From: an uncultured Candidatus Poseidoniales archaeon | GTDB taxonomy: Archaea; Thermoplasmatota; Poseidoniia; Poseidoniales; Poseidoniaceae | Direction: 5' to 3' | Length of the DNA stretch: 64,000 nt | Assembly: GCA_902520595.1 (NCBI GenBank) | Contig: CABYOM010000001.1 | Location: 528-64,527 of the forward strand | Shown: positions 1 to 64,000 of the stretch, piece by piece | Layout: every line of letters starts with the position of its first letter | Numbering within the stretch: position 1 is the first letter of the stretch | Notes under the pieces: model-generated | What the model was told of the DNA's origin: nothing | What the model saw: the letters and a program-made list of their open reading frames with translations, nothing else | Database searches by the model: none | Translations under genes and position numbers: made by a program

Positions 1-65
1 TATTGATTCATATTCTGTTCATTCCAATTCGTGGTTGTGTACGAATGCGGTTCACTGCGAACCCT

Positions 66-1214
66 TCAGGTGCGTTCTTTGTTCACGAAGGCCGCCATGC
101 GACGGTATGTTGCGCATCTCCACAGGTATTCCAACGGTCCAAATCGGTACCGCTTGAGCCACTTTTCAGCGAGGTACAACTGTGCCCACCAAATGACGAT
201 GATGAGCAAAAACACCGTGGTGCGACTCAACCATTCCCCAGGAAGCAGTGAAGCGAGCGTCACGCACACAACGGTTTGACCAATGTAATTTGTCAGCGCC
301 GTCTTCCCAAGGGCTCGAATCCGATTGATGAGCACCCCGCTTGTCTTTTCATTCCACCACATCAACAAGCCAAGGTAGCCCAAAGCCATGGGGACCGTGC
401 CCACTGTGTTGGCAAAGTTCCCTTGAACGATGGCTATGGGTGAGAAGTTTTGCGTGGCGGTCCATGCCAATCCAACGCCTGAAAGAAGGGCGCCAAGAGC
501 GACAAGACACAGGCTGCGCTTGAAAAACGCGTCGCTTGCATTGACGTGAATTAACATCCCGTTGGCATACAAGCCCATGCCGATGAACATCATGCCCATA
601 GCCCGAGCAAACACATCGTACATCAACCCAAGAAACACCAAATCAACATCGGATGATGGGTTCTTGATGGAAAAACCCCCCCAGACTTTGAGGAAAGCGG
701 CAGGGTCAACGAAGGAGACAGTCAATCCACTGACGATGATCGGTGAGAGGTATAACAGGGTGCCAACCGAAATGAGCAGGTTTGGTGGGAGTTTTCTGCA
801 GAGCAACAACACAGGTGCACAACAGGCGTAGACAAAGAGAATGTCGCCCACCCATATCGATGCATGGAACGACCCCATGAGGAGAAGAAGGAAATTTCGC
901 CACAAGCTGAGCCTTACAGGCGAATGGCCCTTGGCTGCAGCACGTTCACAGAAGAGAAGCACGCTTGCGCCGAAAAGAATTGAAAAAAGAGCCATGAACT
1001 TCTGGTCAGCAAATACTTCGCCAAACCCACCAACCAACCAATCCAGTATCGTTTTGTTTTCCGGGCTGGAGATGTCAAAGTAAGCCGCACCTACGAAAAA
1101 GAAGGAGACAGCGTTCATGATGAGAATGCCCATAACGGCCACGCCACGAACCGTATCGAGGTGGGTGATACGTTGGAAAGAGGGCCGGACCTCCCCTGTC
1201 GCTTGTTGCTCCAT
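66..1214 (-). CDS. Polytopic membrane protein, YeiB/DUF418-like
   Basis: 382-aa ORF with many hydrophobic segments. N-terminal 'HLDTVRGVAVMGILIMN' and C-terminal 'RFGPLEYLWRCATY' resemble the YeiB/DUF418 family as I remember it. Confidence 0.55.
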   Translation of the reverse strand: MEQQATGEVRPSFQRITHLDTVRGVAVMGILIMNAVSFFFVGAAYFDISSPENKTILDWLVGGFGEVFADQKFMALFSILFGASVLLFCERAAAKGHSPVRLSLWRNFLLLLMGSFHASIWVGDILFVYACCAPVLLLCRKLPPNLLISVGTLLYLSPIIVSGLTVSFVDPAAFLKVWGGFSIKNPSSDVDLVFLGLMYDVFARAMGMMFIGMGLYANGMLIHVNASDAFFKRSLCLVALGALLSGVGLAWTATQNFSPIAIVQGNFANTVGTVPMALGYLGLLMWWNEKTSGVLINRIRALGKTALTNYIGQTVVCVTLASLLPGEWLSRTTVFLLIIVIWWAQLYLAEKWLKRYRFGPLEYLWRCATYRRMAAFVNKERT

Positions 1215-1493
1215 GATTTGGCCCCAGGCACACGGGGCTTAATGGAAACCCTTGTACATCACGTGAATAACGGATTTTGTTGGAATGTCAAGGGCCATGG
1301 TTTGGAGATGACTTGTAAGCCAAGTGAATACCTCGCGAATAACAATCACAAGGGTTTCTCAATAATACCGTTGTGAACATTGCAAACGAATGCATTGGCT
1401 TTCAGTCCGTCCTATCCAACCCAAGGCACTGACAAGACCAATTGCAAGCCTTTTGATTTACATATATCCAAGCAAAGGTTATTCCGATAGGCC

Positions 1494-2261
1494 CTATCTA
1501 TTTGCCCATCCTACTGTTGCAAAGATAATCAACGCGATTCCTACAACCAGCAAAGCGGGCCAACCAAAAGAGATTATAGCAATTAATGAAATTCCTGCTA
1601 CAATACCAACCCTTACTTTCACAACAGGATCACGAATATCTTCGGTAGAACTGAACCATGACCAGGGCCTCGCCAAAGCAATCACGCCACATGGGAAAAG
1701 TAAGAGTGAAGCCCACATGCTGAATTTAGCAATAGAGCCCAAAGATTCACAAGTTTCGTCACAAGTCCCAATTGAGCCCCCCAAACCGGAACCCATTCCG
1801 GAAAGAATCCAGAAAAATCCCACGATGATCATGAGTACGAACATCACAACACTACCAGCAATAATGAGGAAACCAACCATTTGCGCTTTATCACCTTCAG
1901 ATTTTGCGACGATGATTTTCTCTCGTACGTATGACACAGGATCGCCACCAACCGTAGAGGGCACGACCGTACTCTGTGAATCACTTGCAAGAGGAACTGA
2001 GGTATGTTGGAAATTACGAGGGTCTTCCGCTAAGAAAACCGTCTTTTGCGTCTTCGTTCCCAATGCAAATGCAAACCAAACGATCGAACTCAAACACATC
2101 AAACTCGAGATTAATCCCATGCATAAAAAAGTCTGACCGACACCAGGATCAAGCGTATCTCCTTCGTCATACATCAAACTGCCAAGAACATTTACTGCCT
2201 GTAAAATGAGAATGGCGATGCCAGCGAGAATTGCGGGTCCAGAGAACTTTTTCCAGTTCAT
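1494..2261 (-). CDS. Hypothetical integral membrane protein
   Basis: 255-aa ORF with at least 6 clear hydrophobic helices. Preferred over the overlapping + strand ORF 1390..2136, which is low-complexity. Confidence 0.4.
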   Translation of the reverse strand: MNWKKFSGPAILAGIAILILQAVNVLGSLMYDEGDTLDPGVGQTFLCMGLISSLMCLSSIVWFAFALGTKTQKTVFLAEDPRNFQHTSVPLASDSQSTVVPSTVGGDPVSYVREKIIVAKSEGDKAQMVGFLIIAGSVVMFVLMIIVGFFWILSGMGSGLGGSIGTCDETCESLGSIAKFSMWASLLLFPCGVIALARPWSWFSSTEDIRDPVVKVRVGIVAGISLIAIISFGWPALLVVGIALIIFATVGWANR

Positions 2262-2376
2262 TCACTTTATGCACCACTGCATCAGTATTCAATGATGCGC
2301 CGGTTCAAATGGGAGTCCATGCGAACACCATCGTTTCAAAGGGTATCCTTGAAAGGGTCAAGCCAGTGGCAAATGC

Positions 2377-3792
2377 ATGGACGAATGGCCTGTTGAGTGT
2401 TTCAAAGCCTACGACATTCGCGGTCTTGCTTACGGTGATGGAACCGGTGAGTTGACTCCTGACTTCGCCTATCGACTTGGCCGGGCTATGGCGACATACC
2501 TTGAATGCGATACATTTGCAGTCGGTCGTGATATTCGTCATTCCTCTCCCGCGTTAGCCAATGAACTGATGCGAGGGTTAGTTGATGGAGGCGTCACGGT
2601 TTCTGATTTAGGAATTGTATCAACCGGATGTGTCTATCATGCATGTTGGACTTTACCTGTTGATGGAGGCGTTATGGTGACTGCAAGTCACTTAGCCATG
2701 CCAACCTACAATGGATTCAAGATGTGTAGAGGAACTCTGCCGCTTGCTGGTGAAGAAATTCAAGAATTGAAAGACGTCTTTTTGCAAGGAAACTTCAGAG
2801 AAGGAACCGGACAAATTGTCGATACACCGCACTTGGAAACCTACCTTGATGCCATCATCGAATCAACGGGGCCAATCACTCGATCCGTCAAGGTCGCAGT
2901 TGATTGTGGAAACGCTGTTCCTGGTCCTGCCATGACTGCTCTTCTTGACCGAATGGGTTGTGAGCATGTTGATTTGTATTGCGACTGGGATGCTGACGAG
3001 CCAAACCATGGAGCAGACCCGACACGCCCAAAAAATATGGTTGACTTAGGAAAAGCTGTTGCCGAAAACGGCTGTGAATTTGGTCTTGGTGCTGATGGTG
3101 ATGGAGATCGAATTGGCGCTGTAGATGAGGCTGGTCGATTCATCTATCCAGACCGCTTGATTGCGTTGCTTGCCGACGATGTTGTTGGCACTGAGGAAGG
3201 AAAAGACCTGCTGATTTACGATGTCAAGTGCTCGATGAACGTCGAGAAGGCAATTGTTGCTGCTGGTGGCCGACCGATGATGGCCAAGACAGGGCATTCG
3301 TTCATGAAACGGGTTTTAGCAGCCCATCCAGATGCGTTGATGGCTGCAGAAATGAGCGGCCACATCTTCATGGCTGACCGTGGATGGTACGGTTTTGATT
3401 GTTCATTGTACAACGCTGCTCGACTGATTGAGTTGTGGTCGCGCACCAATGGGCTGAAGTTCAGTGAAGAGTTGAATCGTTTGGCACCAAACCTGCCGAC
3501 TACGGGGGAGGTCAAGGTGCCTTGTCCTGAAGAGAAGAAACTCGAAACTGTGGCTGCCATTCAGGGAGCCTTTAACGACTATGAATCCTCAACCATTGAC
3601 GGTATTCGAGTTCGCTTCAACAACGACAGCACGGGTGAACAGATTGGATGGTACTTGGCTCGTAAGTCAAACACAGAACCAATCCTTGTGATGCGCGTCG
3701 AGGCAGTGGATGAAGTGGTCTTGAAAGCCCTGATGATGATGATTCAAGAGCGAGTTTCACCAATCATCAACATCGACAAATTGCTTGGATAA
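2377..3792 (+). CDS. Phosphoglucomutase/phosphomannomutase family protein
   Basis: Motifs 'FKAYDIRG', the phosphoserine loop 'VTASHLAMPTYNGFK', the metal loop 'GADGDGDRIG' and 'EMSGH' are typical of alpha-D-phosphohexomutases. Confidence 0.85.
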   Translation: MDEWPVECFKAYDIRGLAYGDGTGELTPDFAYRLGRAMATYLECDTFAVGRDIRHSSPALANELMRGLVDGGVTVSDLGIVSTGCVYHACWTLPVDGGVMVTASHLAMPTYNGFKMCRGTLPLAGEEIQELKDVFLQGNFREGTGQIVDTPHLETYLDAIIESTGPITRSVKVAVDCGNAVPGPAMTALLDRMGCEHVDLYCDWDADEPNHGADPTRPKNMVDLGKAVAENGCEFGLGADGDGDRIGAVDEAGRFIYPDRLIALLADDVVGTEEGKDLLIYDVKCSMNVEKAIVAAGGRPMMAKTGHSFMKRVLAAHPDALMAAEMSGHIFMADRGWYGFDCSLYNAARLIELWSRTNGLKFSEELNRLAPNLPTTGEVKVPCPEEKKLETVAAIQGAFNDYESSTIDGIRVRFNNDSTGEQIGWYLARKSNTEPILVMRVEAVDEVVLKALMMMIQERVSPIINIDKLLG

Positions 3793-6700
3793 TCATTCAA
3801 CTGAATCCCAGAAATTGGTATTTGCTTCACTGCCCGACTCTTTGAACGCTTGCTCATCGTGCCTGACAGTTGGTGCCGGATGTTTGCCACCTGGAGCGCC
3901 CGGATGTTTCCATGACTCGACATGTTCCCACACGCCTTCACGCGGTGGAACTCCAATCTTTCCACCGGTATGCGCAGCATAGAGAATCCCAATTTTTGAG
4001 AAAATCATCCACTTGTTCCACTCCGGACGTTGATGGTTTGTTCCGCAGTCTTGGAAGGCGATGAAAATCTCAGGGTTCTGAGTATGTTGGTAATGGCCAG
4101 CGATAGTGCCCCAGTGTCTATTCTGATGTCTGCCTGGCTTGAATACGTAGGTGCCATTCACTTCTGAACTTCCGGCTCCTGAAACGGTTACACTCGGGGG
4201 CATGGATTTGGCTGGTATCCTTTTCACTGCCGGCTCTTTGAATACTGACTGTATTTTTTTGGCAGAATCTGAAGATTTACGATCAACAATGTCAAAATCT
4301 AATCGCCCAATCTGGTTATAGCCACCATCTGAAAAGACTCTAATGCTCCACCTGCCTGCTGATTTGGCTGGAAGTGAGAGTTCATTTCGGCCTACATCTC
4401 GGAAATACATCCAGTTTTGGTGTTGTTCTCCATGCTCGTGGTCCGTCGCTTTTTCAGGATACAAACCAAACCAAGCTTCGTTACCACTTGGCCGGTTGTT
4501 CACATTGAAGCGAATTGGTTTACCAGCCCTCGCTTCTAAGATTTTGATTTCACAGGTGCGACCCTTATTCAAGCTTCCTGAACTGCCCAGAGATGAAACA
4601 ACCTCGAAGACGACGTGTGTAAGCTCTCGACCATTGTGGTCCGTATCATGAAGCCTTAGAGTCCAGGTTCCCAATCCAGGGTTGGGCAGGGTGATGTCCC
4701 CCTTGGTCCTGCCTCCAAGATACTCATAACTGGTATCGTGTCTATCGTTAACTGCTTCATCGCCATGAGGTATCGCTACGGGAACGATTCCTATCCAAGC
4801 GTCATCGGGTAGTTTAGGTGCGGTGAAAGAGAAATCAATGCCTTCGTCAATCGTGTATGTGGATTTCGAGGTTGTGATTGTTGCCTTTCCTTCGACTAAA
4901 CTTTCGGATGAGGTAGTCGTGGAGCGTTGTTGCGGACTACTGTGAATATCGAAATCCAAGCGATGCTTGAGATTGTATCCACCATCTTTGAAAACGCGGA
5001 TGCTCCACTTGCCTGCGGGTTGTCCCGGTAATGTGGCATTGTTCACATCAATATCCCTCAACCAGCTCCATCGACCACCGTGGTCTTGATCACCAGCGTT
5101 TACAGGATAGATACCTACCCATGCCTCTCTTCCCCAACGTGTTCTATTGATTCTGAAGTGTACCGGCTGATTTGGCGCTGCGCGCCCAATAATCTCAATT
5201 GGCTCCTTCTCCTCTTCAAGACCCTTTCTCGCTGCTTCTTTCAATTTCAAAATTATTACTAAAACCCCGATAAGCATCAATGTGCCAAAGCCTGCAAGAA
5301 TCCCACCAAAAATTGTCATGACTGTAGATTCGACAAGTGTCTCACCGTCTTGAATCCACATTAGAGCGGGAGGATTTATCCCTTCGCTGGATACGTATTC
5401 GGCTGTGATTGTAGTGTTTCCTGCCATACACCCATAGCAGGCACGTCCAATTTTCACCAATTGGGTATCATTCTTCCATTTTTCCTTCGGCCAGTGTTGT
5501 GCATCGCAGCCACTACCCTCATGAGAAATTTCAACTTCGAATACTTCCCTTGTTTCATCCGCTGCACTCGGTGTTGATTCAGCATTCCATGGACTGCTCA
5601 TCCAATCTCCAGAATGTGTAGCATTCACAATGATATTTTCACAATAATCATGGATGCCATTGCCATTGTAGTCACCCGGTGTACCTTTGACGTAAATGAT
5701 GAAACCCTGGTCGCCGAACATATCAATATCCTCGATTTCTAAAGTTGCAGATGAAACACCATAGTGTTCAAAATTTTCAGCTGCTATTCCACCCAAGATA
5801 AGAAGCACTACACCGGGAATCAAGAGGAGTATGGCAAACACGGGTGCAATTTTCGTCCACCAAGGGGCGGGCTTACCGGTTTCGGCATACGATATGGCCC
5901 ACGAAGAGATGAGGATTAACGAAGCGACCACTGCCATGAATCCGCCAACACCAAACGCTATTGCGCCCGGAATGAGCATTCCGAGATTCTCCTGTCCACT
6001 TCCAATAAAAAGTGGTAAACCGATGATGAACAAGAATATGCCAATCACAAGTGCGATAACCGCTGGACGCTTGTTTGGCACTGCATCCGCCTCCTCGACA
6101 CTTCTCTCGCGATGAGCAGTAAATGTATCAGTGGTTTCTGATGATGTTGTGCTGGATTCTTCTTCTTCACCCTCGGCTTCGCTCTCTGATTCAGCACTTT
6201 TCTGATTATACGCGTATTCTGGAGAGAAGACCATTTTTACAAATTTTCGGAACACAAGCAACAGAGGTAAACCTCCCCACCAAATTAAACCGAACCCATA
6301 GGGGAATATTTTCCACCAATTCGTTGCCCAGTCACCCCAAGGCAATAATGTCCATGCGACTGGAAGACAAACGAGCCAAAGTAATGCCCAAATGGCCGTA
6401 AAGGGTAAACCGAAAAGGAGCAATCCATTTGTCGTATCCTGCCATTCTTGAGTTACGCTTTTGGTGCGATATGTGATCTTTAATGCCATGGCTGCAAGTG
6501 GAGCAATACCGATTGAAGCGAGGAAGGTTCCAAGCAGCAACCACCAAACTCCACCGCCACCCACGGAGTACATGCAGCTCTCTTCAGTGCCACCTGCGCT
6601 GACGCAAACTGGGTCGACTTGCATTCCAACGGTTTGAAGCGCGTGAATGCCTTCTTCAAGGAACCATTGAACTTGAAGAACTTCAAACATCAGGACTGCC

Positions 6701-6831
6701 CATGAACTTCCAAGTACAAACAATCTGATGATTGAGAGATTACGTGAATTGAGTTCTTCTAAAGAACAGTCATGCTGGCCGTAATTCATCTTAGAATGAA
6801 TCTGCTCAGCCATAAAAGTCCTAGAAGGCAC
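3793..6831 (-). CDS. Large multi-pass membrane protein with three internal ~110-aa repeats
   Basis: 1012-aa ORF. The N-terminal third is hydrophobic. Three repeats share 'EAW(V/F)G(I/L)YP...GRWS(I)RVF(K/S)DGGYN...RLDFDI'. No family recognised; the start codon is uncertain. Confidence 0.55.
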   Translation of the reverse strand: MPSRTFMAEQIHSKMNYGQHDCSLEELNSRNLSIIRLFVLGSSWAVLMFEVLQVQWFLEEGIHALQTVGMQVDPVCVSAGGTEESCMYSVGGGGVWWLLLGTFLASIGIAPLAAMALKITYRTKSVTQEWQDTTNGLLLFGLPFTAIWALLWLVCLPVAWTLLPWGDWATNWWKIFPYGFGLIWWGGLPLLLVFRKFVKMVFSPEYAYNQKSAESESEAEGEEEESSTTSSETTDTFTAHRERSVEEADAVPNKRPAVIALVIGIFLFIIGLPLFIGSGQENLGMLIPGAIAFGVGGFMAVVASLILISSWAISYAETGKPAPWWTKIAPVFAILLLIPGVVLLILGGIAAENFEHYGVSSATLEIEDIDMFGDQGFIIYVKGTPGDYNGNGIHDYCENIIVNATHSGDWMSSPWNAESTPSAADETREVFEVEISHEGSGCDAQHWPKEKWKNDTQLVKIGRACYGCMAGNTTITAEYVSSEGINPPALMWIQDGETLVESTVMTIFGGILAGFGTLMLIGVLVIILKLKEAARKGLEEEKEPIEIIGRAAPNQPVHFRINRTRWGREAWVGIYPVNAGDQDHGGRWSWLRDIDVNNATLPGQPAGKWSIRVFKDGGYNLKHRLDFDIHSSPQQRSTTTSSESLVEGKATITTSKSTYTIDEGIDFSFTAPKLPDDAWIGIVPVAIPHGDEAVNDRHDTSYEYLGGRTKGDITLPNPGLGTWTLRLHDTDHNGRELTHVVFEVVSSLGSSGSLNKGRTCEIKILEARAGKPIRFNVNNRPSGNEAWFGLYPEKATDHEHGEQHQNWMYFRDVGRNELSLPAKSAGRWSIRVFSDGGYNQIGRLDFDIVDRKSSDSAKKIQSVFKEPAVKRIPAKSMPPSVTVSGAGSSEVNGTYVFKPGRHQNRHWGTIAGHYQHTQNPEIFIAFQDCGTNHQRPEWNKWMIFSKIGILYAAHTGGKIGVPPREGVWEHVESWKHPGAPGGKHPAPTVRHDEQAFKESGSEANTNFWDSVE

Positions 6832-6853
6832 TGATTCTTATTCTTTCACTCGA

Positions 6854-7630
6854 TTAGAGTTCGCTTTCATCGAAGGCAGGGGCAATCGTGTAATCGAAGA
6901 TGATGAGTTCGACAGAGTAGGTGACTTCTTCACCATTATCGCTTCTCTGACAAGCGGGTCCCGGGGCGTTACCTGCTTCAGCATCAACACTAATCTCTGC
7001 AGAATACGAGCCTAAACCAGCACCCATTGAATCGATTTGAGAAACAATTTCCGACTCTGAAAGGCCGGAAACAGTAGCGCCAACCATAGAGGAATTGAAC
7101 CACTCAACAGTGACATCATGGCCGCCGTTTTGGCCACCATTTTGCCCATCAGCAGTACCATTGAATCCCGCATGCATGGCAGTTCCAGTGATTGTGTCCC
7201 CGGCATTTTGACCGCCGAGTGGTCCTACACAGGAAGGCCCTTGCGCCTCTTCATCTTCGCCATATGACATCATGACTCGAACACCAACGATGTTCATGTC
7301 TTCAGCATCGTCAACTGCGTCGGTGTGAAGGTCGTCGATCATCAATGTCTCGCCATCTGCAATGTATTCTATTCCATCAGCGATTTGAACATAAGTCAGT
7401 TCTCCATTAACATTGTAATCAGCGACGCCGCCCATTGCTCCACTTCCAGAAGTGTCTCCACCCATAATTGCAAAGTAACTCGGGAAAGCGACAACGAAAA
7501 ACACAATGCATACTAATGCAATTTGTGTATCTTGGTTCGATTTCAAATCGTCTAACGTGCCCATTAGCGTCGCCCTCAAACAAACCGAGGAAGACCCAAC
7601 CTCTATCACTTTCGGTCGATTGTTGAGCAA
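6854..7630 (-). CDS. Hypothetical acidic protein with one N-terminal TM/signal anchor
   Basis: 258-aa ORF with TM 'IALVCIVFFVVAFPSYFAIMG' followed by a D/E/G-rich domain. The true start may be an internal Met. Confidence 0.45.
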   Translation of the reverse strand: MLNNRPKVIEVGSSSVCLRATLMGTLDDLKSNQDTQIALVCIVFFVVAFPSYFAIMGGDTSGSGAMGGVADYNVNGELTYVQIADGIEYIADGETLMIDDLHTDAVDDAEDMNIVGVRVMMSYGEDEEAQGPSCVGPLGGQNAGDTITGTAMHAGFNGTADGQNGGQNGGHDVTVEWFNSSMVGATVSGLSESEIVSQIDSMGAGLGSYSAEISVDAEAGNAPGPACQRSDNGEEVTYSVELIIFDYTIAPAFDESEL

Positions 7631-7657
7631 ATATTCAGAAGATTAAGAGAAAATATT

Positions 7658-8248
7658 TCACTCTGATTCCCAATCAATCCACGATTGTTGAGGGGTGTTT
7701 GGCCAATCGTTCTTGCCGACAGAAAAACCGAGTTTCGCGAACTTTTTCCTCGACTTTTTCCAAACAGGGAGAAAAAAACCAATTTTTGAACGCTCACCGA
7801 AACTCCAACGCCAAGGGCATCGTGGTAATCGCGAAACCCAATGTTGCAGTAAAGATTGAGTCAATGGATGTTCAAGACCGCCTGGTAAAACCCAAGAAAT
7901 CATGTTGATCGCTCCTGATGAGCCGCGCGTTTCTGCCCAACTTGTTACTTCCAGACCACGAAGCGGTCCATCGAGGATACGCAGACCAAGCGTCCGAGTC
8001 GTTTGCGTCATTGGCATGATGATGGCAAATCGATCAACCATTCTCGAGCCTTCATGTCGTTCCATTGCCCATCCCGCTTCTTCAGCAAGAATACGAAATG
8101 CTTTGATGGATTGAACTGGCGATACACAGACTTCGAAATCTTGCGTAGCGCGTCGCACCATGATGTGGCCAAACGTTGGGTCGGCATCAACACTCCGATG
8201 AAGGAGTTTGAATTTGAACAGCCTAACGGCTGTATAGATTGTTTTCAA
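7658..8248 (-). CDS. Hypothetical protein
   Basis: 196-aa ORF on the same strand as its neighbours. No recognisable motif. Confidence 0.35.
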   Translation of the reverse strand: MKTIYTAVRLFKFKLLHRSVDADPTFGHIMVRRATQDFEVCVSPVQSIKAFRILAEEAGWAMERHEGSRMVDRFAIIMPMTQTTRTLGLRILDGPLRGLEVTSWAETRGSSGAINMISWVLPGGLEHPLTQSLLQHWVSRLPRCPWRWSFGERSKIGFFLPVWKKSRKKFAKLGFSVGKNDWPNTPQQSWIDWESE

Positions 8249-8407
8249 TCAAACCTGATGTTTGATTCGCTTGTATGCACGGTGTTCCCACAGTCCCACC
8301 CTTTCAGGTGAGGTTTTCCGTAGGGAGGACCGAGTATGACTACCGTGCTTCACTTGACGCGAGCATGTCGCGTTCGAAAGTGCGCTCGGCGGCGCTCGAT
8401 ACCTGTT

Positions 8408-8710
8408 TCAACCGAAAAGGGAACCAAGACCGTCGAAACCGCCTGCTTCTTCTTCTTCCTCTTCCTCTTCAACAGGGGCAGGGGCGTCTGAAGAACCACC
8501 ACCAGCAGCTGCGGGAGCAGCGGCAGCAGGAGCGGCAACAGCCTGGGTCATTGCATCAGCGATGTCAACACCGTCAAGTGAAGCAACCAGTGCTTTCACT
8601 CGAGCGTCGTCAGCTTTCACGCCAGCAGCCTTTAGAATGGCGCTCACGGTTTTTTCGTCAATGTCTTTTTCAGCAGCGTGCAGTAGCATAGCAGCGTATA
8701 CGTATTCCAT
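8408..8710 (-). CDS. rpl12: Ribosomal stalk protein P1 (L12)
   Basis: 'MEYVYAAMLLHAAEK...' followed by an Ala/Pro hinge, a poly-Glu run and the C-terminal 'GFDGLGSLFG' typical of archaeal P1. Confidence 0.92.
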   Translation of the reverse strand: MEYVYAAMLLHAAEKDIDEKTVSAILKAAGVKADDARVKALVASLDGVDIADAMTQAVAAPAAAAPAAAGGGSSDAPAPVEEEEEEEEAGGFDGLGSLFG

Positions 8711-8733
8711 ATTTTTTCACCTCATTATTTAGT

Positions 8734-9750
8734 TCAACCGAATAGATCTCCAAGTCCGCCGAAGCTTTCCTCTTCTTCCTCTTCTTCCTCTTCGTCGGCT
8801 TCAGTTGGTGCCTCAGAAGTGCTTTCAGGAGAACTTGCAGCGGTTGCGGCAGCGGATGCTGCTGCGCCCAACATGTTGGCAAGTTCTTCATCGAGTGCGT
8901 CGCTGTCAAGCTGTCCAGCAACGGCCATAGCGCCGTTGTGTGCTCGTCCAACGAGATGTGGCATGGTGTCTGCAGTTGCGATTGCAGCCTCCAGTGCAAC
9001 GGCCATTGCCTCTCGGCTGGCCTTTGCAAGAATTGTTGGCATTGTTTGGTTGGTATACCAAGTAATGTTGCAAGCGAGATTGAATGCACCAGCAGCATAG
9101 CTGATGAGGTCAGTCTCGAATTGCTCGTAGTCAATATCAAGTGTGCTTGGAGAGAAGACTGTGCCGTCTTCAAGAGTACCGCACAAACGTAGACCAGTGA
9201 CAATTGGGTTAATTCCAATCTTTGAGAGCATCATACCCATGTCACCTTCAAACACATCACCTTCTTCAAGAACAACGGTTCGCTTTTGGATTTGGACGGA
9301 GCCACCCATAATCTTTGCAGGAATTCCAACGGAGTTCAATTCACCAACTATCGGTCCTGGTGGCATGCCAGTGTCCATCTTTTCAACAACAATCTGATGG
9401 GGTGCAACGTCGCCTTCTTTAGCAGCACGTCCAGCCTCAGTCTTCTTGAGTTCGTCGAACATCTTGAAAGAGTTCAAACTTGAAGAGGAAACCAAAGCGG
9501 GTTGGACCGCACCTTGAAACAACTCATTGAGATTCTCATCTTTGAGTCCACAACGTTCCCACGCAATAGACATCAGACGCTTCTTTGCAACTTGGATTTT
9601 CATATCGCCACGAAGGGTAGCACGCATTCCGAGCATTGCTCCGGCAGGAACACCGTGAATATCGATAACTGCAAGGGTATCTCCGCTCTTGATGAGATCG
9701 GTGAGATCTTGAACAGTGTCTTTCTTCCAAGACATAACCTTAGGAATCAA
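8734..9750 (-). CDS. rpl10: Ribosomal stalk protein P0 (L10)
   Basis: 338 aa with a C-terminal 'EEEEEEEEESFGGLGDLFG' stalk tail. Sits between L1 and P1. The 4-nt overlap with the L1 gene involves the P0 start (9750) and the L1 stop (9747). Confidence 0.9.
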   Translation of the reverse strand: MIPKVMSWKKDTVQDLTDLIKSGDTLAVIDIHGVPAGAMLGMRATLRGDMKIQVAKKRLMSIAWERCGLKDENLNELFQGAVQPALVSSSSLNSFKMFDELKKTEAGRAAKEGDVAPHQIVVEKMDTGMPPGPIVGELNSVGIPAKIMGGSVQIQKRTVVLEEGDVFEGDMGMMLSKIGINPIVTGLRLCGTLEDGTVFSPSTLDIDYEQFETDLISYAAGAFNLACNITWYTNQTMPTILAKASREAMAVALEAAIATADTMPHLVGRAHNGAMAVAGQLDSDALDEELANMLGAAASAAATAASSPESTSEAPTEADEEEEEEEEESFGGLGDLFG

Positions 9751-10391
9751 TTAATCACCTCGACTGCACATGATGGCCCCATAGTTGTCTTGATGTAGAG
9801 TGAGCGAATGTTTCCAACACCACGCTCGAGTCTGGAAATAACACGGTTGTATACTTCCATTGCATTTGCATAGAGTTCATCTTCTGATTGAGCGACTGTT
9901 CCAAAAGAGATTTGGAAAGTCATCTTATCACCGGACTTGACAACGACAGTTGATTGAAGACCAGTTGCGATGATTGCAGGATCAAGAGTTGGAGGAACTG
10001 GACGAGGCATTTTTCCTCGTGGACCAAGAACAACACCGAGATATCGTCCAATCAGTCCCATGTGAGGGACTTCAGAAAGGAAGAAATCGTATGCGTTTGC
10101 GATTTTCTTTGCTTTGCCTTTATTTCCGCCAAGGTCTTCAATTTCTTGAGGAGTAATGACGTGGATACCAGCAGCTTTTGCTTTCGTTGCTGCTTCTCCA
10201 GCAGCGAACATTGCGATTTTAAGTGCTCGGCCACGTCCTGAAGGTAGACGAATTTCTTCCTTGATACGGTTGTTAGGATTCTTCAAATCCACATCTCGAA
10301 TAGTAAATGCAATGTCAACTGACTCGACAAATTTTCTCTTAGGTGCACCTTCAAGTGCGTCCTTGATTGCTTGATTAATTTTGTTTTCCAT
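9747..10391 (-). CDS. rpl1: Ribosomal protein L1
   Basis: 214 aa with 'FVESVDIAF...LKNPNNRI...LPSGRG' and 'GPRGKMP', in the conserved L11-L1-P0-P1 order. Confidence 0.9.
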   Translation of the reverse strand: MENKINQAIKDALEGAPKRKFVESVDIAFTIRDVDLKNPNNRIKEEIRLPSGRGRALKIAMFAAGEAATKAKAAGIHVITPQEIEDLGGNKGKAKKIANAYDFFLSEVPHMGLIGRYLGVVLGPRGKMPRPVPPTLDPAIIATGLQSTVVVKSGDKMTFQISFGTVAQSEDELYANAMEVYNRVISRLERGVGNIRSLYIKTTMGPSCAVEVIN

Positions 10392-10452
10392 TTTCGTTCA
10401 CCTCAGTGGTCAGCGAGACGCTCAAAGACGCCTCTACCACGGTTCGTGATTT

Positions 10453-10734
10453 TCAATTAAACCGCTCGTCCCATTCTCCTTTGTTAATGATTGCGAGGGC
10501 ATCATTGGCCCAGTGTCCGTCGATCTTGACACGCATTGAAACGCACGTTCCAATGACTTCTTTGGTTTGCGCCTTCAAGTCAGCGCCAGTCAGGTGACCG
10601 AGGCCGTGCTTCTCTTGAGCAACTTCCATTGCTTTCTCGAGGGGCAAATCTTCGACTGCAGCGTCAACACTACCATTGCACTTCTTTACACCAAGAGCTT
10701 TGATGATAAGTTTGGATGTCCAAGGTTTCGGCAT
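10453..10734 (-). CDS. rpl11: Ribosomal protein L11, C-terminal (rRNA-binding) domain only
   Basis: From Met 'MPKPWTSKLIIKALGVKKCNG...VIGTCVSMRVKIDG' the sequence matches the L11 linker plus C-terminal domain. The longer ORF (to 10872) overlaps spt5 and has no L11 N-domain signature (no PPxGPxLG). Confidence 0.65.
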   Translation of the reverse strand: MPKPWTSKLIIKALGVKKCNGSVDAAVEDLPLEKAMEVAQEKHGLGHLTGADLKAQTKEVIGTCVSMRVKIDGHWANDALAIINKGEWDERFN

Positions 10735-10834
10735 TGTTTCAACTCCATTGCTCACTATGTGGGCATTCAGCCGACAAAACACCCCTATATAATCGCGCTG
10801 TGCGATGGGAGTTGAGTGACTGAGCCCGATAAAA

Positions 10835-11764
10835 TCACTCGACACGCTCCACGACACGAACGTGGTCGCCACGCATGTTGAGGGTCATTGGAATTGGTTG
10901 TTCATACAATTCCATACTGACTTCTTCTTTGGATTCTGCTACACTGAGGACACGAGCCTTTTCGCCCTTGAATGCCCCAGTAACGATTTCGACGATGCAT
11001 CCCACTTCGATTCCAGAGGTTACAGCCTTTGGCTCGAGGTAAGGAAGAATATCTCCGAGAGGAGCCTCGCCAGGAAGAACGGTCTTAGCGTTCTTGAGAG
11101 GTGTTTGGTTCAGTCCTCGACGGGCTGCTGGATCTCGGCCACCGGAACGTCCAATCAATTTCTCAACATGGTGAAGAGCGCTTGATTCGATAAAGAGATA
11201 GCCTCGCATTCCGGTAGGGTGAAGAATCGACATGATGTCTGGAAGAAGTGCTGTGAGAGAACCACTTCCGTGAAGACGGTTATACATTTCATCAGCAACA
11301 CGTTGTTCAGAGCCAATTGCTGTCTTCACGATGTAAAGGAAAGAACCGACTGAGCCATACATTTCGCGGAACAATTTGTCATTGTTCTCCATATCGAGGT
11401 TGGAAAAGATACAGTTGTAGTTTTGAAGAGTTCCCGGGTCAATCCATTCAGATTCAACATAACGGCCTGTAGGCGCGACTTCTTGGGTGCTTGAAACAAC
11501 CAAAATTGGTACGACATCAACAAGTGAACGCCCCATGTCAACGCCTCGCTCAGGGCCTGAGCCTTGATAGTGGAGTGATTCGACAGGGATTCCTGTCGAT
11601 TCTGAAACTCGAGCGAGAACTTCTTCAGGTGTGTCGCCAATACCCCAAACGCCATCCCACAATGCGGGGAAGTCGCCATCGGATTTACTGCGGCGCAGCA
11701 AAAGGAGTTTCTCTTCAAATCGAACGTATGCTACAAATGCTTCACTCATTTCATTCATCTCCAA
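10835..11764 (-). CDS. spt5: Transcription elongation factor Spt5 (NusG) with a ~145-aa Nudix-like N-terminal extension
   Basis: The C-terminal half has NGN ('FLYIVKTAIGSEQRVADEM...GYLFIES') and KOW ('GCIVEIVTGAFKGEKARVLSV') domains. The N-terminal half carries a degenerate Nudix box 'GIGDTPEEVLARVSESTGI'. Confidence 0.85.
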   Translation of the reverse strand: MEMNEMSEAFVAYVRFEEKLLLLRRSKSDGDFPALWDGVWGIGDTPEEVLARVSESTGIPVESLHYQGSGPERGVDMGRSLVDVVPILVVSSTQEVAPTGRYVESEWIDPGTLQNYNCIFSNLDMENNDKLFREMYGSVGSFLYIVKTAIGSEQRVADEMYNRLHGSGSLTALLPDIMSILHPTGMRGYLFIESSALHHVEKLIGRSGGRDPAARRGLNQTPLKNAKTVLPGEAPLGDILPYLEPKAVTSGIEVGCIVEIVTGAFKGEKARVLSVAESKEEVSMELYEQPIPMTLNMRGDHVRVVERVE

Positions 11765-11771
11765 TATGTAT

Positions 11772-12041
11772 TCAGTTTCCGATGTTCAATACATCGAAAA
11801 GCCAAGGCAGGAAGTTGTCCATCAAGACCAGCATGGCGAAACCAATTGCACCAAGAACAAACAAACCGATACCACAGATAATGGAGGTTTGCTTAAATTC
11901 TTGAGCGGACGGCTTACGAGCCATTCGGATAATACGTGCCCAAGAACCCCGAGAGATTCGGCGGAATTGGGATTCAATCCAGTCTTGACGGTCCTGAACT
12001 TTATCTTCGAATGAGCGTTTTTCTGCAGTTTCACCAGACAT
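11772..12041 (-). CDS. secE: Preprotein translocase subunit SecE/Sec61-gamma
   Basis: Small protein with a single C-terminal TM ('IICGIGLFVLGAIGFAMLVLM') directly upstream of spt5. ATG at 12041 is preceded by GAGG; the ORF track extends to a GTG at 12068. Confidence 0.8.
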   Translation of the reverse strand: MSGETAEKRSFEDKVQDRQDWIESQFRRISRGSWARIIRMARKPSAQEFKQTSIICGIGLFVLGAIGFAMLVLMDNFLPWLFDVLNIGN

Positions 12042-12178
12042 GGTACAACCTCGGGCCTTCAACGCCACCTACCCTCCCAATATAACCACTCCGTCGCGGG
12101 ATGTGAGATAATCTCTGCTCAAATTTCAAGATTTTGCGTTGCGAGGGTTGATGTGGGAGTGACGGAGAAGAGCGTCCA

Positions 12179-13075
12179 ATGGCGCAGCAAGACCCCTATT
12201 CAGTTTTGGGCGTTGGCCGTAATTCAAGCGATGTTGAAATCAAGCGGGCGTTTCGCAAAAAAGCACGCCAATACCATCCGGACCGGAATCCGGACGATGC
12301 GTCTGCTGAAGCGAAATTCAAAGAAGTTCAAGCCGCGTATGAATCAATAGCAACTGCAAAAGATCGAAATGAATTCGAACAACAACAACGCATGTCTTCT
12401 ATGTTCGGCGGAGGGGGAGGTGCCTCCTTTGGCGGAGGGGGAATGGAAGATATCCTCGGCCAGATGTTTGGCGGAGGGGGACGGCCACGTGGAGGAAATC
12501 CATTCGGTGGCATGGGCCAACAACCTCGACAAAGGCAGAGACGCCCCAAAGGCTCAGACATTGGGGTTAGCCTTGATTTAACAACTGAAGAAGCAGAAAA
12601 GGGCGGCGTTTTTTCGTTCTCATTTAAGCGGCTCAAACAAAACCAGCTTGGTAAGATGGAAGCGACATCAACAACGTTGCGTACTTCGGTAAAGGCTGGC
12701 ATTAAACATGGTACAACGACCCGAATGAAAGGGCAAGGTCACGACCACCCAGAAGGCGATGCTGGGGACGTCATGTTAACGATTCGAATTCAATTTGGCG
12801 AAGGGCGCTTTTGGGATGGGGAAGTTCTGGTCCAAGAAGTACCTACTCCTTTCAGCACTCTCATGCTAGGTGGAAAGGTCAAAGTGACGCTTCCTTCAAA
12901 CAAGAAAATTATGCTGAGTGTTGCTCCCGAAACATTGGTCGGAGATCGCCAGCGAATTGCAGGCGCAGGTTACGATGGTGGAGACTTAGAACTTGAGTTC
13001 GTATTACCGGATTATGATGAATTGACTCCCCAACAAAAACAAGCTCTTGAGACACTTAAAGACGCTGGATTGTAG
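12179..13075 (+). CDS. J-domain co-chaperone (DnaJ/CbpA-like, no Zn-finger domain)
   Basis: J-domain 'DPYSVLGV...YHPDRNP', a G/F-rich linker and a DnaJ C-terminal beta domain. No CxxCxGxG repeats. Confidence 0.85.
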   Translation: MAQQDPYSVLGVGRNSSDVEIKRAFRKKARQYHPDRNPDDASAEAKFKEVQAAYESIATAKDRNEFEQQQRMSSMFGGGGGASFGGGGMEDILGQMFGGGGRPRGGNPFGGMGQQPRQRQRRPKGSDIGVSLDLTTEEAEKGGVFSFSFKRLKQNQLGKMEATSTTLRTSVKAGIKHGTTTRMKGQGHDHPEGDAGDVMLTIRIQFGEGRFWDGEVLVQEVPTPFSTLMLGGKVKVTLPSNKKIMLSVAPETLVGDRQRIAGAGYDGGDLELEFVLPDYDELTPQQKQALETLKDAGL

Positions 13076-13083
13076 GTGTGTGT

Positions 13084-15456
13084 ATGGGTCGTCGAGGCAA
13101 ACACAATAATCGTGGCTCAAAAAACCACACCAAAGGCCCACAACTTTCAGACAGTGAACGTCTTTGGAAACGCCTTGCAAGCCACTTTTCTCATGAACAG
13201 GAAAACTGGAGTGCTGAATGGAGTGGAGATTCGATTGCAGACTACCTTATTCAACGGGAAAAGCTCGACATCGAATTTGCTAAAGACCAACGCTCAGAAC
13301 GGGCCTTTCGCAGTAGTATCGGCGAAATTATAGCCCATGCTCGTTCTAAAAATGAACATTTTGTCGAAGTAGAAAACAAGTGTGTGCGAATACGAACTCC
13401 AAACGAGACGGAACAAATCAAATCTTCGACTTTAGATTGGAAGGCCTTTGTAGCGACTCATGCCTCCAAAGGGAAGACTGGTCTGCATGGACGCCCTGCA
13501 ATCATCCAAGAAAATGCCCATCTCATTCCGTCGATGAACCAGGAAGATATTGAGCGGTACGCATTATTGGAAGAGGTTTGGATGGCTCATTTGAGCGGAA
13601 ATGATTACCCCGATTCCTTTTCTCTTCTCAAAGATGAAGTTGTTCGTTCATGGGGCAAATTTGATCTGGTTCGTGAAGCGAGATTCATCGCAAATCGGCG
13701 CTCAGGTTTGCGGTTCCGAGATGCCGAGCCGAGTATGGCACTGCTCCTCATTCAGTCCGGCCGCATCAATGCTCGAAGTCTGCTCGATTTACGGCTTGAG
13801 AACAAACGAAAAGGAGGATGGAATCCCTTTCCAAGAACCTATGATGAAGCACTGGTAGAGGCTGCAAACCGCTTACCTGAGTTGGATGGTGATAGCGAAA
13901 TTTCTGAGCATAGGAGAGATTTACGCCACCTTCCATTTGTCACCATTGACCCGCACGATGCAAAAGATTTCGATGATGCTGTCTGCCTTGTGGAGGATGG
14001 CGGCGCCCGAACATTGTGGGTCGCCATTGCTGATGTTGCGCATTATGTTCGACCAGATTCACGATTGGATGGGGCTGCCCGGGCACGTGCAACTTCGGTC
14101 TATTTACCGCATGCAGTATTACCAATGTTGCCGCCTCGACTGGCAGATGATTTGTGTTCACTTCGCGCAGGTGTTGATCGGCTTGCAATGGTGGTTGCGA
14201 TGGAAATTGATACCCATGACGTCATCGTAAAATGCACTGCATATGAAGCAGTCATCAGTGTTGCTGAAAACTTAGCCTATGAAGATGCACTCGACAATCC
14301 ACGATTTGCCGGAATGTTCTCATTGGCAAAATCCTGGCAAGCCAAAGAAGTTCGACTGAACATACAAAACGCCGAATTACGTCCAAGATTGCACGGTGAT
14401 GAAAGCATTCGAGTCGATGTGAAATGGCCGAATGCAGCGACACAAATGATCGAGTCGTTCATGGTTGCAACCAACGCATCAGTCGGACATCTGCTCGGCA
14501 AGGAGGGCGCACCTCTCCCATGGCGATGTCACACTCCGCCAGACGCCCTTGAAGTCGAAGAACTCAATGCAAAATTGGATGCTCTTGGTGTCGATATTGA
14601 ATTGCCTATGCCGAGTATACGAACGCATGGCCAATCAGAAGAAAGCGAACTCACTGACCTGCTCGCAGGCTGGGCTGGCGGTTCAATCGATACATCAGGT
14701 ATGCAACCTACCGAGAGAGAAACACCCGATAACGTCCCGGAATATCTCTCCAGTGTCCTTGATTCTAAAGCACGTCAAGATATTCTTGATGCACTTGAAC
14801 GCGCTCAAAGACAAGCATCAGAACTGAAAGGGCCAATTCGTCGAGTTGTGGACCAGGGCCTTTTCCATCTCATGCAAAGAGCGACCTACAGCGAAGAAAA
14901 CCTTGGACATTTTGGACTCAACCTCGATGCCTATGTTCACTTTACCAGTCCAATTCGTCGATATCCTGATTTGATGGCTCACCGTCAATTGAAAGCATAT
15001 CTACGCAATGAGGCGTGGGTTCATTCGCTTGAGGAAACTGCCAAAATTTCCAAACATTGCAGCGAGCAAGGACATACTGCAAAGCGTATGGAATGGGAAC
15101 TTGTCGCCAATGCGTATCACCTTCATTTATTGAGAGGAGGGAAGATCGGTGGCGAAAGTTCAGCTGAATCAACGCCCCTGGAACACACGTCATGGAATGC
15201 TCGAATTACCGGTTTACGCACGCCATGGGTCTTCTTGGATTTGGCAGACGATGGTGCAATTCACGGTCGCATGCACCTGCGGCAAATTGGTGGCAAAACA
15301 CAGATGAGTGTTGATGAATACGGGCTTGCAGTCATTCCTGCAGAACCTGACCAACGCGGTGAGCAACATCCCGTTGTTCAACTTGGCCAAATATTCCCGT
15401 GCCGTTTACGCGGCCTTGATGTATGGGCAGGTTCACTGGACTTGGCGCCAAATTAA
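13084..15456 (+). CDS. rnr: RNB-family 3'-5' exoribonuclease (RNase R/II-like)
   Basis: 'LPFVTIDPHDAKDFDDAV', 'HFGL...YVHFTSPIRRYPDLMAHRQL' and a C-terminal S1-like region. ATG at 13084 (GTG at 13078 in the track). Confidence 0.85.
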   Translation: MGRRGKHNNRGSKNHTKGPQLSDSERLWKRLASHFSHEQENWSAEWSGDSIADYLIQREKLDIEFAKDQRSERAFRSSIGEIIAHARSKNEHFVEVENKCVRIRTPNETEQIKSSTLDWKAFVATHASKGKTGLHGRPAIIQENAHLIPSMNQEDIERYALLEEVWMAHLSGNDYPDSFSLLKDEVVRSWGKFDLVREARFIANRRSGLRFRDAEPSMALLLIQSGRINARSLLDLRLENKRKGGWNPFPRTYDEALVEAANRLPELDGDSEISEHRRDLRHLPFVTIDPHDAKDFDDAVCLVEDGGARTLWVAIADVAHYVRPDSRLDGAARARATSVYLPHAVLPMLPPRLADDLCSLRAGVDRLAMVVAMEIDTHDVIVKCTAYEAVISVAENLAYEDALDNPRFAGMFSLAKSWQAKEVRLNIQNAELRPRLHGDESIRVDVKWPNAATQMIESFMVATNASVGHLLGKEGAPLPWRCHTPPDALEVEELNAKLDALGVDIELPMPSIRTHGQSEESELTDLLAGWAGGSIDTSGMQPTERETPDNVPEYLSSVLDSKARQDILDALERAQRQASELKGPIRRVVDQGLFHLMQRATYSEENLGHFGLNLDAYVHFTSPIRRYPDLMAHRQLKAYLRNEAWVHSLEETAKISKHCSEQGHTAKRMEWELVANAYHLHLLRGGKIGGESSAESTPLEHTSWNARITGLRTPWVFLDLADDGAIHGRMHLRQIGGKTQMSVDEYGLAVIPAEPDQRGEQHPVVQLGQIFPCRLRGLDVWAGSLDLAPN

Positions 15457-15555
15457 TTCTGTAGCACGCCTTTACCGTAGTCAAGAGCAAGCGTTTATAT
15501 CGACTATAATAAACGCACAAACGATAAGATTCAACTGTCCATAAGGTGATGAAAA

Positions 15556-17838
15556 ATGACCGGTACGCACACATTTTCCATCGACATCAGCGGGATGTCG
15601 TGCGGTGCATGCGTGGCCTCGGTCGAAAAAGTGACCTCACGAATCGAGGCAGTGGCCGATGTTTCAGTCAATCTTGGGTTGAGTAAAGCACGTGTCGAAC
15701 TGAAGTCTGAAAGTAATGTTTCCAAATCTCAAAAAGAAGTTCTTGCCGCAATTGTACGGGCTGGATACGAGGCGAAAATCGTCAGAAACAAGCCGGTTCT
15801 CATTGACCAAGCCAAACAACAGTTGCGATTTCAGAGAAACAAAGCAGCCTTCGCCCTTTTACTGGCATTACCAACCCTCTACCTGTCTATGTTTGCTGAA
15901 GACATGGGCGAAATTGCAGGTTTAAACACGCGCCTGCTCCTTGCAATGTTCGCGACAACGCCCGTTTATTTTTGGTCGGGCTGGGCGTTCCACTCGAAAG
16001 CTTGGACTTCCTTGCGTAACAGAACGGCAAACATGGACGTTCTCGTGCATTTGGGAACGACTGTCGCTTTTGTGTGGTCTGTTCTGCTTACACTCGCTCC
16101 ATTGATGTCCTTTCTTCCATCGATGTTCTCAACATCAACACACGTCTTCTATGATGGGGTTGTATTCATCATTGGATTCATTTTGTTAGGGAATTGGATG
16201 GAAGCTGCTGCAAAAATCAAAGCAACTGACGCCATTCATTCTCTGATGCAACTTCAACCAAAAGAGGCGCGATACGTTACCGATGAAGAGCATAAGCACA
16301 CAGAAACTCGAGATGTTGACGCAATTGCTGTAGGCTCGTTAATCAAAGTACTTGCCGGAGAAACAATTCCCTTGGACGGGGTATTGTTCCAGTGCAAGGC
16401 CAGTATTGATGAGTCAACCATGACGGGGGAGCCTTACCCCGTACGCAAAACAGACGGCCAAGAAGTCGTTGCTGGAACCATTGTTCTTGATGGCAGCGTC
16501 TTCATTCGAACAACTCGAGTTGCAGATGACACTTTGCTTTCAAACATTGTCGACTTGGTCGAGGAAGCGCAAATGGGTAAAGCTCCAATCCAGCGTTTAG
16601 TTGACAGAATTGCTGCAGTATTTGTGCCAATTGTCGTGCTTCTTGCCGTGCTTGCAGCGTGTTTCTGGCTGCTCTATCCAAATTCGAGTTCTTACAATCC
16701 TATGGAGACAAACGCTGAGTTAGCCATGATGGTTTTGGTTTCAAGTTTAGTTATAGCATGCCCATGTGCACTTGGCCTAGCAACACCTACCGCATTGATC
16801 GTTGGAACTGGCGTAGGTGCACGCTACGGGATTTTAATCAAAGGAATAGAGGCGCTCGAACATGCACATTCGACCGATACTTTGGTTGTGGATAAAACTG
16901 GAACATTGACCTCAGGAAAACCTCGAGTGAGCCATATTGAATTACTTGATTGTGAAGTCAAAGAAATCTTGTCCATTGCTGCGGCACTGGAAGAAGAATC
17001 GAATCACCCTCTTGCATCTGCAATTCGCACTTCATGGTCCAACGTCACCGCAGAGCGGCCGGATGTAAAGGGAATTCAAACCATGCCTGGGCTAGGAATG
17101 ATTGGTGATCTTGACGGCGCAGTTGTAGCAATAGGAAATGCCGAATTGATGGAAGATGTCGGTGTTGAAATTACAGAAGAAGTTCTACAGAAACTTGCTG
17201 CTGCCGCAAAGAAAGGCGTCACCTTGGTGATGGTGAGTATGGGCCTTAGATTGCTCGGATGGATTGAAGCAAAAGACCGGATTCGAGAAACCTCCAAACA
17301 GGCAGTCAAACGAGCAAAACAAATGGGCTACGATATCATAATGCTCACGGGTGACCGAGAAGAGGCTGCACAAACCGTTGCAGAAGAAGTGGGCATTGAA
17401 ACGGTTATTGCCGGAGTTAAACCTGATGAAAAAGCGCACCAAATTGCAGCTTTACAAGCGAAAGGAAAGACGGTCGCAATGGTTGGAGACGGCATTAATG
17501 ATGCTGCTGCTTTATCGATGGCTGATGTTGGACTAGCAATGGGGGCTGGCTCTGACATCGCTTTAGATGCCGCAGACTTTGTATTGCTTCGTAACGACTT
17601 AATCGATGCTGTCGCTTCACTCAACCTTGGCAGAAGTACAATGCGACGTGTGCGCAGTAACCTTGGATGGGCGTTCATTTACAATGCAATCGGTATCCCG
17701 TTGGCAATGGGTGTATTGTTACCGTTCACTGGATTCTTACTTCCACCTGCCTTTGCCGCTGCTGCAATGTCTCTCTCTTCGGTCAGTGTTGTAGGAAACT
17801 CTCTGCTTCTACGTTGGTGGAGGCCAAGTCTCGAATAA
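15556..17838 (+). CDS. copA: Copper-translocating P1B-type ATPase
   Basis: N-terminal HMA 'GMSCGACV', the TM 'CPC' motif ('ACPCALGLATP'), 'DKTGTLT' and 'GDGINDA'. Confidence 0.92.
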   Translation: MTGTHTFSIDISGMSCGACVASVEKVTSRIEAVADVSVNLGLSKARVELKSESNVSKSQKEVLAAIVRAGYEAKIVRNKPVLIDQAKQQLRFQRNKAAFALLLALPTLYLSMFAEDMGEIAGLNTRLLLAMFATTPVYFWSGWAFHSKAWTSLRNRTANMDVLVHLGTTVAFVWSVLLTLAPLMSFLPSMFSTSTHVFYDGVVFIIGFILLGNWMEAAAKIKATDAIHSLMQLQPKEARYVTDEEHKHTETRDVDAIAVGSLIKVLAGETIPLDGVLFQCKASIDESTMTGEPYPVRKTDGQEVVAGTIVLDGSVFIRTTRVADDTLLSNIVDLVEEAQMGKAPIQRLVDRIAAVFVPIVVLLAVLAACFWLLYPNSSSYNPMETNAELAMMVLVSSLVIACPCALGLATPTALIVGTGVGARYGILIKGIEALEHAHSTDTLVVDKTGTLTSGKPRVSHIELLDCEVKEILSIAAALEEESNHPLASAIRTSWSNVTAERPDVKGIQTMPGLGMIGDLDGAVVAIGNAELMEDVGVEITEEVLQKLAAAAKKGVTLVMVSMGLRLLGWIEAKDRIRETSKQAVKRAKQMGYDIIMLTGDREEAAQTVAEEVGIETVIAGVKPDEKAHQIAALQAKGKTVAMVGDGINDAAALSMADVGLAMGAGSDIALDAADFVLLRNDLIDAVASLNLGRSTMRRVRSNLGWAFIYNAIGIPLAMGVLLPFTGFLLPPAFAAAAMSLSSVSVVGNSLLLRWWRPSLE

Positions 17839-17868
17839 GTTCAAGAAGGACCTCTCAATGGTTCAACC

Positions 17869-18081
17869 ATGGACCAAACTGTACATTACCTCTCAATTTC
17901 AGGCATGACCTGCGGTTGCTGCTCTGGACGAGTCACGCGTGCATTAGAGGCAACTCCTGGCGTCCTCAAAGCGCTCATTTCTTTTGAAGACAACAACGGA
18001 AACATCTTGACGAACGCTGATGTCAACAGATCAACACTGGTTGAAGTTGTCAAATCAGTAGGATTCGAAGCATCCGCTTGA
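17869..18081 (+). CDS. copZ: Heavy-metal-associated copper chaperone
   Basis: 70 aa with 'ISGMTCGCCSGRV', an HMA fold motif, directly after copA. Confidence 0.85.
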   Translation: MDQTVHYLSISGMTCGCCSGRVTRALEATPGVLKALISFEDNNGNILTNADVNRSTLVEVVKSVGFEASA

Positions 18082-18122
18082 AGCGTTTGTTTCAAATCCA
18101 AGAGGCGCCGCCATCTGTTTGC

Positions 18123-18206
18123 GCGGGGGTCGCCCAGCTTGGTCAACGGCGGTGGGTTTAGGTCCCATTCCTTATCGGTTCGCAGGTTCGAATCCTGCCT
18201 CCCGCA
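18123..18206 (+). tRNA. tRNA-Leu (anticodon UAG), class II with long variable arm
   Basis: Hand-folded. Acceptor GCGGGGG/CTCCCGC (one G-U), anticodon stem GTGGG/CCCAT with loop TT-TAG-GT, a 13-nt variable arm, T arm GCAGG-TTCGAAT-CCTGC and discriminator A. CCA is not encoded. Confidence 0.85.
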
Positions 18207-18245
18207 CTCTTTCAGTTTTAGAATACAGTCTCATCAGGTATTGAT

Positions 18246-19508
18246 TTACACGGGTGAAACCTTGAGGAATCCAAACTGACTGTTATCCACTGCGACAACA
18301 GCCCCACCATCAATGGTAAGACAGATGTCCTCACCGGCCCAATCTCCATTTTCCGCACCTGCAAATGTTGATTCCCACTCTAATACTCCAGAAGAATTGA
18401 ATTTGATAAGGTAGACTCGCCAACTATCGGAGCAGTCATCCCCATTACACTCAGAGTATGAGGAGTATTCATCTCCAGTTCCGGCAACAATGACAACTCC
18501 ACCATCACCGGTAGCTTTGGCACCCCAAACCTCGTCGTGAATGTACGCAGGATTGAAACCTCTTGGGTTGCCTTTTTTCACTTCCCAAATCAAATCGCCA
18601 TCGTTGCTTATTTTCATGGTATAGGTGTCCCAATTCTCCGTTCCTGACAAGGTGTGTCCAGAGAGAAAGAATGTCCCGTCTGTAGCGATATCAAAAGCAA
18701 AATTGTGATCACTTGAATCGCCACCATATGTTTTCGCCCAGATGATAGTCCCGTCTATTTCCATCTTAATTACTGCATAATCGAGAGCCTCTTCGGTTAG
18801 GCCTGAGATAATTAATTGGTTGTTGAAAAGTCCGATTCGGTATCCCTGAGCAATGTGAGAATTGAGACTTTGAGATGAGGTTTGATTTCCGTTTTCATCC
18901 ATGAAAACCATGTGGCCTCTGCCCTCGGTGAAAAACGTATTTTCCCTATCTTCAGCTTGGATGTATCCCACCGCAGCGAATCCATTCTCAAGTTTAACGA
19001 TGCTTTCGTATGCATCACTTCCACCGTTATTTTCAGACTGTAAAAAAACGGTTGAGCCGTCTTCTTTGTTCAGTTTGATTACCGTGCTGTCCTCATCAAT
19101 TGCTCCAACGATGATGTATCCATCAGCCACTTCAATTGCGCTATTGCCGAGATTATGACCTGCACTTCCAAATTCTTTTTTCCACTCGAGGACCCCGTTT
19201 TGGTCAACCTTAGCAACCAGAACTTTAGCACTGTCCGGAATGAATCCCGTTTCTCCGATTTGTAAGAATCCTCCATCACTGCACGCCATAATGAAGTGTC
19301 CGTGTGACTCTTCTTGCGAACCAGAAACTGTAGATATCCACGCTTGTTGAGGCGCTTGGGCCAACTCTTCGGGTTCCAAAATAGTCATAATGTCTTCAAG
19401 AGGTTCGACGGACTCATCGGAAAATTCATCTTCCTCAGTTCCGTAACAACCAGAAAGAGAACTCACAACAAATAACAGGCACATTGTAACGGCCAAGTGC
19501 TTCTTCAT
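18246..19508 (-). CDS. Secreted lipoprotein with repeated beta-propeller-like units
   Basis: Signal peptide plus lipobox 'MKKHLAVTMCLLFVVSSLSGC'. The repeated 'G..I/V.G.T...D.....K....G...W' pattern suggests a beta-propeller. Confidence 0.6.
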   Translation of the reverse strand: MKKHLAVTMCLLFVVSSLSGCYGTEEDEFSDESVEPLEDIMTILEPEELAQAPQQAWISTVSGSQEESHGHFIMACSDGGFLQIGETGFIPDSAKVLVAKVDQNGVLEWKKEFGSAGHNLGNSAIEVADGYIIVGAIDEDSTVIKLNKEDGSTVFLQSENNGGSDAYESIVKLENGFAAVGYIQAEDRENTFFTEGRGHMVFMDENGNQTSSQSLNSHIAQGYRIGLFNNQLIISGLTEEALDYAVIKMEIDGTIIWAKTYGGDSSDHNFAFDIATDGTFFLSGHTLSGTENWDTYTMKISNDGDLIWEVKKGNPRGFNPAYIHDEVWGAKATGDGGVVIVAGTGDEYSSYSECNGDDCSDSWRVYLIKFNSSGVLEWESTFAGAENGDWAGEDICLTIDGGAVVAVDNSQFGFLKVSPV

Positions 19509-19636
19509 TTTGCAAAGCAAGAGCAGGAGATTTATGATAATTCTATTGCAGAGAAACTCAGGACGAGTGACAAATGGATGAAATCATTTGACATTTCCGG
19601 AGATTTATTTTTATCCTCACCATCAATGTAAATGCA

Positions 19637-20473
19637 ATGAACAAAAACAAAGGGTCTGAGAAAAAGCCTCATCCACCCAAACAAATCTTGCTTGGGGAAT
19701 CAGACCATGAATCGGACACAAAACTCACGCAAAAAAATTCAATTTGGTCGAAGATTCTGACTAAAGAGGCGGGTTTTATCTTTCTTCCCGCACTGATTCT
19801 GATTGCGATTTTTGCGGGGATAGAAGCAGAGGAAGGTGGTGGGATGAAATGTAGCGCTCATGGGAACTGGAGCCAAGCAGAGAATCCGATTGAAATTAAA
19901 GGAAGAGAATATTCAGTTTATTCCGTTGATAAAGACGATTTTAGGATGATTTCCGCAGCATACATTCCTCCAGGGACAGATCGAACGTGTGATGTTTTCA
20001 CTGATTGGAATCTTAAAAATAACGATGGTTTTCACATCCAAGTCGATGTTGATATTTACGGAGAAATACACGAACATTGTGAAGATGGCGCTCACAGATG
20101 TGAAGTAGCAGTACGTCAAGGTGGGCAGGAATGGATTGAACTCAATCCACGCGATTCAAACCAAGTTGGTGCATATTTTGCATACGATGATAGAGGTTTT
20201 CTAGAGGGGGGACAGATTTCCGTAGCAGTTGATAGTGAAAATAGGTTAGGGGGGATTGAAGTAACCGTCGGTAAAAGTACAGAATTCCTCTTCTGGTTTT
20301 CATTCCTTATCGTACCTGTCGGCGGAACTGTAGGCTTTTTCCTTGCAAAAAGAACTGGATATGACAACTTCAACCAAGGTATTGTATCCTCTATCAAAGT
20401 CCTCCTGAGAATTGGTTTAGTTGGCTTGATAGGATTCGTTGGTCTGTTATTCCTTATTTTGATGACTTGGTAA
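19637..20473 (+). CDS. Hypothetical membrane-anchored protein
   Basis: 278-aa ORF with one N-terminal and 2-3 C-terminal hydrophobic helices. No family recognised. Confidence 0.45.
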   Translation: MNKNKGSEKKPHPPKQILLGESDHESDTKLTQKNSIWSKILTKEAGFIFLPALILIAIFAGIEAEEGGGMKCSAHGNWSQAENPIEIKGREYSVYSVDKDDFRMISAAYIPPGTDRTCDVFTDWNLKNNDGFHIQVDVDIYGEIHEHCEDGAHRCEVAVRQGGQEWIELNPRDSNQVGAYFAYDDRGFLEGGQISVAVDSENRLGGIEVTVGKSTEFLFWFSFLIVPVGGTVGFFLAKRTGYDNFNQGIVSSIKVLLRIGLVGLIGFVGLLFLILMTW

Positions 20474-20484
20474 CAAACGCCACT

Positions 20485-22953
20485 TCAATTCGAGAGGTCC
20501 TTGATTTTCTCAATCAAGTCCATTCGGCGGAGTCGCCAAACTCCGAATGGGGTCATTGCGACTGCAATGAGTATCACACCGCTCATCAGTTGCCAAGCCA
20601 CGCTTGGAACAATGGTGACGGGCACAAAGAACTGCCAGGAAGAGAACGAGGCCGCTAGTCCGACTGCGCCACCGTATGCAAACAAAACGCCGACTATACC
20701 GCCAATAATGCCAATCAGCAGACTCTCAAAGAGAAGCATCAAGCCAAGGCTACGGGTTGATGCGCCCAATACTCGTAAAGTAGCCAATTCAAAGTCACGT
20801 TCTGCTACATTCATGATCATGGTGTTGAACATCACAACAATGGTGAACAGAAGTCCAAGATACATCATGGTCTGAAAAATCTGAGTTTGCTGGTCAAGCA
20901 GGCTGTTGATGCCATCGAGCAAAGTTTGCCGCTGAACAACACCTGTAGAGACTTCACCCAAAGCTGAATCAACTTCGACACCTTCTGGTAATTCCAGATA
21001 AATCGAAGTCGAATTAACGCCAAGAATTTCGCTCAAATCACCGCGAACGAAATACATCGTACGGGCAAGTTCAGCAGCCGCAGTTCCAACGATTTCAACT
21101 TCGTGTGGTGCACCGTTAATGTGTACAGATTGCTGGTCTCCAACATTCCATCCCAGGAATCGCATACTGCCTTCTTCCATCAAGACCTGAGTAACAGCCA
21201 TATTCCCAGAAGGTGCGTTTCCATCCAAAAGAGAGACTGCACGCATGCCACTTTCGAATGAGTCAAGACCTACAAGAGTGAATGTTCGCTCGATATCTTC
21301 AGCATCGGCAACTGAACCAAGAGGCATTTCGATGAGCATTTCATAGTTGACAGAATTATTCTCTGCCCAATCAATAACCGGTTGTTCCCCATCCGGCATA
21401 ATGTAGACTTGTGCATCCCAAAATTGGTCATCTTCAAGACCGCCAACCATTGTCTCTTGCAAGCCTGCAGACATCATTTGAATTGAACCAAACAGCATCA
21501 AAGAAATACCAACGGCAACAAAGGTCATCGTAAGTCGGATTGGTTTTCGAACGCTTGAGCGAATGGACAATCCAAGTGTCGTAGGCATCCATGATGTGAG
21601 GTTACGAAGGAGGTTGGAGCCAACTCGCATTTCATTTTGCCCACTTAACACTTCAAGTGGGTCGAGACGACTTGCTTTCCATGCTGGGAACGCACCAGAA
21701 AGGAACACAACAAACATTGTAGAACCAATGACGGTAAGATAAATTGATGACGGAATTGTACGCACAATGATTGGCATTCCGATAAGATCTTGATAGAAAT
21801 CCAGCATTCCATTCATGCCCCATGGTCCCGCTAAAGCACCCAGTGTACAACCGATGCCGCCAATTGCAATTGGGGCAATGAGATAGCCGGTCATGAGCGA
21901 TGAGCGTTCGACTCCAAGAGTCCTCAAGACCGCTATTTCCTTGGATTGACTTTGCACCAAACGTTGTAAACTCAAAACGATGGTAATGGACGCAATTGAG
22001 GCAATCATCACGGTGAAAGGAACGGTTGTTCGCTTGGTCCCTTCCAAATCTTGTCGCATGACTTCAACCGGCTCATTCTGTCCACGGTCTCGAACGCGTG
22101 CATCCAATTCATTGGCAGAGAGTGAAGTATCGACAATTCCTTTCAACACATCTATTTCTTCACCTTCATACTCTGAAGTGTCTGGTAAATCATAGGATGG
22201 TGTTCCTTCAACATCCAAAACAATCGTGTTACTTGTTCCGACTGCATTACCTGTGAGTCGAGCCATTCCTGTATCAGAAAGGTAGCCGACAACATATTGT
22301 CCAGATTCTGGAGGAAACAACGTTCCTTCAGGCGCCATAATGACATGAAGGGGGTGATAGCCAGTTCCAACGACAGTGAAGGATGCGCTCTCATTTCCAG
22401 CACCGATGTTCACCGTATCTCCAATCTCAATTTCAAGGGCTTCAGTAACGTGAGCATCGATGACAATTTCATCAGCAGTAACCGCAGTTCGACCTGTCGA
22501 ATGCCCTTCAGGCATCCACACACGGTCAGCATTCGCATCTGCCGGAATACCGTGCCAAAAAGAATTGATAATGTGTTCACCGGTATCGTTGGTATGGAAC
22601 ATCGCACCTTGTGTAACAGTGCGCCCTTCACATGATACAAGAGAAAGAGATGCGGCTGAGTCTGAGTCCATTTCTGACATCAAAGAATCGCAGAAAGCAT
22701 TGACTTGTTCAGGGCTCCAAGTTGCACTGCGATTGTCAATCCAAAGATCTGCCAAATTCGAACCGCCGTCTTCATCGGCTTGCATGGTGTCATACATGCC
22801 ACCGAGATTGTGTGCATAACCACCAAAAGTAATACCAGCGAAGACGCCGACAAACACCATCAAAACAACGGCAATAAGCCGAAGTTTTGTACGCCAAAGG
22901 CTTCGTGCCAAGCGCTTATTCAGTAGATTTGACACCCTGAGACCTCCAATCAC
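20485..22953 (-). CDS. ABC transporter permease, FtsX/MacB-type (duplicated)
   Basis: 822 aa with two FtsX-like 4-TM blocks separated by large extracytoplasmic domains. 4-nt overlap with the upstream ATPase gene. Confidence 0.8.
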   Translation of the reverse strand: MIGGLRVSNLLNKRLARSLWRTKLRLIAVVLMVFVGVFAGITFGGYAHNLGGMYDTMQADEDGGSNLADLWIDNRSATWSPEQVNAFCDSLMSEMDSDSAASLSLVSCEGRTVTQGAMFHTNDTGEHIINSFWHGIPADANADRVWMPEGHSTGRTAVTADEIVIDAHVTEALEIEIGDTVNIGAGNESASFTVVGTGYHPLHVIMAPEGTLFPPESGQYVVGYLSDTGMARLTGNAVGTSNTIVLDVEGTPSYDLPDTSEYEGEEIDVLKGIVDTSLSANELDARVRDRGQNEPVEVMRQDLEGTKRTTVPFTVMIASIASITIVLSLQRLVQSQSKEIAVLRTLGVERSSLMTGYLIAPIAIGGIGCTLGALAGPWGMNGMLDFYQDLIGMPIIVRTIPSSIYLTVIGSTMFVVFLSGAFPAWKASRLDPLEVLSGQNEMRVGSNLLRNLTSWMPTTLGLSIRSSVRKPIRLTMTFVAVGISLMLFGSIQMMSAGLQETMVGGLEDDQFWDAQVYIMPDGEQPVIDWAENNSVNYEMLIEMPLGSVADAEDIERTFTLVGLDSFESGMRAVSLLDGNAPSGNMAVTQVLMEEGSMRFLGWNVGDQQSVHINGAPHEVEIVGTAAAELARTMYFVRGDLSEILGVNSTSIYLELPEGVEVDSALGEVSTGVVQRQTLLDGINSLLDQQTQIFQTMMYLGLLFTIVVMFNTMIMNVAERDFELATLRVLGASTRSLGLMLLFESLLIGIIGGIVGVLFAYGGAVGLAASFSSWQFFVPVTIVPSVAWQLMSGVILIAVAMTPFGVWRLRRMDLIEKIKDLSN

Positions 22954-23645
22954 ACTTCTTCATCTGAACTGTCAATCTTTTCATCCGAGATGATTTTACC
23001 ACTGTCGATTCGAATAACTCGGGTTGCATACTTGACTAACCCTTCATCGTGAGTGACAAATACCGCGGTGATGTTCTCTTGCTTGCAAGCGTGAACCAAA
23101 GCCTCCATGACTTTGTTTGAAGTTTCAGTATCAAGATTTCCTGTCAATTCATCCCCAAGAAGAAGGGTTGGGCGCTTCGCTATACTTCGGGCAATCGCTA
23201 CGCGCTGTTGCTGACCGCCACTGATTTCACCAGGGAAACGGTTCACTTCAGCTTCTAATCCTACAAGTTTGAGTAATTCTTTGGCTCGTTCAGCATCTTT
23301 CTTACCAGCCAATTCTTGGATAAGAAGGATGTTTTCAAGAACAGAAAGGTCTTGCAGGAGATTAAAAAATTGGAAGACATATCCGATGTTTTCTCTGCGG
23401 AAAGAGGTCATTTTTTCAGAATGCTTTCGAGGTACTTCTGCGTCTTGGAAGATGTAGTTGCCGTCGGTCGGACTGTCAAGGGCCGACAGACAATTCAGAA
23501 GAGTGGTTTTACCAGAACCTGAAGGTCCCAAAAGTATGACTCGCTCACCTTCATGAATCTCCAAGTCAATTCCATCGAGTGCTTTGACGACTCCTGCTGG
23601 AGTCTCATAGTGGCGTTTTAATCCGGTCATACTGAGCAATGTCAT
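22950..23645 (-). CDS. ABC transporter ATP-binding protein (MacB/LolD type)
   Basis: Walker A 'GPSGSGKTTL', signature 'ISGGQQQRVAIAR' and Walker B 'LLLGDE'. The start is taken at 'MTLLSMTGL' behind a purine-rich RBS; the ORF track extends to 23717. Confidence 0.88.
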   Translation of the reverse strand: MTLLSMTGLKRHYETPAGVVKALDGIDLEIHEGERVILLGPSGSGKTTLLNCLSALDSPTDGNYIFQDAEVPRKHSEKMTSFRRENIGYVFQFFNLLQDLSVLENILLIQELAGKKDAERAKELLKLVGLEAEVNRFPGEISGGQQQRVAIARSIAKRPTLLLGDELTGNLDTETSNKVMEALVHACKQENITAVFVTHDEGLVKYATRVIRIDSGKIISDEKIDSSDEEV

Positions 23646-23788
23646 TTCTTCACCTTCTGAATTTGAGCCAATACGAATGTGCATGTGCATACCAATCGAG
23701 GCTGATGGTATCCGCAATTAGAGGCCCGATATATACTTGACCTCGTTTTGTCTTTTTACCCGAATCTTGAGGGCTCAAGAAGGAGTTT

Positions 23789-24256
23789 TCAAAGTGATGA
23801 TGCAAAGGCTACGACTGCGTCGTAATCTGGCTCAACGCCAGGATTTTCTGCAACCCAGCGATGTTGGACAACACCGTTTGAATCGACAACGATAACCACT
23901 CGGTTCGCACTCATGTAGCCTTCAATACCGCCAAGGCCGACGAATGAAGCGTCGTATGCTTTGACAACATCTCGGTCGATGTCTGAAAGTAATGCAAACT
24001 CAAGGTTGTATTTACGAGCGAACTCAGCGTTGGCCCAAGGTGAGTCTACACTGATACCAAGAACAGTTGCATTGGCGCCGTTCAGCTTGCCAAGATTCTC
24101 TTGGAATGCACACATTTCCTTGTCACAAACGCCGGTAAAAGCGCCTGGATAAAAAGCGAGAATCACGGTTTGGCCGCTGTAGTCAGCAAGGCTAACGTCA
24201 TTCTTCTCTGTGTTCTTTAGGGTAAAGGCTGGGGCAGTGTCTCCAATATTGACCAT
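23789..24256 (-). CDS. Peroxiredoxin (AhpC/TSA, Bcp/AhpE-like)
   Basis: 'AFYPGAFTGVCDKEMC' peroxidatic Cys motif. The start at 'MVNIGDTAPAF' avoids overlap with katG. Confidence 0.8.
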   Translation of the reverse strand: MVNIGDTAPAFTLKNTEKNDVSLADYSGQTVILAFYPGAFTGVCDKEMCAFQENLGKLNGANATVLGISVDSPWANAEFARKYNLEFALLSDIDRDVVKAYDASFVGLGGIEGYMSANRVVIVVDSNGVVQHRWVAENPGVEPDYDAVVAFASSL

Positions 24257-24296
24257 AGTGGTCCCAATCAGCACCGGCGTATATCCGTTTCGCAGT

Positions 24297-26486
<2,190 letters not shown>

Positions 26487-26536
26487 TCAAGGTGAAGGTT
26501 TTCCTCGTTGATTGAATAGTTGGGGAAAACAACGGT

Positions 26537-27055
26537 TTACTTTTTTCGAGTCCAGTCTTTGTGTAAAATATGCGCAGGTATCGGAGGGGCTTCATCTTCA
26601 AGAGACATGACCTGTTCTGCAAGCCATTCCATCCACTCAAAATAACTCTGACGATTGTTCGTATTCCGCCAATCAGTGATGACTCTCTTCGTTTTTAGGA
26701 AGGTTACTACGAGTGCTCCTGCAAAATAATCATACATCAAATCCCAATCTAATTCCTCTCTATAAATCATCGCTCCGATGCTTTCCCATGTAGTCATAAG
26801 CGTGACAATGTCTTTCATATCTTCTCCGTGAAACTTCTCAAATTCTTCAGCCGACATGTTTTCCGGTGAGTTAAACACGACATGCATCCCGTATGCGAAA
26901 GTGGCAGAGTGATAAACTTCCGTTAATTTGAATGCTGCAGCACTTTCCCGGTCTTTACGCAGTTGATCGATTTGATACCAACTGAAAAGAAAAGCCCCTA
27001 GAATGGTAAGGAGACCAAAGACCTCAGCATATTGTGAAGCTGTTTCTAGATTCAT
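26537..27055 (-). CDS. Hypothetical protein with N-terminal TM helix
   Basis: 172-aa ORF with TM 'VFGLLTILGAFLFSWY'. No family recognised. Confidence 0.45.
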   Translation of the reverse strand: MNLETASQYAEVFGLLTILGAFLFSWYQIDQLRKDRESAAAFKLTEVYHSATFAYGMHVVFNSPENMSAEEFEKFHGEDMKDIVTLMTTWESIGAMIYREELDWDLMYDYFAGALVVTFLKTKRVITDWRNTNNRQSYFEWMEWLAEQVMSLEDEAPPIPAHILHKDWTRKK

Positions 27056-27128
27056 AGGGCGACTAATGTAAGAAACAACATAGAGATTGTGTCAGCAGAT
27101 TGAAGAGAACGGGGTTCTTGGGATATTT

Positions 27129-28325
27129 ATGGCCAAGCCGCAGAAGAGTGATTTGGCTCACAATTGGACACTTGATGAATCGTGTGTTTTCCTTAACCAC
27201 GGTTCTTTTGGTGCGTCACCAAAGTTCGTGATGAAAGAACTGCGAAAGTGGCAAGACATTCTTGAAAACGAACCAGTTCGTTTCTATGAAAAAATTGCCC
27301 CGGATGCCATGCTTAATGCGCGTATCTCTCTCGCTAAAATGCTGGTTTGTGACCCAGAGGATTTAGCATTGGTTGAGAATGCAACCTCTGGAGTGAATAC
27401 GATTCTTCGTTCACTTGAATTCTCGGCAGGTGATGAAATTCTCGTACCCGACCATGCCTATCAAGCCTGTCAGAATGCCATTGATTATGTTACAACAAGA
27501 TGGGGCGCAAAAGTGGTCACCTGTCGTATTCCTTTTCCACTTGAACATGCTGATGCCGCCTATGATGCGGTCATGTCTCAAGTGACTGACAAAACAGTAC
27601 TTGCTCTCATCGATACGGTTACCAGCCCGACTGGATTATTGATGCCTTTTGAGAGAATTGTTCACGATTTAGAAGCAAAAGGCGTTCATGTGATGTTGGA
27701 TGCAGCACATGGTGTTGGAATGATTCCTCTTCACCTCGACCAACTCGGTGCTTCGTTTACCACAAGCAATTGTCACAAGTGGTTATGCGCTCCAAAAGGG
27801 ACTGCTTTCTTGCATGTTCGCAAGGACCTTCAAGCCAAAATCCACCCACTTACCATCAGTCATGGAATGACGTTTCCACTTGGAGATACAACTCGATTTA
27901 GACATGAATTTGACTGGACGGGAACGCGTGACTTCTCAGGACATTGCTCAATTCCAGTCGCCATAGAAGGAATGGCAGCAATGGTTGAAGGCGGATGGCC
28001 GGCAATAATGAAGCAAAACCATGACCTTGCTATTCAGGGGAGAAACATTCTGTGTGAACGTCTCGGCATTAGCCAGCCATGCCCTGATGACATGATTACC
28101 TGTATCGCAACCTTGCCACTACCCGGTGATTCAAGCGGAGGAATTCCGTTGCATGATTCAGATCCGCTTCATGAAGTGCTTTTAGAAAAATACGGCATCC
28201 AAATCCCCGTATGGACTTGGGAGTCGCCCAAGGGCCGTTACATTCGAATCTCTGCACAACTCTACAATCACGTCGATGAATACCACTATCTGGCAGATGC
28301 GCTTGCTACCGAGTTAAATCTCTAA
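27129..28325 (+). CDS. Class-V (PLP-dependent) aminotransferase / isopenicillin-N-epimerase-like
   Basis: 'FLNHGSFG', 'DAAHGVG' and the PLP-lysine context 'SNCHKWLCAPKGTAFL'. Confidence 0.75.
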   Translation: MAKPQKSDLAHNWTLDESCVFLNHGSFGASPKFVMKELRKWQDILENEPVRFYEKIAPDAMLNARISLAKMLVCDPEDLALVENATSGVNTILRSLEFSAGDEILVPDHAYQACQNAIDYVTTRWGAKVVTCRIPFPLEHADAAYDAVMSQVTDKTVLALIDTVTSPTGLLMPFERIVHDLEAKGVHVMLDAAHGVGMIPLHLDQLGASFTTSNCHKWLCAPKGTAFLHVRKDLQAKIHPLTISHGMTFPLGDTTRFRHEFDWTGTRDFSGHCSIPVAIEGMAAMVEGGWPAIMKQNHDLAIQGRNILCERLGISQPCPDDMITCIATLPLPGDSSGGIPLHDSDPLHEVLLEKYGIQIPVWTWESPKGRYIRISAQLYNHVDEYHYLADALATELNL

Positions 28326-28356
28326 CAGGAACGGTTATTAGAATCCTGAAAGAGTG

Positions 28357-31062
28357 ATGTTTGTGGTCCGAATCATTCAGCCTGCTGGGAAATCAGGAGC
28401 TCCTCTCGTTCGAATCGGACTTCTGGAAAATGTTGAGGAAGTCATTCTGCTCTGCTCGCCTGAATCGATGAATGATGAAGAGTTCGAGCGTATACAATCG
28501 GTCGCCAAAGAACTTGGGTCGAAAGCCAAATACACTCGCGAAATTATTCCAATCCTCGGAGTTACAGTTCCTGAAATTCTCGACAGATTGACTGAGGTTA
28601 AAGAAAAAATTAATCACGGGAGAATCGATGCAAAAATGCAGCCAACTAATTTCCTAAAAAAAATTATCCACTTAAGAACCAAATTTTTTAACAAAAAAAA
28701 ATCCACTGGAAACAAGACACTTGTTTCGACAAATGGTAGCACCCTCTTATTCGGCAATTGTATTTTATCAGTGTTTTCGGAATGCGAAACACTTACCATG
28801 AATTGGAAAGATTCTACATATTTTTTGTCACGCGGTGTTACAAAAAAAATGCCACCTATGTCTGAGGACTTTGTTTGGAAAATATTTGGTCTTCAACACA
28901 GAATTAAAGAAGGCAAGAGTCAGATTCTATCGGATGGAAGAATCATTGCACAACCATCAAGCGTTTCGCTTCGAGGTGAAAAAATTTATTTCGAATGGGA
29001 TAATGAGCCTTCGGACAATTATGATGCAGCAGAGGGAGCGAAAATAATTGCAAGTGAAATGCGAGCATTGTGTAGAATAAATGCCCCAACAAAATATGAT
29101 TTTGTAGTCAGGGGTTCTACAAAGTTTGATTACTTTGACAGGTATACAATTAACACAAATAAACCAGTTCAACCAAACAGCATGTTCAAACCAGCATCAA
29201 ACGAATTTTTTTCAACTATTCAAATGCCCAAATTTCCGCATGGTAAAGCCGCTTCAAATACATCTTGTCTTCACATTATCGTCAATGAAAGAGACATTAC
29301 TCCAACTGCGTTTTCAATAATGTTACACAAGCCTGACCATGTCGTACTTTGGGTGCTAAATACTGCAATGAATGACCAAAAACGTGCAGAATTTGAAGGA
29401 AAAATAACTGTTTTGGTTCATTACTTGACTGGCGAAATTATTCCTAAACTCAAAGATGCCATCAAACCGGTGGGGAGTGGCAAGGCATCAGAATTTCTCG
29501 AACAAAACCCTCCACCTAAGATGGATATTGAGTTTCACATGGTCAGTCTCCAGGAACTAGGAGATTCACAAGTAATCTTGCCACAAATTCCACCAGTAGA
29601 GAAGATATTGGTGGAATTGAACTCAGGTTTTCTCGGACTTCAAGACCAAATGATGAAAACTTTATCCAATGCAAATACAGACTTTGAACGATGGATTACA
29701 GATTCTAACAAATTTGAAGCAGTCCGGATTTCGGATATTGGTGGGAAAATAAAGGGCGGAAATCACCCTAATTTATCGAGATTATTGTTGCGGAAAAGAA
29801 TACCATTTGGAGGAACTATACTTTCGAATAAAGAAGATTATCTCCGTAAATTAGGGATTGTGCTGCCTATTCTTCTCAAAAATAAGAGGTTCGAAAATGG
29901 CCTTTGGAGGCCAAAAGGTGGATTATTCGTTAATGAAAATGGGAATAATATTGAAGTGAAAGGCAAGAAGTTTCGTCCAAGATCAATAGTAATATCTTCA
30001 AACTCATATTTTGAAGTGAGACTCGACAATGAAGAGTACTTTTTGACCTTCGGAAAGAGTAACCATATGGTTGGAATATGGTTAGAAGAACTCGCTGCTT
30101 ACCTCATTCATTTCTATTGGAAAAGTCATTTTTCAGTGTATGGAATGGAATCCAAACTAATTGCAGGAAATTGGATGCTAGGTACCTCGGATGATGTTGA
30201 CATTTACTGTATTACAGATTTTGGTGAAGTCATTGGCGAGGCAAAGGCCATTTCTAGGCTAGATTCCTCGAGAATTTCACCAATAATTGGCCAACTTTCA
30301 GGTGAAACCTTTGTTGTAGGTACTCGACATGGGCAAATGCCTATGCTAGTTATTGCTACTGATTCGTCTCCATTCGACGAGATAGCTAATCGAGAAGGGG
30401 TCGTCATATGCAGTTGGTGGGAACTTCAGTATCCTGAACGAATCATGCATCGATTCAAAACTGGCAGACGTAGTGAAGAAGAGTTGGCCGAAATAGCGGC
30501 TTTGAATGTGAAAGTTGCTGCTGCTAAAGAAGAGGCTGAAAAGAAAGCAAAAAAAGAAGCTGAAAAGAAAGCAAAAAAAGAAGCTGAAAAGAAATTCAAA
30601 AGGCCTGCTTTCGTTCTCCCTTTGTTTTGGAAACATATGCCTGATCAAGCAAGCTTTTTGGAAAAACCCATCGAAGAACAGAAGAGGCTATCAAATGAAA
30701 ACAAGGAAGAACGCCGCAAAAACAAGGTATATTCGCCGGAAGTTCAACAAAATACTTTGTTTGCTGGAACTGTGAATTATAAACAGTTCAAACTACTCGA
30801 CGATGGCCCTAAAAAAACTATTTCTATTTCTGGAGTTGAAGAACTCAAGGAGGCTGTCATCGCAATCGCAAAACCAAAACATAAAACCCTATTTGGAAAG
30901 ACAGGCGATGCAGTTACAGAACGTGAAGAGGCGAATGGTTACGATATCCGAGTGGTTGATATCTCTCTAAAACCAGAAACTTTGGCTACTGATGAAAACA
31001 TTACAGCATACCTTCTCGACTGCTACCCAATTCTTTCAGAAGATGAAAAAGAAGAATCATGA
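28357..31062 (+). CDS. Two-CARF-like + PD-(D/E)xK nuclease protein (Can1/Can2/Card1-like) with K/E-repeat C-terminal tail
   Basis: Two Rossmann-like units resemble Card1/Can2 CARF domains. The first has 'VVRIIQPAGKSGAPL...VEEVILLCSPES...LVSTNGSTLLFG'; the second has 'CLHIIVNERDITP...DHVVLWVLNT...ILVELNSGFLGLQDQMM'. They are followed by 'GIWLEELAAYLIHFY...GTSDDVDIYCITDFGEVIGEAKA' (D...ExK). Motif-level call only. Confidence 0.5.
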   Translation: MFVVRIIQPAGKSGAPLVRIGLLENVEEVILLCSPESMNDEEFERIQSVAKELGSKAKYTREIIPILGVTVPEILDRLTEVKEKINHGRIDAKMQPTNFLKKIIHLRTKFFNKKKSTGNKTLVSTNGSTLLFGNCILSVFSECETLTMNWKDSTYFLSRGVTKKMPPMSEDFVWKIFGLQHRIKEGKSQILSDGRIIAQPSSVSLRGEKIYFEWDNEPSDNYDAAEGAKIIASEMRALCRINAPTKYDFVVRGSTKFDYFDRYTINTNKPVQPNSMFKPASNEFFSTIQMPKFPHGKAASNTSCLHIIVNERDITPTAFSIMLHKPDHVVLWVLNTAMNDQKRAEFEGKITVLVHYLTGEIIPKLKDAIKPVGSGKASEFLEQNPPPKMDIEFHMVSLQELGDSQVILPQIPPVEKILVELNSGFLGLQDQMMKTLSNANTDFERWITDSNKFEAVRISDIGGKIKGGNHPNLSRLLLRKRIPFGGTILSNKEDYLRKLGIVLPILLKNKRFENGLWRPKGGLFVNENGNNIEVKGKKFRPRSIVISSNSYFEVRLDNEEYFLTFGKSNHMVGIWLEELAAYLIHFYWKSHFSVYGMESKLIAGNWMLGTSDDVDIYCITDFGEVIGEAKAISRLDSSRISPIIGQLSGETFVVGTRHGQMPMLVIATDSSPFDEIANREGVVICSWWELQYPERIMHRFKTGRRSEEELAEIAALNVKVAAAKEEAEKKAKKEAEKKAKKEAEKKFKRPAFVLPLFWKHMPDQASFLEKPIEEQKRLSNENKEERRKNKVYSPEVQQNTLFAGTVNYKQFKLLDDGPKKTISISGVEELKEAVIAIAKPKHKTLFGKTGDAVTEREEANGYDIRVVDISLKPETLATDENITAYLLDCYPILSEDEKEES
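30532..30594 (+). repeat. In-frame 24-bp tandem repeat (about 2.6 copies) encoding (EAEKKAKK)n
   Basis: gaggctgaaaagaaagcaaaaaaa / gaagctgaaaagaaagcaaaaaaa / gaagctgaaaagaaa, read directly from the sequence. Confidence 0.9.
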
Positions 31063-31123
31063 ATTGGATTTATTCTACTCCCGAGTTTTCTTTAATGCAA
31101 ATAGAGGTCACCAATGATGACGT

Positions 31124-33421
31124 TTGAACTCAGCAAAAACCGCATGCTGCTCACTTGAGCACCTTTTTGTAATAGATACCCAAGGACATTGTATGACTGC
31201 TCAGCCAACTGGTTCTCTCGACCCGTGGTGCAAAGATGGCAGCGAATGTAAACCCGAATGGGATGCAGAAAAAATGGGCCATGAACATCCTCTGGAATTT
31301 ATGGCGGAGTTACTGCAACAGTGGCCCACTGGTGCGCCAACTGTTGATTTAGAAGACGAAGAGCGTCACCTACGTTTCATCCAGATTGTAGCTGGTTATC
31401 CTGAAATCGGCAGAGGAATGTATCCTCTAGACTGGCCGACACACCCAATGTCTGTGAAGGCGCTTCAACTCTCATTATTTCTCGATAGTTTGGCTGTTCC
31501 TGAAGAATTAATTCAAAATCCTTCAATTAAAGCACATTCCGTTCGAAGTGCAATATTGGCTTTGGATGCTCGAAAATACGAATATGGAAAAAAAGGGAAA
31601 TTGGATAAAACCCAACTCCAGTTATTACATGGAGAATGTTTAAGTCTGCTTTTCAAAGTAATTCGAGTCTATGTGAATTGGGAATCAAGCATTGATGAAA
31701 ATGGGGATAAATCAGCTTCCCATTATGAACATTTATTTCTAAATAACTTACATTCTAGCCAAAAGAAGCGGCGAGAAGGATGGTGGTTCGATTCCAATTC
31801 GGAAAAGAAATTCAAACTAGATCTGGCCAAATCTGAACAAGTGAACAGAGAGCAACATACTCACCAAATTAAACTCGGTTCTATTCAAAAATGGATTCAA
31901 GAATGGTCAACAGAAAATTCAAAAAATTACCCATATGAAGAAAACACTCGTCACAACTTACTTATTGGCGCATCTGTGATGTTAGAGTGCTTATTCGCCA
32001 AAATCAGGCAACATATAATCACAGAATACCGGCCAGGATGCGTCATAATTGATGGAGGTGGTAGAATTGAATTTCTCACGAAGAACGGTGATGTAGAGAG
32101 CGAGATGAAGAAAGTAATTGAAAACTCATTTCTAATTTCAAAGAACCATCATCACCCGTTTCAAGATATTATTGAACGAACTTTGCGCGAATACGGGGAT
32201 GGAAGAATAAACAAACCTCAGTTTCCTTCAATAGAATGGGACACTGATACCAACCCTCCGAGACCTAAACGGTCTGCTTACGAAAGATTCATCGGAGATA
32301 AAAGAGCTATCGAATTCTTTCCCCCAATAAAGTACAACGGTGAAGATCTCTACGAAGAGACGGAAAAAGATCAATTTGGCTGTTCGTTGTGCTCCAATGA
32401 AGATGGCCCCCTCGAATCAATATCTAAATCTGTAAAAAAGGGTCAATTTAAAATTCAAGATGTTTGTTTTCTACATGCTCTTATGTTTCGAATTGGAGAG
32501 GCGCAGCAAAGGCGCGACTCAAGCATTCGGCGAAAAGGAAAGAGCATTCCAAAATCAGTGGGAATTCATTCATGTACATTTCTAGACCTCAATGCCCTCG
32601 GTTCAATGTTTGGCACTCCAATTTCAAATACTCAAAACATTATGGAAAAAATACTCCACTTTCACCATCAATCAAAGAAAGATGGTGTTTCACAAAAGCA
32701 TTTACTGGTGATAGAACAAAAACGTAAAAACAAAATTGGAATGCAAAACAAGGTTCGCCAAATGTTAGAAAATAACAACGTGATCACTCAATCAATACTT
32801 GATGAAGAAAATGATGAGAATTTCAAATTGTATATACTTGAAACTCAAGAGCAATTAAGTACTTTCAAAGCCCGTAAGTCTTTCAGGTTTAACTCAAAAT
32901 GGTGGAGTTCTATATCTCAAATAGTTGATACGGATTCAAAACATTTTGGTGAAATTGGAGCATGGGTTGCTGCAGGAGACGACCTTCTCCTTGTGCGAAG
33001 GGGAGTCATTGGAGAAGAAGATGAAACACTTCAACAACAACTGAATGAACTTGATAAATTATTGAAACTTGAATTTCCGAATTCAGCCATAAAATTCTCA
33101 TTTTGTGCAGGATTAACTAATAGAAAAAGTTCCAATGTTGAAGGTCAAAAATGGGAAAAGATACCCGATATGATTCAACGAGCAAGAAAGAAAGAAAAAC
33201 AAGCGAAAAATTATTGGAAAACGAGAGCTGATAAAAGCGACCGTGATGATTTAATCTCAGAGTATGACTCAATTAGTGGAAGTATTAAACGTAAAAAAGG
33301 CTGGAAATTGATGAGTGAATGGGTTCCAGAAGACGGGCCTGTTTATTCAATTCCTTCAGTGAGAGAAGGAGTACCAAGAGAAGAAGAAAGTATGATTTAT
33401 CATTCAAGCATCTATGATTGA
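31124..33421 (+). CDS. Cas10-like (mCpol/GGDD-type) palm-domain nucleotide cyclase, orphan
   Basis: The motif order matches Cas10: 'RHNLLIGASVMLECL...GCVIIDGGGRIEFL' (palm 1); 'CSLCSNEDG...VCFLHALMFRIGE' (Zn knuckle); 'CTFLDLNALGSMFG' (DxD/N-LG metal motif, D488 at 32585-32587); 'ARKSFRFNSKWW'; 'GAWVAAGDDLLLV' (GGDD equivalent, 32969-32983); 'FSFCAGLT'. The track start is TTG at 31124; the first ATG is at 31193. Confidence 0.55.
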   Translation: MNSAKTACCSLEHLFVIDTQGHCMTAQPTGSLDPWCKDGSECKPEWDAEKMGHEHPLEFMAELLQQWPTGAPTVDLEDEERHLRFIQIVAGYPEIGRGMYPLDWPTHPMSVKALQLSLFLDSLAVPEELIQNPSIKAHSVRSAILALDARKYEYGKKGKLDKTQLQLLHGECLSLLFKVIRVYVNWESSIDENGDKSASHYEHLFLNNLHSSQKKRREGWWFDSNSEKKFKLDLAKSEQVNREQHTHQIKLGSIQKWIQEWSTENSKNYPYEENTRHNLLIGASVMLECLFAKIRQHIITEYRPGCVIIDGGGRIEFLTKNGDVESEMKKVIENSFLISKNHHHPFQDIIERTLREYGDGRINKPQFPSIEWDTDTNPPRPKRSAYERFIGDKRAIEFFPPIKYNGEDLYEETEKDQFGCSLCSNEDGPLESISKSVKKGQFKIQDVCFLHALMFRIGEAQQRRDSSIRRKGKSIPKSVGIHSCTFLDLNALGSMFGTPISNTQNIMEKILHFHHQSKKDGVSQKHLLVIEQKRKNKIGMQNKVRQMLENNNVITQSILDEENDENFKLYILETQEQLSTFKARKSFRFNSKWWSSISQIVDTDSKHFGEIGAWVAAGDDLLLVRRGVIGEEDETLQQQLNELDKLLKLEFPNSAIKFSFCAGLTNRKSSNVEGQKWEKIPDMIQRARKKEKQAKNYWKTRADKSDRDDLISEYDSISGSIKRKKGWKLMSEWVPEDGPVYSIPSVREGVPREEESMIYHSSIYD

Positions 33422-33466
33422 AACAGAATGAACATTGAGAGGCGTTCAAGAACAATTGTGCTTTAA

Positions 33467-35131
33467 TCACGCATCTGCCATGGCCTTCTCATCAGAAAGA
33501 CCTTTGAGTTCGACTGGATTCAACTCGATGATTGGCTGTGTTTTTGGATGGATTTTCAAGGCGAATTTCACGGGTAATTCTTTTTTCAATCGGATCAATC
33601 GCTTGTTTTCAGCAACGAGCTCTTCATTCACTTTTTGCATGTCTTCAACTTTCTGAATGAGTTCATTGACACGTTGTTCGAGCGCTTCACGTGCCGCAGA
33701 TTCCTTCTTCAGTTCTGATCGAAGCAGACGAGTTGTGTCTTCAATTTTGCCACCCAACTTCATTTGCAATGCTGCTCGAGCAGTGGATTCTTCCTTTACT
33801 TTCGTCGAAACCTGACTGATTTCTCTCTCAAGTTGGTCATGTGCACGAGAGAATTTATCCTTGATCGAATCAAAACTCTTACGGATTTGTGGAACCTTCT
33901 TTGACAACATATCATCAAGCTCACGGCTCAACTTATCGATGGTCTGGAACCGTGCTTCGAGAATATCATCCTCGTCTCCAAGTGCCTTGCGATGACTGTA
34001 AAGCAATCCTGGCATAATAAATGGAATTTCTTCCTTTCCTTTTACATTCTGGAAATAGCGCATTCGTGTCAAGAATTTATTGTACCGTGCTTCAAGGTCT
34101 TCACTGAGTTTTACAACCGCATTTGCAGATTGAGCATCTTCATTTCGTGCGGCTTTTTCCGAGATAAAAACCCCGTGTTCTTTTCGGAGCGGGTCAACAA
34201 CAACAGCGACAAAACGGCCGTCTTGACGGTTTGAGCGAAGATGGCCAAAGGTGTTGATATCAATTCCTGACAAGAAAATACCGATGTCTGGGTGAGTGTG
34301 AATCCATCCGATAATCTGAATGTTTGGAGTATGAGGGCCGCCACATCGACTGTTGGCCATATCACAAGCATCCATTGCCATAGCGAGAGCTCCTCCGTCA
34401 AATTCACAATACCCTGGACTTGCTTCAGTTTGTTTTGGAAAGAAACCACAGGTAACGACATTATTTCCATTATGGTCAATATGTCCAATCAACAAGCCAC
34501 CCATCTCAAGACGGCCGCGTGGCTGAGTGAACACTGTCGTTTGGTCAATAATTTCCTGAGGCACCAATGCTGGGTGGTCTTTCACTCGAGCCGTTCGGCG
34601 GCCTCCACCCGGAATACGTTGTGGAACGACAAAGAACGAACGGCCAATCATATCGTTGGCCATAAGATTGGATACAACTTCTTGGTGGTTATCGCGCACT
34701 TCTAAAGGAGAACCATCGCGAGGTCGCAGACCTGCTCTTTCAACGACCTGCATTACCGTCTCGCCAGGTTGTGGATTGATGTTATGTCGTGAACCATCTT
34801 GCATGATGAGGGTCAAATGTGCTTGTTTATTCGGGATTTCGTCAAGATCGATACCTTCGTCCCAATCGTCATCAAATTCAATTCCAGCCCCACCTGCAAC
34901 TTTCGCAACACCGACGTAAATGGTCGAGTCGCGATGCGCGGCAGCATTGTTATTCGAAATGACTGAACCCATCGCGTCATAAATGTCGAACTGTCCTTTC
35001 GGTGCGAGTTTCATATCCTGAACAGCTTGCTTCAGGGTGGCATTCTGAGGTACTTCGACCCGTTGCTTTTGGGTTTGATCAAGGGTGTTGGCTACAGTCA
35101 GGGGTATCATTTGGTTTTGCATGTTTTTCAT
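33467..35131 (-). CDS. Ubl-Ubl-JAB/MPN(JAMM) metalloprotease with C-terminal coiled coil
   Basis: Two beta-grasp-like units end in 'VAKVAGG' and 'VVPQRIPGGG'. The JAMM motif is complete: 'LEMGGLLIG' ... 'IIGWIHTHPDIGIFLSGID' (E, HxH, S, D). The last ~200 aa are heptad-rich. The likely true start is the second ATG (35122). Confidence 0.8.
   Translation of the reverse strand: MKNMQNQMIPLTVANTLDQTQKQRVEVPQNATLKQAVQDMKLAPKGQFDIYDAMGSVISNNNAAAHRDSTIYVGVAKVAGGAGIEFDDDWDEGIDLDEIPNKQAHLTLIMQDGSRHNINPQPGETVMQVVERAGLRPRDGSPLEVRDNHQEVVSNLMANDMIGRSFFVVPQRIPGGGRRTARVKDHPALVPQEIIDQTTVFTQPRGRLEMGGLLIGHIDHNGNNVVTCGFFPKQTEASPGYCEFDGGALAMAMDACDMANSRCGGPHTPNIQIIGWIHTHPDIGIFLSGIDINTFGHLRSNRQDGRFVAVVVDPLRKEHGVFISEKAARNEDAQSANAVVKLSEDLEARYNKFLTRMRYFQNVKGKEEIPFIMPGLLYSHRKALGDEDDILEARFQTIDKLSRELDDMLSKKVPQIRKSFDSIKDKFSRAHDQLEREISQVSTKVKEESTARAALQMKLGGKIEDTTRLLRSELKKESAAREALEQRVNELIQKVEDMQKVNEELVAENKRLIRLKKELPVKFALKIHPKTQPIIELNPVELKGLSDEKAMADA
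34886..35122 (-). repeat. Copy A of a ~237-bp near-identical duplication (Ubl-coding 5' end)
   Basis: Aligns with 35621..35857 at a constant offset of 735. I see only two mismatches (34889 vs 35624, and the atcctg/atactg change giving D to Y). Confidence 0.9.
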
Positions 35132-35194
35132 CTCCGTTTTGGGTTTTCAATTACTAATTTTGTGAAGTGTTTCTTATTCTGTTAAATTTGACAT
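35132..35194 (-). promoter_or_regulatory. Leader cassette 1: palindromic TATA-like motif (35180-35193) + GGAG RBS
   Basis: Minus strand reads TAG-ATGTCAAATTTAACAGAATAAGAAACACTTCACAAAATTAGTAATTGAAAACCCAAAACGGAGATGAAAAACATG. About 85-90% identical to 36310-36369. Confidence 0.5.
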
Positions 35195-35857
35195 CTAGGC
35201 GTTCAATAGATTTTGAATGTGATTGATGTAAGCACCAATCCGGCGAATAGGGTCGTTTCCAATTTGATTCAGATGTGGTAGAATCTGGCCATGACAAATC
35301 CAATGGCTTGGTTTATTGGTTCCTGGAAGCGTATTGCTTGAGCCTACTCCGTAGGAAACACTTGGCGTATTTCCATTAAAGATGGAGACACTGGGTCGTC
35401 GCGTGATTTGGTCGTGGTTGAGCACATATGCGTGAGGTAAGCCAGATGATGCGTTTGGGCAATGAATGGCAATTTGCCAAAAACCGTTACTGGTTTTTCC
35501 TTTGGATGGAAACTGAAGAGAAATCATAGAGGTATGAGTTGCGTTGGTATGAATTCGAACTGGGCGAAGAGATGGATACTCAACTTTGAGTTCTGCCAAC
35601 CGTTCACGCGGGATGCCTGAAGCTCCACCTGCAACTTTCGCAACACCGACGTAAATGGTCGAGTCGCGATGCGCGGCAGCATTGTTATTCGAAATGACTG
35701 AACCCATCGCGTCATAAATGTCGAACTGTCCTTTCGGTGCGAGTTTCATATACTGAACAGCTTGCTTCAGGGTGGCATTCTGAGGTACTTCGACCCGTTG
35801 CTTTTGGGTTTGATCAAGGGTGTTGGCTACAGTCAGGGGTATCATTTGGTTTTGCAT
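35195..35857 (-). CDS. Ubl-E2 (UBC-like) fusion protein
   Basis: The N-terminal 79 aa are identical, bar one residue, to Ubl1 of the JAB protein and end in 'VAKVAGG'. The remainder follows a UBC pattern: 'RERLAELKVEY', 'FWQIAIHCPNASSGLPHAYVL', 'SHWICHGQIL' (candidate catalytic Cys) and 'IGAYINHIQNLL'. Confidence 0.6.
   Translation of the reverse strand: MQNQMIPLTVANTLDQTQKQRVEVPQNATLKQAVQYMKLAPKGQFDIYDAMGSVISNNNAAAHRDSTIYVGVAKVAGGASGIPRERLAELKVEYPSLRPVRIHTNATHTSMISLQFPSKGKTSNGFWQIAIHCPNASSGLPHAYVLNHDQITRRPSVSIFNGNTPSVSYGVGSSNTLPGTNKPSHWICHGQILPHLNQIGNDPIRRIGAYINHIQNLLNA
35621..35857 (-). repeat. Copy B of the ~237-bp near-identical duplication
   Basis: See copy A (34886..35122). Confidence 0.9.
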
Positions 35858-35877
35858 ATTTCCATCTCCATGGGATT

Positions 35878-35988
35878 TCAGTTGTTGTTTTTTCGCGATT
35901 TATGATATCGGAAATTATTCGGATTCTTTTGATTCGATCGATTATCTCTTCTCTGTTTCTTTGTTTTTGCGTTCGCCATCTTTTTCAT
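35878..35988 (-). CDS. Tiny basic protein (33-36 aa), not in the ORF track
   Basis: Hand-translated as (MKK)MANAKTKKQRRDNRSNQKNPNNFRYHKSRKNNN*. It is preceded by the same GGAGATGAAAAAGATG leader and lies 21 nt after the acidic-protein stop. Confidence 0.4.
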   Translation of the reverse strand: MKKMANAKTKKQRRDNRSNQKNPNNFRYHKSRKNNN

Positions 35989-36009
35989 CTCCATTTTTAC
36001 TTCATATCG

Positions 36010-36309
36010 TCAATAATTGTTATCGTAATACTCTTCACGTTCATCGGGGGTGTCACCAGGCATGTCTGCATACTCAGCAGGTTCTTCTTCTGGATCGTAA
36101 GAGTCTTCATCTTCTTCGATATATTCGTCCCCTTCCTCGTAATCATCCTCGTAATCATCATCGTAATCATCATAGTCGTCATTCATGGTGTTCTGAGAAT
36201 CATCATAATCTTCTTTTGAGTCGTATCCGCGAGACTGATAGTAAGCGTCGTTGTTTGGGTTCATCTGGTTCGAGCGGTTATCATCTGAATGTTTTGACAT
36301 GTTTTTCAT
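36010..36309 (-). CDS. Hyper-acidic D/E/Y-rich small protein
   Basis: 99-aa ORF ('DDYDDYDDDYEDDYEEGDEYIEEDEDSYDPEEEP...') with its own leader cassette. Low complexity but on the correct strand with an RBS. Confidence 0.5.
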   Translation of the reverse strand: MKNMSKHSDDNRSNQMNPNNDAYYQSRGYDSKEDYDDSQNTMNDDYDDYDDDYEDDYEEGDEYIEEDEDSYDPEEEPAEYADMPGDTPDEREEYYDNNY

Positions 36310-36369
36310 CTCCGTTGGTTTTCAATATCTTATTTTGTGAAGTATTTCTAATTCTGTTAAATTTGACGT
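36310..36369 (-). promoter_or_regulatory. Leader cassette 2: motif 36355-36368 + GGAG RBS
   Basis: Minus strand reads TAA-ACGTCAAATTTAACAGAATTAGAAATACTTCACAAAATAAGATATTGAAAACCAACGGAGATGAAAAACATG. Confidence 0.5.
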
Positions 36370-36612
36370 TTAGCCATGACGTGGGCAAGACGAATCATTG
36401 CAACAGGCTCCGCAAGAATCGTTGATACAGTCAGCAGCAGCGAGATTACCGCAATCACATGTATCTGAGCACCCGCAATTGCAATTCTTGGAAGAAGAGC
36501 ATGTAGCCCCACCTGGTCCTTCATGGCATTCTTCATTAGCGGCAATACATGTGTCTCCACATGGTTTTCCGATACAGCATACTGGGTGTCCGTTATTTGG
36601 CATATTTTTCAT
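36370..36612 (-). CDS. Cysteine-rich small protein (20 Cys in 80 aa)
   Basis: 'PVCCIGKPCGDTCIAANEECHEG...NCNCGCSDTCDCG...CGACCNDSSCPRHG'. Has its own leader cassette. Metallothionein- or knottin-like composition; no family recognised. Confidence 0.55.
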   Translation of the reverse strand: MKNMPNNGHPVCCIGKPCGDTCIAANEECHEGPGGATCSSSKNCNCGCSDTCDCGNLAAADCINDSCGACCNDSSCPRHG

Positions 36613-36671
36613 CTCCGTTGGTTTTCATAATCTTGGGTTGTTAAGATTCCAGATAGTTGTTAAATTTGATA
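36613..36671 (-). promoter_or_regulatory. Leader cassette 3: motif 36658-36671 + GGAG RBS
   Basis: Minus strand reads ...TTATCAAATTTAACAACTATCTGGAATCTTAACAACCCAAGATTATGAAAACCAACGGAGATGAAAAATATG. The motif lies inside the 3' end of the upstream ORF. Confidence 0.45.
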
Positions 36672-37096
36672 ATCTCGGATAATGGCCGAGGATCGATACT
36701 TTCTCCTGTTTGTGAATCAAACAGTTTGTATGATGCTGATTTTCTATCTCTGTGCGCGAAAATTAGTCGTCCATGTCGATGCTTACCGTTCGCTTTGACG
36801 TGTTTGCTCCAAGAGATATAGAGTGCCTGAACTAAGATTGTTAATCCTGTAATGTATACGATACAATGAGAAAATAATCCAAATGAATTCAATACTCGAT
36901 CGGTAACTCGAATATGTTCTTCAAGATTCATGACTTCCTCGACCGTATTTGGGAATATGCTCTGACTGACAACTTCTGAAGTTAATTCAGAGATAATCTC
37001 GTGCCTGTTATCGGTCAAACTGAGTTCTACAATGTTTTGATAACCGCCTCCACAAGAAGCAATCACATCACTAATAATAAAAGACAATTTAAGCAC
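36641..37096 (-). CDS. Hypothetical protein with one central TM helix
   Basis: 151-aa ORF with a GTG start that overlaps the preceding small basic ORF by 8 nt. TM 'FSHCIVYITGLTILVQALYISW'. Confidence 0.45.
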   Translation of the reverse strand: MLKLSFIISDVIASCGGGYQNIVELSLTDNRHEIISELTSEVVSQSIFPNTVEEVMNLEEHIRVTDRVLNSFGLFSHCIVYITGLTILVQALYISWSKHVKANGKHRHGRLIFAHRDRKSASYKLFDSQTGESIDPRPLSEIIKFNNYLES

Positions 37097-37253
37097 CCAC
37101 CTTTGCAGTATGTTGTTTTACATCTTTCATGGTCAGGAGGTAGCTTTTCTCTTCTCGGAAGACTTTCCAAGAAGATTTATTTTTCTTGAAACGACGCTGC
37201 GTTTTCGGTTTGTTCATTGTACTCGTTTTTGTTTTTCGGTATGTTCGGGACAT
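37089..37253 (-). CDS. Small basic protein (54 aa)
   Basis: 'MSRTYRKTKTSTMNKPKTQRRFKKNKSSWKVF...'. The ATG at 37253 is preceded by GGAAGTGAACAAATG, the same RBS context as the 221-aa gene. Confidence 0.4.
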   Translation of the reverse strand: MSRTYRKTKTSTMNKPKTQRRFKKNKSSWKVFREEKSYLLTMKDVKQHTAKVGA

Positions 37254-37300
37254 TTGTTCACTTCCTTCATACAATGGCCTCAACCAGAAGATGAGTTTTC

Positions 37301-37314
37301 ATTAAAATTGACAA
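37301..37314 (-). promoter_or_regulatory. Palindromic TATA-like motif copy (TGTCAATTTTAAT on coding strand)
   Basis: Sits 47 nt upstream of the ATG at 37253, immediately after the stop of the 221-aa gene. Confidence 0.4.
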
Positions 37315-37318
37315 AAAG

Positions 37319-37984
37319 CTAGAATATCCAAGCCAATAACTCACCAGCATAGGACAATATACCGACGATGACCCAGACAAGGAGTGCTATAATTGCAATA
37401 AAGAACCAAATTATGAACTCAAGAATTTCGTAGATGAATTCGAATATACTGATAATAAATTCGAATACACTACCTATGAAGTTTGCAACTGCCACTAGAA
37501 AATCAACGAACGATACACCAACTTCCCATAGGAATTCTAAGAATGCCCAAATTTCTTCAAATATCGGCAGAAGGGCGTTGAAAGCAAAGTAAGCACCACC
37601 CAGGATTAAGCCCATTACGGTGACAAAAACGATCGCTTCGAAAATTTCTGGTATTGACGAAAGAATGTTACCAAACAGGGAATTTTTTTCTGCCTGAACA
37701 GGATTTTGAGGCCGTTCAAATCTTTGATTATTTTGACCTAATTCAATTCTCCGATTCTTTTTCCCATGCTTTTTACAATAACGTGAACTGCAACATAATC
37801 TGCATGAATTGGTAATGCAAGTGCGGCTACCGGTGTTCCCACATTTACATCGAGGCTGCGGGTTGGCAACTCTTGGTTTGATCATTTTCGGATTTATATC
37901 CAAGAGAATTTTTGCAGGGAAGGGATTGATTGATCCCGCATCGGGATTTTCAAAAAGGTCTGCAAGGTCAATCCCTTCTTCCAT
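37319..37984 (-). CDS. Cys-rich N-domain + multi-TM membrane protein (candidate effector)
   Basis: N-terminal 'CKCGNTGSRTCITNSCRLCCSSRYCKKH'. The C-terminal ~110 aa are very hydrophobic with reiterated 'FEFI' ('SVFEFIISIFEFIYEILEFIIWFFIAII'). Confidence 0.55.
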   Translation of the reverse strand: MEEGIDLADLFENPDAGSINPFPAKILLDINPKMIKPRVANPQPRCKCGNTGSRTCITNSCRLCCSSRYCKKHGKKNRRIELGQNNQRFERPQNPVQAEKNSLFGNILSSIPEIFEAIVFVTVMGLILGGAYFAFNALLPIFEEIWAFLEFLWEVGVSFVDFLVAVANFIGSVFEFIISIFEFIYEILEFIIWFFIAIIALLVWVIVGILSYAGELLAWIF

Positions 37985-38039
37985 ATGTTCACTTCCAATT
38001 TGTTGTTACTTTCTCATTCGATAACGAAGAGAAAAAGAA

Positions 38040-38052
38040 ATTAAATTTGATA
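38040..38052 (-). promoter_or_regulatory. Palindromic TATA-like motif copy (TATCAAATTTAAT)
   Basis: Sits 55 nt upstream of the ATG at 37984. An RBS-like GGAAGTGAACATATG follows. Confidence 0.4.
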
Positions 38053-38059
38053 ATGAATC

Positions 38060-38248
38060 TCACGCCGAGGAATGAGTGACGGAAAGGAGAACATGTCCAC
38101 ACTCACAACGAGGAAGTTCAATTCCTGTGAACACCATACGTTCTCTGTAAGCGCTGATATCAACGGGAATCTTTTGACCACAACGGCAAACCAGGATAGA
38201 AACCCACTTTCCTTGAGATTCGACTTCATCATCAATCCAAAGTCTCAT
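38060..38248 (-). CDS. Small Zn-ribbon protein (CxC...CxC), translationally coupled to E1-A
   Basis: 'MRLWIDDEVESQGKWVSILVCRCGQKIPV...LPRCECGHVL'. Its ATG (38248-38246) overlaps the E1-A TGA (38247-38245) as ATGA. Confidence 0.55.
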   Translation of the reverse strand: MRLWIDDEVESQGKWVSILVCRCGQKIPVDISAYRERMVFTGIELPRCECGHVLLSVTHSSA

Positions 38249-39801
38249 TCCATCCCCTCCGCCTTTGTGATTGATTGAGGGGGGGCATTCGTGTCTTCTT
38301 GGTCCCAAAGAGCATTTTCAAGTTGTTGAACACCGTCTTTTCGAGATACAATTCCCTGCGAAAGATTGCAATACACTTCATTATAACGCGCATTCCAATT
38401 GACCGAGCCAATACTCGAAATGTTTTGCCCTGTCAGGCGCTGAAGAGCAGAAATAGCTTGTAGAGAGCCTACAAAAGCGTTGGTAATGGCGAGTGAGGAA
38501 AGGGGTACTTCGCCATCTTCTTGACACGAATATACAACCTGGTCATGAGCAACTGAAGGACCATATATTTCGACTAAATTCGTATTTGAAAATTCGGTAT
38601 ATTGTGCAAACAATCCTGTGATTCCTCCGTTTACATACGGTTGATTTTTCCGAGCAGCGATCAAATCAGCAAGAACGCGAGGGCGCATTGCATCAAGACA
38701 GCCAAGAATAGCATCAGTGTGTTCAAGTTGAAGCCGTATTCCATCATCATTCAAAACCTCATAGTGTTGAAGAATGGATTCATCAGTGTCGAAAAGCAAT
38801 TCATCAAGGGCAAATCCTTCTTCTTCATCGGTTTCAACGGTGTTTTGAGGAGATTGAAGGAGGCCATCATGCAGTTCGTAAGCGATTGAAATTTCGGCGT
38901 CGGGAAGGTTGCGATTCAACCAGTCTTTAGCAGCTTCAATTTTTGGCCTTCCAATATCTGCTTCGGAAAAAATAACTTGCCGGTTGAGATTATGACGTTC
39001 AACTTCCATATCTTTATCGAAAACAAGAAGTTGCAGATCACTAAAATTAGAATTTTTTAATCCATTCACGATCGAATGCAGCGCCCACGTACCTAAGCCT
39101 CCTGCCCCAACGATGGTCAAATGACCTGAAGGGTTGGTCTTTGGTTCAGGGAGCGTAAAACGCATGACTGGAAATTTAGGATGAATATTTTCATCCCCAC
39201 CATACACCTGAAGTTTCTTGAGAAGTTCTTGTACCAAGGGAGTATCATCATCTAAACGCATCATTACTCGCTTATGGCCGGTTCCGTCATTTACAGAACG
39301 GATGTTGATGTGAGAATTAATTCCTTCAAGTTGGAAATCGAGATGATTGATACTTCCTTTCATCGAAGGCTCGTTCACCCGAACATTCACTGAAACGGAG
39401 ACTTTTGGCACATCGACTGGAGTGTAGCACTTGGCTCGTCGAAAAATCTCACTCCAAATCAAGCATGCTGAAAGAGTAGCTAGAGAGGGTTCAAAAATCG
39501 GATGAGCGGGTTTTTCGCAAGGTGTGCCGTCGAGAAATACGCCTCCTTGGCCATAGGATACAAGTATCATTGATGGGTCATGTTTCCATTCGAAATCTAT
39601 TGAATCATGAACCCATGAAAGAGTAAATTCCGAGCCTTCAGATTTACTCGGGAAATTCTTTACTCCCAATTGGTCAGCTAATTGCTTCATGGAGTGTTTC
39701 AATGCCTGTGGAATTGATTCCTCATCCACGAAAGTCACGTTTAGTGATTCTACTCTCTCTTGGTGAACCAGACCCCGTTGTCGACTAAAGATATCACTCA
39801 T
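38245..39801 (-). CDS. E1-like (ThiF/MoeB/UBA-family) adenylating enzyme A, two-lobed
   Basis: The C-terminal half has 'LTIVGAGGLGTWAL', 'DKDMEVERHNLNRQ', 'DIGRPKIEAAK', 'CLDAMRPRVL' and 'SCQEDGEVP'. The N-terminal half starts with the ThiF-type 'FSRQRGLV' but lacks GxGxxG. Its ATGA overlap with the Cdc48 stop places the start at 39801. Confidence 0.8.
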   Translation of the reverse strand: MSDIFSRQRGLVHQERVESLNVTFVDEESIPQALKHSMKQLADQLGVKNFPSKSEGSEFTLSWVHDSIDFEWKHDPSMILVSYGQGGVFLDGTPCEKPAHPIFEPSLATLSACLIWSEIFRRAKCYTPVDVPKVSVSVNVRVNEPSMKGSINHLDFQLEGINSHINIRSVNDGTGHKRVMMRLDDDTPLVQELLKKLQVYGGDENIHPKFPVMRFTLPEPKTNPSGHLTIVGAGGLGTWALHSIVNGLKNSNFSDLQLLVFDKDMEVERHNLNRQVIFSEADIGRPKIEAAKDWLNRNLPDAEISIAYELHDGLLQSPQNTVETDEEEGFALDELLFDTDESILQHYEVLNDDGIRLQLEHTDAILGCLDAMRPRVLADLIAARKNQPYVNGGITGLFAQYTEFSNTNLVEIYGPSVAHDQVVYSCQEDGEVPLSSLAITNAFVGSLQAISALQRLTGQNISSIGSVNWNARYNEVYCNLSQGIVSRKDGVQQLENALWDQEDTNAPPQSITKAEGME

Positions 39802-41987
39802 GGTATCACCCACTCGCCTTCATCATCATTATCGTCATCCCAATCGTCATCAAGAATCACATTCTTTTCAACGGAGGCAACGGCTCTCAACAAATGACGT
39901 GAAACGCGAAGACCTTGTTCCAAATCTTCTGTTTTCAGACATACCTCGGTCTTTTCAGCGATGCAGCGACGAGCTGAACAATGCTTGATTTGATCAATGA
40001 ATCCCTTCAATTCTGCACCTGTGGCTTTGTCTCTCAAACGAAGAACTGTGTTCAACCATTCTTGATTGGAAATAGTTGATGGAATATCTTCAATCTGGTA
40101 TTGGAAGAACTCAAAGAAGAGGTCATTGGTGAGTGGCCCAACCTCAATGGATTTACTGAAGCGCCCTGGGCGCAAAAATGCTTCATCGACCAGTTCGATT
40201 TTGTTGGTAGACGCCATAAGATAAATCCCATCTGCAGGCTTCAATCCATCCATCATGGTCAACAATTGAGCCACAACGGAACTCGAATGATGAGCACCTT
40301 CGGAATTATCTCGGTTTCGACCTACTGCGTCGAACTCATCGAAAAACAAGACAACTGGGGCGAGTTCTTCCGCTCGTTGGAACAATTCTCGAACAGCGCG
40401 TTCACTTTCACCAACCCACTTGGACAAGAAATCCGGTCCAGATACGGCCATGAATTGTACGTTTGCCAAACTCGCAGCTGCGCGACCAAGCATGGTTTTA
40501 CCAGTACCGGGCGGTCCGTGAAGCAGGACACCGCCGGAACATGAAAGACCGAGAGATGCATAGATTTCAGGATTGTTAATGGGGTGAACAAGGTGATCGA
40601 TAATCTCGCTTTTAGCACTCGCATGCCCAATCACAGCATCCATTTCAACACGGCCCATTGTTGCCGGACGGCGTTGCTGTGTTGCCCAAGGAGTAAATTT
40701 CTCAAATGCTTGTTCAAAGTCTACAGTCAAGATTTTTAGCCCTTCTAGTTCCCTTTCAGTGAAGTTTTCAGGATTCGTAAGTCTTGGCAGACCGAACTCA
40801 CGATGAAGTCCTTCACCACTCGCATGGCGGCACAAGTTCGCCAGGTCTGCACCGGTGCAGCCTACTGTTTTCATAGCCCAATCGGAAAGGGAAACTCCTT
40901 CCAATGGCATGTTTTTAGAATGTATTTCAAGGATTTTCTCACGGCCATTAACATCAGGATAAGGGACGTGGATTCGGCGGTCAAACCGGCCTGCACGAAG
41001 AAGGGCGGGATCAATTGTTTCGAGAAGATTTGTCGAACCAACGACCAAAACTTGCCCTCGGTCTTCAAACCCATCCAGTTGAATAAGAAGTTCAGTCAAT
41101 ATTCGCTTTTCAAGTTCACCACGACTGTTCTTACGGTCTCCGGCAATAGCATCGATTTCATCGATATAAATGACAGAAGGAGCTTCTCGCTTCGCTTCAG
41201 CAAACTTTTCACGAAGAGCTTGTTCAGAAGCACCGTATACACCACTGATAATTTCAGGGCCACTGATACAGATAAAATTGCATTGAGCCTCTCGGGCTAA
41301 AGCACGTGCAAGGAGCGTTTTTCCTACACCGGGCGGGCCGTAAAGAAGTATTCCTCGCGGAGGTTCCTGTCCCGATTTAACATAAATTTCAGGGTGGATA
41401 AGTGGTACAATTGCAATCTCTTTAATCGCTTCAATGGTTTTGTCAAGTCCACCTATGTCATCAAAAGAAACCGATGGGACATCAATAATTGAACGTCGTG
41501 ACTTTTTACCAATAATTTGGATGTCGATGTCAGGGGTGAGCCAACCATGCTGTGGGCGGCAACGTGTAACTTGAAGTTCGAGTGGCTCTCCATTCAGAGA
41601 AACTGTAAAGTGGTCATCTTTGGAAAGATAAACATCACGAATTGCCGCCTTAACGAGGGGCATTTCGTGGTCTTCGAGGGAACGAGTTGTAGGTTGAATT
41701 CGGACCTTAGCAAATGGGCCTTGAACCTTGAGGTGATCAATCTCAACGGAATCGCCTTCATTGATTTGCGCGTTGATTCGAAGAGTAGGCCCAAGGGCAA
41801 CTGAATCGTAAGGAATGTTCGGGTCGTATCGCAAAACCGCAACCGTGGTTTTTTGGCCTATAATTCGTACAGGGGAACGGCTCGCATAACCGTTGTCTTC
41901 AGCCGCTTGCGTATTCATGTAAACATCGTCTCCAGCTCCGCCATCAATCATTGGTGCAATACAGGTAAATTGGTTCATAATAATCAT
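39798..41987 (-). CDS. Cdc48/p97/VAT-like double-ring AAA+ ATPase
   Basis: N-domain pattern ('VRIIGQKTTVAVL...RINAQINEGDSVEI'). D1 has 'LLYGPPGVGKTLLARA...VIYIDEIDAI'. D2 has 'LLHGPPGTGKTMLGRA...VLFFDEFDAV'. The acidic tail is 'DDDWDDDNDDEGEWVIP'. Confidence 0.88.
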   Translation of the reverse strand: MIIMNQFTCIAPMIDGGAGDDVYMNTQAAEDNGYASRSPVRIIGQKTTVAVLRYDPNIPYDSVALGPTLRINAQINEGDSVEIDHLKVQGPFAKVRIQPTTRSLEDHEMPLVKAAIRDVYLSKDDHFTVSLNGEPLELQVTRCRPQHGWLTPDIDIQIIGKKSRRSIIDVPSVSFDDIGGLDKTIEAIKEIAIVPLIHPEIYVKSGQEPPRGILLYGPPGVGKTLLARALAREAQCNFICISGPEIISGVYGASEQALREKFAEAKREAPSVIYIDEIDAIAGDRKNSRGELEKRILTELLIQLDGFEDRGQVLVVGSTNLLETIDPALLRAGRFDRRIHVPYPDVNGREKILEIHSKNMPLEGVSLSDWAMKTVGCTGADLANLCRHASGEGLHREFGLPRLTNPENFTERELEGLKILTVDFEQAFEKFTPWATQQRRPATMGRVEMDAVIGHASAKSEIIDHLVHPINNPEIYASLGLSCSGGVLLHGPPGTGKTMLGRAAASLANVQFMAVSGPDFLSKWVGESERAVRELFQRAEELAPVVLFFDEFDAVGRNRDNSEGAHHSSSVVAQLLTMMDGLKPADGIYLMASTNKIELVDEAFLRPGRFSKSIEVGPLTNDLFFEFFQYQIEDIPSTISNQEWLNTVLRLRDKATGAELKGFIDQIKHCSARRCIAEKTEVCLKTEDLEQGLRVSRHLLRAVASVEKNVILDDDWDDDNDDEGEWVIP

Positions 41988-42021
41988 TCCATCTTGTTAT
42001 TTCTTTGAGATTCTAGTTTTT

Positions 42022-42035
42022 TGTTAAATATGATA
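42022..42035 (-). promoter_or_regulatory. Palindromic TATA-like motif copy (TATCATATTTAACA)
   Basis: Overlaps the last codons and stop of E1-B, 34-43 nt upstream of the Cdc48 start. Confidence 0.35.
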
Positions 42036-43568
42036 TTTGCAAGGTTCATCAAACCAAGGCGGCTGGGTTGGAGCGAATTGTTCAATCTGTCCTTCGAACC
42101 AGGTGCCTCGGAAATTACGATCTTTGTAATCGGGATTCAAATTCATCATCGTCAGTAAAGCCATCATAGAACCAACCCATGCCGTTGAAGTCACAATTGA
42201 AGCAATTGGTCGAATACCCTCTTCAGTACAAGAGATTACTTCGCTTGAGCGAGCGTTTTCTTTACCATAACGGCAAACCATGCAACCTTTTTGACCGAAG
42301 GTTTCAACGACTCCATGAAGTGCTTCAGTTGCACCATTTATCATGACACGCCCATTGTTAATTGCAGCCTCATTCAGAATTGTTCGAGCGACCATGTTGT
42401 CAAGACAAGCGAGATATATGCTGCTCTTACTTAATGCGTCAAACAACAGTGAAGGTTCAAGCCCGAGGTCATCAAACTCTTCCTCAAAATCGAAATCCTC
42501 TTGCACCAAATGATGTGGAGTGAGATACTCAAAATACGATTCAACATGAATCTTGAGATTCAGTGATTGGAGCTGTTGAGCAGCGGTCAATGCTTTCATT
42601 GAACCAACGTGGGTTTCATTGTAGAGTACTTGGCGATTGAGATTATGAAGTTCTATTTCTGCATCGCCATCGACAACGTGAATCGTTCCTTCTTCCATCT
42701 GCTCAACAAGTAAAGGGGCGCTCCAACTGCCAAGTCCACCTGCTCCCAAGAGGACGATATCATGACCAGAAAGAGACCATGAGGAATCGAATACCTCAAC
42801 AGGTGCATCCCATGGGATCAAACCCAAATCATCTGAAACTGAAAGTTGTTTTTGCGAAGACTGCATCGTTCGAGAAAGGAAATCAAAAGGACTCAAGTTT
42901 GGTTGAGTCGATGGTCGATATCGAGCAAGTGTCGCATGACCATCGCTGGTTAATTGCACGTCAACCAGTGTCCCATCAATTCCCGTGATATGTTTTCTCA
43001 CTTCTTCAAAGTCCGTAGATTCAACGCGGCATGTGACTGTAAACCATGCGTCGCTAATTTTCATGTGGGCCATACAATCAGCATCTCGAAGCATTTGTTG
43101 TAACATTGTTGCAGCTACAGCCACTCGCATCGATGGAGTAAGAACATGCTCTGAATAAATGGGGGATGGCGAAAGAGGTTGACGAGAAATTTTCGCTCGA
43201 ACTCCTTTCGCATAACCATAAAGATCAGCATGTTGAATGGCATGTGACGGATTCAGGCAAAGATGGTAGTCAAATGAAAGAGGTTCAGATTCTTTTAATG
43301 AGGTAAAGGTCTGACGAAACTGAGGACTTTCTTGCTCCCAATCCTCCCATCGCTTCGCGTTTGGAAAAGTAAGTTTCCAAAACACAGAATCCGGCAGAAC
43401 ATTTGGTCGGAGTACTCCGATGAATCCTGACTCTTGCCCTATACCAAACTGCGAGAGGAGAACAAGAAGGTCGCTTACGCCACCAGAGCTTCCAGAAACG
43501 AGTATTTTCAGATTTGAAACTTGTTCTTGGTCAACAAGACCTCGTTGGCGTCGATATTTATCATTCAT
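42024..43568 (-). CDS. E1-like adenylating enzyme B, two-lobed paralog
   Basis: 'YRRQRGLV' then degenerate 'ILVSGSSGGVSDL' in the N-lobe. The C-lobe has 'IVLLGAGGLGSWSA', 'DGDAEIELHNLNRQ', 'CLDNMVARTIL', 'GCMVCRYG' and 'SCTEEGIRP'. The start is taken at 'MNDKYRRQRGLV'. Confidence 0.8.
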   Translation of the reverse strand: MNDKYRRQRGLVDQEQVSNLKILVSGSSGGVSDLLVLLSQFGIGQESGFIGVLRPNVLPDSVFWKLTFPNAKRWEDWEQESPQFRQTFTSLKESEPLSFDYHLCLNPSHAIQHADLYGYAKGVRAKISRQPLSPSPIYSEHVLTPSMRVAVAATMLQQMLRDADCMAHMKISDAWFTVTCRVESTDFEEVRKHITGIDGTLVDVQLTSDGHATLARYRPSTQPNLSPFDFLSRTMQSSQKQLSVSDDLGLIPWDAPVEVFDSSWSLSGHDIVLLGAGGLGSWSAPLLVEQMEEGTIHVVDGDAEIELHNLNRQVLYNETHVGSMKALTAAQQLQSLNLKIHVESYFEYLTPHHLVQEDFDFEEEFDDLGLEPSLLFDALSKSSIYLACLDNMVARTILNEAAINNGRVMINGATEALHGVVETFGQKGCMVCRYGKENARSSEVISCTEEGIRPIASIVTSTAWVGSMMALLTMMNLNPDYKDRNFRGTWFEGQIEQFAPTQPPWFDEPCKYHI

Positions 43569-43572
43569 TTTA

Positions 43573-44127
43573 TCACCGGGTTCGAGCGCGATCATCGGGG
43601 TTTGGATTTTTCAATACATCCTCAATTTGATGCAACAAAAAACCTAATTTTTCCTTCTCTGTTTGATAGGTTGCAAATTGTTCAGAAAACCCTGGGCCCA
43701 TACACACCCCACATATTTCTCTTTGAGGAAGAATGTTGTATCTCCCTTTTTCAAAGATATTCTCGTGTAAAATATTCTCACACTTTGGTGTCAAAATGAA
43801 TACCTGTGGCGCTTCTGAAAAGGAACGTGAATCAATAAGAATTTGATAGTTCATCGCGGTGTAATCTCGGCTTGAGACAACACCCTGAAGATTGACAACA
43901 AAAGCTCCTACTGTGGTTTTTGAACTGTGGTCACGAATTAGATTAAGCGAAGGGTAAGAAGTTAATTTAAAACTATCAAACACTGCTTTCGATAAACTCG
44001 AACCCGAACGAACTCGAAGAGGGACAAGGTACTCATTCCGACTGTTTTCTCGGCTTCGCTCTGCCTCAGATGCTCTACGCAGAAAATCGCCATTGCCATT
44101 AAAAATTCCATATTCTTCATTATCCAT
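43573..44127 (-). CDS. UBC-fold E2-like ubiquitin-conjugating enzyme
   Basis: 'NYQILIDSRSFSEAPQVFILTPKCENILHENIFEKGRYNILPQREICGVCMG...LGFLLHQIEDVLKNPNPDD' follows the E2 core pattern: Y.i.i...P.v.f, H(P)N(I), a catalytic Cys, and ..LL..PNPDD. The track start is a GTG at 44136. Confidence 0.7.
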   Translation of the reverse strand: MDNEEYGIFNGNGDFLRRASEAERSRENSRNEYLVPLRVRSGSSLSKAVFDSFKLTSYPSLNLIRDHSSKTTVGAFVVNLQGVVSSRDYTAMNYQILIDSRSFSEAPQVFILTPKCENILHENIFEKGRYNILPQREICGVCMGPGFSEQFATYQTEKEKLGFLLHQIEDVLKNPNPDDRARTR

Positions 44128-44170
44128 ATTCTTCACTTCACTTTTTTGATTTCTTGAAACCGTTTCATAT

Positions 44171-44184
44171 CATTAAATTTGACA
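44171..44184 (-). promoter_or_regulatory. Palindromic TATA-like motif copy (TGTCAAATTTAATG)
   Basis: Overlaps the stop of the 369-aa gene, 43 nt upstream of the ATG at 44127. Confidence 0.4.
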
Positions 44185-45282
44185 AGAGGGGTGAGTTCTT
44201 GGCACACCTTCAATTATCAACATACGCTTATTCGACGCATTGCGTGATATCCTAGCCACGGCCCATTGCCCCTTGGGATCAACCGAGATTCCAGGTTTCA
44301 AAGCGTAAGACATCTTAAGAGGGGAGTTTGGATGATGAATATTGTACAATTGGATAGGTTCCTCTGACTCAGGAACCTTGACAAAGACATAATGCCCATC
44401 TTGGTAATACGGTCGATTCACTAATGCAGGAGAGTTTTTCCGAGCGAAACGGACGAGGACTCCCTCACAAGATGCCCCTTTTTTCGGAGTGTTTCCTGAG
44501 ATGAGAGCACGTTGCCAACCGCCCGAGGGTTGGAGAACACTGCCTTTGAAGATACTTTGATTCTCTTTCGCTACCGAAGGAATCTTCATTTTACATGGAA
44601 CTGGTTTAATCTTCATTTTGTTGTATTTCTTGCCTATTTTGGGTTGATTGTTGTGCGGTTTGAAGCTAGATGGAACTGGTGTTAGGTCTGGACGGAAGAC
44701 CACGGTTTTACTTGCCTCCGCGTTACGAATTTCGCAGCATCCCCAAAATCCTCGAATACGTTCAATATCGGCGCATTGATAATTCACTTTGATATCTTCT
44801 TGTCCTGTTTGAGGATTGAATAGCGATACTGTATTTCCTTTTCTTGGCGCTTGTGCAAAGACGATGTCTCCGTCTAGATACGGTTCTCCTTCAGTTCGAA
44901 AACGGTACGCATAGGTACCATTTTTTTGATTACGAGGCGTGATGAATACATTGATGTAATCTCCAACCTCAATTCCTGGAATGATAAGTTTGGTTCCATC
45001 CAAGCATTCAGTTCCTGTAAAAGGGCCTTTCAAATTTGTTTCGCCCCAAATTGATTCTACGCGCTTCAACATCCCCAAATGGATCGTAGTCGGTGCTTTT
45101 CCTACGAGTTGATGGTTCAGTGAGTTTCCATGTTTATCCATAGCATACCTCAAACTACCATCTCGAGGTAAAAGGCCAGATTGACTCATTGCCTCATATA
45201 CAGTTGAAGTTTCATCCACGAGAACACGTGTTGAAAGGGTCTCATTTGAATCAAGAATAAACCTCACTTCTCGTAGAGACAT
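44173..45282 (-). CDS. Ubl-domain protein with beta-rich repeat region (possible substrate adaptor)
   Basis: The N-terminal ~75 aa are beta-grasp-like and similar to Ubl2 of the JAB protein ('GLLPRDGSLRYAMDKHGNSL' vs 'GLRPRDGSPLEVRDNHQEVV'), with no terminal GG. The rest is unrecognised. Confidence 0.5.
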   Translation of the reverse strand: MSLREVRFILDSNETLSTRVLVDETSTVYEAMSQSGLLPRDGSLRYAMDKHGNSLNHQLVGKAPTTIHLGMLKRVESIWGETNLKGPFTGTECLDGTKLIIPGIEVGDYINVFITPRNQKNGTYAYRFRTEGEPYLDGDIVFAQAPRKGNTVSLFNPQTGQEDIKVNYQCADIERIRGFWGCCEIRNAEASKTVVFRPDLTPVPSSFKPHNNQPKIGKKYNKMKIKPVPCKMKIPSVAKENQSIFKGSVLQPSGGWQRALISGNTPKKGASCEGVLVRFARKNSPALVNRPYYQDGHYVFVKVPESEEPIQLYNIHHPNSPLKMSYALKPGISVDPKGQWAVARISRNASNKRMLIIEGVPRTHPSCQI

Positions 45283-45375
45283 GCCTTGTTAAGCCAATGA
45301 GAAACTGAAAAACTGTTAAAATTAACAAAGTTTGGCCGTCATAGTAACTAAATAATATAGAAAGGAGGAACACTT
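45283..45375. promoter_or_regulatory. Divergent promoter region with perfect-armed palindrome TGTTAA-AA-TTAACA (45314-45327)
   Basis: Lies between the first minus-strand gene and the CARF-like/wHTH gene. The + side has AAATAATATAG and an AAAGGAGG RBS before the ATG at 45376. Confidence 0.5.
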
Positions 45376-47046
45376 ATGCAATTATGCCTCGTAGAATTTT
45401 CTCGTCCCAACAAAGATTCTGGCGAGTACTTTTCAGTAGATTTTACCGACGCAGTATCCAATCACGAAGTTGATGAAATCATTCTTTTCCAATCGACAGA
45501 CCACGTTTGCAATGAACTTAGAGAGGAGTTGGAAGCGAAATTCCCACAAGCAACCATCCGCCTTGAACAACTTGAACCAATTTCAACTGACATGATCATG
45601 CATGAGATGATGCAGCTGCCATGGAATTTATTGCGACAGATTCTTTCAAAACTTGACGAAAGTCAAGACTCTCTATTTGTTCTCGGTCGTGGCACAAGTC
45701 TGCATCAGCATGTCATGTGGCTAACTGCTGAAATTCGAGGAAGCAAGATTATTTCCATCGATGAGCCGAATGTTGAACTCTTTCATGTTGGCTCTTCAAG
45801 AATAAATACAGAGATCGCTAAAGCAACCCTTGGGGCGTTCGTTCGTCTGCATGTTCAGGAAATCAATGAAAACATTACTGGTAAAAATGGCTGGTTCAGT
45901 GCGAATGATATTTCAAAGTTGCCTGGTGCTGTTGCCTCAGGAATAAACGCAGCAACACAACTGGCCTTGAAAGAAGGGTATTTGCTTAAAGAAGACACAA
46001 CATCCGGTAATACAGTGTACAAATTAACTCCAAAAGGCTGGACTCTGTCCCTAAAAAATTACATTGAATCGAAAGGTGTTGAAGATGAAGGTTTGAAGGA
46101 GATTTTGATTTCTTTCGCCCGACTCCCAAAAATAGCGTCTGCAGTAGGTCACAATGCACGACCACCACTCCTTACCTCGCAAATTTCTGCTGCGGGCATT
46201 CACGATGGTTTACTGGTCGTTCTTCAAAAAATAGATGATTCAATTGAGGGGTCGCACGTAATGACACTGGATGAAGCGTGTGATTTTTTCACAGAGCCAG
46301 AACTTGTTGGGGATCTGAGGGCCGCACAAGAAATACTACGGCAAAGGTGTGTTTACGATTGTGTTGATGTGAAAAATCACTTGGTCGTCATTAATCCCGT
46401 CTATGGAGAAGATTTTCAATTGCTCTTCTCAAAACATCTTCTTGCTGTTCTTGAAGATTTTGAAAAGCAATACGGCCGCCATCACTGGAATTTTGACATT
46501 ACAAGTCCAGTGAATCAGATTAAGCCTGCCGTTTCATCTTTCTCAAACGTTACGAAAGCCTCAACATGCTACATTCTCAAGTCTAAAGGTGAAAAAGGAG
46601 CAGTAATAGAAAAAGTCGAACTCTCTCGACACCCTCGCTATTCCCACAAACTGTCTGTTCCAAACTGGGGAGCCCTTGAGATAATGAATACAAAAATCGC
46701 TTCTGGGTATCGGAATGTTCTAGTTGCACTCATGCTCCTCGAAAATGTAAATTCCAAGAAATCATCAAACAGCCTTCCGTTTGACGATGTGGAAGAAGAA
46801 AATTTTGATGGCGTGGAGTGGTCTGAAATTGTTACTTTTGTTCAAGATTTGAAAAGCCCATATGACCTCAAGAAAGGAATCATCACTGGAAGCTCAACTC
46901 GAATGAAAAAACTCATTCAATCAAAACTTGTTCGTCGTAATGTCGCTGATGAAGGGTCTTCAGTTCACCGCTTTTCACTCACCAATGAAGGCTACCTTGT
47001 AGCAAGTCAACTGTATGGCGACATTAGCCGGGAGGGGATGGCGTGA
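45376..47046 (+). CDS. Tandem CARF-like + winged-helix regulator (Csa3-like architecture, duplicated)
   Basis: The N-terminal Rossmann-like unit has 'VDEIILFQSTD' and 'LFVLGRGTSLHQHVMWLTAEI' (the GGT-type CARF loop). wHTH-like stretches are 'EGYLLKEDTTSGNTVYKLTPKGW' and 'KLVRRNVADEGSSVHRFSLTNEGY'. A second Rossmann-like unit lies between them. Confidence 0.4.
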   Translation: MQLCLVEFSRPNKDSGEYFSVDFTDAVSNHEVDEIILFQSTDHVCNELREELEAKFPQATIRLEQLEPISTDMIMHEMMQLPWNLLRQILSKLDESQDSLFVLGRGTSLHQHVMWLTAEIRGSKIISIDEPNVELFHVGSSRINTEIAKATLGAFVRLHVQEINENITGKNGWFSANDISKLPGAVASGINAATQLALKEGYLLKEDTTSGNTVYKLTPKGWTLSLKNYIESKGVEDEGLKEILISFARLPKIASAVGHNARPPLLTSQISAAGIHDGLLVVLQKIDDSIEGSHVMTLDEACDFFTEPELVGDLRAAQEILRQRCVYDCVDVKNHLVVINPVYGEDFQLLFSKHLLAVLEDFEKQYGRHHWNFDITSPVNQIKPAVSSFSNVTKASTCYILKSKGEKGAVIEKVELSRHPRYSHKLSVPNWGALEIMNTKIASGYRNVLVALMLLENVNSKKSSNSLPFDDVEEENFDGVEWSEIVTFVQDLKSPYDLKKGIITGSSTRMKKLIQSKLVRRNVADEGSSVHRFSLTNEGYLVASQLYGDISREGMA

Positions 47047-48236
47047 CTGAAGAAGGCGAGTTTACTGTTGAAGATTTGCGTAAATTCCACGAACAAGAAG
47101 GTGAAGAGCCAAGTCTTGTCTGCCCCCACTGCGGCCCTATTTTTACATTAATTGATGAAGTTGAAGAGATGCGTCTAAGAGGGTTTGTAAAACACCAAAC
47201 TTCTCAATCAGATGAAGTGTATATTCTCGCTAAATTTGGGATATGTGGCGGAAAACACGACGGCATAGAGAACATTTCGCCCTATGGGGTCCCACTCATA
47301 CGCGAAGACGATTATAATCCAACGATTCCAAGGGCGCAACCCACTCCTGAAGAGCTCGCAGAGTTTGACCAGGAATATGATGCACCAGCGTGGGTACCAC
47401 AACCAAGTAATGAGACAAAGAATCATACCAAAACAAGTGCATCTACCGCGTTAGGCGATTATTTGTATGAATTGGATCCTCCCTACGTTATTGAACAATT
47501 CATTTCGGCTTGGCAAGAAGAAGAACATAACGAAAATCTCGATAAACAGAATGCTGCAAATGAGTGGTTCGATTGTTTATGGCCATTCATTAAAGACACA
47601 TTGGACGTCAAGGAAGGAGCCACGATTAAAGAAAACCTACTTGTCACAGTCTACCTTCATAAAACCGCTGTAATGAGGCATATAGAGCCGCTCTGGATGT
47701 TCTGGAAAAGGTTTGGTATGGGAAAAAGAGCACTCGAAAGGGCGTTGTTATCATTTCCTGCTGATTTACCAAGTCACTTCCAAGACCTTTTCACGATTAT
47801 TGAACGTGATTATGAGCCTGAGCGCTCGACCATCGAATCACTTGTCAACACCCTTGTTCGCAATAAAATATGTCCTGCGATGAGTGGTTCAGAAATGCAA
47901 GCCTTCATCCAAAATGCGACGGATTTCCTTGGAAAAATGAAACAAGCACCCTACGGTAATGTGAGTTGTTATGAATTTTTGACTTTAGAATCTCTTATTG
48001 CAGATTCCATGGCTCTTGGCGGTCAAACGCTGCCCCATGCTGGAATCATTGAACTTGTCTGTGTCTATGCAACCATGAGGCAAAAAAGCAGTTCTGCTGA
48101 TGGGTTCTTGCGGACAGTTTTCCCCAGTGAGGCTGACCCTCTCTGGAAGGCTGTTCTCTCACAACACGGAGCAAAAATCGGAATCGAACGAATGATTAAC
48201 AACTTGATAACTCATATCGAAACACATACACAATAG
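47043..48236 (+). CDS. Hypothetical protein with N-terminal Zn-ribbon-like motif
   Basis: 397 aa. The GTGA overlap with the upstream stop suggests coupling. 'CPHCG...CGGKH', then a helical region. No family recognised. Confidence 0.5.
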   Translation: MTEEGEFTVEDLRKFHEQEGEEPSLVCPHCGPIFTLIDEVEEMRLRGFVKHQTSQSDEVYILAKFGICGGKHDGIENISPYGVPLIREDDYNPTIPRAQPTPEELAEFDQEYDAPAWVPQPSNETKNHTKTSASTALGDYLYELDPPYVIEQFISAWQEEEHNENLDKQNAANEWFDCLWPFIKDTLDVKEGATIKENLLVTVYLHKTAVMRHIEPLWMFWKRFGMGKRALERALLSFPADLPSHFQDLFTIIERDYEPERSTIESLVNTLVRNKICPAMSGSEMQAFIQNATDFLGKMKQAPYGNVSCYEFLTLESLIADSMALGGQTLPHAGIIELVCVYATMRQKSSSADGFLRTVFPSEADPLWKAVLSQHGAKIGIERMINNLITHIETHTQ

Positions 48237-48256
48237 GCAGAAGAGGGGGTGAAGAA

Positions 48257-50038
48257 ATGATCGACCGAAAAAACAAGTCTGACATCGATCGAGCCAGGGA
48301 GGTGATGTTCAACCGAGAGGCCCCTACTTTCACTTGCAATTCTATTCCTGTAGGCAATCAACTTCACATAGTGAACTCTTTCAGTGAAGTTTCTCCATTG
48401 CATACAACAGATGCAAATGAATCACTTCCGGCAGTGAATATTCAGTTTTTGTCAAGCACTAATTCGGTCGAAATGAAAGGAATAATTGACCGTGGGAAAA
48501 AAATCGGCTTTCTTCTAATTTTCATAAACTGGCCAGGGAACGAAGAGAATCTTCAAAACGCATTCAAAGAAATCATCAAACAGAAAGTACCTTTGGGTCA
48601 AAACAATCAAAACCAAAATATTGAAATAAATACGCACTCTATCCGTAAAGGTGATTTCCAAAAGAAAATGTTGATCTTAGATAGTATTACTGAGAGCACA
48701 TCTGGAATATTTATTTTTGATTTTGACACCGGGATAGAAGGTCATTCCAAACGTCTCGAAAAAATCGGAGATTTTGCTTTAGATGTGGATTTTAATATCA
48801 GCGACCTACGTAAAAAAGTTCAGGAAGTCAAAGGAAAAGAAAAAGTAATTCTCGGTCTTTTCTCCAACTTAGTGCAAGCTAAAGTCGTTACAAATGAATT
48901 TCTCCTCAGGAACTTTATTACACTTGACGATAATTGCTTTTCAACACTAATTTTACCTGCTTCATATTTTCCTGGCGAATTTAATATGTATTTTGAACTT
49001 GCAGGAGTCATACAATCGATAATTAATTTTCTTACAACCACCCAAGATTATCGCAAAGGTATTATCGATGCCCAAAATGAAATTTTTCTAAGATGTATTG
49101 AAAATAAATTGCCGCAGAACGAAGCAACAGCAATTGCATGTAGCATCTATTTTGGACTTGAATCTCACAACATTTTGTCCAATAATAAAATTACTGTAAC
49201 TCCAACATCTGAAGACCTTCCATCTACGGGAATACATGATATTGATGGCGCCATTGAGAATGTAGAAAAATTTGCATTTGATGAATGTCAAAAGATAGAA
49301 AAGCAGATTAATCATGCGGTTTACTCATCTCTACGGAGCATAAATATACTATCAAATCAATTAAACGATTACCACAAACTTCTGTTCTCAGTTGTCGTTG
49401 GCGCTCAAAGTTCAATTTGGGAAAACCCTCAAGCGAGAAAGAAACTCAAGAATGAGGACAGAATTAAGGAAATGTGGAAATCTTTTTGTTCAGGAACAGC
49501 CCAATCTCTTATTGGCAAACAGACATACGGTGAAAACACGACTGAGGGGCAGATTCTGTATGCATTCGGTAAAAGCATTAAGCAGATTCAGCAGAATCGT
49601 GGCAAAGGGTCTTCTTTAATTTATCAAATTATTACTGAGGGACAAGACGATGTAGAAGACCCACTTGATACTCTTGAAAGATTAAAACTTAACATGAAAA
49701 GCAGTGAACATAACTTTGGGGCTGCTGTAAAGCCTCAAATACATCCAATTAACCTAATTCTGGACGAACAAATTTTGAAGTATTTGCACGTTCTATATCT
49801 CAAATGTAAGAGTATTACTCATACGCCTGAAATCTTAAAACAAGCCCCTGTTGGTAACGAGTTTGAATTTTTGTTTGTATCTTCGAAAGAAAAAAATCAC
49901 ATTAATAAGAGTGATTTGAAAACTATTCTGACTAACTTAAAAGATGCAGTTCAAGTATACTATCCCGGTGGTCTTTCATATGCGACAAGTACGCCAATGT
50001 TTAGAGAGACATCTTTGCAATGGTGGGTAGGTGATTAA
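48257..50038 (+). CDS. Hypothetical protein
   Basis: 593-aa N/K/I-rich ORF in tight operon spacing. No family recognised. Confidence 0.5.
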   Translation: MIDRKNKSDIDRAREVMFNREAPTFTCNSIPVGNQLHIVNSFSEVSPLHTTDANESLPAVNIQFLSSTNSVEMKGIIDRGKKIGFLLIFINWPGNEENLQNAFKEIIKQKVPLGQNNQNQNIEINTHSIRKGDFQKKMLILDSITESTSGIFIFDFDTGIEGHSKRLEKIGDFALDVDFNISDLRKKVQEVKGKEKVILGLFSNLVQAKVVTNEFLLRNFITLDDNCFSTLILPASYFPGEFNMYFELAGVIQSIINFLTTTQDYRKGIIDAQNEIFLRCIENKLPQNEATAIACSIYFGLESHNILSNNKITVTPTSEDLPSTGIHDIDGAIENVEKFAFDECQKIEKQINHAVYSSLRSINILSNQLNDYHKLLFSVVVGAQSSIWENPQARKKLKNEDRIKEMWKSFCSGTAQSLIGKQTYGENTTEGQILYAFGKSIKQIQQNRGKGSSLIYQIITEGQDDVEDPLDTLERLKLNMKSSEHNFGAAVKPQIHPINLILDEQILKYLHVLYLKCKSITHTPEILKQAPVGNEFEFLFVSSKEKNHINKSDLKTILTNLKDAVQVYYPGGLSYATSTPMFRETSLQWWVGD

Positions 50039-53000
50039 ATTGCAAAACAAATACCAACTTCGGGAACTTGCCCATGAGAACTTAAAACCGTCCAATAAAG
50101 AGTTTGTTCCTCGAAGTGCATTTGATAAACATAAAAGTGGAGAGGTATTTGTAAACCCGTTACTTGCCCATTATGACAAATTCTGGGATGTTGAAGAAAG
50201 ATCTTTTTCCTTTATGCAAACTATGTGCAATGTACTAAAAGGCCCTATAGAATATGAAAAACAAAAAGCAATCGATGCCACACAATATCTGCTACTCGGC
50301 AAACCATCTTCTGGGAAAACCACTGAATTAAGACGAATTTCTCATGAAATACTTGGTCAAATTAATGATGATCAAATCATCCACCTTTGCAGCCTTCAAA
50401 ATACTTCAGCAGTTCAGCGAGAAATCGAATCAAAAGAGGATTTATGGAATTGGATGATGAGAAGCCATGAATCAAAGGTTTGGGCTGAAAAGAGATATTC
50501 TTTGGAACAATTCTCTCAACTACATCTAGAAAATAACTTGAAACCAATACTCTTAGTCGATACCGTCGATCTTCTCATTTACGGAAAAATTGGAACAGAA
50601 AGCAGCATGAAAATCACCGAGTTTTGGAAAGAACTTGTATCGGATATAGAATTACTTGGTTGGACAGTTCTGTGGAGTTGTAGAACATATGAATGGAATT
50701 TGATGAAAGAACATAATTCTGCAGATAGAATTAATCTCATTGAAGTATCTCTTCCAATCTTGAATGAGAAAGAAATTACTCAAAGGCTTGAAAGTATTCC
50801 TACCGCGGATTATTTGCAAAGGCACATGGTTACACTTTCATGGGCATTTCCAATTGTAATAGGCCACTACATTAATTACAGACAAAAATTTGACTGGGCA
50901 CCAATCATCGAAAATTTTCGTGAATTACATTATGAAATGCGAAGAACGAGTTGCGATGAGGTAATAGTGGCTAACAATGCTGGACCTGTAACTTGGATTG
51001 CTAGAGAATTGAACGAGGAAATAGCTACAGACATATTGTATAAAGGAATCAGAAGCGCAATAATTGATTACATTGTGAAGGTGTACCATTATGGTTTGGA
51101 AAAAGTGGAAAATCGGTGGGAGGAGATTGAAAAGGAATTTTACTCTGCTGCAAGACCAAAATCAAGTGTATCCCGTATACAAATTGATGCTTCTTACTTA
51201 GAAGATTACGATGACAAAACCCTTACTGAGGCCTTGATTAAAAGAGCCGTAGGTTTCGGAATATTAAACAAGAATGGCGAAACCTTAGAGATGACTCACC
51301 AACTATTTGCTGAGTATTGTGTTTGGATACACAAGAGAGAAACAGACCGAGAATTAATGAAAAAATTCCCCTCAACCATATTTAGAAGTGAGTTAAAAGA
51401 CGCTGACCAAGCAGTTTTGAATGAAGGTAGAGATTGGTTCCTCCCCTATATCCTGTTTAACATGGATTTAGCTAAATTCCCAGACCTTCCTTCCTTCGAA
51501 AAATCAACAACACATGCATGGAAACAATTGGCAGACTTTGCTCGACATGAACAAAAATCAGAATTACCAAAAACTAAGGCCAAGCACATCGAGAACCACA
51601 ATGTTCCGTTTAATCATTCACGATTGATAAATAAGGAAAAAGAACAATTGTTAGATAATTTAAACAGTACTTTTCCTCTAATCATTAACGGTCCACCAGG
51701 AGTTGGCAAATCTCACCTTTCGTATATCTGGATAGATAAGATGGCTTTAGGTTTGGACTGGGAGCAACTTTTACCCGATAAAAAGAGGCAGATTTTTGTT
51801 GCAGACATTAATGCTTTACCTACCGCCTATTTTATGACTCAAAGTCAAAGGTTAGCCAGTCAAATCTCTGATAAAATCGATGAATATTATGGGGTAGACA
51901 CACGGCCGGTTAAATTTGAAAATTGGGGCGTGAGTGAATATCTCGCTGATTTAGAAAAGTTACTTGGAATTGAAAGTGAAACTTTTTCGTTCGAAGATTT
52001 TGAAAAAGAATGGAAAGAATATTCAAAAGGAAATAATTCGAGAGGTATAGCCGATCTGAATAAAATGTCCATCCAAGCACTGTGGAATGAGTATTTGCAT
52101 AATGTTATCGATAATCAAGGCGATCGCAAAGATTTTGAAAAATACAGAAAGTCAATAGACCACATTTTCAAGTATTGTAAACACCCTGTTGACGCTAAAC
52201 AAGTGTTTGGGAAATGGGCAATTGAAAGACGTAAACGTAGCCCTAAACTCTCTCTTTCTGAGCAAGCTGGCCAGTGTATCAAGCATGTTCTTCCCATATT
52301 AGCTAACGGAAGTTTAGAACAGCGAGAATTGATACATACCATGCAACCAGATATTCTCGTTCTTGATGAAATACAGGATTTGCCTGCGCCGGTAATCTTG
52401 CTGATGCTCATTATGCACAAAGGTGAGACAAACACTGTAATGATGTGCGGAGATGATGAACAAACTCTCGAGTTAATTCAATTCAACTGGAGCACAGTAT
52501 TTAAACACATATCTGTTGCCATACATGAGCTCTATGAAAGTTATAAAGAAGATTCAGAGAGCATAATTTTTATTGAAAAATGGGTAAATATACAAGATCA
52601 ATCACTCAACAAAATCCAAGAAAAAAACACTAGTTCCCTGAAAATGGTTGAGCGAAGTATTCCTGAAATTGTAGATGTATTAAGTCAATCATGGCGTACA
52701 AGTGTCACCTCTCTTGAAGTGCCAGATGAAATTAAAATTAATCGAAACAAAGGAACTGGTGCCATAATAGCTGGACAGTTCTCCATTGATCGCGAAAATC
52801 GAAACGAAGAGAACGACATCGATCAAGGTGTTGAATATTATGAAGTTAAGAATACAGATTGGTTCGAAAAAGTAGCAACTGAAATCTATGAGCAGGCTTT
52901 AGATGTAGCGATTCTTCTTCCCGATCTGACCCAGTGGGAGAGGTATAAACAACTTCTCGAGGAATGGGATATCAACATTGAAATTTGGACTCCTCGTAAG

Positions 53001-56000
53001 ATTAAAGGACTCGAATATTCTGTTGTTATTGCAGTTAATCCTTGGCATATTGATAAAGAACATTTCACGGATGTGATTGGAAAGAATATCACTTCTTGGA
53101 GTGAGGCAGAACAATACGTAACAGATAATCATGGAACATCTGAACATTCAGAAGCGAAAATCAATGCGATTGCTCTATTAGCTAACCAAAGACGAAGACA
53201 TTCAAATATCATGCTCTCGAGAGGAATGGACCAATTGTTCATCATCTCTGAAAATGAGTCGGGGATGATTGAGACCAAAGATCCAAACTTTAGAGACCAA
53301 CAAAAAACAATACTTGACGATAACGCTGATTTGTTCAGTGAAAAAACCAATAAAAGTAACTATCAAGGTATCAATCGATTGATTAAGCGTCTTAGCATGA
53401 TTATTCTTTCAGTTGAAACTGAAAGTGATAGAAATCAGGTAATGTACAAATCAAAACATATTCTTCAAACTCTAAAGTTAGATGAGAATGTTGAAGATTA
53501 TTTACCCTTTTACCTACTTTCAAAGATTACTTCAGATCATTTTGACGAAGATGAAAAGAACGACCTCCTTGGAGTCGGGCTAAGTAGATTTAGTGAATTG
53601 AGTTCATTAAACCCGCCTCTCGGAGTGAAAAATTCTCATTCAGCTTATGGAAAGTGGAGTGACTTTGACGAATTACAAAGTTTTTGGGAGTATACCGAAA
53701 GTCTTGTGTCCGTATGTAAAGAGGACGAAGGCAGATTGAAAATTCCAATTCTTCTTTTCAACGAATACAATTCTAGGTTAGAAGAGTTCATTTTACGATT
53801 CTCTAGACCAAATGATAGTTGTTTCAAACTAGACGATACCCTCGATCAAAAGGAAAAAGAATCTCAGAAGAATATTATTTCCGACTATATCGTAAATCGA
53901 ATCTTTGGTGGTCAGAAAGAAAGTGAAATCGAAGCGGAACAATGGTGCACTGCTGCGAAAACCATCAATCTAAGTACATTTTCAATTACCTTAGATGTTG
54001 AGAAGAATCCGAGATACAAACTGCTGTTAGATATTTTACAACGACAAGAAATGGACGATTATAGTGATGAAATTTCGAAGAAATCTTCTTCCAAGAGCAA
54101 GGATAAGAACGAATTACTGAAAATCGATACTGATTTTTGGAAAGAGGGGAGTCATCACCTTTCCCGTATTGACCCTTATGATTTATTTGATATTAGCAAA
54201 AGAATTTGCAGCCAATTAACGATATCAAGCAATTCTCTCAGTATCGAAGGTGTGAATTTTCTCAGTAAGCTAATCCCTAGAAGTTTGAAGGAGAGAAGGC
54301 AAGAATTGGAAAATCGATTCAACACCGGGGGTATAACCGATTTATGTAAAATTTGCAATGCTTTAGAAAAACAAGCATCGAACAACAAAATATCTCTACC
54401 TCTAATCTCTTCACAGATTGAAGATTATGTTTCACAAATCATAGCCAACAAGTTATTTGAGAATATAGCAAATCCAAGTGTCCGGAAAGCATTGTTAGGT
54501 AATTCATTCGGATTATACGATCTGTTTAAATCTAAGATCATGAAAACTAAAAACAAAGAGTTCAATTTAGGTAAGGCTATGCAATTAGGCCGTTTGTTAA
54601 TAAATGATCTAAGCCATGGGAATAAAGCCCCAAAACCGAGTGATTGGGAACTTACAATCATAACAGATCTTCAAAACTTTGCCACAACAGAAATTGGCCG
54701 AGATCGTTTTGTCACAACTACCTACATGGAAGACATAAAAATTACAGACGTAGAAGACATTTTTTGGAACGGAAACGACAAGACTGAAATGCTTCCAAAA
54801 CAAATTCAGGGAGAATTCCGAGAGACCCTATTTGCAACTTCATTACGCTATGAACTCGATGATAGAGGACGGAAAAACCTTATCTTTTTCTTAATTAAGA
54901 AGACATACATTGACAATTTTTCAAGATATACTATCCAAAGAAATGAGGAAGTAATGAGAGAAAAGATTGCTGAAAAAATAAACCTACTTCCTCTTAAACA
55001 AAGTGAGGTAGATTCAGAGAAATGGAATATTATTCTCGACGATGAAGAATTCGCCAAAAAATTGGTCTCTATACCCTATGAAGGCGTTTTATCTGATATC
55101 GACCCAGATATATATTTTGGAAGAACAGTGGGCGGCTTTATCAATGCCAAGTCATGGAATAAATCCTTGCAGAAGGAACTGACGAGTTTAAATAAAGGGA
55201 AAAGTATGAAACTTGCCATTGCCGAGATCCAGAAGCGAACTGATTCTGCGTATGATGCAGCAGGCGGCGAAGGAATGGGTTCTACCGAACTTCAATCACT
55301 TAAAATCAGTACACATGAACATTTGAGAAAGAATATATCTCTTCCACATTGGAGAGAGCAAGTGCTAAGAAAAAACAACAAGAATCTTACAAGTAGATGG
55401 GCGAATGATTTTATTCCAAATCTAAGTGCTAAACAATCAATAATTTTGTATTCGGATGTTAACAAAATAAAGAGGAAATTGTACAAATCCTATCTACACC
55501 TCGAAAAGGTGTTCAAAGAGGCGAAGGGAAAACTGAATTCGCGTAATTTACGCGAAACACAGTCTCTGGCGCATAAAGGTTTTACATGGATTAAGAACAA
55601 ATGGGGTGATGCAGAAGTGGAAGTATTTTTCACCGCCATAAAGAAAGAAATTGAATCATTCGATATGAATTCCTTCCTTGAAAAATTTGTCAATTATTTC
55701 CATACGAATATTAAGCTAAAGATGCAATGGAAGTCTCTTAGTAGTTCATTTTTAGAAGTTGAATATCCAAATACATACGAACTATTAGGACAGTTTGGAA
55801 TTAAAGAAATGAGGGATTTACTTGATAGCTTAACTGGGTCATCACGGGGGATTCACGAGTTTTCACTACTCAACATACCTTTAGACAGTCAGAAATTCTT
55901 GATTGACTTCTTACAAAAGTTTGGAAAAGATGAGAAATACATCCCGAGTACAACCCCTATAGATGAAAAACTAGATTCTTCAGAAACAATTGGAAATTAT

Positions 56001-56180
56001 CAAGTATTGAAACCACAATCCAAGCAGTTAAGAGCGACCTATAAGCAAAGAGATTTGCTGATTGTTAAAGCATTGCCGGAATTGGAGAGCGATTCCATCC
56101 GTAATCTACGTCCTTTAACGCGATTTGAAGAGGAAGTGTTACGGTCGATTTCTTCCGCGTTCAACGATGGACAACTCTAG
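50031..56180 (+). CDS. Giant (2049 aa) P-loop NTPase + SF1 (UvrD-like) helicase-core protein with long helical C-terminal region
   Basis: The first P-loop is 'LLGKPSSGKTTEL' with Walker B 'ILLVDTVDLL'. The second is 'IINGPPGVGKSH' with 'ILVLDEIQDL', 'VMMCGDDEQTL', 'QSWRTS', 'KIKGLEYSVVIAV' and 'IMLSRGMDQLFII' (the UvrD-type motif order). The GTG start overlaps the previous gene by 8 nt. Confidence 0.65.
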   Translation: MIKLQNKYQLRELAHENLKPSNKEFVPRSAFDKHKSGEVFVNPLLAHYDKFWDVEERSFSFMQTMCNVLKGPIEYEKQKAIDATQYLLLGKPSSGKTTELRRISHEILGQINDDQIIHLCSLQNTSAVQREIESKEDLWNWMMRSHESKVWAEKRYSLEQFSQLHLENNLKPILLVDTVDLLIYGKIGTESSMKITEFWKELVSDIELLGWTVLWSCRTYEWNLMKEHNSADRINLIEVSLPILNEKEITQRLESIPTADYLQRHMVTLSWAFPIVIGHYINYRQKFDWAPIIENFRELHYEMRRTSCDEVIVANNAGPVTWIARELNEEIATDILYKGIRSAIIDYIVKVYHYGLEKVENRWEEIEKEFYSAARPKSSVSRIQIDASYLEDYDDKTLTEALIKRAVGFGILNKNGETLEMTHQLFAEYCVWIHKRETDRELMKKFPSTIFRSELKDADQAVLNEGRDWFLPYILFNMDLAKFPDLPSFEKSTTHAWKQLADFARHEQKSELPKTKAKHIENHNVPFNHSRLINKEKEQLLDNLNSTFPLIINGPPGVGKSHLSYIWIDKMALGLDWEQLLPDKKRQIFVADINALPTAYFMTQSQRLASQISDKIDEYYGVDTRPVKFENWGVSEYLADLEKLLGIESETFSFEDFEKEWKEYSKGNNSRGIADLNKMSIQALWNEYLHNVIDNQGDRKDFEKYRKSIDHIFKYCKHPVDAKQVFGKWAIERRKRSPKLSLSEQAGQCIKHVLPILANGSLEQRELIHTMQPDILVLDEIQDLPAPVILLMLIMHKGETNTVMMCGDDEQTLELIQFNWSTVFKHISVAIHELYESYKEDSESIIFIEKWVNIQDQSLNKIQEKNTSSLKMVERSIPEIVDVLSQSWRTSVTSLEVPDEIKINRNKGTGAIIAGQFSIDRENRNEENDIDQGVEYYEVKNTDWFEKVATEIYEQALDVAILLPDLTQWERYKQLLEEWDINIEIWTPRKIKGLEYSVVIAVNPWHIDKEHFTDVIGKNITSWSEAEQYVTDNHGTSEHSEAKINAIALLANQRRRHSNIMLSRGMDQLFIISENESGMIETKDPNFRDQQKTILDDNADLFSEKTNKSNYQGINRLIKRLSMIILSVETESDRNQVMYKSKHILQTLKLDENVEDYLPFYLLSKITSDHFDEDEKNDLLGVGLSRFSELSSLNPPLGVKNSHSAYGKWSDFDELQSFWEYTESLVSVCKEDEGRLKIPILLFNEYNSRLEEFILRFSRPNDSCFKLDDTLDQKEKESQKNIISDYIVNRIFGGQKESEIEAEQWCTAAKTINLSTFSITLDVEKNPRYKLLLDILQRQEMDDYSDEISKKSSSKSKDKNELLKIDTDFWKEGSHHLSRIDPYDLFDISKRICSQLTISSNSLSIEGVNFLSKLIPRSLKERRQELENRFNTGGITDLCKICNALEKQASNNKISLPLISSQIEDYVSQIIANKLFENIANPSVRKALLGNSFGLYDLFKSKIMKTKNKEFNLGKAMQLGRLLINDLSHGNKAPKPSDWELTIITDLQNFATTEIGRDRFVTTTYMEDIKITDVEDIFWNGNDKTEMLPKQIQGEFRETLFATSLRYELDDRGRKNLIFFLIKKTYIDNFSRYTIQRNEEVMREKIAEKINLLPLKQSEVDSEKWNIILDDEEFAKKLVSIPYEGVLSDIDPDIYFGRTVGGFINAKSWNKSLQKELTSLNKGKSMKLAIAEIQKRTDSAYDAAGGEGMGSTELQSLKISTHEHLRKNISLPHWREQVLRKNNKNLTSRWANDFIPNLSAKQSIILYSDVNKIKRKLYKSYLHLEKVFKEAKGKLNSRNLRETQSLAHKGFTWIKNKWGDAEVEVFFTAIKKEIESFDMNSFLEKFVNYFHTNIKLKMQWKSLSSSFLEVEYPNTYELLGQFGIKEMRDLLDSLTGSSRGIHEFSLLNIPLDSQKFLIDFLQKFGKDEKYIPSTTPIDEKLDSSETIGNYQVLKPQSKQLRATYKQRDLLIVKALPELESDSIRNLRPLTRFEEEVLRSISSAFNDGQL

Positions 56181-56530
56181 AAGGTGAGTACTTTTTCACT
56201 GCTTTGAACCCAAGCTGAACATTCAGCCATGGTTGAGAATTGTGCTCCTTCGTAGTATGGTTGGCCCTTCAACACACCACAACGGTTCTGACAGGTTCCG
56301 CAGACTTTGACTGGAACGCCGTTGGCAATCAGTTCCTTGGTCATCGCCACCATGTCTTCACTGCCTTCAGGTGGTTGGATTCCATCACGTGCGAGGTCCA
56401 CACTGTCGTTCATCAAGAACAATCGAACCTCGGCTCCATCGTTGTTGAGTTGACGAGCCAAGCGAAGTGCGTTCCAAGTGACGTCGGTTCCGTCGTACGG
56501 TTGATGATTCAAGATGATGAGTATAGCCAT
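56177..56530 (-). CDS. DsrE/DsrF-like (YchN-fold) sulfur-relay family protein
   Basis: 'MAILIILNHQPYDGTDVTWNALRLA...VRLFLMNDSV...VKVCGTC'. Its stop overlaps the stop of the 2049-aa gene (CTAG). Confidence 0.65.
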   Translation of the reverse strand: MAILIILNHQPYDGTDVTWNALRLARQLNNDGAEVRLFLMNDSVDLARDGIQPPEGSEDMVAMTKELIANGVPVKVCGTCQNRCGVLKGQPYYEGAQFSTMAECSAWVQSSEKVLTF

Positions 56531-56626
56531 ACCCGTTCCAAAACGAGACGGTGTTTGAAAGCAACGATGCTGAGTTGCTGGGGATTGAAAACATCAATTC
56601 AAAAGGAGAACTGATGACCATTGTCT

Positions 56627-59600
56627 ATGAGTGGTTCATTTGCCAGGTTTGCCAAATGGCTCATCCCTCATCGAAAAAGAGTTCACGTCTCGGTATTCTT
56701 ACTTAGTATTCTCATGATTCCTGGAGTCTTGACTGCTCTGCAACCGATTGACATGGAATCCTATGAAATGGATTCTCCAGAACTTGAAGCCCAAGCGATT
56801 ATTGATGACGAATTTTCAAACTCTGAAATCATTCTCGGATTTTTGGTTTCTGCACGAGATCCAAATTATGTTCCTGCAATAGAAGACTGGTCTCCCGTAG
56901 CCCGAATGAGTGACGGAGCACCGGATTATTCTTCGCTTCCCAGTGTCACTGAAATGCTTGATGCTGGCGAACCTTGGGGCGGGATTAACGCACCAACGGC
57001 CGGCATCATGAACCTGACCTTGCTTCAAGAAATTGATCACAAAGTGGACCTCGTCCAGGAACATCCGTTGAGTAAAGCCATGAAACCACTGGTCAATGAC
57101 GTCACTGGAAATCAAGCACCTGGAGCAATCTCACTCTCTGACCATTTCCGTGGTTTCATGAACGGCTCCTCAATTCTCACTCAACCCGGATTAACAACGC
57201 TTGGAATCGTTACAGACCCGCCTACAAACTGGACAGATTGCGGCGTCTTGGAATGCCTTGAATTTGATGATGAGAATGTCACTCAGCAGCACATCGACAT
57301 GGCTGCGGCCCGAATGGCTGAAGCATCGGACAACAATTTCCTGAGATGGTTATCACTTGACAGAGGATTTGTTGCGGATATGAATGCGTTGCAAACTGGA
57401 CCCGTTGGTGGCTCACTCAACAGTAACGGGACATGGCAAGACGCATTTGTTGCAAACGGTCGATGGTCTGCATCCTCAACTTGGCTCTTAGTCCAGCTTG
57501 ACCGAGGTACCCTTGAAGAAATGGGTTGGGAAGTCATTTGGAAGGACGCTCTACAAGAAAAGAGCCTTGATTTCTCTGAAGACGGTGTTAAAATTGGGGG
57601 TTATCGTGTTGCCGATGGAACGCTCGTCCTCCACCCTCCACAATATACAGAGGAATATTGTATAGAACTCATGGAAGAGGAAGGGACCGGTTGTTCCACT
57701 GAATGGTCGTACATGGATTTGGAAGGCCACTTGCGCTCTAACGACCGGACGACCATTACACTGCTTCTGGGACAAGGCGTGAATGTAGAGGTAAATCGTG
57801 AATTGCAAGCAAGCGCAGGACTTGTCATTCTGATGGGTTTGGCAATTGTTGGATTGTTGTATGTCAGTCTACGCAGGGTGTCTGATGTTGTCATCGTCAT
57901 GTTTGCTTTGGGGACTGCTCTTGTCTGGATGCAAGGAATGATTGGACACTTCTCGACCATCACCTCATGGTTCGGAATTTCCATCATTGCTCGGTCTCAA
58001 TTCTCAAATTTGTTACCGATTTTGGTTCTTGCACTCGGAATTGACGATTCATTACACGCGCTGCATCGCTACAAAGAGGAACGATTGAAAGGAAAAACCT
58101 CACATGTTTCTGCAGAGATTACGCTGCAACGGGTTGGAAGAGCAATTTGCCTTACTTCAGTGACGACGATGGCTGCTTTTGCTGCGAACCTGTTCAGCGA
58201 TATTGCAGTGCTTCGCTCGTTTGGAATCGAAGCTGCGCTCGGCATATTTTCTGCATTCCTGCTCACCGGTTTATGGGTTCCAATGATCCGACTCTCTGTC
58301 GATGAATGGCTGGTCAAACGCGGCAAGAGTATCGAAGAGAAATCGGGTGTGACCCACTTGGTCCCCGAAGAATGGCTTCAAAGTATTGCATTAAATTCTG
58401 GAACTTTCCGTAAATCTGCACTCATTGCTACCATCGCGTTCCTACTTACCGTACCTGCTGCATGGGGCATGGCTCAACTCGAAGGGGATTTCGCTGTCGA
58501 AGATTTCTTGGATGAGCGCTCCGATTTTGCGATTGGAGTCTATGAAATATCAGAGAGATTTGCCGATGAAGGCGAACCCGCAAATTTACTTATTGAAGGC
58601 GATGTACTCGACCCGGAAGTATTTGCAGCCATCGATGTATTCCGACAAAACATGGATGTGCTTCCCGAAGGAGTACCTGATAAAATCACTCGCCAACCTG
58701 ATGGGACCATCGACATCTTAGCACTCGATGAAATGGTGATCGCTGCCCAAGGTTCACTGGTCTTGGATCCAACACCGTTTGAAGCAGCTGGATGGCAAGT
58801 TAACGAAACCGGACACGGCATGAATTGCTCAACTGCTGGAAGCGGCCCTCTGATGGATTTGACCGACAGAGAATGTCTCGCTTTCTTCTACGGTTTCCTT
58901 TCTCTTAACGGCGTTCCCGGTATCGGGCCAATACCAGACATCCCACCGAGCATTGTCGCCCTCTACATTGCCCCTGCTGTCGAATTGGACCCTACCCAGC
59001 CGTGGCTTGACGTCAACGGCGATGCGGCTGCATACGAACGAATGTTAATCCGCTTTGGAATGACTGCCCCTGAAGATTTCCCTGGCATGGCAGGCGGTAT
59101 GGAAGAAGTCTGGAGAGACCTCTCTCCATTCACCAATCTTTCCACTGGAGACCAACTTGAAGCCGGTGAAGTCAGCGAAGATGAGCCACTCACATGGGTC
59201 ATGCCTACCGGCCGTCCTGTTACTCGCTTTGTTGCTTCAACAACGATGCAAAGTGAGATGCAATCTTCTCTCGGACTCGGCTCACTGTTCGTATTCATCA
59301 CACTCTCTATCGGCTTCCGTTCGTTTAAACAAGCCACAGTTACCTTGGTACCTATTCTCTTGGTTGTGGTCTGGCTGTATGGACTCATGTATATGGCAGG
59401 CTCATCATTGAACATCGTGACGGTCACTATTGCTACGATTTCGTTGGGCGTCGGTATAGATTACTGTATTCACGTCACAGAGAGGTATAGGGAAGGCCGG
59501 GAATCCGGCGAAAGCCATGATGAAGCATTGATTGGAATTGGAGGTGCCTGTGGTCTCGCTCTCATCGGAAGTGCTGCCTCAGACATCGCTGGATTCAGTG

Positions 59601-59746
59601 TCATAGCACTTTCACCAATGGGACTATTCACAAACTTTGGAATCTTTTCCGCTGCGATGATTGCATTCTCTTTAGTTGCAAGTCTGGTCTTAACCACTGC
59701 CGCACTGGGATTGGTTGCCCGTAAACCTTCAGCGGAGGCATCGTGA
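56627..59746 (+). CDS. RND-superfamily (MMPL/SSD-type) exporter
   Basis: Two 5-6-TM bundles, each with 'G(I/V)(G)IDD/Y..H...RY(K/R)EE' ('LGIDDSLHALHRYKEE' and 'VGIDYCIHVTERYREG'), separated by large soluble loops. Confidence 0.7.
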   Translation: MSGSFARFAKWLIPHRKRVHVSVFLLSILMIPGVLTALQPIDMESYEMDSPELEAQAIIDDEFSNSEIILGFLVSARDPNYVPAIEDWSPVARMSDGAPDYSSLPSVTEMLDAGEPWGGINAPTAGIMNLTLLQEIDHKVDLVQEHPLSKAMKPLVNDVTGNQAPGAISLSDHFRGFMNGSSILTQPGLTTLGIVTDPPTNWTDCGVLECLEFDDENVTQQHIDMAAARMAEASDNNFLRWLSLDRGFVADMNALQTGPVGGSLNSNGTWQDAFVANGRWSASSTWLLVQLDRGTLEEMGWEVIWKDALQEKSLDFSEDGVKIGGYRVADGTLVLHPPQYTEEYCIELMEEEGTGCSTEWSYMDLEGHLRSNDRTTITLLLGQGVNVEVNRELQASAGLVILMGLAIVGLLYVSLRRVSDVVIVMFALGTALVWMQGMIGHFSTITSWFGISIIARSQFSNLLPILVLALGIDDSLHALHRYKEERLKGKTSHVSAEITLQRVGRAICLTSVTTMAAFAANLFSDIAVLRSFGIEAALGIFSAFLLTGLWVPMIRLSVDEWLVKRGKSIEEKSGVTHLVPEEWLQSIALNSGTFRKSALIATIAFLLTVPAAWGMAQLEGDFAVEDFLDERSDFAIGVYEISERFADEGEPANLLIEGDVLDPEVFAAIDVFRQNMDVLPEGVPDKITRQPDGTIDILALDEMVIAAQGSLVLDPTPFEAAGWQVNETGHGMNCSTAGSGPLMDLTDRECLAFFYGFLSLNGVPGIGPIPDIPPSIVALYIAPAVELDPTQPWLDVNGDAAAYERMLIRFGMTAPEDFPGMAGGMEEVWRDLSPFTNLSTGDQLEAGEVSEDEPLTWVMPTGRPVTRFVASTTMQSEMQSSLGLGSLFVFITLSIGFRSFKQATVTLVPILLVVVWLYGLMYMAGSSLNIVTVTIATISLGVGIDYCIHVTERYREGRESGESHDEALIGIGGACGLALIGSAASDIAGFSVIALSPMGLFTNFGIFSAAMIAFSLVASLVLTTAALGLVARKPSAEAS

Positions 59747-60225
59747 TGCAATGTCGACAGCTTACCACTGAAGATGTGGTTGCTGCATGGGAGATTAACG
59801 AACAAGGCCTACCTGGAACCGGACGCGTTTCGCATGAAGAAATGGCAGACTTGTTTACACTTTCAGAACTTGCAATCGGGGTTTTTGAAGAAAGCACATT
59901 GCGAGGATATGTGCTCTGCCTCCTTCCTAAAACCCGATATGGAAGTCTCAATTATGCATGGTTTAACCAACGCTATGACTCATTTCTTTACGTTGACAGA
60001 ATTGCTGTTGACCAAAAACACAGAAACCGTGGAATCGGCTCTCTGCTGTATCAACGTGTCATTGAGCATGCTGCCAAACAATCCTCTCCGGTGACTGCCG
60101 AAGTGAGTCTCAGACCGCCAAACCCTGGTTCGATTCGTTTCCATCTGCGACACGGTTTTATTGAAATTGGAACCTTTGAACATGGCCAAAAAGCAGTGAC
60201 AATGATGCTGCGTTCAGTTAACTGA
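59743..60225 (+). CDS. GNAT-family N-acetyltransferase
   Basis: Acetyl-CoA loop 'VDQKHRNRGIGSLLYQRVIEHA'. ATGA overlap with the exporter gene. Confidence 0.8.
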   Translation: MMQCRQLTTEDVVAAWEINEQGLPGTGRVSHEEMADLFTLSELAIGVFEESTLRGYVLCLLPKTRYGSLNYAWFNQRYDSFLYVDRIAVDQKHRNRGIGSLLYQRVIEHAAKQSSPVTAEVSLRPPNPGSIRFHLRHGFIEIGTFEHGQKAVTMMLRSVN

Positions 60226-60257
60226 GTCCGAGATTACAAACGGGGTCTTATTTAAGT
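60195..60257 (+). repeat. Direct repeat copy 1 (63 nt; GNAT 3' end + downstream promoter-like TTTAAG)
   Basis: Matches 60599..60661 with 6 mismatches by eye. Confidence 0.85.
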
Positions 60258-60280
60258 ATCAATAAGATCTCAACTATCTA

Positions 60281-60544
60281 ATGGAAAAAACGGAAGACAA
60301 GGATACGTTTTTACCGAAACCTGAATCGATAGTCATTAACATTTCAACTCCTGTTAAGAAAGAGAAAGAAGGGAATGAATATCCCAAAGGAAAAGAAGTT
60401 CTAACACCTCTCTTCATTTTTACCGGAATCCTTCTTTTTTTGGTTCAAATTTTGAGTGACAATTTTCTCACAGTATGCTGGAGTGAATATTGCTTTTTCG
60501 CTGGAATTTATTTCCTTTCGCTTTGGGAAAATAAACGAAAATAA
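60281..60544 (+). CDS. Small membrane protein (2 TM)
   Basis: 87 aa. Its N-terminus, 'MEKTEDKDTFLPKPESIVINIST', parallels the N-terminus of the 153-aa neighbour. Confidence 0.45.
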   Translation: MEKTEDKDTFLPKPESIVINISTPVKKEKEGNEYPKGKEVLTPLFIFTGILLFLVQILSDNFLTVCWSEYCFFAGIYFLSLWENKRK

Positions 60545-60551
60545 AACAAAA

Positions 60552-60629
60552 ATGGGGACCCGAATTTTAAATGGAATATTTGATTATGGTAGGAAAGAAG
60601 TGACAATGATGATGCGTTCAGTTGATTGA
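60552..60629 (+). pseudogene. Relic of a second GNAT C-terminus (25 codons)
   Basis: Translates to 'MGTRILNGIFDYGRKEVTMMMRSVD*'. Compare the intact GNAT end, 'HGFIEIGTFEHGQKAVTMMLRSVN*'. Confidence 0.35.
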
Positions 60630-60661
60630 GTCCGAGACAACAAACGGGGTCTTGTTTAAGT
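60599..60661 (+). repeat. Direct repeat copy 2
   Basis: See copy 1. Confidence 0.85.
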
Positions 60662-60683
60662 CGGAAGGAAATAAACACCTTTC

Positions 60684-61145
60684 ATGGATGAGGAAGTAGA
60701 TACTGAGAAAACGCGTCCTCCAAAGACGATTCTAATTCAGTCAACAAATCTTGAAGACTGGAACAGTGGGAAGAAATTCATGAATTTTCCCGGTTCTCAA
60801 GAACACTATGGTGCTGATCAAGTTGTCATCCCAGTAGACGGAAAACCCTCAATTCAGATTACTATGATTGCATTAATCGTGATTTTAATGTCAACGGGCT
60901 TGTTTTTGTTTTCAATCGATTCAGCACTCAGCATCGATGATGATTTTCTCTGCTGCCTTTTGTGCAATGGTAACGCTATGGGCATGATTCTACTCGGTAT
61001 TTCGAGTTCTCAATATGGTAAGTGGAAAAGTGATATGGGTGCAAAAATTACCTCCGGCACCTCCTATTTTGCCTCTGCATTATTTTTTATTCTCGCAATA
61101 ATATTCGTGGTATTGTGGGCAATCTACTACACATCTCGATTTTAA
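60684..61145 (+). CDS. Small membrane protein (3-4 TM), paralog-like to 60281..60544
   Basis: 153 aa. Shares the acidic N-terminus pattern and the upstream repeat. Confidence 0.5.
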   Translation: MDEEVDTEKTRPPKTILIQSTNLEDWNSGKKFMNFPGSQEHYGADQVVIPVDGKPSIQITMIALIVILMSTGLFLFSIDSALSIDDDFLCCLLCNGNAMGMILLGISSSQYGKWKSDMGAKITSGTSYFASALFFILAIIFVVLWAIYYTSRF

Positions 61146-61236
61146 CGGACTTAACAAGACCGGTGTATTCATCAATGAGCGAAGAACCGGACGGTTTGCA
61201 GTCTTAGGGGTTGGCCCCGAGAAAGTGGTGATTTTT

Positions 61237-62988
61237 ATGTCGAAAGAAGAACATGACGACAATGAAGATGAAGATGATTGGATGAAATACGCCAATGCCG
61301 GATTTGGGCAAACCGATTATTCATTATGGGATGACAGTGATGCCACTGAGCAATCTCTTCCAGAGGACGAAGAGGATTCCTCCATGGAACAACCCCAGCA
61401 ACTTGGCACCCACATGGAAGAGATTCCTAGAGCGCCGTCTCCTGCAGGTCACAAGCATTTGGTTCGCATCGGAACATGTGACCACTGCCTTGGTCGATTA
61501 GGTGGAAAGAAAACATTCAACCAAAGCATTGAACAATCAGGAATTGAAATTCGAGCAACTGTACTTGAGAGAGATTCCCATTTGAGCAATGTCCGAGAAG
61601 AGGAACCCTTGTGTCCGTTTTGTGAAAACCTCTACGAAGAAGCGGAATTACTTTCCGACATCATTTTTGATGCACTTGAACCCTATGAACTCTCCCGTCT
61701 TCAACTCGGTGCTCGAATTCCTAAGGATCAAATGGAAGAAGAGGAAGAGATGAGGAAACGTTTCGGAGCAGGCGGTTCTGACGCTCTGAAAAGTGGCCTT
61801 GTTAACGCCATTGCTCAGCACCTCAACACGCGCTTAGAAGGGGTCAAAATCGTCAATGACAAACCACAAATCCTCGCACTCATTGATGTCTTAACTTTGA
61901 CAGTAGAACTCGATATTCGCGCTCATTACCTCTACGGAAGATATCTCAAATTGGAGCGTGGAATCCCACAAACTCGATGGCCGTGCCGTGCTTGTAAAGG
62001 ACGAGGTTGTGAACGCTGCGACCAAACTGGACTTCAATACAAGAAAAGTGTTCAGGACCTCATTGGCAATCCTTTGCTTGAACTCTTTGACTCCAAAGAA
62101 CATGCTTTCCACGGCATGGGGCGTGAAGATATTGATGTGCGATGTATGGGTCGAGGACGGCCATTTGTCATCGAAATGAAAGAACCTAAAATTCGCTCAA
62201 TCGATGTAAGTGAAGCTATGAAGACAATCAATTCAGCCGCAGATGGAACTATCGAAATCACTGGCCTAAGGGATTCCACTCGAAGTGAAGTGGTACGAGT
62301 AAAGGACACTCCTGCTGAAAAATCCTATACCATCCGATTCCGCCTCCAACCCCTAAGCGAAGCAGAATTGACAGTACTGACCGCTCCTGTTGATTTGACG
62401 CATATCGATGTTCAAGAACGCGGTGGAAAGGGCAAGAAGCAATCCTCGAAAAGAAAGCGAAGGGGTGACAGGAAAAACGACCACGTCAAACCACTGCCTA
62501 CCGTCATAGACGTTCCGGAAGGGCCGGACGAAGCCACCTTGAAGGCGATGAAGAAGGCAGAACTGGTTGCGTTAGCTGAAGAAATGAAACTTGACACAAC
62601 CGGTACAAAGCCGGTACTTATCGAACGAATTCAGGCTGCTGGACCTCCCACTCCCGTCTACATTGACCTGCCGGATGATGAAGTTATTCTGAACACCATC
62701 GCTAAACTCTCTGGAGTGAAATTAGCTCAACGAACTCCGGAAAGAGTCGCTCACCGTCGTGCAGATCTAATCCGTCGTCGAACGGTATTTGAGACTTCTA
62801 ATCCAAGTATAGAGACGATGGAAGACGGAATGCGAGAAGTTGAATTTACGCTCCGATGTGAATCTGGGACCTATGTCAAAGAAACCGTGCACGGTGATGG
62901 GGGGCGAACGCAACCGAGTTTGTCATCACTCATCAAAGCAAAATGTGAAGTTTTGTGGCTAGATGTCGGTGACATTCATGCAGATTGA
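61237..62988 (+). CDS. pus10: tRNA pseudouridine synthase Pus10 with acidic N-extension and SAP-like insertion
   Basis: Zn motifs 'CDHCLGRLGG', 'CPFCEN' and 'CRACKGRGCERC'. Catalytic-domain strings 'GREDIDVRCMGRGRPFVIE', 'RVAHRRADLIRRR' and 'YVKETVHGDGGRTQPS'. The insertion contains 'KKAELVALAEEMKLDTTGTKPVLIERIQ'. Confidence 0.8.
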   Translation: MSKEEHDDNEDEDDWMKYANAGFGQTDYSLWDDSDATEQSLPEDEEDSSMEQPQQLGTHMEEIPRAPSPAGHKHLVRIGTCDHCLGRLGGKKTFNQSIEQSGIEIRATVLERDSHLSNVREEEPLCPFCENLYEEAELLSDIIFDALEPYELSRLQLGARIPKDQMEEEEEMRKRFGAGGSDALKSGLVNAIAQHLNTRLEGVKIVNDKPQILALIDVLTLTVELDIRAHYLYGRYLKLERGIPQTRWPCRACKGRGCERCDQTGLQYKKSVQDLIGNPLLELFDSKEHAFHGMGREDIDVRCMGRGRPFVIEMKEPKIRSIDVSEAMKTINSAADGTIEITGLRDSTRSEVVRVKDTPAEKSYTIRFRLQPLSEAELTVLTAPVDLTHIDVQERGGKGKKQSSKRKRRGDRKNDHVKPLPTVIDVPEGPDEATLKAMKKAELVALAEEMKLDTTGTKPVLIERIQAAGPPTPVYIDLPDDEVILNTIAKLSGVKLAQRTPERVAHRRADLIRRRTVFETSNPSIETMEDGMREVEFTLRCESGTYVKETVHGDGGRTQPSLSSLIKAKCEVLWLDVGDIHAD

Positions 62989-63129
62989 AGAAAAAATGGC
63001 TCTTGAAACTCCTTTTTTAGCAATTTTTCGGCTCCTGTATCCGTCGCGGTGCTTATATGGAGAGGGCAGGTCGCCAAACTGCTCGGAAGATGTATATCTG
63101 CACCGTCCGGCAAAAAGGAGTCGACCAAC

Positions 63130-63420
63130 ATGAAACGATCCAAGGGACTGCGAGTTCGCACACGAAGCATTCTACGTCGCCGAAAGTCTGAGCGTAGCCG
63201 CATCAATATCAGTCGCGTTATGCATGACTATCAAGAAGGCGACAGAGTTGCTATTGTACTCGATGGTGGGCAACAAATGGGTATGCCTCACCGCCGTTTC
63301 CACGGCCGAACTGGATTCATCGAAAAGCGACAAGGCGTGGCTTGGGTTGTTGCTGTTAAGGACGGCAACATGGCAAAAACGGTCATTGCTCGACCAGAGC
63401 ACCTTCGACCACTTGAATGA
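63130..63420 (+). CDS. rpl21e: Ribosomal protein L21e
   Basis: 'MKRSKGLRVRTRS...YQEGDRVAIVLDG...MPHRRFHGRTG'. AAAGGAG RBS upstream. Confidence 0.88.
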   Translation: MKRSKGLRVRTRSILRRRKSERSRINISRVMHDYQEGDRVAIVLDGGQQMGMPHRRFHGRTGFIEKRQGVAWVVAVKDGNMAKTVIARPEHLRPLE

Positions 63421-63429
63421 GGAATTACT

Positions 63430-63795
63430 ATGACTGAAGAAGAGCGTTTCGTAGACTTTGCTACTGTTCGAACATTATTGTTGGATGCTGAAAAGCGACG
63501 TAAGAATCTCACCTATGAACAAAAAGCTGCACTTCAACATGCCGAATGGGCTGCAAGTGATGCTCGTAACGGTTACAAAACCGACCCCGAAGTATTCCAA
63601 TCTTTGAAAGACGCTCTTTGCGAAGTTGAAACACTTTCAACTGCCCCTCACTTGGCTGCAAAGTTGGCAGAGTTAATGCCAATGTACCCAAACGATGTGA
63701 AGGCTGTGCTTGCTTCAAGCCGGGGAATGACCATCAGTGATGATGAAATCAATACCGTCTTGGAACTCGTTCGACAACATGTTGGCTTTGAATAA
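63430..63795 (+). CDS. rpoF: RNA polymerase subunit Rpo4/RpoF
   Basis: 121 aa in the conserved L21e-RpoF-DUF655 order, with the HRDC-like helical pattern 'LTYEQKAALQHA...AAKLAELMP...DVKAVL'. Confidence 0.7.
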   Translation: MTEEERFVDFATVRTLLLDAEKRRKNLTYEQKAALQHAEWAASDARNGYKTDPEVFQSLKDALCEVETLSTAPHLAAKLAELMPMYPNDVKAVLASSRGMTISDDEINTVLELVRQHVGFE

Positions 63796-63824
63796 TACAG
63801 CCACCCCCTTTGAGGTGATTTGAC

Positions 63825-64000
63825 ATGACTGGCGCTCGACGTGACCGTAATATCAAGATTGGTTCTGCTAAGAAAAAGAATACCTCCACCGCATCTACCG
63901 GTTGGTCAAGACCTGCTGAAGGTCGACGGGATATTACCCCGGCGAAGAAAACGCCAGCGCCACAGAGTCAAACGCCGCGTCGCTCTGAGAACCGTCGCAG
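63825..64000 (+). CDS. 5' part of a basic protein, probably the DUF655-type gene that follows rpoF in archaea (runs off the window)
   Basis: From the ATG at 63825 the frame stays open to the window end: 'MTGARRDRNIKIGSAKKKNTSTAS...'. Assigned by gene order only. Confidence 0.4.
   Translation, partial: MTGARRDRNIKIGSAKKKNTSTASTGWSRPAEGRRDITPAKKTPAPQSQTPRRSENRR

What the first reader, a model, noticed from the sequence alone, without database searches (positions are those of the whole stretch)
33467..35857. Ubl moieties are encoded only as N-terminal fusions with internal Gly-Gly: Ubl-Ubl-JAMM and Ubl-E2 'polyproteins'
No free Ubl gene ending in GG-stop exists in the cluster. Instead '...IYVGVAKVAGG' is followed in frame by a linker, a second Ubl ('...VVPQRIPGGG') and the JAMM protease in one protein, and by an E2-like domain in the other. 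This mirrors eukaryotic ubiquitin, which is always made as a fusion precursor and released by DUBs. It predicts that the JAMM domain self-processes to release active Ubl and, at the same time, a free E2 and a free protease. Alternatively the fusions are functional as they stand, giving cis-acting Ubl domains.
Basis: partly seen in the sequence, partly recalled or inferred. Interest (0 to 1): 0.72.

Follow-up and report, generated by a model that had tools for sequence, protein, structure and literature searches.

The report
Archaeal ubiquitin-like tag made only as fusions
In this marine archaeon (Poseidoniales) the ubiquitin-like tag has no gene of its own: it is encoded only as the front end of the system's own E2 enzyme and JAMM protease, always ending in Gly-Gly, so it is most likely cut free, as in eukaryotic ubiquitin precursors and one bacterial system.

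Summary
Two minus-strand genes, 35857..35195 and 35131..33467, encode Ubl1-GG-E2-like and Ubl1-GG-linker-Ubl2-GG-JAMM-coiled coil. No free Ubl gene ending in GG exists in the 64-kb window.

AlphaFold and Foldseek show that Ubl1 has a ubiquitin fold. The C-terminal domain of the short protein is a divergent UBC/E2 fold with an invariant cysteine. The JAMM domain is Rpn11/CSN5-like and has a complete active-site motif.

Among homologs, all from Poseidoniales (Marine Group II) or unnamed marine metagenomes:
- GG ends Ubl1 in 157 of 157 proteins that match the Ubl1 C-terminal motif.
- GG ends Ubl2 in 85 of 86.
- The residue after the Ubl1 GG is never proline.
- Ubl1 is never followed by a stop.

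The partner after GG is interchangeable: E2A, E2B, JAMM or Ubl2. Within a genome the Ubl1 cassettes can be 99-100% identical in DNA, with identity ending exactly at the GG codons.

This fits a precursor cut after GG by the cluster's JAMM protease. The mechanism is inferred here, not shown. Its closest tested precedent is the bacterial Type I Bub system, where a JAB domain cleaves the Ubl-E2 fusion BubAB. The cluster also holds two E1 paralogs, a second E2 and a Cdc48-like ATPase.

I found no paper describing it. Verdict: new variant of a known kind.

The parts
35195..35857 (-). Gene for Ubl1-GG-E2A (220 aa plus stop)
   Evidence: ORF. AF2 gives pLDDT 86 with a low-confidence hinge at residues 71-80. 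95 homologs were found. G77, G78, C188 and G190 are invariant.
35624..35857 (-). Ubl1 module of the E2A gene (residues 1-78); the GG codons are 35624-35629
   Evidence: Foldseek matches ubiquitin, SUMO and NEDD8 at probability 1.0. Ubl1 HMM E 2e-42.
35198..35623 (-). E2A domain (residues 79-220), a divergent UBC-like fold; the putative catalytic Cys188 is at 35294-35296
   Evidence: AF2 pLDDT 92.5. All top-50 Foldseek PDB hits are E2 enzymes, E 0.09-0.8, TM mostly 0.41-0.49. Cys is invariant in 50 sequences. There is no sequence-family hit.
33467..35131 (-). Gene for Ubl1-GG-linker-Ubl2-GG-JAMM-coiled coil (554 aa from the first ATG; the probable start is the second ATG at 35122, giving 551 aa)
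   Evidence: ORF. 199 homologs. NCBI calls the 551-aa form. GGAG lies 9 nt before the second ATG.
34889..35122 (-). Ubl1 module of the JAMM gene (residues 4-81); the GG codons are 34889-34894
   Evidence: 99.1% DNA identity to 35624-35857.
34823..34888 (-). Acidic linker AGIEFDDDWDEGIDLDEIPNKQ between Ubl1 and Ubl2
   Evidence: An acidic-Trp motif is conserved in all di-Ubl homologs.
34601..34822 (-). Ubl2 module (residues 104-177), ending PGGG; the GGG codons are 34601-34609
   Evidence: hhalign Ubl1 vs Ubl2 gives 96.7% probability, E 4e-10. GG is present in 85/86 homologs.
34097..34570 (-). JAMM/MPN+ metalloprotease domain (about residues 188-345; E209, H278, H280, S288, D291)
   Evidence: Pfam JAB E 6.5e-7. 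PDB hits: Rpn11 E 4.8e-8, CSN5 1.3e-7, AMSH-LP 6e-7, Caldiarchaeum Rpn11-like 7e-6.
33572..33979 (-). C-terminal coiled-coil region (about residues 385-520)
   Evidence: Weak hits to EzrA, SMC, ZorA and tropomyosin-type coiled coils. It is present in all JAMM homologs, including the unfused ones.
34886..35126 (.). Copy 1 of the 241-nt direct repeat (Ubl1 cassette)
35621..35861 (.). Copy 2 of the 241-nt direct repeat (Ubl1 cassette), 99% identical; identity ends one codon after the GG
38245..39813 (-). E1-like adenylating enzyme A (522 aa; ThiF domain at 231-466 plus a roughly 230-aa N-terminal extension)
   Evidence: Pfam ThiF E 6e-23. PDB hits: MoeB, NAE1 catalytic subunit (UBA3), SAE2.
39798..41987 (-). 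Cdc48-like double-ring AAA ATPase (729 aa); it overlaps the E1-A start by 16 nt and has an acidic DDDW..WVIP tail
   Evidence: NCBIfam CDC48 E 1.6e-148. Tail conservation.
42024..43595 (-). E1-like adenylating enzyme B (523 aa), a full-length paralog of E1-A
   Evidence: ThiF-family hits. PDB hits: PaaA, ThiF, Uba4. 24% identity to E1-A, E 4e-23.
43573..44136 (-). Second E2 (E2B class, 187 aa, 'HEN...CGVC') with a degenerate N-terminal Ubl remnant lacking GG
   Evidence: It aligns with the Ubl-E2B proteins P0070-P0087, which carry the HPN motif. It gives no Ubl1 HMM hit.
44173..45282 (-). 369-aa protein with a marginal Ubl2-like N-terminus and no GG
   Evidence: Ubl2 HMM E 0.025, searched within the window only. 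Weak.
36010..38308 (-). Small uncharacterised ORFs between E1-A and E2A: Zn-ribbon 82 aa, Cys-rich plus TM 221 aa, 151 aa, basic 64 aa, Cys-rich 80 aa, acidic 99 aa
   Evidence: no family hits. Partial counterparts exist in L001. Membership in the system is uncertain.
31124..33421 (+). Convergent 765-aa gene conserved next to the JAMM gene; function unknown
   Evidence: 25% identity, E 1e-52, to the 781-aa neighbour in L001. No Pfam or PDB hit.

Best explanation
This is a ubiquitin-like protein conjugation system of Poseidoniales (Marine Group II) archaea. Its modifier is made only as a pro-domain of the system's own enzymes.

Proposed steps (steps 2-5 are inferred, not shown):
1. Translation gives Ubl1-GG-E2A and Ubl1-GG-linker-Ubl2-GG-JAMM-coiled coil.
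2. The Rpn11-like JAMM metalloprotease cuts the peptide bond after the Gly-Gly tails. This is probably done in trans between coiled-coil-associated copies, not strictly in cis. It releases Ubl1 (78 aa, ending ...KVAGG), a free E2 and a free protease, and probably an acidic-tailed Ubl2.
3. One or both ThiF-type E1 paralogs adenylate the exposed C-terminal glycine.
4. The Ubl passes as a thioester to the invariant cysteine of E2A (Cys188) or E2B, and then to lysines of targets.
5. The JAMM enzyme also reverses conjugation, and the co-encoded Cdc48-like unfoldase handles the tagged proteins.

Fusion ties the production of modifier, E2 and protease together. It also means that no activatable Ubl exists until the protease has acted.

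What is shown: the domain identities, the invariance of GG, the modular exchange at GG and the absence of a free Ubl gene.
For: Anatomy
- ORFs.
- Ubl fold.
- E2 fold and invariant Cys.
- Complete JAMM motif and Rpn11/CSN5 similarity.
- Two E1 paralogs and a Cdc48-like ATPase on the same strand.

GG junctions
- GG ends Ubl1 in 157/157 proteins that match its C-terminal motif and Ubl2 in 85/86.
- The positions just after GG are gap-rich and variable.
- The residue after the Ubl1 GG is A, G, S, R, N, Q, T or E in 155 distinct junctions, and never P.

No free Ubl1
- There is none in the window.
- There is none in 27 other loci.
- There is none among the 366 related proteins retrieved from the searches of 5.8 billion and 1.84 billion proteins.

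Modularity at GG
- The same Ubl1 precedes E2A, E2B, Ubl2-E2A, Ubl2-E2B, Ubl2-JAMM or JAMM directly.

Concerted evolution
- Ubl1 DNA is 99.1% identical between the two genes here.
- It is 100% identical among three genes in L003.
- The median between genomes is 65%.
- The identical tract ends exactly at the GG codon.

Loss goes together
- Decayed Ubl remnants (window E2B, L009 E2A) have also lost GG.

Experimental precedent
- The JAB domain of BubCD cleaves the Ubl-E2 fusion BubAB right after its conserved Gly (PMC11601596).
- BilC cleaves BilA-GFP after Gly (PMC10557695).
- Caldiarchaeum Rpn11 processes pro-Ub (PMC6043591).

Established knowledge
- E1 enzymes need a free C-terminal carboxylate.
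Against: - There is no biochemical evidence for this family. Cleavage, the protease responsible and the conjugation chemistry are all inferred.
- The E2 assignment rests on a predicted structure with weak Foldseek statistics (E 0.09 or worse) and no sequence-family hit.
- E2A lacks the HPN motif; only the E2B class keeps H-x-N.
- Ubl2-like domains without GG occur in other cluster proteins. Examples are the L001 229-aa protein and, marginally, the window 369-aa protein. So not every Ubl in the system is a released modifier.
- One di-Ubl homolog lacks GG after Ubl2 (P0168).
- Only about 10-14 residues separate the Ubl2 GG from the first helix of the MPN domain. This argues against cis cleavage but not against trans cleavage.
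- No E3 was recognised.
- A SAMP/ThiS-type Ubl elsewhere in the genome cannot be excluded from a 64-kb window.
Confidence: 0.68

Rival explanations
1. The fusions work uncleaved. The N-terminal Ubl domains act in cis, for example by docking E2 and JAMM onto the Cdc48-like ATPase or the E1, as UBL domains do in Rad23, USP14 or parkin. The E1/E2 pair would then conjugate some other Ubl encoded elsewhere.
For: - Ubl2-like domains without GG sit on other cluster proteins (for the L001 229-aa protein; marginal for the window 369-aa protein).
- Decayed Ubl remnants persist on the window E2B and the L009 E2A.
- The rest of the genome is unseen.
- In Giardia, a Ub-eS31 fusion with a mutated glycine is reported as uncleaved (PMC11354881).
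Against: - GG is invariant at the exact end of a ubiquitin-like tail in over 150 sequences, while the residues after it vary.
- The same Ubl1 precedes unrelated partners, and three partners in one genome carry 100% identical copies. This argues against partner-specific cis contacts.
- No other Ubl lies in or near the cluster in 28 loci.
- An analogous bacterial fusion is cleaved (PMC11601596).
Confidence: 0.15
2. The fusions are precursors, but a different peptidase releases the Ubl. The JAMM enzyme only removes Ubl from targets. Alternatively only Ubl1 is released, and Ubl2 stays on the JAMM protein as a regulatory or receptor domain.
For: - In Bub systems a second protease (BubE) exists beside the JAB domain (PMC11601596).
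- Ubl2's GG is slightly less strict: 85/86, with AG-AGG and SGG variants.
- Lineages with unfused JAMM-CC exist.
Against: - No other protease family was detected in the cluster.
- JAMM is the only peptidase that co-occurs with the Ubl fusions across lineages. This includes the distant ones, where Ubl-Ubl-E2 lies immediately upstream of JAMM-CC.
- JAB/JAMM relatives are proven to cut linear Ubl fusions (PMC11601596, PMC10557695, PMC6043591).
Confidence: 0.14
3. The fused ORFs are artefacts of assembly, frameshift or gene calling, and separate Ubl, E2 and JAMM genes exist.
For: Some database homologs are truncated or frameshifted, e.g. P0088, P0094, P0068.
Against: - The open reading frame runs uninterrupted through GG in the window.
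- The same holds in well over 100 independent metagenomic and MAG sequences from several sources.
- No Ubl1 is ever followed by a stop.
Confidence: 0.01

Closest known systems
Bacterial Type I Bub (6E.1) operons: BubAB (Ubl-E2 fusion) and BubCD (JAB-E1 fusion) (PMC11601596, PMC11601603)
   Same: The Ubl is encoded only as an N-terminal fusion to the system's E2. A conserved glycine marks the junction. An operon-encoded JAB/JAMM peptidase cuts right after it (shown experimentally for Bub), which gives an activatable Ubl and a free E2. Multi-beta-grasp Ubls occur in both.
   Different: - Archaeal, not bacterial.
- The E2 has an invariant Cys rather than the Bub Ser/His oxyester site.
- The JAMM is not fused to E1. 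It is Rpn11/CSN5-like, carries its own Ubl1-Ubl2 pro-region and has a coiled-coil tail.
- There are two stand-alone E1 paralogs and two E2 classes.
- A Cdc48-like ATPase is present.
- No DUF6527/BubE was found.
- There is no detectable sequence similarity of the E2 to any Pfam or PADLOC model.
Caldiarchaeum subterraneum eukaryote-like ubiquitin operon: Ub, E1, E2, RING E3, Rpn11 (PMC3082918, PMC5654768, PMC6043591)
   Same: An archaeal system with an E1, a UBC-fold E2 and an Rpn11-type JAMM that must trim the Ub precursor to expose GG. The JAMM here hits CsRpn11 (6fjv) at E 7e-6.
   Different: In Caldiarchaeum, Ub is a separate gene with only a short C-terminal extension, the E2 is recognisable by sequence, and a RING E3 is present. 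Here the Ubl shows no sequence similarity to Ub (hhalign probability below 1%), it is fused to whole enzymes, and no RING was found.
Eukaryotic ubiquitin precursor genes (UBA52, RPS27A, polyubiquitin; FUBI-eS30)
   Same: The modifier is made only as head-to-tail or N-terminal fusions and is released after Gly-Gly by deubiquitinases. Copies within a genome are kept identical by concerted evolution.
   Different: In eukaryotes the partners are ribosomal proteins or further Ub copies, not the conjugation and deconjugation enzymes. The releasing enzymes are mostly cysteine DUBs. This is an analogy, not demonstrated homology of the arrangement.
Bil (BilABCD) antiphage systems (PMC10557695)
   Same: An E1, E2, Ubl and JAB set. 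BilC pre-processes BilA and cuts linear Ubl fusions.
   Different: The Ubl is a separate gene. Only a marginal PADLOC BilD hit was found (E 0.0028), with none to BilA, BilB or BilC.
Archaeal SAMP / UbaA / HvJAMM1 sampylation (PMC4443979, PMC4895103)
   Same: Archaeal Ubl-GG modifiers, an E1 of the ThiF/MoeB type, a JAMM desampylase and links to Cdc48 and proteasomes.
   Different: SAMPs are free small genes, no E2 is involved, and one E1 serves both sulfur transfer and conjugation.
Architectures listed by Iyer, Burroughs and Aravind 2006: polyUbl fused to an E2-like domain (operon 6e); phage TAPI Ubl fused to JAB (PMC1779556)
   Same: Ubl-E2-like and Ubl-JAB fusions had been noted as domain architectures.
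   Different: Those are bacterial or phage proteins of other families. The E2-like domain there was called inactive. Archaeal or Poseidoniales members were not described.

Membership tests
Type I Bub (6E.1) | Ubl encoded as an N-terminal fusion to the E2, with a conserved Gly at the junction | tested here: met
Type I Bub (6E.1) | JAB/JAMM peptidase fused to the N-terminus of the E1 (BubCD) | tested here: not met
   JAMM is a separate gene (33467-35131). Both E1s have non-JAB N-terminal regions.
Type I Bub (6E.1) | E2 catalytic Ser with a nearby invariant His (oxyester chemistry); no catalytic Cys | tested here: not met
   Cys is invariant at the equivalent loop in 50 sequences.
Type I Bub (6E.1) | DUF6527 (BubE) serine protease in the operon | tested here: not met
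   No Pfam hit in any cluster ORF scanned.
Caldiarchaeum-type eukaryote-like archaeal ubiquitin system | Rpn11-type JAMM with a complete E...HxH...S..D motif | tested here: met
Caldiarchaeum-type eukaryote-like archaeal ubiquitin system | Stand-alone ubiquitin gene recognisably similar to eukaryotic Ub | tested here: not met
   No free Ubl. hhalign of the Ubl profiles against Ub/NEDD8/SUMO gives probability below 1%. Only the fold matches.
Caldiarchaeum-type eukaryote-like archaeal ubiquitin system | UBC-family E2 detectable by sequence (Pfam UQ_con), and a small RING E3 | tested here: not met
   No Pfam hit for E2A or E2B and no RING hit in the small Cys-rich ORFs. The E2 fold is seen only by structure.
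UBC/E2 fold superfamily | alpha-beta4-loop(Cys)-alpha-alpha topology with a catalytic Cys; an HPN motif upstream | tested here: inconclusive
   The topology and the unanimous E2 hits support it, but with weak E-values. Cys is invariant. The H-x-N motif is kept only in the E2B class. Catalysis is untested.
JAMM/MPN+ deubiquitinase-type metalloproteases | Pfam JAB above the curated cut-off, with Glu, His-x-His, Ser and Asp ligands | tested here: met
   29.6 bits against a cut-off of 22.5. The motif was read from the sequence and the alignment.
JAMM/MPN+ deubiquitinase-type metalloproteases | Cleaves after the Ubl C-terminal Gly-Gly (peptide and isopeptide bonds) | not testable with these tools
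   Needs biochemistry.
BilABCD | Matches to the BilA, BilB, BilC and BilD models | tested here: not met
   Only BilD at E 0.0028, over the Rossmann segment.
SAMP/UbaA sampylation | Free SAMP genes and an E2-independent pathway | tested here: not met
   Two E2-like genes are present and there is no free Ubl in the window.

The most novel reading that the evidence does not exclude
Poseidoniales, among the most abundant planktonic archaea, may carry a self-contained ubiquitin-like tagging and unfolding system that evolved features thought typical of eukaryotes:
- the modifier is made only as fusion precursors, and the copies are kept identical by concerted evolution;
- an Rpn11-type protease is paired with a Cdc48-like AAA unfoldase;
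- there are two E1/E2 branches and two distinct modifiers, Ubl1 and Ubl2.

The twist is that the precursors are the pathway's own E2 and deubiquitinase. The pathway would then be switched on by one proteolytic step, and Ubl, E2 and protease would be produced in fixed ratios.
Probability: 0.3. Interest if true: 0.8.

Novelty: new variant of a known kind. Interest (0 to 1): 0.6.

Why it matters
If the processing is real, it gives a third, independent example of a ubiquitin-like modifier that exists only as a fusion precursor. The other two are eukaryotic ubiquitin genes and bacterial BubAB. It would be the first such example in archaea outside the TACK/Asgard lineages, and the first in which the deubiquitinase itself is one of the precursors.

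The system combines a thioester-type E2, an Rpn11-like JAMM and a Cdc48-like ATPase in one conserved cluster. That makes it a compact model for how tagging, unfolding and de-tagging became coupled.

It also assigns a function to proteins that are unnamed or labelled hypothetical in very abundant marine archaea. And it yields concrete mass-spectrometric signatures to look for in existing ocean metaproteomes.

Tried and rejected
- Sequence-family searches for the E2 domain gave nothing useful. This covers Pfam, NCBIfam and PADLOC on the window protein; permissive Pfam scans of E2A and E2B homologs; and phmmer and profile hmmsearch against PDB sequences. Only structure prediction of the isolated domain worked.
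- The fold search with the two-domain model returned almost only ubiquitin-fold hits (a few low-probability multi-domain ones), none of them E2 enzymes, so it said nothing about the E2 part.
- hhalign of the Ubl1 and Ubl2 profiles against Ub/NEDD8/SUMO gave no signal. The Ubl assignment therefore rests on the fold.
- Exact look-ups of the 554-aa JAMM protein and of P0209 found no contig. The collection holds the 551-aa form from an NCBI contig of 67,523 bp, without a name.
- PDB searches for the neighbouring 765-aa and 902-aa proteins found nothing meaningful.
- The bacterial-type promoter and terminator scan was no better than shuffles and does not apply to archaea.
- Rfam found only one tRNA.
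- Literature searches for Poseidoniales or MGII with ubiquitin found no description of this system. Grau-Bove 2015 mentions an MGII single-cell genome only for UCH and RING hits.
- I considered whether the cluster is a defence island. Low GC at 28-38 kb, a weak CARF_PDDEXK hit next door and a STAND ATPase next to distant relatives point that way. Conservation across Poseidoniales among housekeeping genes points the other way. I left this open.


Full report
**1. What is there**

On the minus strand, 35857..35195 encodes a 220-aa protein and 35131..33467 a 554-aa protein.

Both begin with the same roughly 78-residue module, MQNQMIPLTVANTLDQ...STIYVGVAKVAGG.
- In the short protein, 142 further residues follow the GG.
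- In the long protein the GG is followed by four parts:
  - an acidic linker (AGIEFDDDWDEGIDLDEIPNKQ);
  - a second 74-residue module ending ...FFVVPQRIPGGG;
  - a JAB/MPN domain;
  - a predicted coiled coil of about 135 residues.

The two 5' ends form a 241-nt direct repeat with two differences. Identity stops one codon after the GG.

The long gene probably starts at its second ATG. GGAG lies 9 nt upstream of it, and NCBI's record of this contig calls a 551-aa product.

**2. Domain identities**

*Ubl1.*
- An AlphaFold2 model of the short protein, built on 50 homologs, has mean pLDDT 86. It shows a beta-grasp at residues 5-71 and a low-confidence hinge at 71-80.
- Foldseek against the PDB matches ubiquitin, SUMO, NEDD8, ISG15, Ufm1 and Caldiarchaeum ubiquitin at probability 1.0.

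*Ubl2.*
- Its profile aligns with the Ubl1 profile at 96.7% probability (E 4e-10), in register up to the GG. Ubl2 is therefore a second Ubl.
- Neither profile is detectably similar in sequence to Ub, NEDD8 or SUMO.

*The C-terminal domain of the short protein.*
- It has no hit in Pfam, NCBIfam, PADLOC or PDB sequences.
- Modelled alone, it reaches pLDDT 92.5 and pTM 0.88, with the topology helix, four strands, long loop, two helices.
- All 50 best Foldseek PDB matches are E2 enzymes (Ubc13, UbcH5, Rad6, Ubc9 and others) aligned over the full length. The statistics are weak, however: E 0.09-0.8, TM 0.29-0.49 and mostly 0.41-0.49, probability up to 0.87.
- One cysteine in the loop (Cys188, W-I-C-H-G) is invariant in 50 sequences.
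- A sister class found in relatives and at 44136..43573 in this window (E2B) keeps an H-P/V/C/A/S-N motif upstream of the aligned cysteine (17-20 residues in P0070), like the HPN motif of canonical E2s.
- I therefore accept 'E2-like' as a divergent UBC-fold enzyme. Catalysis is untested.

*The JAMM domain.*
- It passes Pfam's cut-off for the eukaryote-type JAB family (29.6 against 22.5 bits).
- It does not reach the cut-off of the prokaryotic JAB model.
- Its best PDB relatives are Rpn11, CSN5, AMSH-LP and the Caldiarchaeum Rpn11 homolog.
- Its E...HxH...S..D motif is complete.

**3. Surroundings**

Upstream on the same strand lie, in order:
- a 369-aa protein;
- the second E2 (E2B, with only a decayed Ubl remnant and no GG);
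- a ThiF-type E1 (E1-B);
- a Cdc48-like double AAA ATPase;
- a paralogous E1 (E1-A, 24% identical over the full length);
- several small uncharacterised ORFs.

Ribosomal L10P/P0, L1 and Spt5 genes in the window show an archaeal chromosome.

No ORF in any frame of the window is a Ubl that ends in GG-stop. Profile scans find only the two Ubl1 copies and one Ubl2, plus a marginal Ubl2-like N-terminus on the 369-aa protein.

**4. Relatives**

*Distribution.*
- Searches of 5.8 billion proteins gave 95 and 199 hits.
- The few named hits are Poseidoniales (Marine Group II) or, for one unfused JAMM-CC protein, a generic Euryarchaeota label.
- A scan of 185,579 species-representative genomes found 24 loci. 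All are from Poseidoniales-type MAGs except one contig in a 'Legionellales' bin, which carries the same Cdc48 gene and is probably misbinned.
- A full HMMER scan of 1.84 billion representatives with the E2-only profile found just 62 clusters. The family is small and lineage-restricted.

*Synteny.* Gene order is conserved in a 574-kb contig (L001) and in L003, with rearrangements. The order is Ubl-E2B, E1-B, Cdc48, E1-A, small ORFs, Ubl-E2A, Ubl-Ubl-JAMM and a convergent gene of about 780 aa.

*Architectures seen*:
- Ubl1-E2A
- Ubl1-Ubl2-E2A
- Ubl1-E2B
- Ubl1-Ubl2-E2B
- Ubl1-Ubl2-JAMM-CC
- Ubl1-JAMM-CC
- JAMM-CC alone
- apparently unfused E2 domains

In distant lineages with an unfused JAMM-CC, the gene immediately upstream is Ubl1-GG-linker-Ubl2-GG-E2A.

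**5. Tests of the junctions**

- Ubl1 ends in x-G-G in all 157 homologs that match its C-terminal motif.
- G77 and G78 are invariant columns, while the positions just after them are gap-rich and variable.
- Ubl2 is followed by GG in 85 of 86 di-Ubl proteins.
- The residue after the Ubl1 GG is A, G, S, R, N, Q, T or E in 155 distinct junctions, and never proline.
- In 366 related proteins and 28 DNA loci, no Ubl1 lies within 30 residues of a C-terminus. Every complete Ubl1 is followed by at least 114 more residues.
- Where the fused Ubl has decayed, the GG is gone too (window E2B; L009 E2A).

**6. Concerted evolution**

- Ubl1-coding DNA is 99.1% identical between the two genes of this window.
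- It is 100% identical among the three genes of L003 (E2A, E2B, JAMM).
- The median between genomes is 65%.
- Four other genomes keep two variants that are 60-73% identical.
- In L003 the identical cassette spans about 103 nt of leader plus the 234-nt Ubl1 and ends exactly at the last G of the GG codons.
- In the window it ends one codon later.

The unit that recombination moves and homogenises is therefore the Ubl, bounded by GG.

**7. Interpretation**

An E1 can only adenylate a free C-terminal carboxylate (established knowledge of the ThiF/E1 superfamily). The cluster encodes E1s, E2s and a JAMM peptidase but no free Ubl.

The simplest reading consistent with points 4-6 is that the fusions are precursors:
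- The JAMM enzyme cuts after GG and releases Ubl1, a free E2A and the mature protease, and probably Ubl2 with its acidic N-terminal extension.
- The Ubl is then activated and passed to the E2 cysteine and on to targets.
- The JAMM enzyme and the Cdc48-like ATPase act on the conjugates.

All steps after translation are inferred.

Direct precedents exist:
- In bacterial Type I Bub operons the Ubl is always encoded as a Ubl-E2 fusion (BubAB). The JAB domain of BubCD cleaves it immediately after the conserved glycine (PMC11601596).
- BilC cleaves BilA and BilA-GFP after Gly (PMC10557695).
- Caldiarchaeum Rpn11 processes pro-ubiquitin (PMC6043591).
- In Giardia, by contrast, a Ub-eS31 fusion with Gly75 replaced by Ala is reported as uncleaved (PMC11354881).

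The Ubl2 GG lies only about 10-14 residues before the first MPN helix, and a coiled coil is conserved in all family members. I therefore consider trans cleavage between associated copies at least as likely.

**8. Rivals**

- *Uncleaved, cis-acting Ubl domains.* In favour: Ubl2-like domains without GG sit on other cluster proteins, and decayed remnants persist. Against: GG invariance, partner exchange and identical cassettes.
- *Release by another protease, or release of Ubl1 only.* This remains possible. No other protease family was detected.
- *An artefact of gene calling.* This is excluded by the number of independent sequences.

**9. Comparison and novelty**

The working principle is that of Type I Bub and, by analogy, of eukaryotic ubiquitin genes. 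This system is not a Bub member:
- JAMM is not fused to E1.
- The E2 has Cys, not Ser/His.
- No DUF6527 protein is present.

It is also not a Caldiarchaeum-type, Bil or SAMP system (see the membership table).

Ubl-E2-like and Ubl-JAB fusions were listed as bacterial and phage architectures in 2006 (PMC1779556). I found no paper that describes the Poseidoniales system. The proteins are unnamed or 'hypothetical' in the databases.

I rate it a new variant of a known kind. It is interesting mainly for four reasons:
- It occurs in archaea.
- The deubiquitinase is itself a precursor.
- The Ubl cassettes show concerted evolution.
- The system is linked to a Cdc48-like ATPase.

Noticed in passing
window 35118-35215, 35972-36069, 36293-36390, 36596-36693, 44120-44217 (minus strand): Several genes of the cluster share a copied promoter and leader cassette (GTCAAATTTAAC ... 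TATTGAAAACC..AACGGAGATGAAAAACATG). This gives in-frame 'MKNM' N-termini. The A/T-rich box about 70 nt upstream may be an archaeal TATA element, which would imply co-regulation.
   Followed up: partly
window 39798-39860 (C-terminus of the Cdc48-like ATPase) and 34823-34888 (Ubl1-Ubl2 linker): The ATPase ends in an acidic tail with ...DDDW[VI][VI]P. This tail is conserved in 9 Poseidoniales loci and is not a canonical HbYX motif. The Ubl1-Ubl2 linker carries a similar DDDWDEG motif, so the two may share a binding partner.
   Followed up: partly
window 31124-33421 (+): A convergent 765-aa gene is conserved next to the JAMM gene (25% identity, E 1e-52, to the L001 neighbour). It has IDGGGR and AGDD motifs reminiscent of palm-domain enzymes, and no Pfam or PDB hit. 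Its 81 homologs are all unnamed.
   Followed up: partly
window 28354-31062 (+): A 902-aa protein has a weak PADLOC CARF_PDDEXK match (E 7.9e-6) and a KKEAEKKA repeat. Together with the low GC content, this hints at a defence-type neighbour.
   Followed up: no
window 43573-44136 (-) and 44173-45282 (-): The second E2 (E2B class, HEN...CGVC) keeps only a decayed Ubl remnant without GG. The 369-aa protein upstream has a marginal Ubl2-like N-terminus without GG.
   Followed up: partly
window 36370-36612 (-), 37319-37984 (-), 38060-38308 (-): There are three cysteine-rich small proteins: 80 aa with about 20 Cys; 221 aa with a Cys cluster plus a hydrophobic C-terminal half; and an 82-aa Zn-ribbon-like protein. 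None matches a known family, and none could be called a RING E3.
   Followed up: partly
L027 4484-4744 and 7351-12105; L028: In a distant lineage, Ubl-Ubl-E2 and JAMM-CC are accompanied by a free 86-aa Ubl2-like ORF ending ...FAIIG, a Zn-ribbon protein and a 1236-aa NB-ARC-like STAND ATPase. No E1 is seen within 15 kb.
   Followed up: no
window 48000-56200: This is a very low-GC stretch (0.35-0.37) that contains a 2049-aa ORF (50031..56180). It was not examined.
   Followed up: no
L021 (PBNF01000013.1, 'Legionellales bacterium' MAG): A contig binned as Legionellales carries the start of a Ubl1 gene and a Cdc48-like gene of the Poseidoniales type. It is probably a binning error.
   Followed up: no

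Follow-up and report, generated by a model that had tools for sequence, protein, structure and literature searches.

The question that this locus raises is what is encoded by a short sequence recurring in front of its genes: the operator of a single regulator, or the promoter of each gene. The window, a stretch of 64,000 nucleotides, includes an island of a Marine Group II (MGII, Poseidoniales) archaeon that encodes ubiquitin-like (Ubl) proteins, two E1 proteins (E1a and E1b), a Cdc48-like protein and a JAB protein, with eight copies of the sequence (hereafter boxes) among its genes (Table 1). The archaeal Pus10 encoded in the window is 93% identical to that of an MGII MAG, and E1a is 71% identical to the product of a gene in a Poseidoniales MAG. 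With its two ThiF/E1-like proteins, its JAB peptidase and ubiquitin-fold domains that end in an invariant Gly-Gly, the island resembles known prokaryotic Ubl-E1-JAB operons (Iyer et al. 2006, PMC1779556; Bil/Bub systems, PMC10557695, PMC11601596; also CBASS Cap2/Cap3). It differs from them in its archaeal host, in a Cdc48-like double AAA+ protein, in Ubl domains to which variable C-terminal domains are fused and in the lack of a recognisable E2. Models of defence systems gave weak partial matches only, and the likeness to these operons is context, not the finding itself.

Table 1. Predicted promoter boxes, leader cassettes and genes of the island, counted from the first nucleotide of the window (bits, score in the 18-nt weight matrix).
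Feature	Position	Strand	Sequence	Remarks
Box 1	35180..35193	-	TGTCAAATTTAACA	Upstream of Ubl-JAB gene (33467-35131); 25.7 bits
Box 2	36355..36368	-	CGTCAAATTTAACA	Upstream of unit of acidic 99-aa, 33-aa basic and Ubl 220-aa genes (36309 down to 35195); 23.1 bits
Box 3	36658..36671	-	TATCAAATTTAACA	Upstream of Cys-rich 80-aa gene (36370-36612); 20.6 bits
Box 4	37300..37313	-	TGTCAATTTTAATG	Upstream of 54-aa basic and 151-aa genes; 21.9 bits; earlier coordinates off by 1 nt
Box 5	38039..38052	-	TATCAAATTTAATT	Upstream of Cys-rich/transmembrane 221-aa gene; 12.1 bits
Box 6	42022..42035	-	TATCATATTTAACA	Overlaps last codons and stop of E1a (..KYHI*); upstream of Cdc48-like AAA+, E1b and zinc-ribbon genes; 23.0 bits
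Box 7	44171..44184	-	TGTCAAATTTAATG	Contains stop of 369-aa gene; upstream of 187-aa gene and E1a; 18.3 bits
Box 8, perfect palindrome	45314..45327	.	TGTTAAAATTAACA	In 93-bp divergent region; 16.5 bits (minus strand), 13.4 bits (plus strand)
Leader cassette copy 1 (75 nt)	35120..35194	-	CTTCACAAAA, TTGAAAAC, GGAGATGAAAAACATG	Order: box, then the two blocks and the final element listed
Leader cassette copy 2 (72 nt)	36298..36369	-		Precedes acidic gene
Leader cassette copy 3 (72 nt)	36601..36672	-		Precedes Cys-rich gene
Ribosome-binding block alone, two copies, no promoter box	35855..35992	-	GGAGATGAAAAAGATG (35977-35992), GGAGATGGAAATATG (35855-35869)	
Island genes served by the boxes	33467..45282	-		In order of transcription in the next two rows
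Island order, first part		-		369 aa; 187 aa + E1a (ThiF); Cdc48-like AAA+, E1b (ThiF), zinc ribbon
Island order, second part		-		221 aa; 54 aa + 151 aa; 80 aa; 99 aa, 33 aa, Ubl-220; Ubl-JAB 554 aa
556-aa protein, candidate regulator	45376..47046	+		N-terminal CARF-like Rossmann domain, wHTH, second alpha/beta domain, C-terminal wHTH

All eight copies listed in an earlier note on this DNA were found, none displaced by more than 1 nt. The consensus given there, the palindrome TGTYAA-NN-TTRACA, fared less well: two of the eight sites fit it literally (35180-35193 and 45314-45327, the 2 matches to the pattern TGTYAANNTTRACA, against 0.03 expected), but the conserved word is asymmetric and reads, in one direction, T-R-T-C-A-A-W-T-T-T-A-A-Y-A-R-A-A-A. 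On the gene (minus) strand the 10-mer TCAAATTTAA occurs six times against 0.55 expected, five of these being island sites, and the seven matches to TYAWWTTTAAYR (0.48 expected) all lie on the minus strand, in sense orientation and within the island. Every one of the eight boxes is sense-oriented, with a start codon 31–57 nt downstream; counted from the 14-mer, the first possible start codon is 31–55 nt away, as had been proposed, and a better-placed second ATG at most 57 nt away. The proposal that boxes often overlap the stop codon of the preceding gene held for two of them, which contain the stops of the 369-aa gene (p369; 44173-44175) and of E1a (42024-42026), but the others are only near a stop codon or an ORF end, one (36658-36671) lying within the 3' end of the 151-aa ORF and the rest beginning 1–7 nt past a stop codon. 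Boxes fall on or just past the preceding stop because the island is compact. At two boxes, part of the conservation is shared with protein-coding constraint.

The boxes proved to be a property of the island. An 18-nt weight matrix was built only from 22 related loci of MGII archaea, and in a scan of the 64-kb window the eight sites made up the top nine matches (12.1–25.7 bits; best other match, 11.7 bits), filling nine ranks because the divergent site, box 8, scores on both strands. Box density outside the island, checked with the same matrix, showed enrichment in the island: at 12 bits or more there were nine matches in the 12-kb island and none in 36 kb of host DNA of the window, while 57 kb of related host loci gave five, all intragenic and none above 16.5 bits. 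The box was not carried by the ~80 host genes checked (~93 kb of host DNA), which are mostly leaderless and have TTTAAG, TTCAAG or TTATAT boxes 22–28 nt from the ATG, their promoters being without the TRTCAAA half. Because these host genes are without it, the box is, judged from its distribution, an island-specific class of putative promoter and not simply the generic promoter of the host.

Conservation extends beyond this one genome. Throughout the 22 related loci, in which E1a is 69–94% identical, corresponding junctions bear the same box. Box 1 is kept in a non-coding context in five of them (L005, L007, L013, L016 and L018); box 5, the weakest site, is missing from some. The box is also found in a distant island (L023), where box 6 is kept and the homologue of the 556-aa protein is 39% identical. 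All 15 unique orthologous sequences of the E1a/Cdc48 junction have AAATATCATATTTAA unchanged, even at three synonymous (third-codon) positions, and the neighbouring codons vary. At the 54-aa junction, orthologues of box 4 drift between TCAATTTTAA, TTAAATTTGA and TTATTTTTAA, an interchange of A and T that is typical of TATA boxes.

We consider that the eight sites are archaeal-type core promoters, a local, special version of the BRE/TATA arrangement and not a symmetric repressor site, with a probability of roughly 75%. The TATA-like core, promoter-like behaviour and position at the head of many separate units that the earlier note described are supported, and the motif is conserved across related islands. 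The archaeal consensus is RNWAAW-TTTAWATR, in which the centre of the TATA box lies ~27 bp upstream of the start site and the initiator is pyrimidine-purine (bioRxiv 10.64898/2026.06.17.732947), and the motif agrees with it at 11 of 14 positions, the consensus being that of Sulfolobales and not of MGII. No promoter consensus or description for MGII was found in a literature search. The left half, R-T-C-A-A-W, agrees at five of six positions, lies in every case on the gene-distal side and would be the BRE (TFB-recognition element). The right half, T-T-T-A-A-Y-A-R, agrees with TTTAWATR at six of eight positions and would be the TATA box; the sites were collected with a pattern anchored on TTTAA, whose invariance therefore adds no evidence of its own. 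In the logo, the positions that vary are precisely the R and W of the consensus. The island box departs from the consensus in having C, not W, at BRE position 3 and Y-A, not A-T, at TATA positions 6–7, and the boxes are far more uniform than the host's own promoters.

Each box would recruit TBP, TFB and RNA polymerase, with transcription starting ~24 nt downstream. The predicted starts are 35156, 36331, 36634, 37276, 38015, 41998, 44147 and 45290 on the minus strand and 45351 on the plus strand. A pyrimidine-purine step lies 22–26 nt downstream of the box at all nine promoters, and 26 aligned leader cassettes share an invariant A 24 nt past the box, where the start site is expected. The distances to the ATG fit 5' leaders of 8–34 nt, most of them with a strong Shine-Dalgarno sequence. 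Nine transcription units would be driven in this way, probably independently: eight on the minus strand and the divergent operon of the 556-aa protein. A single palindromic copy, box 8, would serve both divergent directions: the ATG of the minus-strand 369-aa gene is 31 nt away and that of the plus-strand 556-aa gene 48 nt away.

This copy does have perfect 6-bp arms, as had been noted. The wider claim, that dyad symmetry marks the boxes as dimeric operators, was not supported by comparison between loci. Perfect palindromic arms occur at 6 of 82 unique sites, the pair at positions 4 and 11 is C/A in 59 of the 82, and the outer arm positions show no symmetric co-variation (odds ratio 0.39, the wrong direction). 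Conservation runs on asymmetrically at the 3' side (RAAA), and orthologous divergent regions retain one arm alone; in most related loci the position of box 8 holds the family motif on the strand of the 556-aa gene. The rarity of perfect arms, the odds ratio and the single arm kept in orthologues rule out an operator conserved as an inverted repeat. The apparent symmetry arises largely because the BRE (..AAW) abuts the TATA box (TTTAA..).

Alternatively, the sites might be primarily the operator of the 556-aa protein, which, in response to a nucleotide signal, would repress or activate all nine promoters, its own included. It would bind on or beside the TATA box, which is compatible with the sites also being promoters. 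As the earlier note had suggested, the protein is modelled as CARF-like with probable winged-helix domains (AF2, pLDDT 73.7; Foldseek). Foldseek gave probabilities of 0.96–1.0 to the CARF proteins Cad1-CARF, ring nuclease Sis0811, SSO1393, Cami1, Cam1 and Csm6, the TM-scores being low (0.45–0.57, on CARF-only chains), and a sequence-level CARF match was not found. The wHTH secondary-structure pattern fits at approximately residues 146–233 and 482–555, with matches to EarA, MarR, QsrR and AspA below threshold; distant family members have weak matches to EarA, TrmB, DUF4364 and HVO_A0261_N at the same two segments, and weak PadR-type matches occur at both. The gene adjoins the island in every locus that extends that far, and its family is restricted to these archaea (~50 clusters among 1.8 billion representatives). 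Taken with the box in the gene's own promoter, and with host promoters that lack the TRTCAAA half and so make a dedicated reader conceivable, this association keeps the proposal in play. Against it stand the directional word, the scarcity of palindromes, the single arm of the orthologous divergent regions and a box that is unchanged between islands whose 556-aa proteins are just 39% identical. No CRISPR array, cas gene, recognisable cyclase or other cOA-producing system was found in the 64-kb window, which, like the missing sequence-level CARF signal, weighs on the same side. We regard a primary role as an operator of this protein as possible but doubtful.

The closest precedent is the Csa3 family of CARF-wHTH transcription factors and their promoter sites in Sulfolobales (PMC8844856, PMC8699464, PMC5389559). 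Factors of the Csa3 type are known regulators of promoters, and one proposal has them bring TFB to a non-canonical TATA box (PMC8844856). The likeness lies in a CARF-like and wHTH protein encoded beside genes it might control, in promoter-proximal, partly palindromic DNA and in the suggestion that regulator and TFB work together at an atypical TATA box. The 556-aa protein differs from Csa3 in being twice as large, in having two alpha/beta and wHTH modules and in its lack of a CRISPR-Cas context; the motif has not been conserved in palindromic form, and the protein is a candidate binder only. The conserved TRTCAAA half could be read by a factor other than the housekeeping TFB. A dedicated regulon, in which this half is read by the CARF-like/wHTH protein, or by TFB only if recruited by it, and a nucleotide second messenger switches on all nine promoters together, is in our judgement unlikely. 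If true, it would make the island a signal-controlled ubiquitin-like conflict system in planktonic archaea and an instance of CARF signalling outside CRISPR-Cas.

In the variable half of the island the predicted promoter is part of a larger repeat. The leader cassette that had been described for the JAB, acidic and Cys-rich genes was confirmed, at 72–75 nt; over 57 nt, the copies of the JAB and acidic genes share 88% identity, and 30 unique versions exist across loci. Its ribosome-binding block, GGAGATGRAAA, is common to the cassettes and two further genes, the 33-aa basic gene (35878-35979) and the Ubl 220-aa gene, which it precedes without a box. Unrelated small genes, and Ubl-fusion genes too, appear to have received copies of a portable module made up of promoter, unstructured leader and ribosome-binding site. 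With sites at or just past stop codons, and with no consistent oligo-T terminators between units, so that read-through transcripts are probable, the element might instead act on RNA, as a site where transcripts are processed, as the upstream gene's terminator or, inside a single long transcript, as a structured regulatory leader. RNAalifold, however, found no conserved pairs in 26 cassette copies, and the only Rfam match in the window was a tRNA, with no family for the leader, which speaks against a structured cis-regulatory leader RNA. The motif's run of three U would be a poor archaeal terminator, and the A/T drift, BRE/TATA fit and fixed distance to the start codon favour a promoter at the DNA level; we consider action through RNA extremely unlikely.

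Mosaic junctions between loci are located at the box and at the ribosome-binding block. Gene content past the zinc-ribbon gene varies: the 151-aa ORF is followed, by locus, by the Cys-rich 80-aa gene, the 33-aa basic gene or a Ubl fusion, and one locus (L001) has three 219-bp units in tandem. Breakpoints are located within the box or the GGAGATGAAAA block, and in L005, where the 221-aa gene is absent, the end of the zinc-ribbon gene is joined to the leader of the 54-aa gene exactly inside the box. The motif and leader might therefore be read as mainly the recombination sites of mobile, integron-like gene cassettes, with promoter activity secondary. Like integron attC sites, they are short and partly palindromic and separate small genes of one orientation, the set of which differs from strain to strain. 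They differ in size (a 14–18 bp box plus promoter-leader, against 57–141 bp for attC), in lying upstream of genes with their own promoter and ribosome-binding site, and in their archaeal host. An integron-type cassette array was rejected, as the island proteins have no integrase or recombinase domain and the island has no 57–141 bp attC. The shared sequence, just 10–18 bp plus the leader, suffices for exchange by ordinary homology or microhomology; conservation of the box is just as high at the never-varying p369/p187 and E1a/Cdc48 junctions, and the box keeps a constant distance from the downstream ATG, not from cassette ends. A primary role in recombination seems to us highly improbable; the promoter module may, in addition to driving expression, supply homology where such genes are gained, lost or swapped.

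Surface waters of the ocean are rich in Marine Group II archaea, which are uncultured, and the boxes offer a testable promoter model for this group, with nine predicted start sites. A flexible genomic island would use a uniform, leadered, Shine-Dalgarno-dependent expression module amid host genes that are mostly leaderless. The module marks the boundaries where variable Ubl-fusion and Cys-rich genes appear to be shuffled, and it is useful to delimit and compare an unstudied Ubl/E1/Cdc48/JAB system. If the CARF-like protein does control the boxes, the island would make a tractable archaeal example of signal-regulated ubiquitin-like machinery.

All eight sites described in the earlier note were found in the window where it had placed them, or no more than 1 nt away, and every one is followed on its own strand by a start codon 31-57 nt downstream, as had been claimed in essence. 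The palindrome TGTYAA-NN-TTRACA given for them fared less well: two of the eight sites fit it, the other six do not match the literal pattern, and it was dropped in favor of a directional word and a weight matrix. On the gene strand, the recurring word is T-R-T-C-A-A-W-T-T-T-A-A-Y-A (the box). The 10-mer TCAAATTTAA was observed six times in the window against 0.55 expected, and TYAWWTTTAAYR seven times against 0.48, all seven on the minus strand of the island of Ubl, E1, Cdc48-like and JAB genes. With one mismatch allowed, the 10-mer core occurs 16 times in the window against 12.6 expected, which is not above chance; the signal therefore lies in exact, near-exact or degenerate-code copies and in their placement. 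When an 18-nt weight matrix, trained on related loci only and with the window sites excluded, was run over the 64-kb window, the eight sites made up the top nine hits (12.1-25.7 bits) and the best hit elsewhere scored 11.7 bits. An extra exact copy of TCAAATTTAA, antisense within the 2049-aa gene, was set aside as probably due to chance because its flanks are off-motif and it scores 10.2 bits. Each site falls on the stop codon of the gene before it or 1-7 nt past that codon, save one within the 3'-terminal part of the 151-aa ORF. The C-termini of E1a, one of two ThiF/E1-like proteins (..CKYHI*), and of the 369-aa protein (..CQI*) are written in the box of the next gene, so that C-terminal residues and promoter are under joint constraint.

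The archaeal BRE has the consensus RNWAAW and is directly followed by the TATA box, TTTAWATR (bioRxiv 10.64898/2026.06.17.732947). The logo of 55 unique sites reads T-R-T-C-A-A-W-T-T-T-A-A-Y-A-R-A-A-A, and the island word matches this consensus, which comes from Sulfolobales, at 11 of 14 positions. Variation in the left half is confined to two positions, which coincide with the R and W of the BRE. The center of an archaeal TATA box lies ~27 bp 5' of the start site, and the box is followed by an A/T-rich proximal element and then a pyrimidine-purine initiator (bioRxiv 10.64898/2026.06.17.732947). An alignment of 26 cassette sequences has an invariant A 24 nt past the box, at the expected start site, and a pyrimidine-purine step occurs 22-26 nt past the box in all nine predicted promoters (the divergent copy being counted on both strands), an observation that is weak alone and consistent with the rest. 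The predicted leaders are 8-34 nt long, with GGAG or GGAAGTGA before the ATG in most. Overall, we put at about three in four the probability that the boxes are a family of BRE/TATA core promoters, accompanied, where the island is variable, by a portable promoter-leader module. A bacterial sigma-70 reading (TTGACA, plus strand) was rejected because the organism is archaeal and the plus strand is antisense to all of the served genes.

The dyad symmetry from which a dimeric operator had been predicted was not upheld. Of 82 unique sites, 59 have C in fourth and A in eleventh place, a non-complementary pair; the second and thirteenth positions gave an odds ratio of 0.39 over the same 82 sites, the wrong direction for symmetric covariation; perfect 6-bp arms are present in only six of them. 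Beyond the box, conservation is on the 3' side only. As judged from the aligned sites, the apparent dyad arises mostly because ..AAW and TTTAA.. stand directly side by side. The divergent-region copy is indeed a perfect palindrome in the window. In most related loci just one half survives, ..ATTTAACAAAA as read in the direction of the 556-aa gene, 45-48 nt from its ATG, and for this reason a promoter of the 556-aa operon is the best interpretation of the divergent copy. The 369-aa gene, almost leaderless and beginning 31 nt away on the opposite strand, is probably served by it too. At the predicted start site of the 556-aa gene there is a further conserved block, CATAGTAACTAAATAATAT, a possible autoregulatory site; the small palindrome inside it, TAGT-A-ACTA, is not strictly kept across related loci.

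Related loci were collected by a motif-blind protein search; it yielded 22, of which 21 are from metagenomes and one is from a MAG, and their E1a identities are 69-94%. In all of these loci, sense-strand copies of the one-mismatch 10-mer core outnumber antisense ones, and boxes stand at equivalent gene junctions. The sequence AAATATCATATTTAA, 5' of the Cdc48-like gene, does not vary among 15 unique sequences; the final E1a codons run into it, and their third positions are constant while adjacent codons vary. Similarly, TTGTCAAATTTAATGAAA is near-invariant 5' of the 187-aa gene, with divergent coding sequence before it and a divergent leader after it. The box of the 54-aa gene alternates between TCAATTTTAA, TTAAATTTGA and TTATTTTTAA at a fixed distance to the ATG, and one clade has lost that of the 221-aa gene. 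A much more distant island (39% identity in the 556-aa homologue) keeps the same boxes, with TATCATATTTAACAAAAA before the Cdc48 gene; in a locus with 30% identity that lacks the E1 and Cdc48 domains, the boxes are mostly missing.

For comparison, a host set was assembled from the window (1-28000 and 56200-64000) and three syntenic loci of related genomes. Host boxes read TTTAAG, TTCAAG, TTATTTAAG or TTATAT, are preceded by G-rich sequence and lie only 22-28 nt from the ATG, and thus most host genes are apparently leaderless; the island genes, by contrast, have predicted leaders, most of them with a strong Shine-Dalgarno sequence. No host upstream region in ~93 kb reached at least 12 bits with the island matrix. 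Five hits of 12-16.5 bits in the related host loci are all intragenic, and a 36%-G+C stretch at 48-56 kb gave weak hits only. A similar density in other A+T-rich DNA, which the earlier note had named as refuting its reading, was not seen in the available sequence. The boxes may be a near-optimal promoter that goes unused by ordinary host genes; otherwise a dedicated factor would recognize their distinctive TRTCAAA half.

The reiterated leader cassette was confirmed in three copies of 72-75 nt from box through ATG, and its ribosome-binding block, GGAGATGRAAA, also precedes two more genes. Across loci we found 30 unique copies of 71-75 nt, one 46-nt deletion derivative apart. An RNA-level function, such as a structured leader or riboswitch, is unlikely as the primary role: RNAalifold found no conserved structure or pairing in the cassette leader and Rfam no matching family, so the leader is read as an unstructured, A-rich translation-initiation region. 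Cassette copies are closer to others in the same locus than to orthologous copies elsewhere, and one locus (L001) contains three tandem 219-bp units whose cassettes are identical from box through ribosome-binding block. This within-locus likeness points to duplication and gene conversion. Arrays of cassettes stand before tiny ORFs and Ubl fusions in L001 (17051-17700) and in two further island loci, L016 (8480-10080) and L018 (13790-16890), and at its variable end the island grows and shrinks. The variable half is a gene mosaic with breakpoints within conserved blocks. L005, another related locus, lacks the 221-aa gene, and there the zinc-ribbon gene runs at its end into the leader of the 54-aa gene, with the joint exactly inside the box; the 151-aa ORF is followed, depending on the locus, by the Cys-rich gene, by the 33-aa gene or by a Ubl fusion. 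We take this mosaic as the likely product of ordinary recombination at repeated promoter-leader modules. That cassette recombination is the primary function of the motif and leader is improbable, as domain searches of the island proteins revealed no recombinase.

Coordinates and composition of features of the island and its promoters in the window
Feature	Position (nt)	Strand	Description
902- and 765-aa genes	28354-33421	+	Convergent to JAB gene
Island genes (transcription order)	33467-45282	-	Eight groups
Group 1		-	369-aa protein
Group 2		-	187-aa protein; E1a (ThiF domain)
Group 3		-	Cdc48-like double AAA+ ATPase; E1b (ThiF); 62-aa zinc ribbon
Group 4		-	221-aa Cys-rich membrane protein
Group 5		-	54-aa basic protein; 151-aa protein
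Group 6		-	80-aa Cys-rich protein
Group 7		-	99-aa acidic protein; 33-aa basic protein; 220-aa protein
Group 8		-	554-aa JAB peptidase
Direct repeat	34886-35126, 35621-35861		241 nt, 99% identity
Tandem repeat	36125-36176	-	12-nt unit, in 99-aa acidic gene
E1a C-terminal codons in box	42024-42035		
369-aa protein C-terminal codons in box	44173-44184		
Conserved block with palindrome	45340-45360	+	
Divergent operon	45376-56180	+	556-, 397-, 593- and 2049-aa genes; conserved
Extra 10-mer copy	51910-51919	-	
Cassette block 1			Box + GAA
Cassette block 2			CTTSACAAAA, just 5' of predicted start site
Cassette block 3			TTGAAAAC, early in leader
Cassette block 4			GGAGATGAAAAA-N-ATG

The island was missing at the syntenic position (window ~28000-56200) in two close relatives (L031 and L032; Pus10 identity 93% and 88%), in which TauD/GRDP or phosphatase genes adjoin DsrE, MMPL and Pus10. 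This places it in the flexible genome, and its G+C content is low (36-45% against 47-50% in the flanks). The Pus10 encoded in the window is of archaeal type, with 93% identity to a Marine Group II MAG copy and 82% to a Poseidoniales-labelled copy. Among species-representative genomes E1a has only one relative, in an uncultured Poseidoniales MAG (71% identity). A viral origin of the island was rejected, with E1a relatives absent from viral contigs; the cassette pattern has just five isolated single matches there.

The 220- and 554-aa proteins have a common 79-residue N-terminus (98.7% identity), encoded by the direct repeat; this N-terminus models as a ubiquitin fold with an invariant terminal Gly-Gly. 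Up to five Ubl-X fusion genes occur per related locus. Together these point to gene conversion and to a family in which a Ubl domain is joined to differing C-terminal domains. The divergent operon and the Ubl/E1/Cdc48 genes occur together in every locus that extends far enough; the 397-aa protein has an N-terminal CPHC motif, and several segments of the 2049-aa protein resemble P-loop NTPases. The tandem repeat in the acidic gene codes for a DDY/DEY-rich tract. The 902- and 765-aa proteins have no family match and no promoter box was found upstream of their genes; both may belong to the island because a 765-aa homologue keeps the equivalent position in L013, a related locus.

The 556-aa protein, labelled CARF-like/wHTH in the earlier note, had no match in Pfam, NCBIfam or PADLOC. 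Its family is narrow and restricted to these archaea (26 close clusters, ~50 representatives in 1.8 billion), and its remote homologues gave no sequence-level CARF assignment. In the AlphaFold model (pLDDT 73.7), a Rossmann-like N-domain is followed by a helix-wing segment, and a second alpha/beta domain by another such segment at the C-terminus. Foldseek matched the N-terminal part to the CARF proteins Cad1, ring nuclease Sis0811, SSO1393, Cami1, Cam1 and Csm6, several of which combine CARF and wHTH, at probabilities of 0.96-1.0 with low TM-scores. Both helix-wing segments, here and in distant relatives, gave sub-threshold matches to winged-helix regulators. Based on the model domains and these matches, the label is reasonable, its CARF part through Foldseek and its wHTH part through matches below threshold.

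That this protein directly controls the boxes, which would not exclude their being promoters, we regard as possible but less likely than not. A simple dimeric operator is at odds with the lack of conserved dyad symmetry and with a box that is constant across very divergent 556-aa homologues. No CRISPR-Cas system or recognizable cyclase was found within the window, so the supposed ligand is without a source. The closest precedent for the protein is Csa3, which has been proposed to help TFB onto a non-canonical TATA box (PMC8844856); such an arrangement would suit a directional site. Searches of the unknown island proteins against Pfam, NCBIfam and PADLOC revealed no TBP, TFB or other annotated regulator. 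We found nothing specific in the literature on the island or on MGII promoters. Read as BRE/TATA core promoters, the boxes offer a promoter model that can be tested for the MGII archaea, which are uncultured, and they frame a Ubl/E1/Cdc48/JAB island that has so far been unstudied.

What the first reader, a model, noticed from the sequence alone, without database searches (positions are those of the whole stretch)
38060..41987. Cdc48-like unfoldase translationally coupled to an E1 and a Zn-ribbon (two ATGA overlaps)
The Cdc48 TGA overlaps the E1-A ATG (tcat at 39798-39801 on the + strand). The E1-A TGA in turn overlaps the ATG of a 62-aa CxC...CxC protein (38245-38248). Such coupling implies fixed stoichiometry or a shared complex. 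In eukaryotes Cdc48/p97 extracts and unfolds ubiquitylated clients. An operon-encoded partnership of an AAA+ segregase with a Ubl cascade in an archaeon would be a direct prokaryotic counterpart. The protein ends in 'EWVIP', not a canonical HbYX tail, so proteasome docking cannot be assumed.
Basis: partly seen in the sequence, partly recalled or inferred. Interest (0 to 1): 0.6.

Follow-up and report, generated by a model that had tools for sequence, protein, structure and literature searches.

The report
Dedicated Cdc48 unfoldase inside archaeal ubiquitin-like operon
A marine archaeon (Poseidoniales) carries, besides its normal Cdc48, a second fast-evolving Cdc48-type protein-unfolding motor that sits between the two activating enzymes of a mobile ubiquitin-like tagging gene island, so tagging and unfolding appear linked in a prokaryote much as in eukaryotic cells.

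Summary
On the minus strand the Cdc48-like gene (39798-41987) overlaps the E1-A start by ATGA. E1-A (38245-39801) overlaps the start of a 62-aa four-Cys protein (38060-38248) the same way. Each start is preceded by a Shine-Dalgarno match to this organism's 16S 3' end.

The genome has a separate housekeeping Cdc48 (741 aa), a PAN and 20S proteasome genes on other contigs.

The order E2-like, E1-B, Cdc48-like, E1-A is kept in every related Poseidoniaceae locus with enough flank. The NTGA overlap is kept in 11 of 12. In the sister family the Cdc48-like gene stays next to E1-B.

The island Cdc48s form their own clade, co-diverge with both E1s, keep all ATPase and pore-loop motifs, and have a fast-evolving N domain. 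The island is patchy (18 of 401 genomes of the order), low in GC and transcribed in seawater.

A homologous actinobacterial Ubl/E1/E2/JAB operon also carries a double-ring AAA gene.

What the motor does is inferred. Most likely it unfolds proteins that carry the island's tag, without the proteasome. I found no description of this arrangement in the literature I could search.

The parts
43573..44136 (-). 187-aa E2-like gene, first gene of the tight block. Its stop lies inside the SD (GGTGAT) of E1-B.
   Evidence: ORF. It has an 'H-x-N-I-F ... C' motif like the UBC HPN...Cys motif. Homologues precede E1-B in all related loci, often with an N-terminal Ubl.
42024..43568 (-). E1-B, a ThiF-type adenylating enzyme with an N-terminal domain of about 270 aa. 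The likely start is Met10 of the long ORF. It keeps CxxC plus a C-terminal CxxH zinc site.
   Evidence: Pfam ThiF E 5.4e-35. Relatives align from residue 10.
39798..41987 (-). Cdc48/VAT-family ATPase, 729 aa. Layout: N domain about 5-165, D1 about 175-435, D2 about 450-700, disordered acidic/Trp tail 703-729.
   Evidence: Pfam AAA x2. Sub-threshold CDC48_N and CDC48_2 hits. Best PDB sequence match is VAT, E 2.3e-140. The AF2 model (pLDDT 80.6) aligns to full-length p97 over about 729 columns, E 4.5e-67.
39798..39811 (-). Coupling signal 1: SD-like GGGTGAT (39811-39805) inside the codons for W-V-I, followed by the ATGA start/stop overlap (39801-39798).
   Evidence: Sequence. The 16S rRNA 3' end is ...GGAUCACCUCCU. 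'TGGGTGRTWCC-NTGA' is conserved in 11 of 12 loci.
38245..39801 (-). E1-A, a second ThiF-type E1 (518 aa) with an N-terminal domain of about 225 aa. It keeps GxGxxG, HNLNRQ and the 'SCQEDG' cysteine but has lost the CxxC/C-terminal zinc ligands.
   Evidence: Pfam ThiF E 6e-23. PDB matches to MoeB, UBA3 and SAE2 cover only residues about 225-320.
38245..38260 (-). Coupling signal 2: SD-like GGAGGGGAT (38260-38252), followed by the ATGA start/stop overlap (38248-38245).
   Evidence: Sequence. An NTGA overlap after E1-A is present in 12 of 17 loci.
38060..38248 (-). 62-aa four-Cys protein ('Zn62', CxC-24-CxC). It is found only directly downstream of the zinc-site-less type of E1-A.
   Evidence: Alignment A1 has invariant C21, C23, Y34, R35, P46, C48, C50 and G51. 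An HMM over all loci finds it only in Poseidoniaceae loci. A search of 1.84 billion representatives gives 7 hits. The remote member P0152 also follows an E1-A with an ATGA overlap.
33467..45282 (-). The wider Ubl cluster to which the block belongs: a 369-aa protein with an N-terminal Ubl-like domain, the block above, small Cys-rich/TM proteins, a Ubl-E2 fusion (35195-35857) and a Ubl-JAB fusion (33467-35131).
   Evidence: ORFs. JAB hits from Pfam and PADLOC. Synteny in relatives.

Best explanation
Shown: the 729-aa gene encodes a second, specialised Cdc48/VAT-family double-ring AAA+ ATPase. It is an integral, co-inherited component of a horizontally mobile ubiquitin-like (Ubl) conjugation island of Poseidoniales (Marine Group II archaea). 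It lies in one tightly packed block: E2-like, E1-B, Cdc48-like, E1-A, then the 62-aa four-Cys protein. The block is transcribed in the sea. The E1-A and Zn62 starts overlap the preceding stop codons and each is preceded by its own SD, so the three proteins are probably made together.

Inferred: the hexamer is the ATP-driven unfoldase arm of the system. Its fast-evolving N domain has the fold that binds beta-grasp UBX and ubiquitin modules in p97. It would recognise proteins that the two E1/E2 pairs have marked with the island's Gly-Gly Ubl, probably proteins of an invading virus or element. It would thread them through its Tyr (D1) and Trp (D2) pore loops, while the JAB peptidase recycles the tag. 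No proteasome docking is assumed. The acidic, Trp-rich C-terminal tail and Zn62 are candidate docking or accessory elements for E1-A.
For: - Second copy: the genome has a housekeeping Cdc48, a PAN and 20S genes elsewhere, and so does every genome carrying the island.
- Synteny: E1-B/Cdc48-like/E1-A is kept in all Poseidoniaceae loci with enough flank and in the contexts of P0014, P0017 and P0110. In the sister family the Cdc48-like gene stays next to E1-B inside the same cluster.
- Phylogeny: the island Cdc48s form one clade with 100/100 support, apart from the housekeeping copies.
- Co-divergence: pairwise identities of Cdc48-like, E1-A and E1-B correlate at r = 0.95-0.97 over 9 loci.
- Catalytic motifs: Walker A and B, both arginine fingers, and the D1 x-Y-G and D2 K-W-V-G pore loops are conserved.
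- Architecture: the N-D1-D2 model aligns to full-length p97.
- N-domain rate: N-domain identity is 0.39, against 0.71 (D1) and 0.63 (D2) in the island clade, and 0.78 in the housekeeping N domain.
- Coupling: SD plus NTGA is conserved in 11 of 12 loci.
- Expression: metatranscriptome contigs span the E1-B/Cdc48, Cdc48/E1-A and E1-A/Zn62 junctions.
- Accessory or defence-like setting: the island is in 18 of 401 genomes and 8 of 26 genera of the order, has lower GC, and has a PADLOC CARF_PDDEXK neighbour.
- Bacterial counterpart: a homologous actinobacterial operon (Ubl-GG, E1, two E2-like, JAB) also ends in a double-ring AAA gene that overlaps the JAB gene by 4 nt.
- Precedent: in Haloferax, turnover of Ubl-modified TBP2 needs Cdc48c (PMC4895103).
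Against: - There is no biochemical evidence of any kind. Substrate, binding partner and oligomeric state are unknown.
- No adaptor of the Ufd1/Npl4 type is recognisable.
- Conservation of the W-V-[VI]-P tail is confounded by the SD and start codon of E1-A encoded in the same bases.
- Direct coupling to E1-A is confined to one family, and one locus (L022) has a 150-nt gap.
- One relative (L006) has the gene split by a frameshift.
- The defence role rests on context only. The neighbouring 'Cas10-like' gene gave no Pfam, PADLOC or PDB sequence hit in my hands.
- Metatranscriptome contigs carry no strand and may include DNA.
- The actinobacterial AAA does not group with the island clade, so that association may be an independent recruitment.
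Confidence: 0.5

Rival explanations
1. System-internal remodeller or regulator. The Cdc48-like ring acts on the island's own proteins rather than on tagged targets. It might pull apart E1-E2-Ubl or auto-conjugated complexes, or present the Ubl-E2 and Ubl-JAB fusion precursors for cleavage. Either would switch the system on or off, much as TRIP13 disassembles HORMA-cyclase complexes in type III CBASS.
For: The gene sits between the two E1 genes and is coupled to E1-A rather than to the JAB or to an effector. PADLOC lists TRIP13 models among the matches, E 1.8e-24. In genus g19 a further SAP-AAA protein lies between E1-B and the Cdc48-like gene, and in one genome it is fused in frame to E1-B.
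Against: The TRIP13 and IetA hits are generic AAA similarity. The protein is a two-ring Cdc48/VAT type with full unfoldase pore loops. There is no HORMA-like partner. The very fast-evolving N domain fits variable external targets better than conserved internal partners, since the E1s co-diverge but stay alignable.
Confidence: 0.25
2. Proteasome feeder. The island Cdc48 docks on the host 20S proteasome, as archaeal Cdc48.20S does, and delivers Ubl-tagged proteins for degradation, giving a compact ubiquitin-proteasome-like pathway.
For: The genome encodes 20S alpha and beta subunits. Archaeal Cdc48 and actinobacterial Cpa bind 20S, and Cpa does so without a classical HbYX (PMC6017811). Haloferax TBP2 turnover uses UbaA, Cdc48c, JAMM2 and 20S. 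One island subclade (P0011, P0013, P0016, P0017) ends in G-Y-[AV], with the penultimate Tyr typical of HbYX.
Against: The window's protein and most of its clade end in acidic ...W-V-[VI]-P, and the sister-family copies have unrelated tails. There is no penultimate Tyr. The proteasome genes are unlinked. The tail is predicted to be disordered, and its last codons are constrained by the overlapping E1-A start.
Confidence: 0.12
3. Chance neighbour. This is an ordinary housekeeping Cdc48 paralogue that happens to lie among Ubl genes, and the overlaps merely reflect a compact genome.
For: 4-nt overlaps are common in this window. Cdc48 paralogues are frequent in archaea (established knowledge).
Against: A distinct housekeeping copy exists in every genome examined. 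The linkage is kept at 37-56% protein identity across two families. The island copies form a separate clade. The gene is absent from the 383 of 401 genomes of the order in which E1-A was not found, and it tracks the island where it was looked for.
Confidence: 0.02

Closest known systems
Eukaryotic Cdc48/p97 with Ufd1-Npl4 acting on ubiquitylated clients
   Same: It has the same N-D1-D2 architecture. The model aligns to full-length p97 (E 4.5e-67, about 30% identity). Both rings have intact ATPase sites. It is genetically tied to an E1/E2/JAB Ubl cascade.
   Different: No Ufd1/Npl4-like adaptor is recognisable. D1 carries a Tyr pore loop like archaeal VAT. There is no p97-type C-terminal ...DDLYG/HbYX-like tail. 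The gene is encoded inside the conjugation operon, between two E1 genes.
Archaeal VAT/Cdc48 and the Haloferax SAMP system (UbaA, Cdc48c, JAMM2, PAN2, 20S; SAMP1-Cdc48a-RecJ3/4 complex)
   Same: VAT is the closest solved sequence relative (E 2.3e-140). In Haloferax a Cdc48 paralogue is genetically required for turnover of a Ubl-modified protein, and another associates with SAMP1 (PMC4895103 and PMC10470531).
   Different: In Haloferax the Cdc48 genes are not in an operon with the E1, and the system has no E2. Here the ATPase is a separate, fast-evolving clade on a patchily distributed island, with two E1s, E2-like proteins and Ubl fusions.
Bacterial Bil (BilABCD) and Bub (6E) ubiquitination-like operons
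   Same: Ubl, E1, E2 and JAB are encoded together, the Ubl is pre-processed at Gly-Gly, the setting is accessory or defence-island, and there are weak PADLOC hits to E1-E2, BilD and JAB models.
   Different: The Bil and Bub papers I read mention no AAA+ or Cdc48 component (PMC10557695 and PMC11601596). Here there are two large E1s, each with an extra N-terminal domain, plus a Cdc48 paralogue.
Pup-proteasome system of actinobacteria (Pup, PafA, Dop, Mpa/ARC, 20S)
   Same: It is a prokaryotic gene cluster that joins a protein tag, its ligase and de-tagging enzyme, and a dedicated AAA+ unfoldase that reads the tag (established knowledge; summarised in PMC6017811).
   Different: Pup is disordered and is not a beta-grasp Ubl. 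PafA is a glutamine-synthetase-like ligase, not an E1/E2. Mpa is a single-ring ATPase with coiled-coil/OB domains and docks on 20S.
Actinobacterial Ubl-GG/E1/E2/E2/JAB/double-AAA operon (Paractinoplanes brasiliensis, L042; metagenome contig L044) found here
   Same: It has a homologous Ubl ('...VGG' plus a short tail), an E1 (30% identity to E1-A), E2-like proteins with the same H-x-N-[IV]-[FW]...C motif, a JAB, and a 696-710-aa N-domain plus two-AAA protein that overlaps the JAB gene by 4 nt.
   Different: The AAA has a degenerate D1 Walker B ('LDDID') and no D1 pore loop. It does not group with the archaeal island clade. There is only one E1, and the neighbours differ (kinase, FHA, ClpB-like, radical SAM-like).

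Membership tests
Cdc48/p97/VAT family (classic-clade type II AAA+) | Two tandem AAA domains with Walker A, Walker B and second-region-of-homology arginines in both D1 and D2 | tested here: met
   D1 has GPPGVGKT, IYIDEIDA and LRAGRFDRR. D2 has GPPGTGKT, LFFDEFDA and LRPGRF. All are conserved across the island clade. Pfam AAA E 3.6e-82 in two stretches.
Cdc48/p97/VAT family (classic-clade type II AAA+) | N-terminal Cdc48 N domain (double-psi barrel plus beta-clam) | tested here: met
   By sequence it is only sub-threshold: CDC48_N E 5e-4 at 20.6 bits against a cut-off of 35.1, and CDC48_2 E 0.037. The AF2 model has N-domain pLDDT 83-89 and aligns to full-length p97/Cdc48 over about 729 columns. 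Several clade members carry precomputed PF02359 hits.
Cdc48/p97/VAT family (classic-clade type II AAA+) | Aromatic pore-loop residues needed for substrate threading | tested here: met
   D1 has x-Y-G (VYG/TYG/QYG) and D2 has K-W-V-G-E-S-E, invariant in the Poseidoniaceae clade.
Cdc48/p97/VAT family (classic-clade type II AAA+) | Orthology with the organism's housekeeping Cdc48 | tested here: not met
   It belongs to a separate clade with 100/100 support. It is 38-48% identical, in the two pieces that match, to the housekeeping copy on C12.
Proteasome-activating Cdc48 (Cdc48.20S) | C-terminal HbYX motif (hydrophobic-Tyr-any) | tested here: not met
   It ends in ...EGEWVIP. Most of the clade ends in W-V-[VI]-P, and only one subclade ends in G-Y-[AV].
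E1 / ThiF-MoeB adenylating enzymes (E1-A) | Rossmann-type nucleotide loop, Arg and Asp of the adenylation site, and a candidate catalytic Cys | tested here: met
   IVGAGGLGTW, HNLNRQ, CLDAMRPR and the invariant 'SCQEDGEVP'. Pfam ThiF E 6e-23. PDB matches to MoeB, UBA3 and SAE2. Thioester formation is not testable here.
E1 / ThiF-MoeB adenylating enzymes (E1-A) | Structural zinc site (CxxC ... CxxC/H) | tested here: not met
   It is lost in all Poseidoniaceae E1-A sequences. It is kept in E1-B and in the sister-family E1-A.
Zinc ribbon (62-aa protein) | Two Cys pairs on beta-hairpin knuckles, with the fold matching known zinc ribbons | tested here: inconclusive
   The four Cys are invariant as CxC...CxC. 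The model is beta-rich with pLDDT 79. No significant match was found in the PDB or BFVD, there is no Pfam hit, and metal binding was not tested.
Translationally coupled operon | Start codon overlapping the upstream stop, an SD inside the upstream gene, and co-transcription | tested here: met
   ATGA overlaps with GGGTGAT and GGAGGGGAT, which are complementary to the 16S 3' end. The overlaps are conserved. Metatranscriptome contigs span the junctions. Actual dependence of downstream translation on upstream translation cannot be tested with these tools.
Bil/Bub-type bacterial ubiquitination-like defence operons | Ubl, E1, E2 and JAB encoded together, with membership in the Bil or Bub protein families | tested here: inconclusive
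   The components are present. Matches to PADLOC BilD, E1-E2 and JAB models are weak, with E from 4.6e-8 to 1e-2 and covering only the nucleotide-binding part. Defence was not tested.

The most novel reading that the evidence does not exclude
Poseidoniales carry a self-contained antiviral 'tag-and-unfold' machine. Two E1/E2 pairs attach a Gly-Gly Ubl to viral or hijacked host proteins. A dedicated Cdc48 hexamer is physically docked to the E1s through its acidic Trp tail, with the small four-Cys protein standing in for the zinc module that E1-A has lost. The hexamer recognises the Ubl with its rapidly evolving N domain and dismantles the tagged assemblies without any proteasome. Together with the actinobacterial operon, this would mean that the Cdc48-ubiquitin partnership of eukaryotes has prokaryotic, conflict-driven counterparts, or even antecedents.
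Probability: 0.25. Interest if true: 0.85.

Novelty: new variant of a known kind. Interest (0 to 1): 0.66.

Why it matters
In eukaryotes, Cdc48/p97 is the main reader that extracts and unfolds ubiquitylated proteins. How and when the unfoldase and the tagging cascade became partners is an open evolutionary question.

This island is a natural case where a complete E1/E2/Ubl/JAB cascade and a dedicated Cdc48 paralogue are inherited, transcribed and probably translated as one unit in an archaeon. A counterpart operon exists in cultivable actinobacteria.

That makes the partnership directly testable with recombinant proteins: binding, unfolding of Ubl-tagged substrates, and structure of any E1-Cdc48 assembly. 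It would also add an ATP-driven unfolding arm to the recently discovered prokaryotic ubiquitination-like defence systems, in an abundant but uncultured group of marine archaea.

Tried and rejected
- **Housekeeping-only hypothesis:** rejected, because a second Cdc48, a PAN and 20S genes exist elsewhere.
- **Viral or proviral origin:** there is no relative of E1-A in IMG/VR contigs.
- **Fold assignment for the 62-aa protein:** no significant match in the PDB or BFVD, no PDB sequence match and no Pfam or PADLOC hit. The nearest PDB fold row with a zinc finger, Kti11p (TMq 0.44, E 1.1), is not significant.
- **PADLOC IetA and TRIP13 hits of the ATPase:** judged to be generic AAA similarity, not membership.
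- **'WV[VI]P' as a conserved docking motif:** not accepted as such, because the same bases encode the SD and start of E1-A. Only the acidic/aromatic character survives in the one locus without an overlap (L022).
- **Common descent of the actinobacterial AAA and the island clade:** not supported by the tree. The branch is very long and its placement unresolved.
- **Confirming the neighbouring 765-aa gene as Cas10-like:** no Pfam, PADLOC or PDB sequence match. Only its adjacency to the Ubl cluster is conserved, seen in L007.
- **Literature:** searches for Poseidoniales or Marine Group II together with ubiquitin-type terms found nothing relevant. The key prokaryotic Ubl papers mention no AAA partner.
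- **Zn62 outside Poseidoniaceae:** none found in sister-family loci.

Full report
**What is in the sequence**

On the minus strand of the window lies a tightly packed block:
- a 187-aa E2-like gene (43573-44136);
- E1-B (42024-43568; the likely start is Met10 of the long ORF);
- a 729-aa two-AAA protein (39798-41987);
- E1-A (38245-39801);
- a 62-aa ORF (38060-38248).

'...ccATGAgt' has the E1-A ATG at 39801-39799 and the AAA gene's TGA at 39800-39798. '...ggaATGAga' lies at 38248-38245.

The organism's own 16S rRNA ends in ...GGAUCACCUCCU. GGGTGAT lies just upstream of the E1-A start, leaving three bases (acc) before the ATG, and GGAGGGGAT likewise leaves three bases (gga) before the Zn62 start. 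Both are good Shine-Dalgarno matches embedded in the upstream coding sequence. The E1-B start has GGTGAT overlapping the stop of the E2-like gene. E1-B and the AAA gene are separated by only 36 nt.

Four-base overlaps as such are common here, with at least four more between long ORFs in this window. The overlap alone is therefore not remarkable.

**Organism and setting**

Related loci carry titles of Candidatus Poseidoniales/Poseidoniaceae MAGs. The window also holds an archaeal-type Pus10 gene. The assembly is a 1.42-Mb MAG, 70% complete.

The region from about 28 to 56 kb has a lower GC content (0.35-0.45) than its flanks (0.47-0.50). One neighbour matches PADLOC's CARF_PDDEXK model. Earlier notes of this scan call the two upstream genes Can1-like and Cas10-like. 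I could not confirm the Cas10 assignment by sequence. Its adjacency to the Ubl cluster does recur in a 48%-identity relative.

The genome has a canonical 741-aa Cdc48 on contig C12. It has strong CDC48_N (E 1.3e-25) and CDC48_2 hits. There is also a PAN-type ATPase on C10 and 20S alpha and beta genes on C4 and C27. Every one of 11 other island-bearing genomes examined also has its own housekeeping Cdc48 and PAN. The island gene is therefore an extra, specialised copy.

**Conservation of the linkage**

E1-A homologues occur in only 18 of 401 genomes sampled from the order, in 8 of 26 genera, and in 3 genomes of the window's own genus. In a phylum-wide sample of 401 genomes, E1-B was found only inside this order. 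No relative was found in viral contigs.

In every Poseidoniaceae locus whose contig reaches far enough, the order is E2-like, E1-B, Cdc48-like, E1-A. The loci are the window, L006, L007/L016, L008, L010/L011, L019, L021, L022 and L023, partial ones L005, L009, L018, L024 and L025, and the 190-kb contig of P0017.

The Cdc48/E1-A junction is an NTGA overlap in 11 of 12 loci: nine ATGA and two TTGA. It lies within an almost invariant TGGGTGRTWCC. The exception, L022, has a 150-nt gap.

In the sister family of the order the Cdc48-like gene remains adjacent to E1-B. E1-A lies 3-4 kb downstream, behind three other genes, and is itself coupled to its own neighbours.

A still more divergent contig (L043, 44% identity) again shows ThiF, a small gene, Cdc48-like and ThiF, with a 4-nt overlap.

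Pairwise identities of Cdc48-like, E1-A and E1-B over nine loci correlate at r = 0.95-0.97. The three genes have therefore diverged together.

**What the ATPase is**

- Pfam finds two AAA domains plus a lid.
- The best solved relatives are Thermoplasma VAT (E 2.3e-140), followed by Cdc48/p97.
- The AlphaFold model (pLDDT 80.6) aligns with full-length p97 over about 729 columns (E 4.5e-67). It has a well-predicted N domain and a disordered tail from residue 703.
- Walker A and B, both arginine fingers, a Tyr pore loop in D1 and the K-W-V-G-E-S-E pore loop in D2 are conserved throughout the island clade. Both rings look active and the protein looks like a competent unfoldase.
- In trees the island copies (both families, L012 and L043) form one clade with 100/100 support. 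It is separate from the slowly evolving housekeeping Cdc48s of the same genomes.
- Within the island clade the N domain is far more variable (mean identity 0.39) than D1 (0.71) or D2 (0.63). It is also far more variable than the housekeeping N domain (0.78). That is the pattern expected of a recognition module.

**The tail**

Most Poseidoniaceae copies end in an acidic, Trp-containing stretch followed by W-V-[VI]-P. Those last codons are also the SD and start of E1-A, so their conservation cannot be credited to the protein alone. L022, which has no overlap, still ends in ...EWDDNEDF. One subclade ends in G-Y-[AV]. Sister-family tails are unrelated. There is no HbYX motif.

**The 62-aa protein**

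Eight homologues share invariant C21, C23, Y34, R35, P46, C48, C50 and G51. The model is beta-rich (pLDDT 79) but matches nothing significant in the PDB or BFVD.

A profile search of 1.84 billion representative proteins finds only seven hits. Two of them are remote 75-77-aa members. One of these, on a Tara Oceans scaffold, again follows an E1-A (53% identity) with an ATGA overlap.

The family occurs only in Poseidoniaceae loci and always directly after E1-A. This is exactly the clade in which E1-A has lost the CxxC and C-terminal Cys/His zinc ligands. E1-B and the sister-family E1-A keep those ligands. Zn62 may therefore supply in trans a zinc module that E1-A lost. This rests on a single clade-level coincidence and is only a hypothesis. 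One lineage (L007/L008) has the zinc-less E1-A without Zn62.

**Expression**

Contigs from four marine metatranscriptome runs of two studies are 91-97% identical to the window. They cover the block and span three junctions:
- E1-B/Cdc48 (41410-42731);
- Cdc48/E1-A (39439-39974, 39588-39993, 39605-39993);
- E1-A/Zn62 (38175-39213, 38102-38301).

This fits one transcript. The contigs are unstranded, and DNA carry-over cannot be excluded.

**A bacterial counterpart**

The E1-A search also reached Paractinoplanes brasiliensis (L042) and a metagenomic relative (L044). Their operon encodes:
- an 82-83-aa Ubl ending in ...VGG plus a short tail;
- an E1;
- two E2-like proteins with the same H-x-N-[IV]-[FW]...C motif as the window's 187-aa protein;
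- a 304/354-aa protein;
- a JAB;
- a 696/710-aa protein with a Cdc48-like N domain and two AAA domains.

In L044 that AAA gene overlaps the JAB gene by 4 nt. In L042 an IS110 element separates them. This AAA has a degenerate D1 and does not group with the archaeal island clade. The association may therefore have arisen twice, which if anything strengthens the case for a functional link.

**Comparison with what is known**

The papers that define prokaryotic Ubl operons and the Bil and Bub systems mention no AAA+/Cdc48 component (PMC1779556, PMC10557695, PMC11601596). The actinobacterial Cpa paper links cpa to psd/pssA, not to Ubl genes. Searches combining Poseidoniales or MGII with ubiquitin-type terms found nothing.

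Precedents for the principle do exist. Pup-Mpa is one. In Haloferax, turnover of Ubl-modified TBP2 requires UbaA, Cdc48c, PAN2, JAMM2 and 20S (PMC4895103), and SAMP1 associates with Cdc48a (PMC10470531).

Earlier notes of this scan report other bacterial Ubl operons with ClpX-like or Cdc48-like unfoldases. I treat these as untested leads suggesting a recurrent theme.

**Mechanism and verdict**

Shown:
- a catalytically intact, dedicated Cdc48/VAT paralogue;
- co-inheritance and co-divergence with two E1s on a patchy, low-GC island;
- conserved SD-plus-overlap junctions;
- transcription in situ.

Inferred:
- it is the unfoldase arm of the Ubl system, reading the tag through its variable N domain and acting without the proteasome (about 0.5);
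- alternatively, it remodels the system's own E1/E2/Ubl-fusion components (about 0.25);
- or it feeds the 20S (about 0.12);
- a chance neighbourhood is effectively excluded.

I class it as a new variant of known kinds (prokaryotic Ubl conjugation operons; Cdc48 as Ubl reader). I did not find it described in the searchable literature, and it is readily testable with recombinant proteins.

Noticed in passing
L014 9596-12421 (-) and L026 2996-4084 (-): In one genus of the sister family, an extra single-ring SAP-domain AAA ATPase lies between E1-B and the Cdc48-like gene. In L014 it is fused in frame to E1-B (942 aa: ThiF + SAP + AAA + lid). In L026 it is a separate 362-aa gene that overlaps the end of E1-B. 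This is a possible Rosetta-stone hint of an E1-AAA association and of a DNA link through SAP.
   Followed up: partly
L042 (Paractinoplanes brasiliensis SNWR01000001.1 6463581-6485296) and L044: This is an actinobacterial operon with Ubl-GG, E1, two E2-like proteins, a 304/354-aa protein, a JAB and a double-ring Cdc48-like AAA. Upstream lie OmpA-like, Ser/Thr kinase, ClpB-like AAA_2, FHA and radical-SAM-like genes. In L042 an IS110 transposase sits between the JAB and AAA genes.
   Followed up: partly
window 38245-39801 versus 42024-43568, and homologues: All Poseidoniaceae E1-A proteins lack the CxxC and C-terminal Cys/His zinc ligands. E1-B (GCMVCRYG ... C-x-x-H-I) and the sister-family E1-A keep them. 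The 62-aa CxC...CxC protein occurs only with the zinc-less E1-A.
   Followed up: partly
L006 7808-10004: In the FRAM18_bin100 MAG the Cdc48-like gene is split into two overlapping ORFs (409 and 375 aa) by a frameshift near 9013-9030. It could be a pseudogene or an assembly error.
   Followed up: no
L007 11500-12192, L008, L022 95-805, L013 10697-11392: A protein of about 230 aa has a ubiquitin-like 'G-x-x-P-R-D-G' segment (at the C-terminal end in L007, L008 and L022, at the N-terminal end in L013). It follows E1-A (or Zn62) in several relatives and is often coupled by ATGA. It has no Pfam match and is absent from the window.
   Followed up: no
window 45376-56180 (+), L013 5259-9186, context of P0017: Four genes are transcribed divergently from the Ubl block: 556 aa, 397 aa (Cys-rich), 593 aa and a 2049-aa P-loop/helicase-like giant. 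They recur beside the Ubl cluster in relatives. In the sister family, similarly sized 597-aa and 397-aa genes (which my BLAST search did not match to the window's) plus a 294-aa protein lie between the Cdc48-like gene and E1-A.
   Followed up: no
window 33467-44136, N termini of several ORFs: Several ORFs of the cluster begin with the same residues, M-K-N-M (33467-35131, 36010-36309, 36370-36612, 43573-44136).
   Followed up: no
L002 1081-3306 and L031-L041; L004 1012-2313: The housekeeping Cdc48 of Poseidoniales ends in a conserved ...G-[IM]-E-[ST]-[MV], which is also not an HbYX motif. The PAN homologue ends in ...ALYG.
   Followed up: no
L012 (ENA scaffold) 3-5342: This is a further variant: an E1-B-like ThiF, a 197-aa gene overlapping the start of a Cdc48-like gene (711 aa, 39% identity) by 4 nt, then a 522-aa protein without a Pfam match. 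Its Cdc48-like protein groups with the sister-family island clade.
   Followed up: partly
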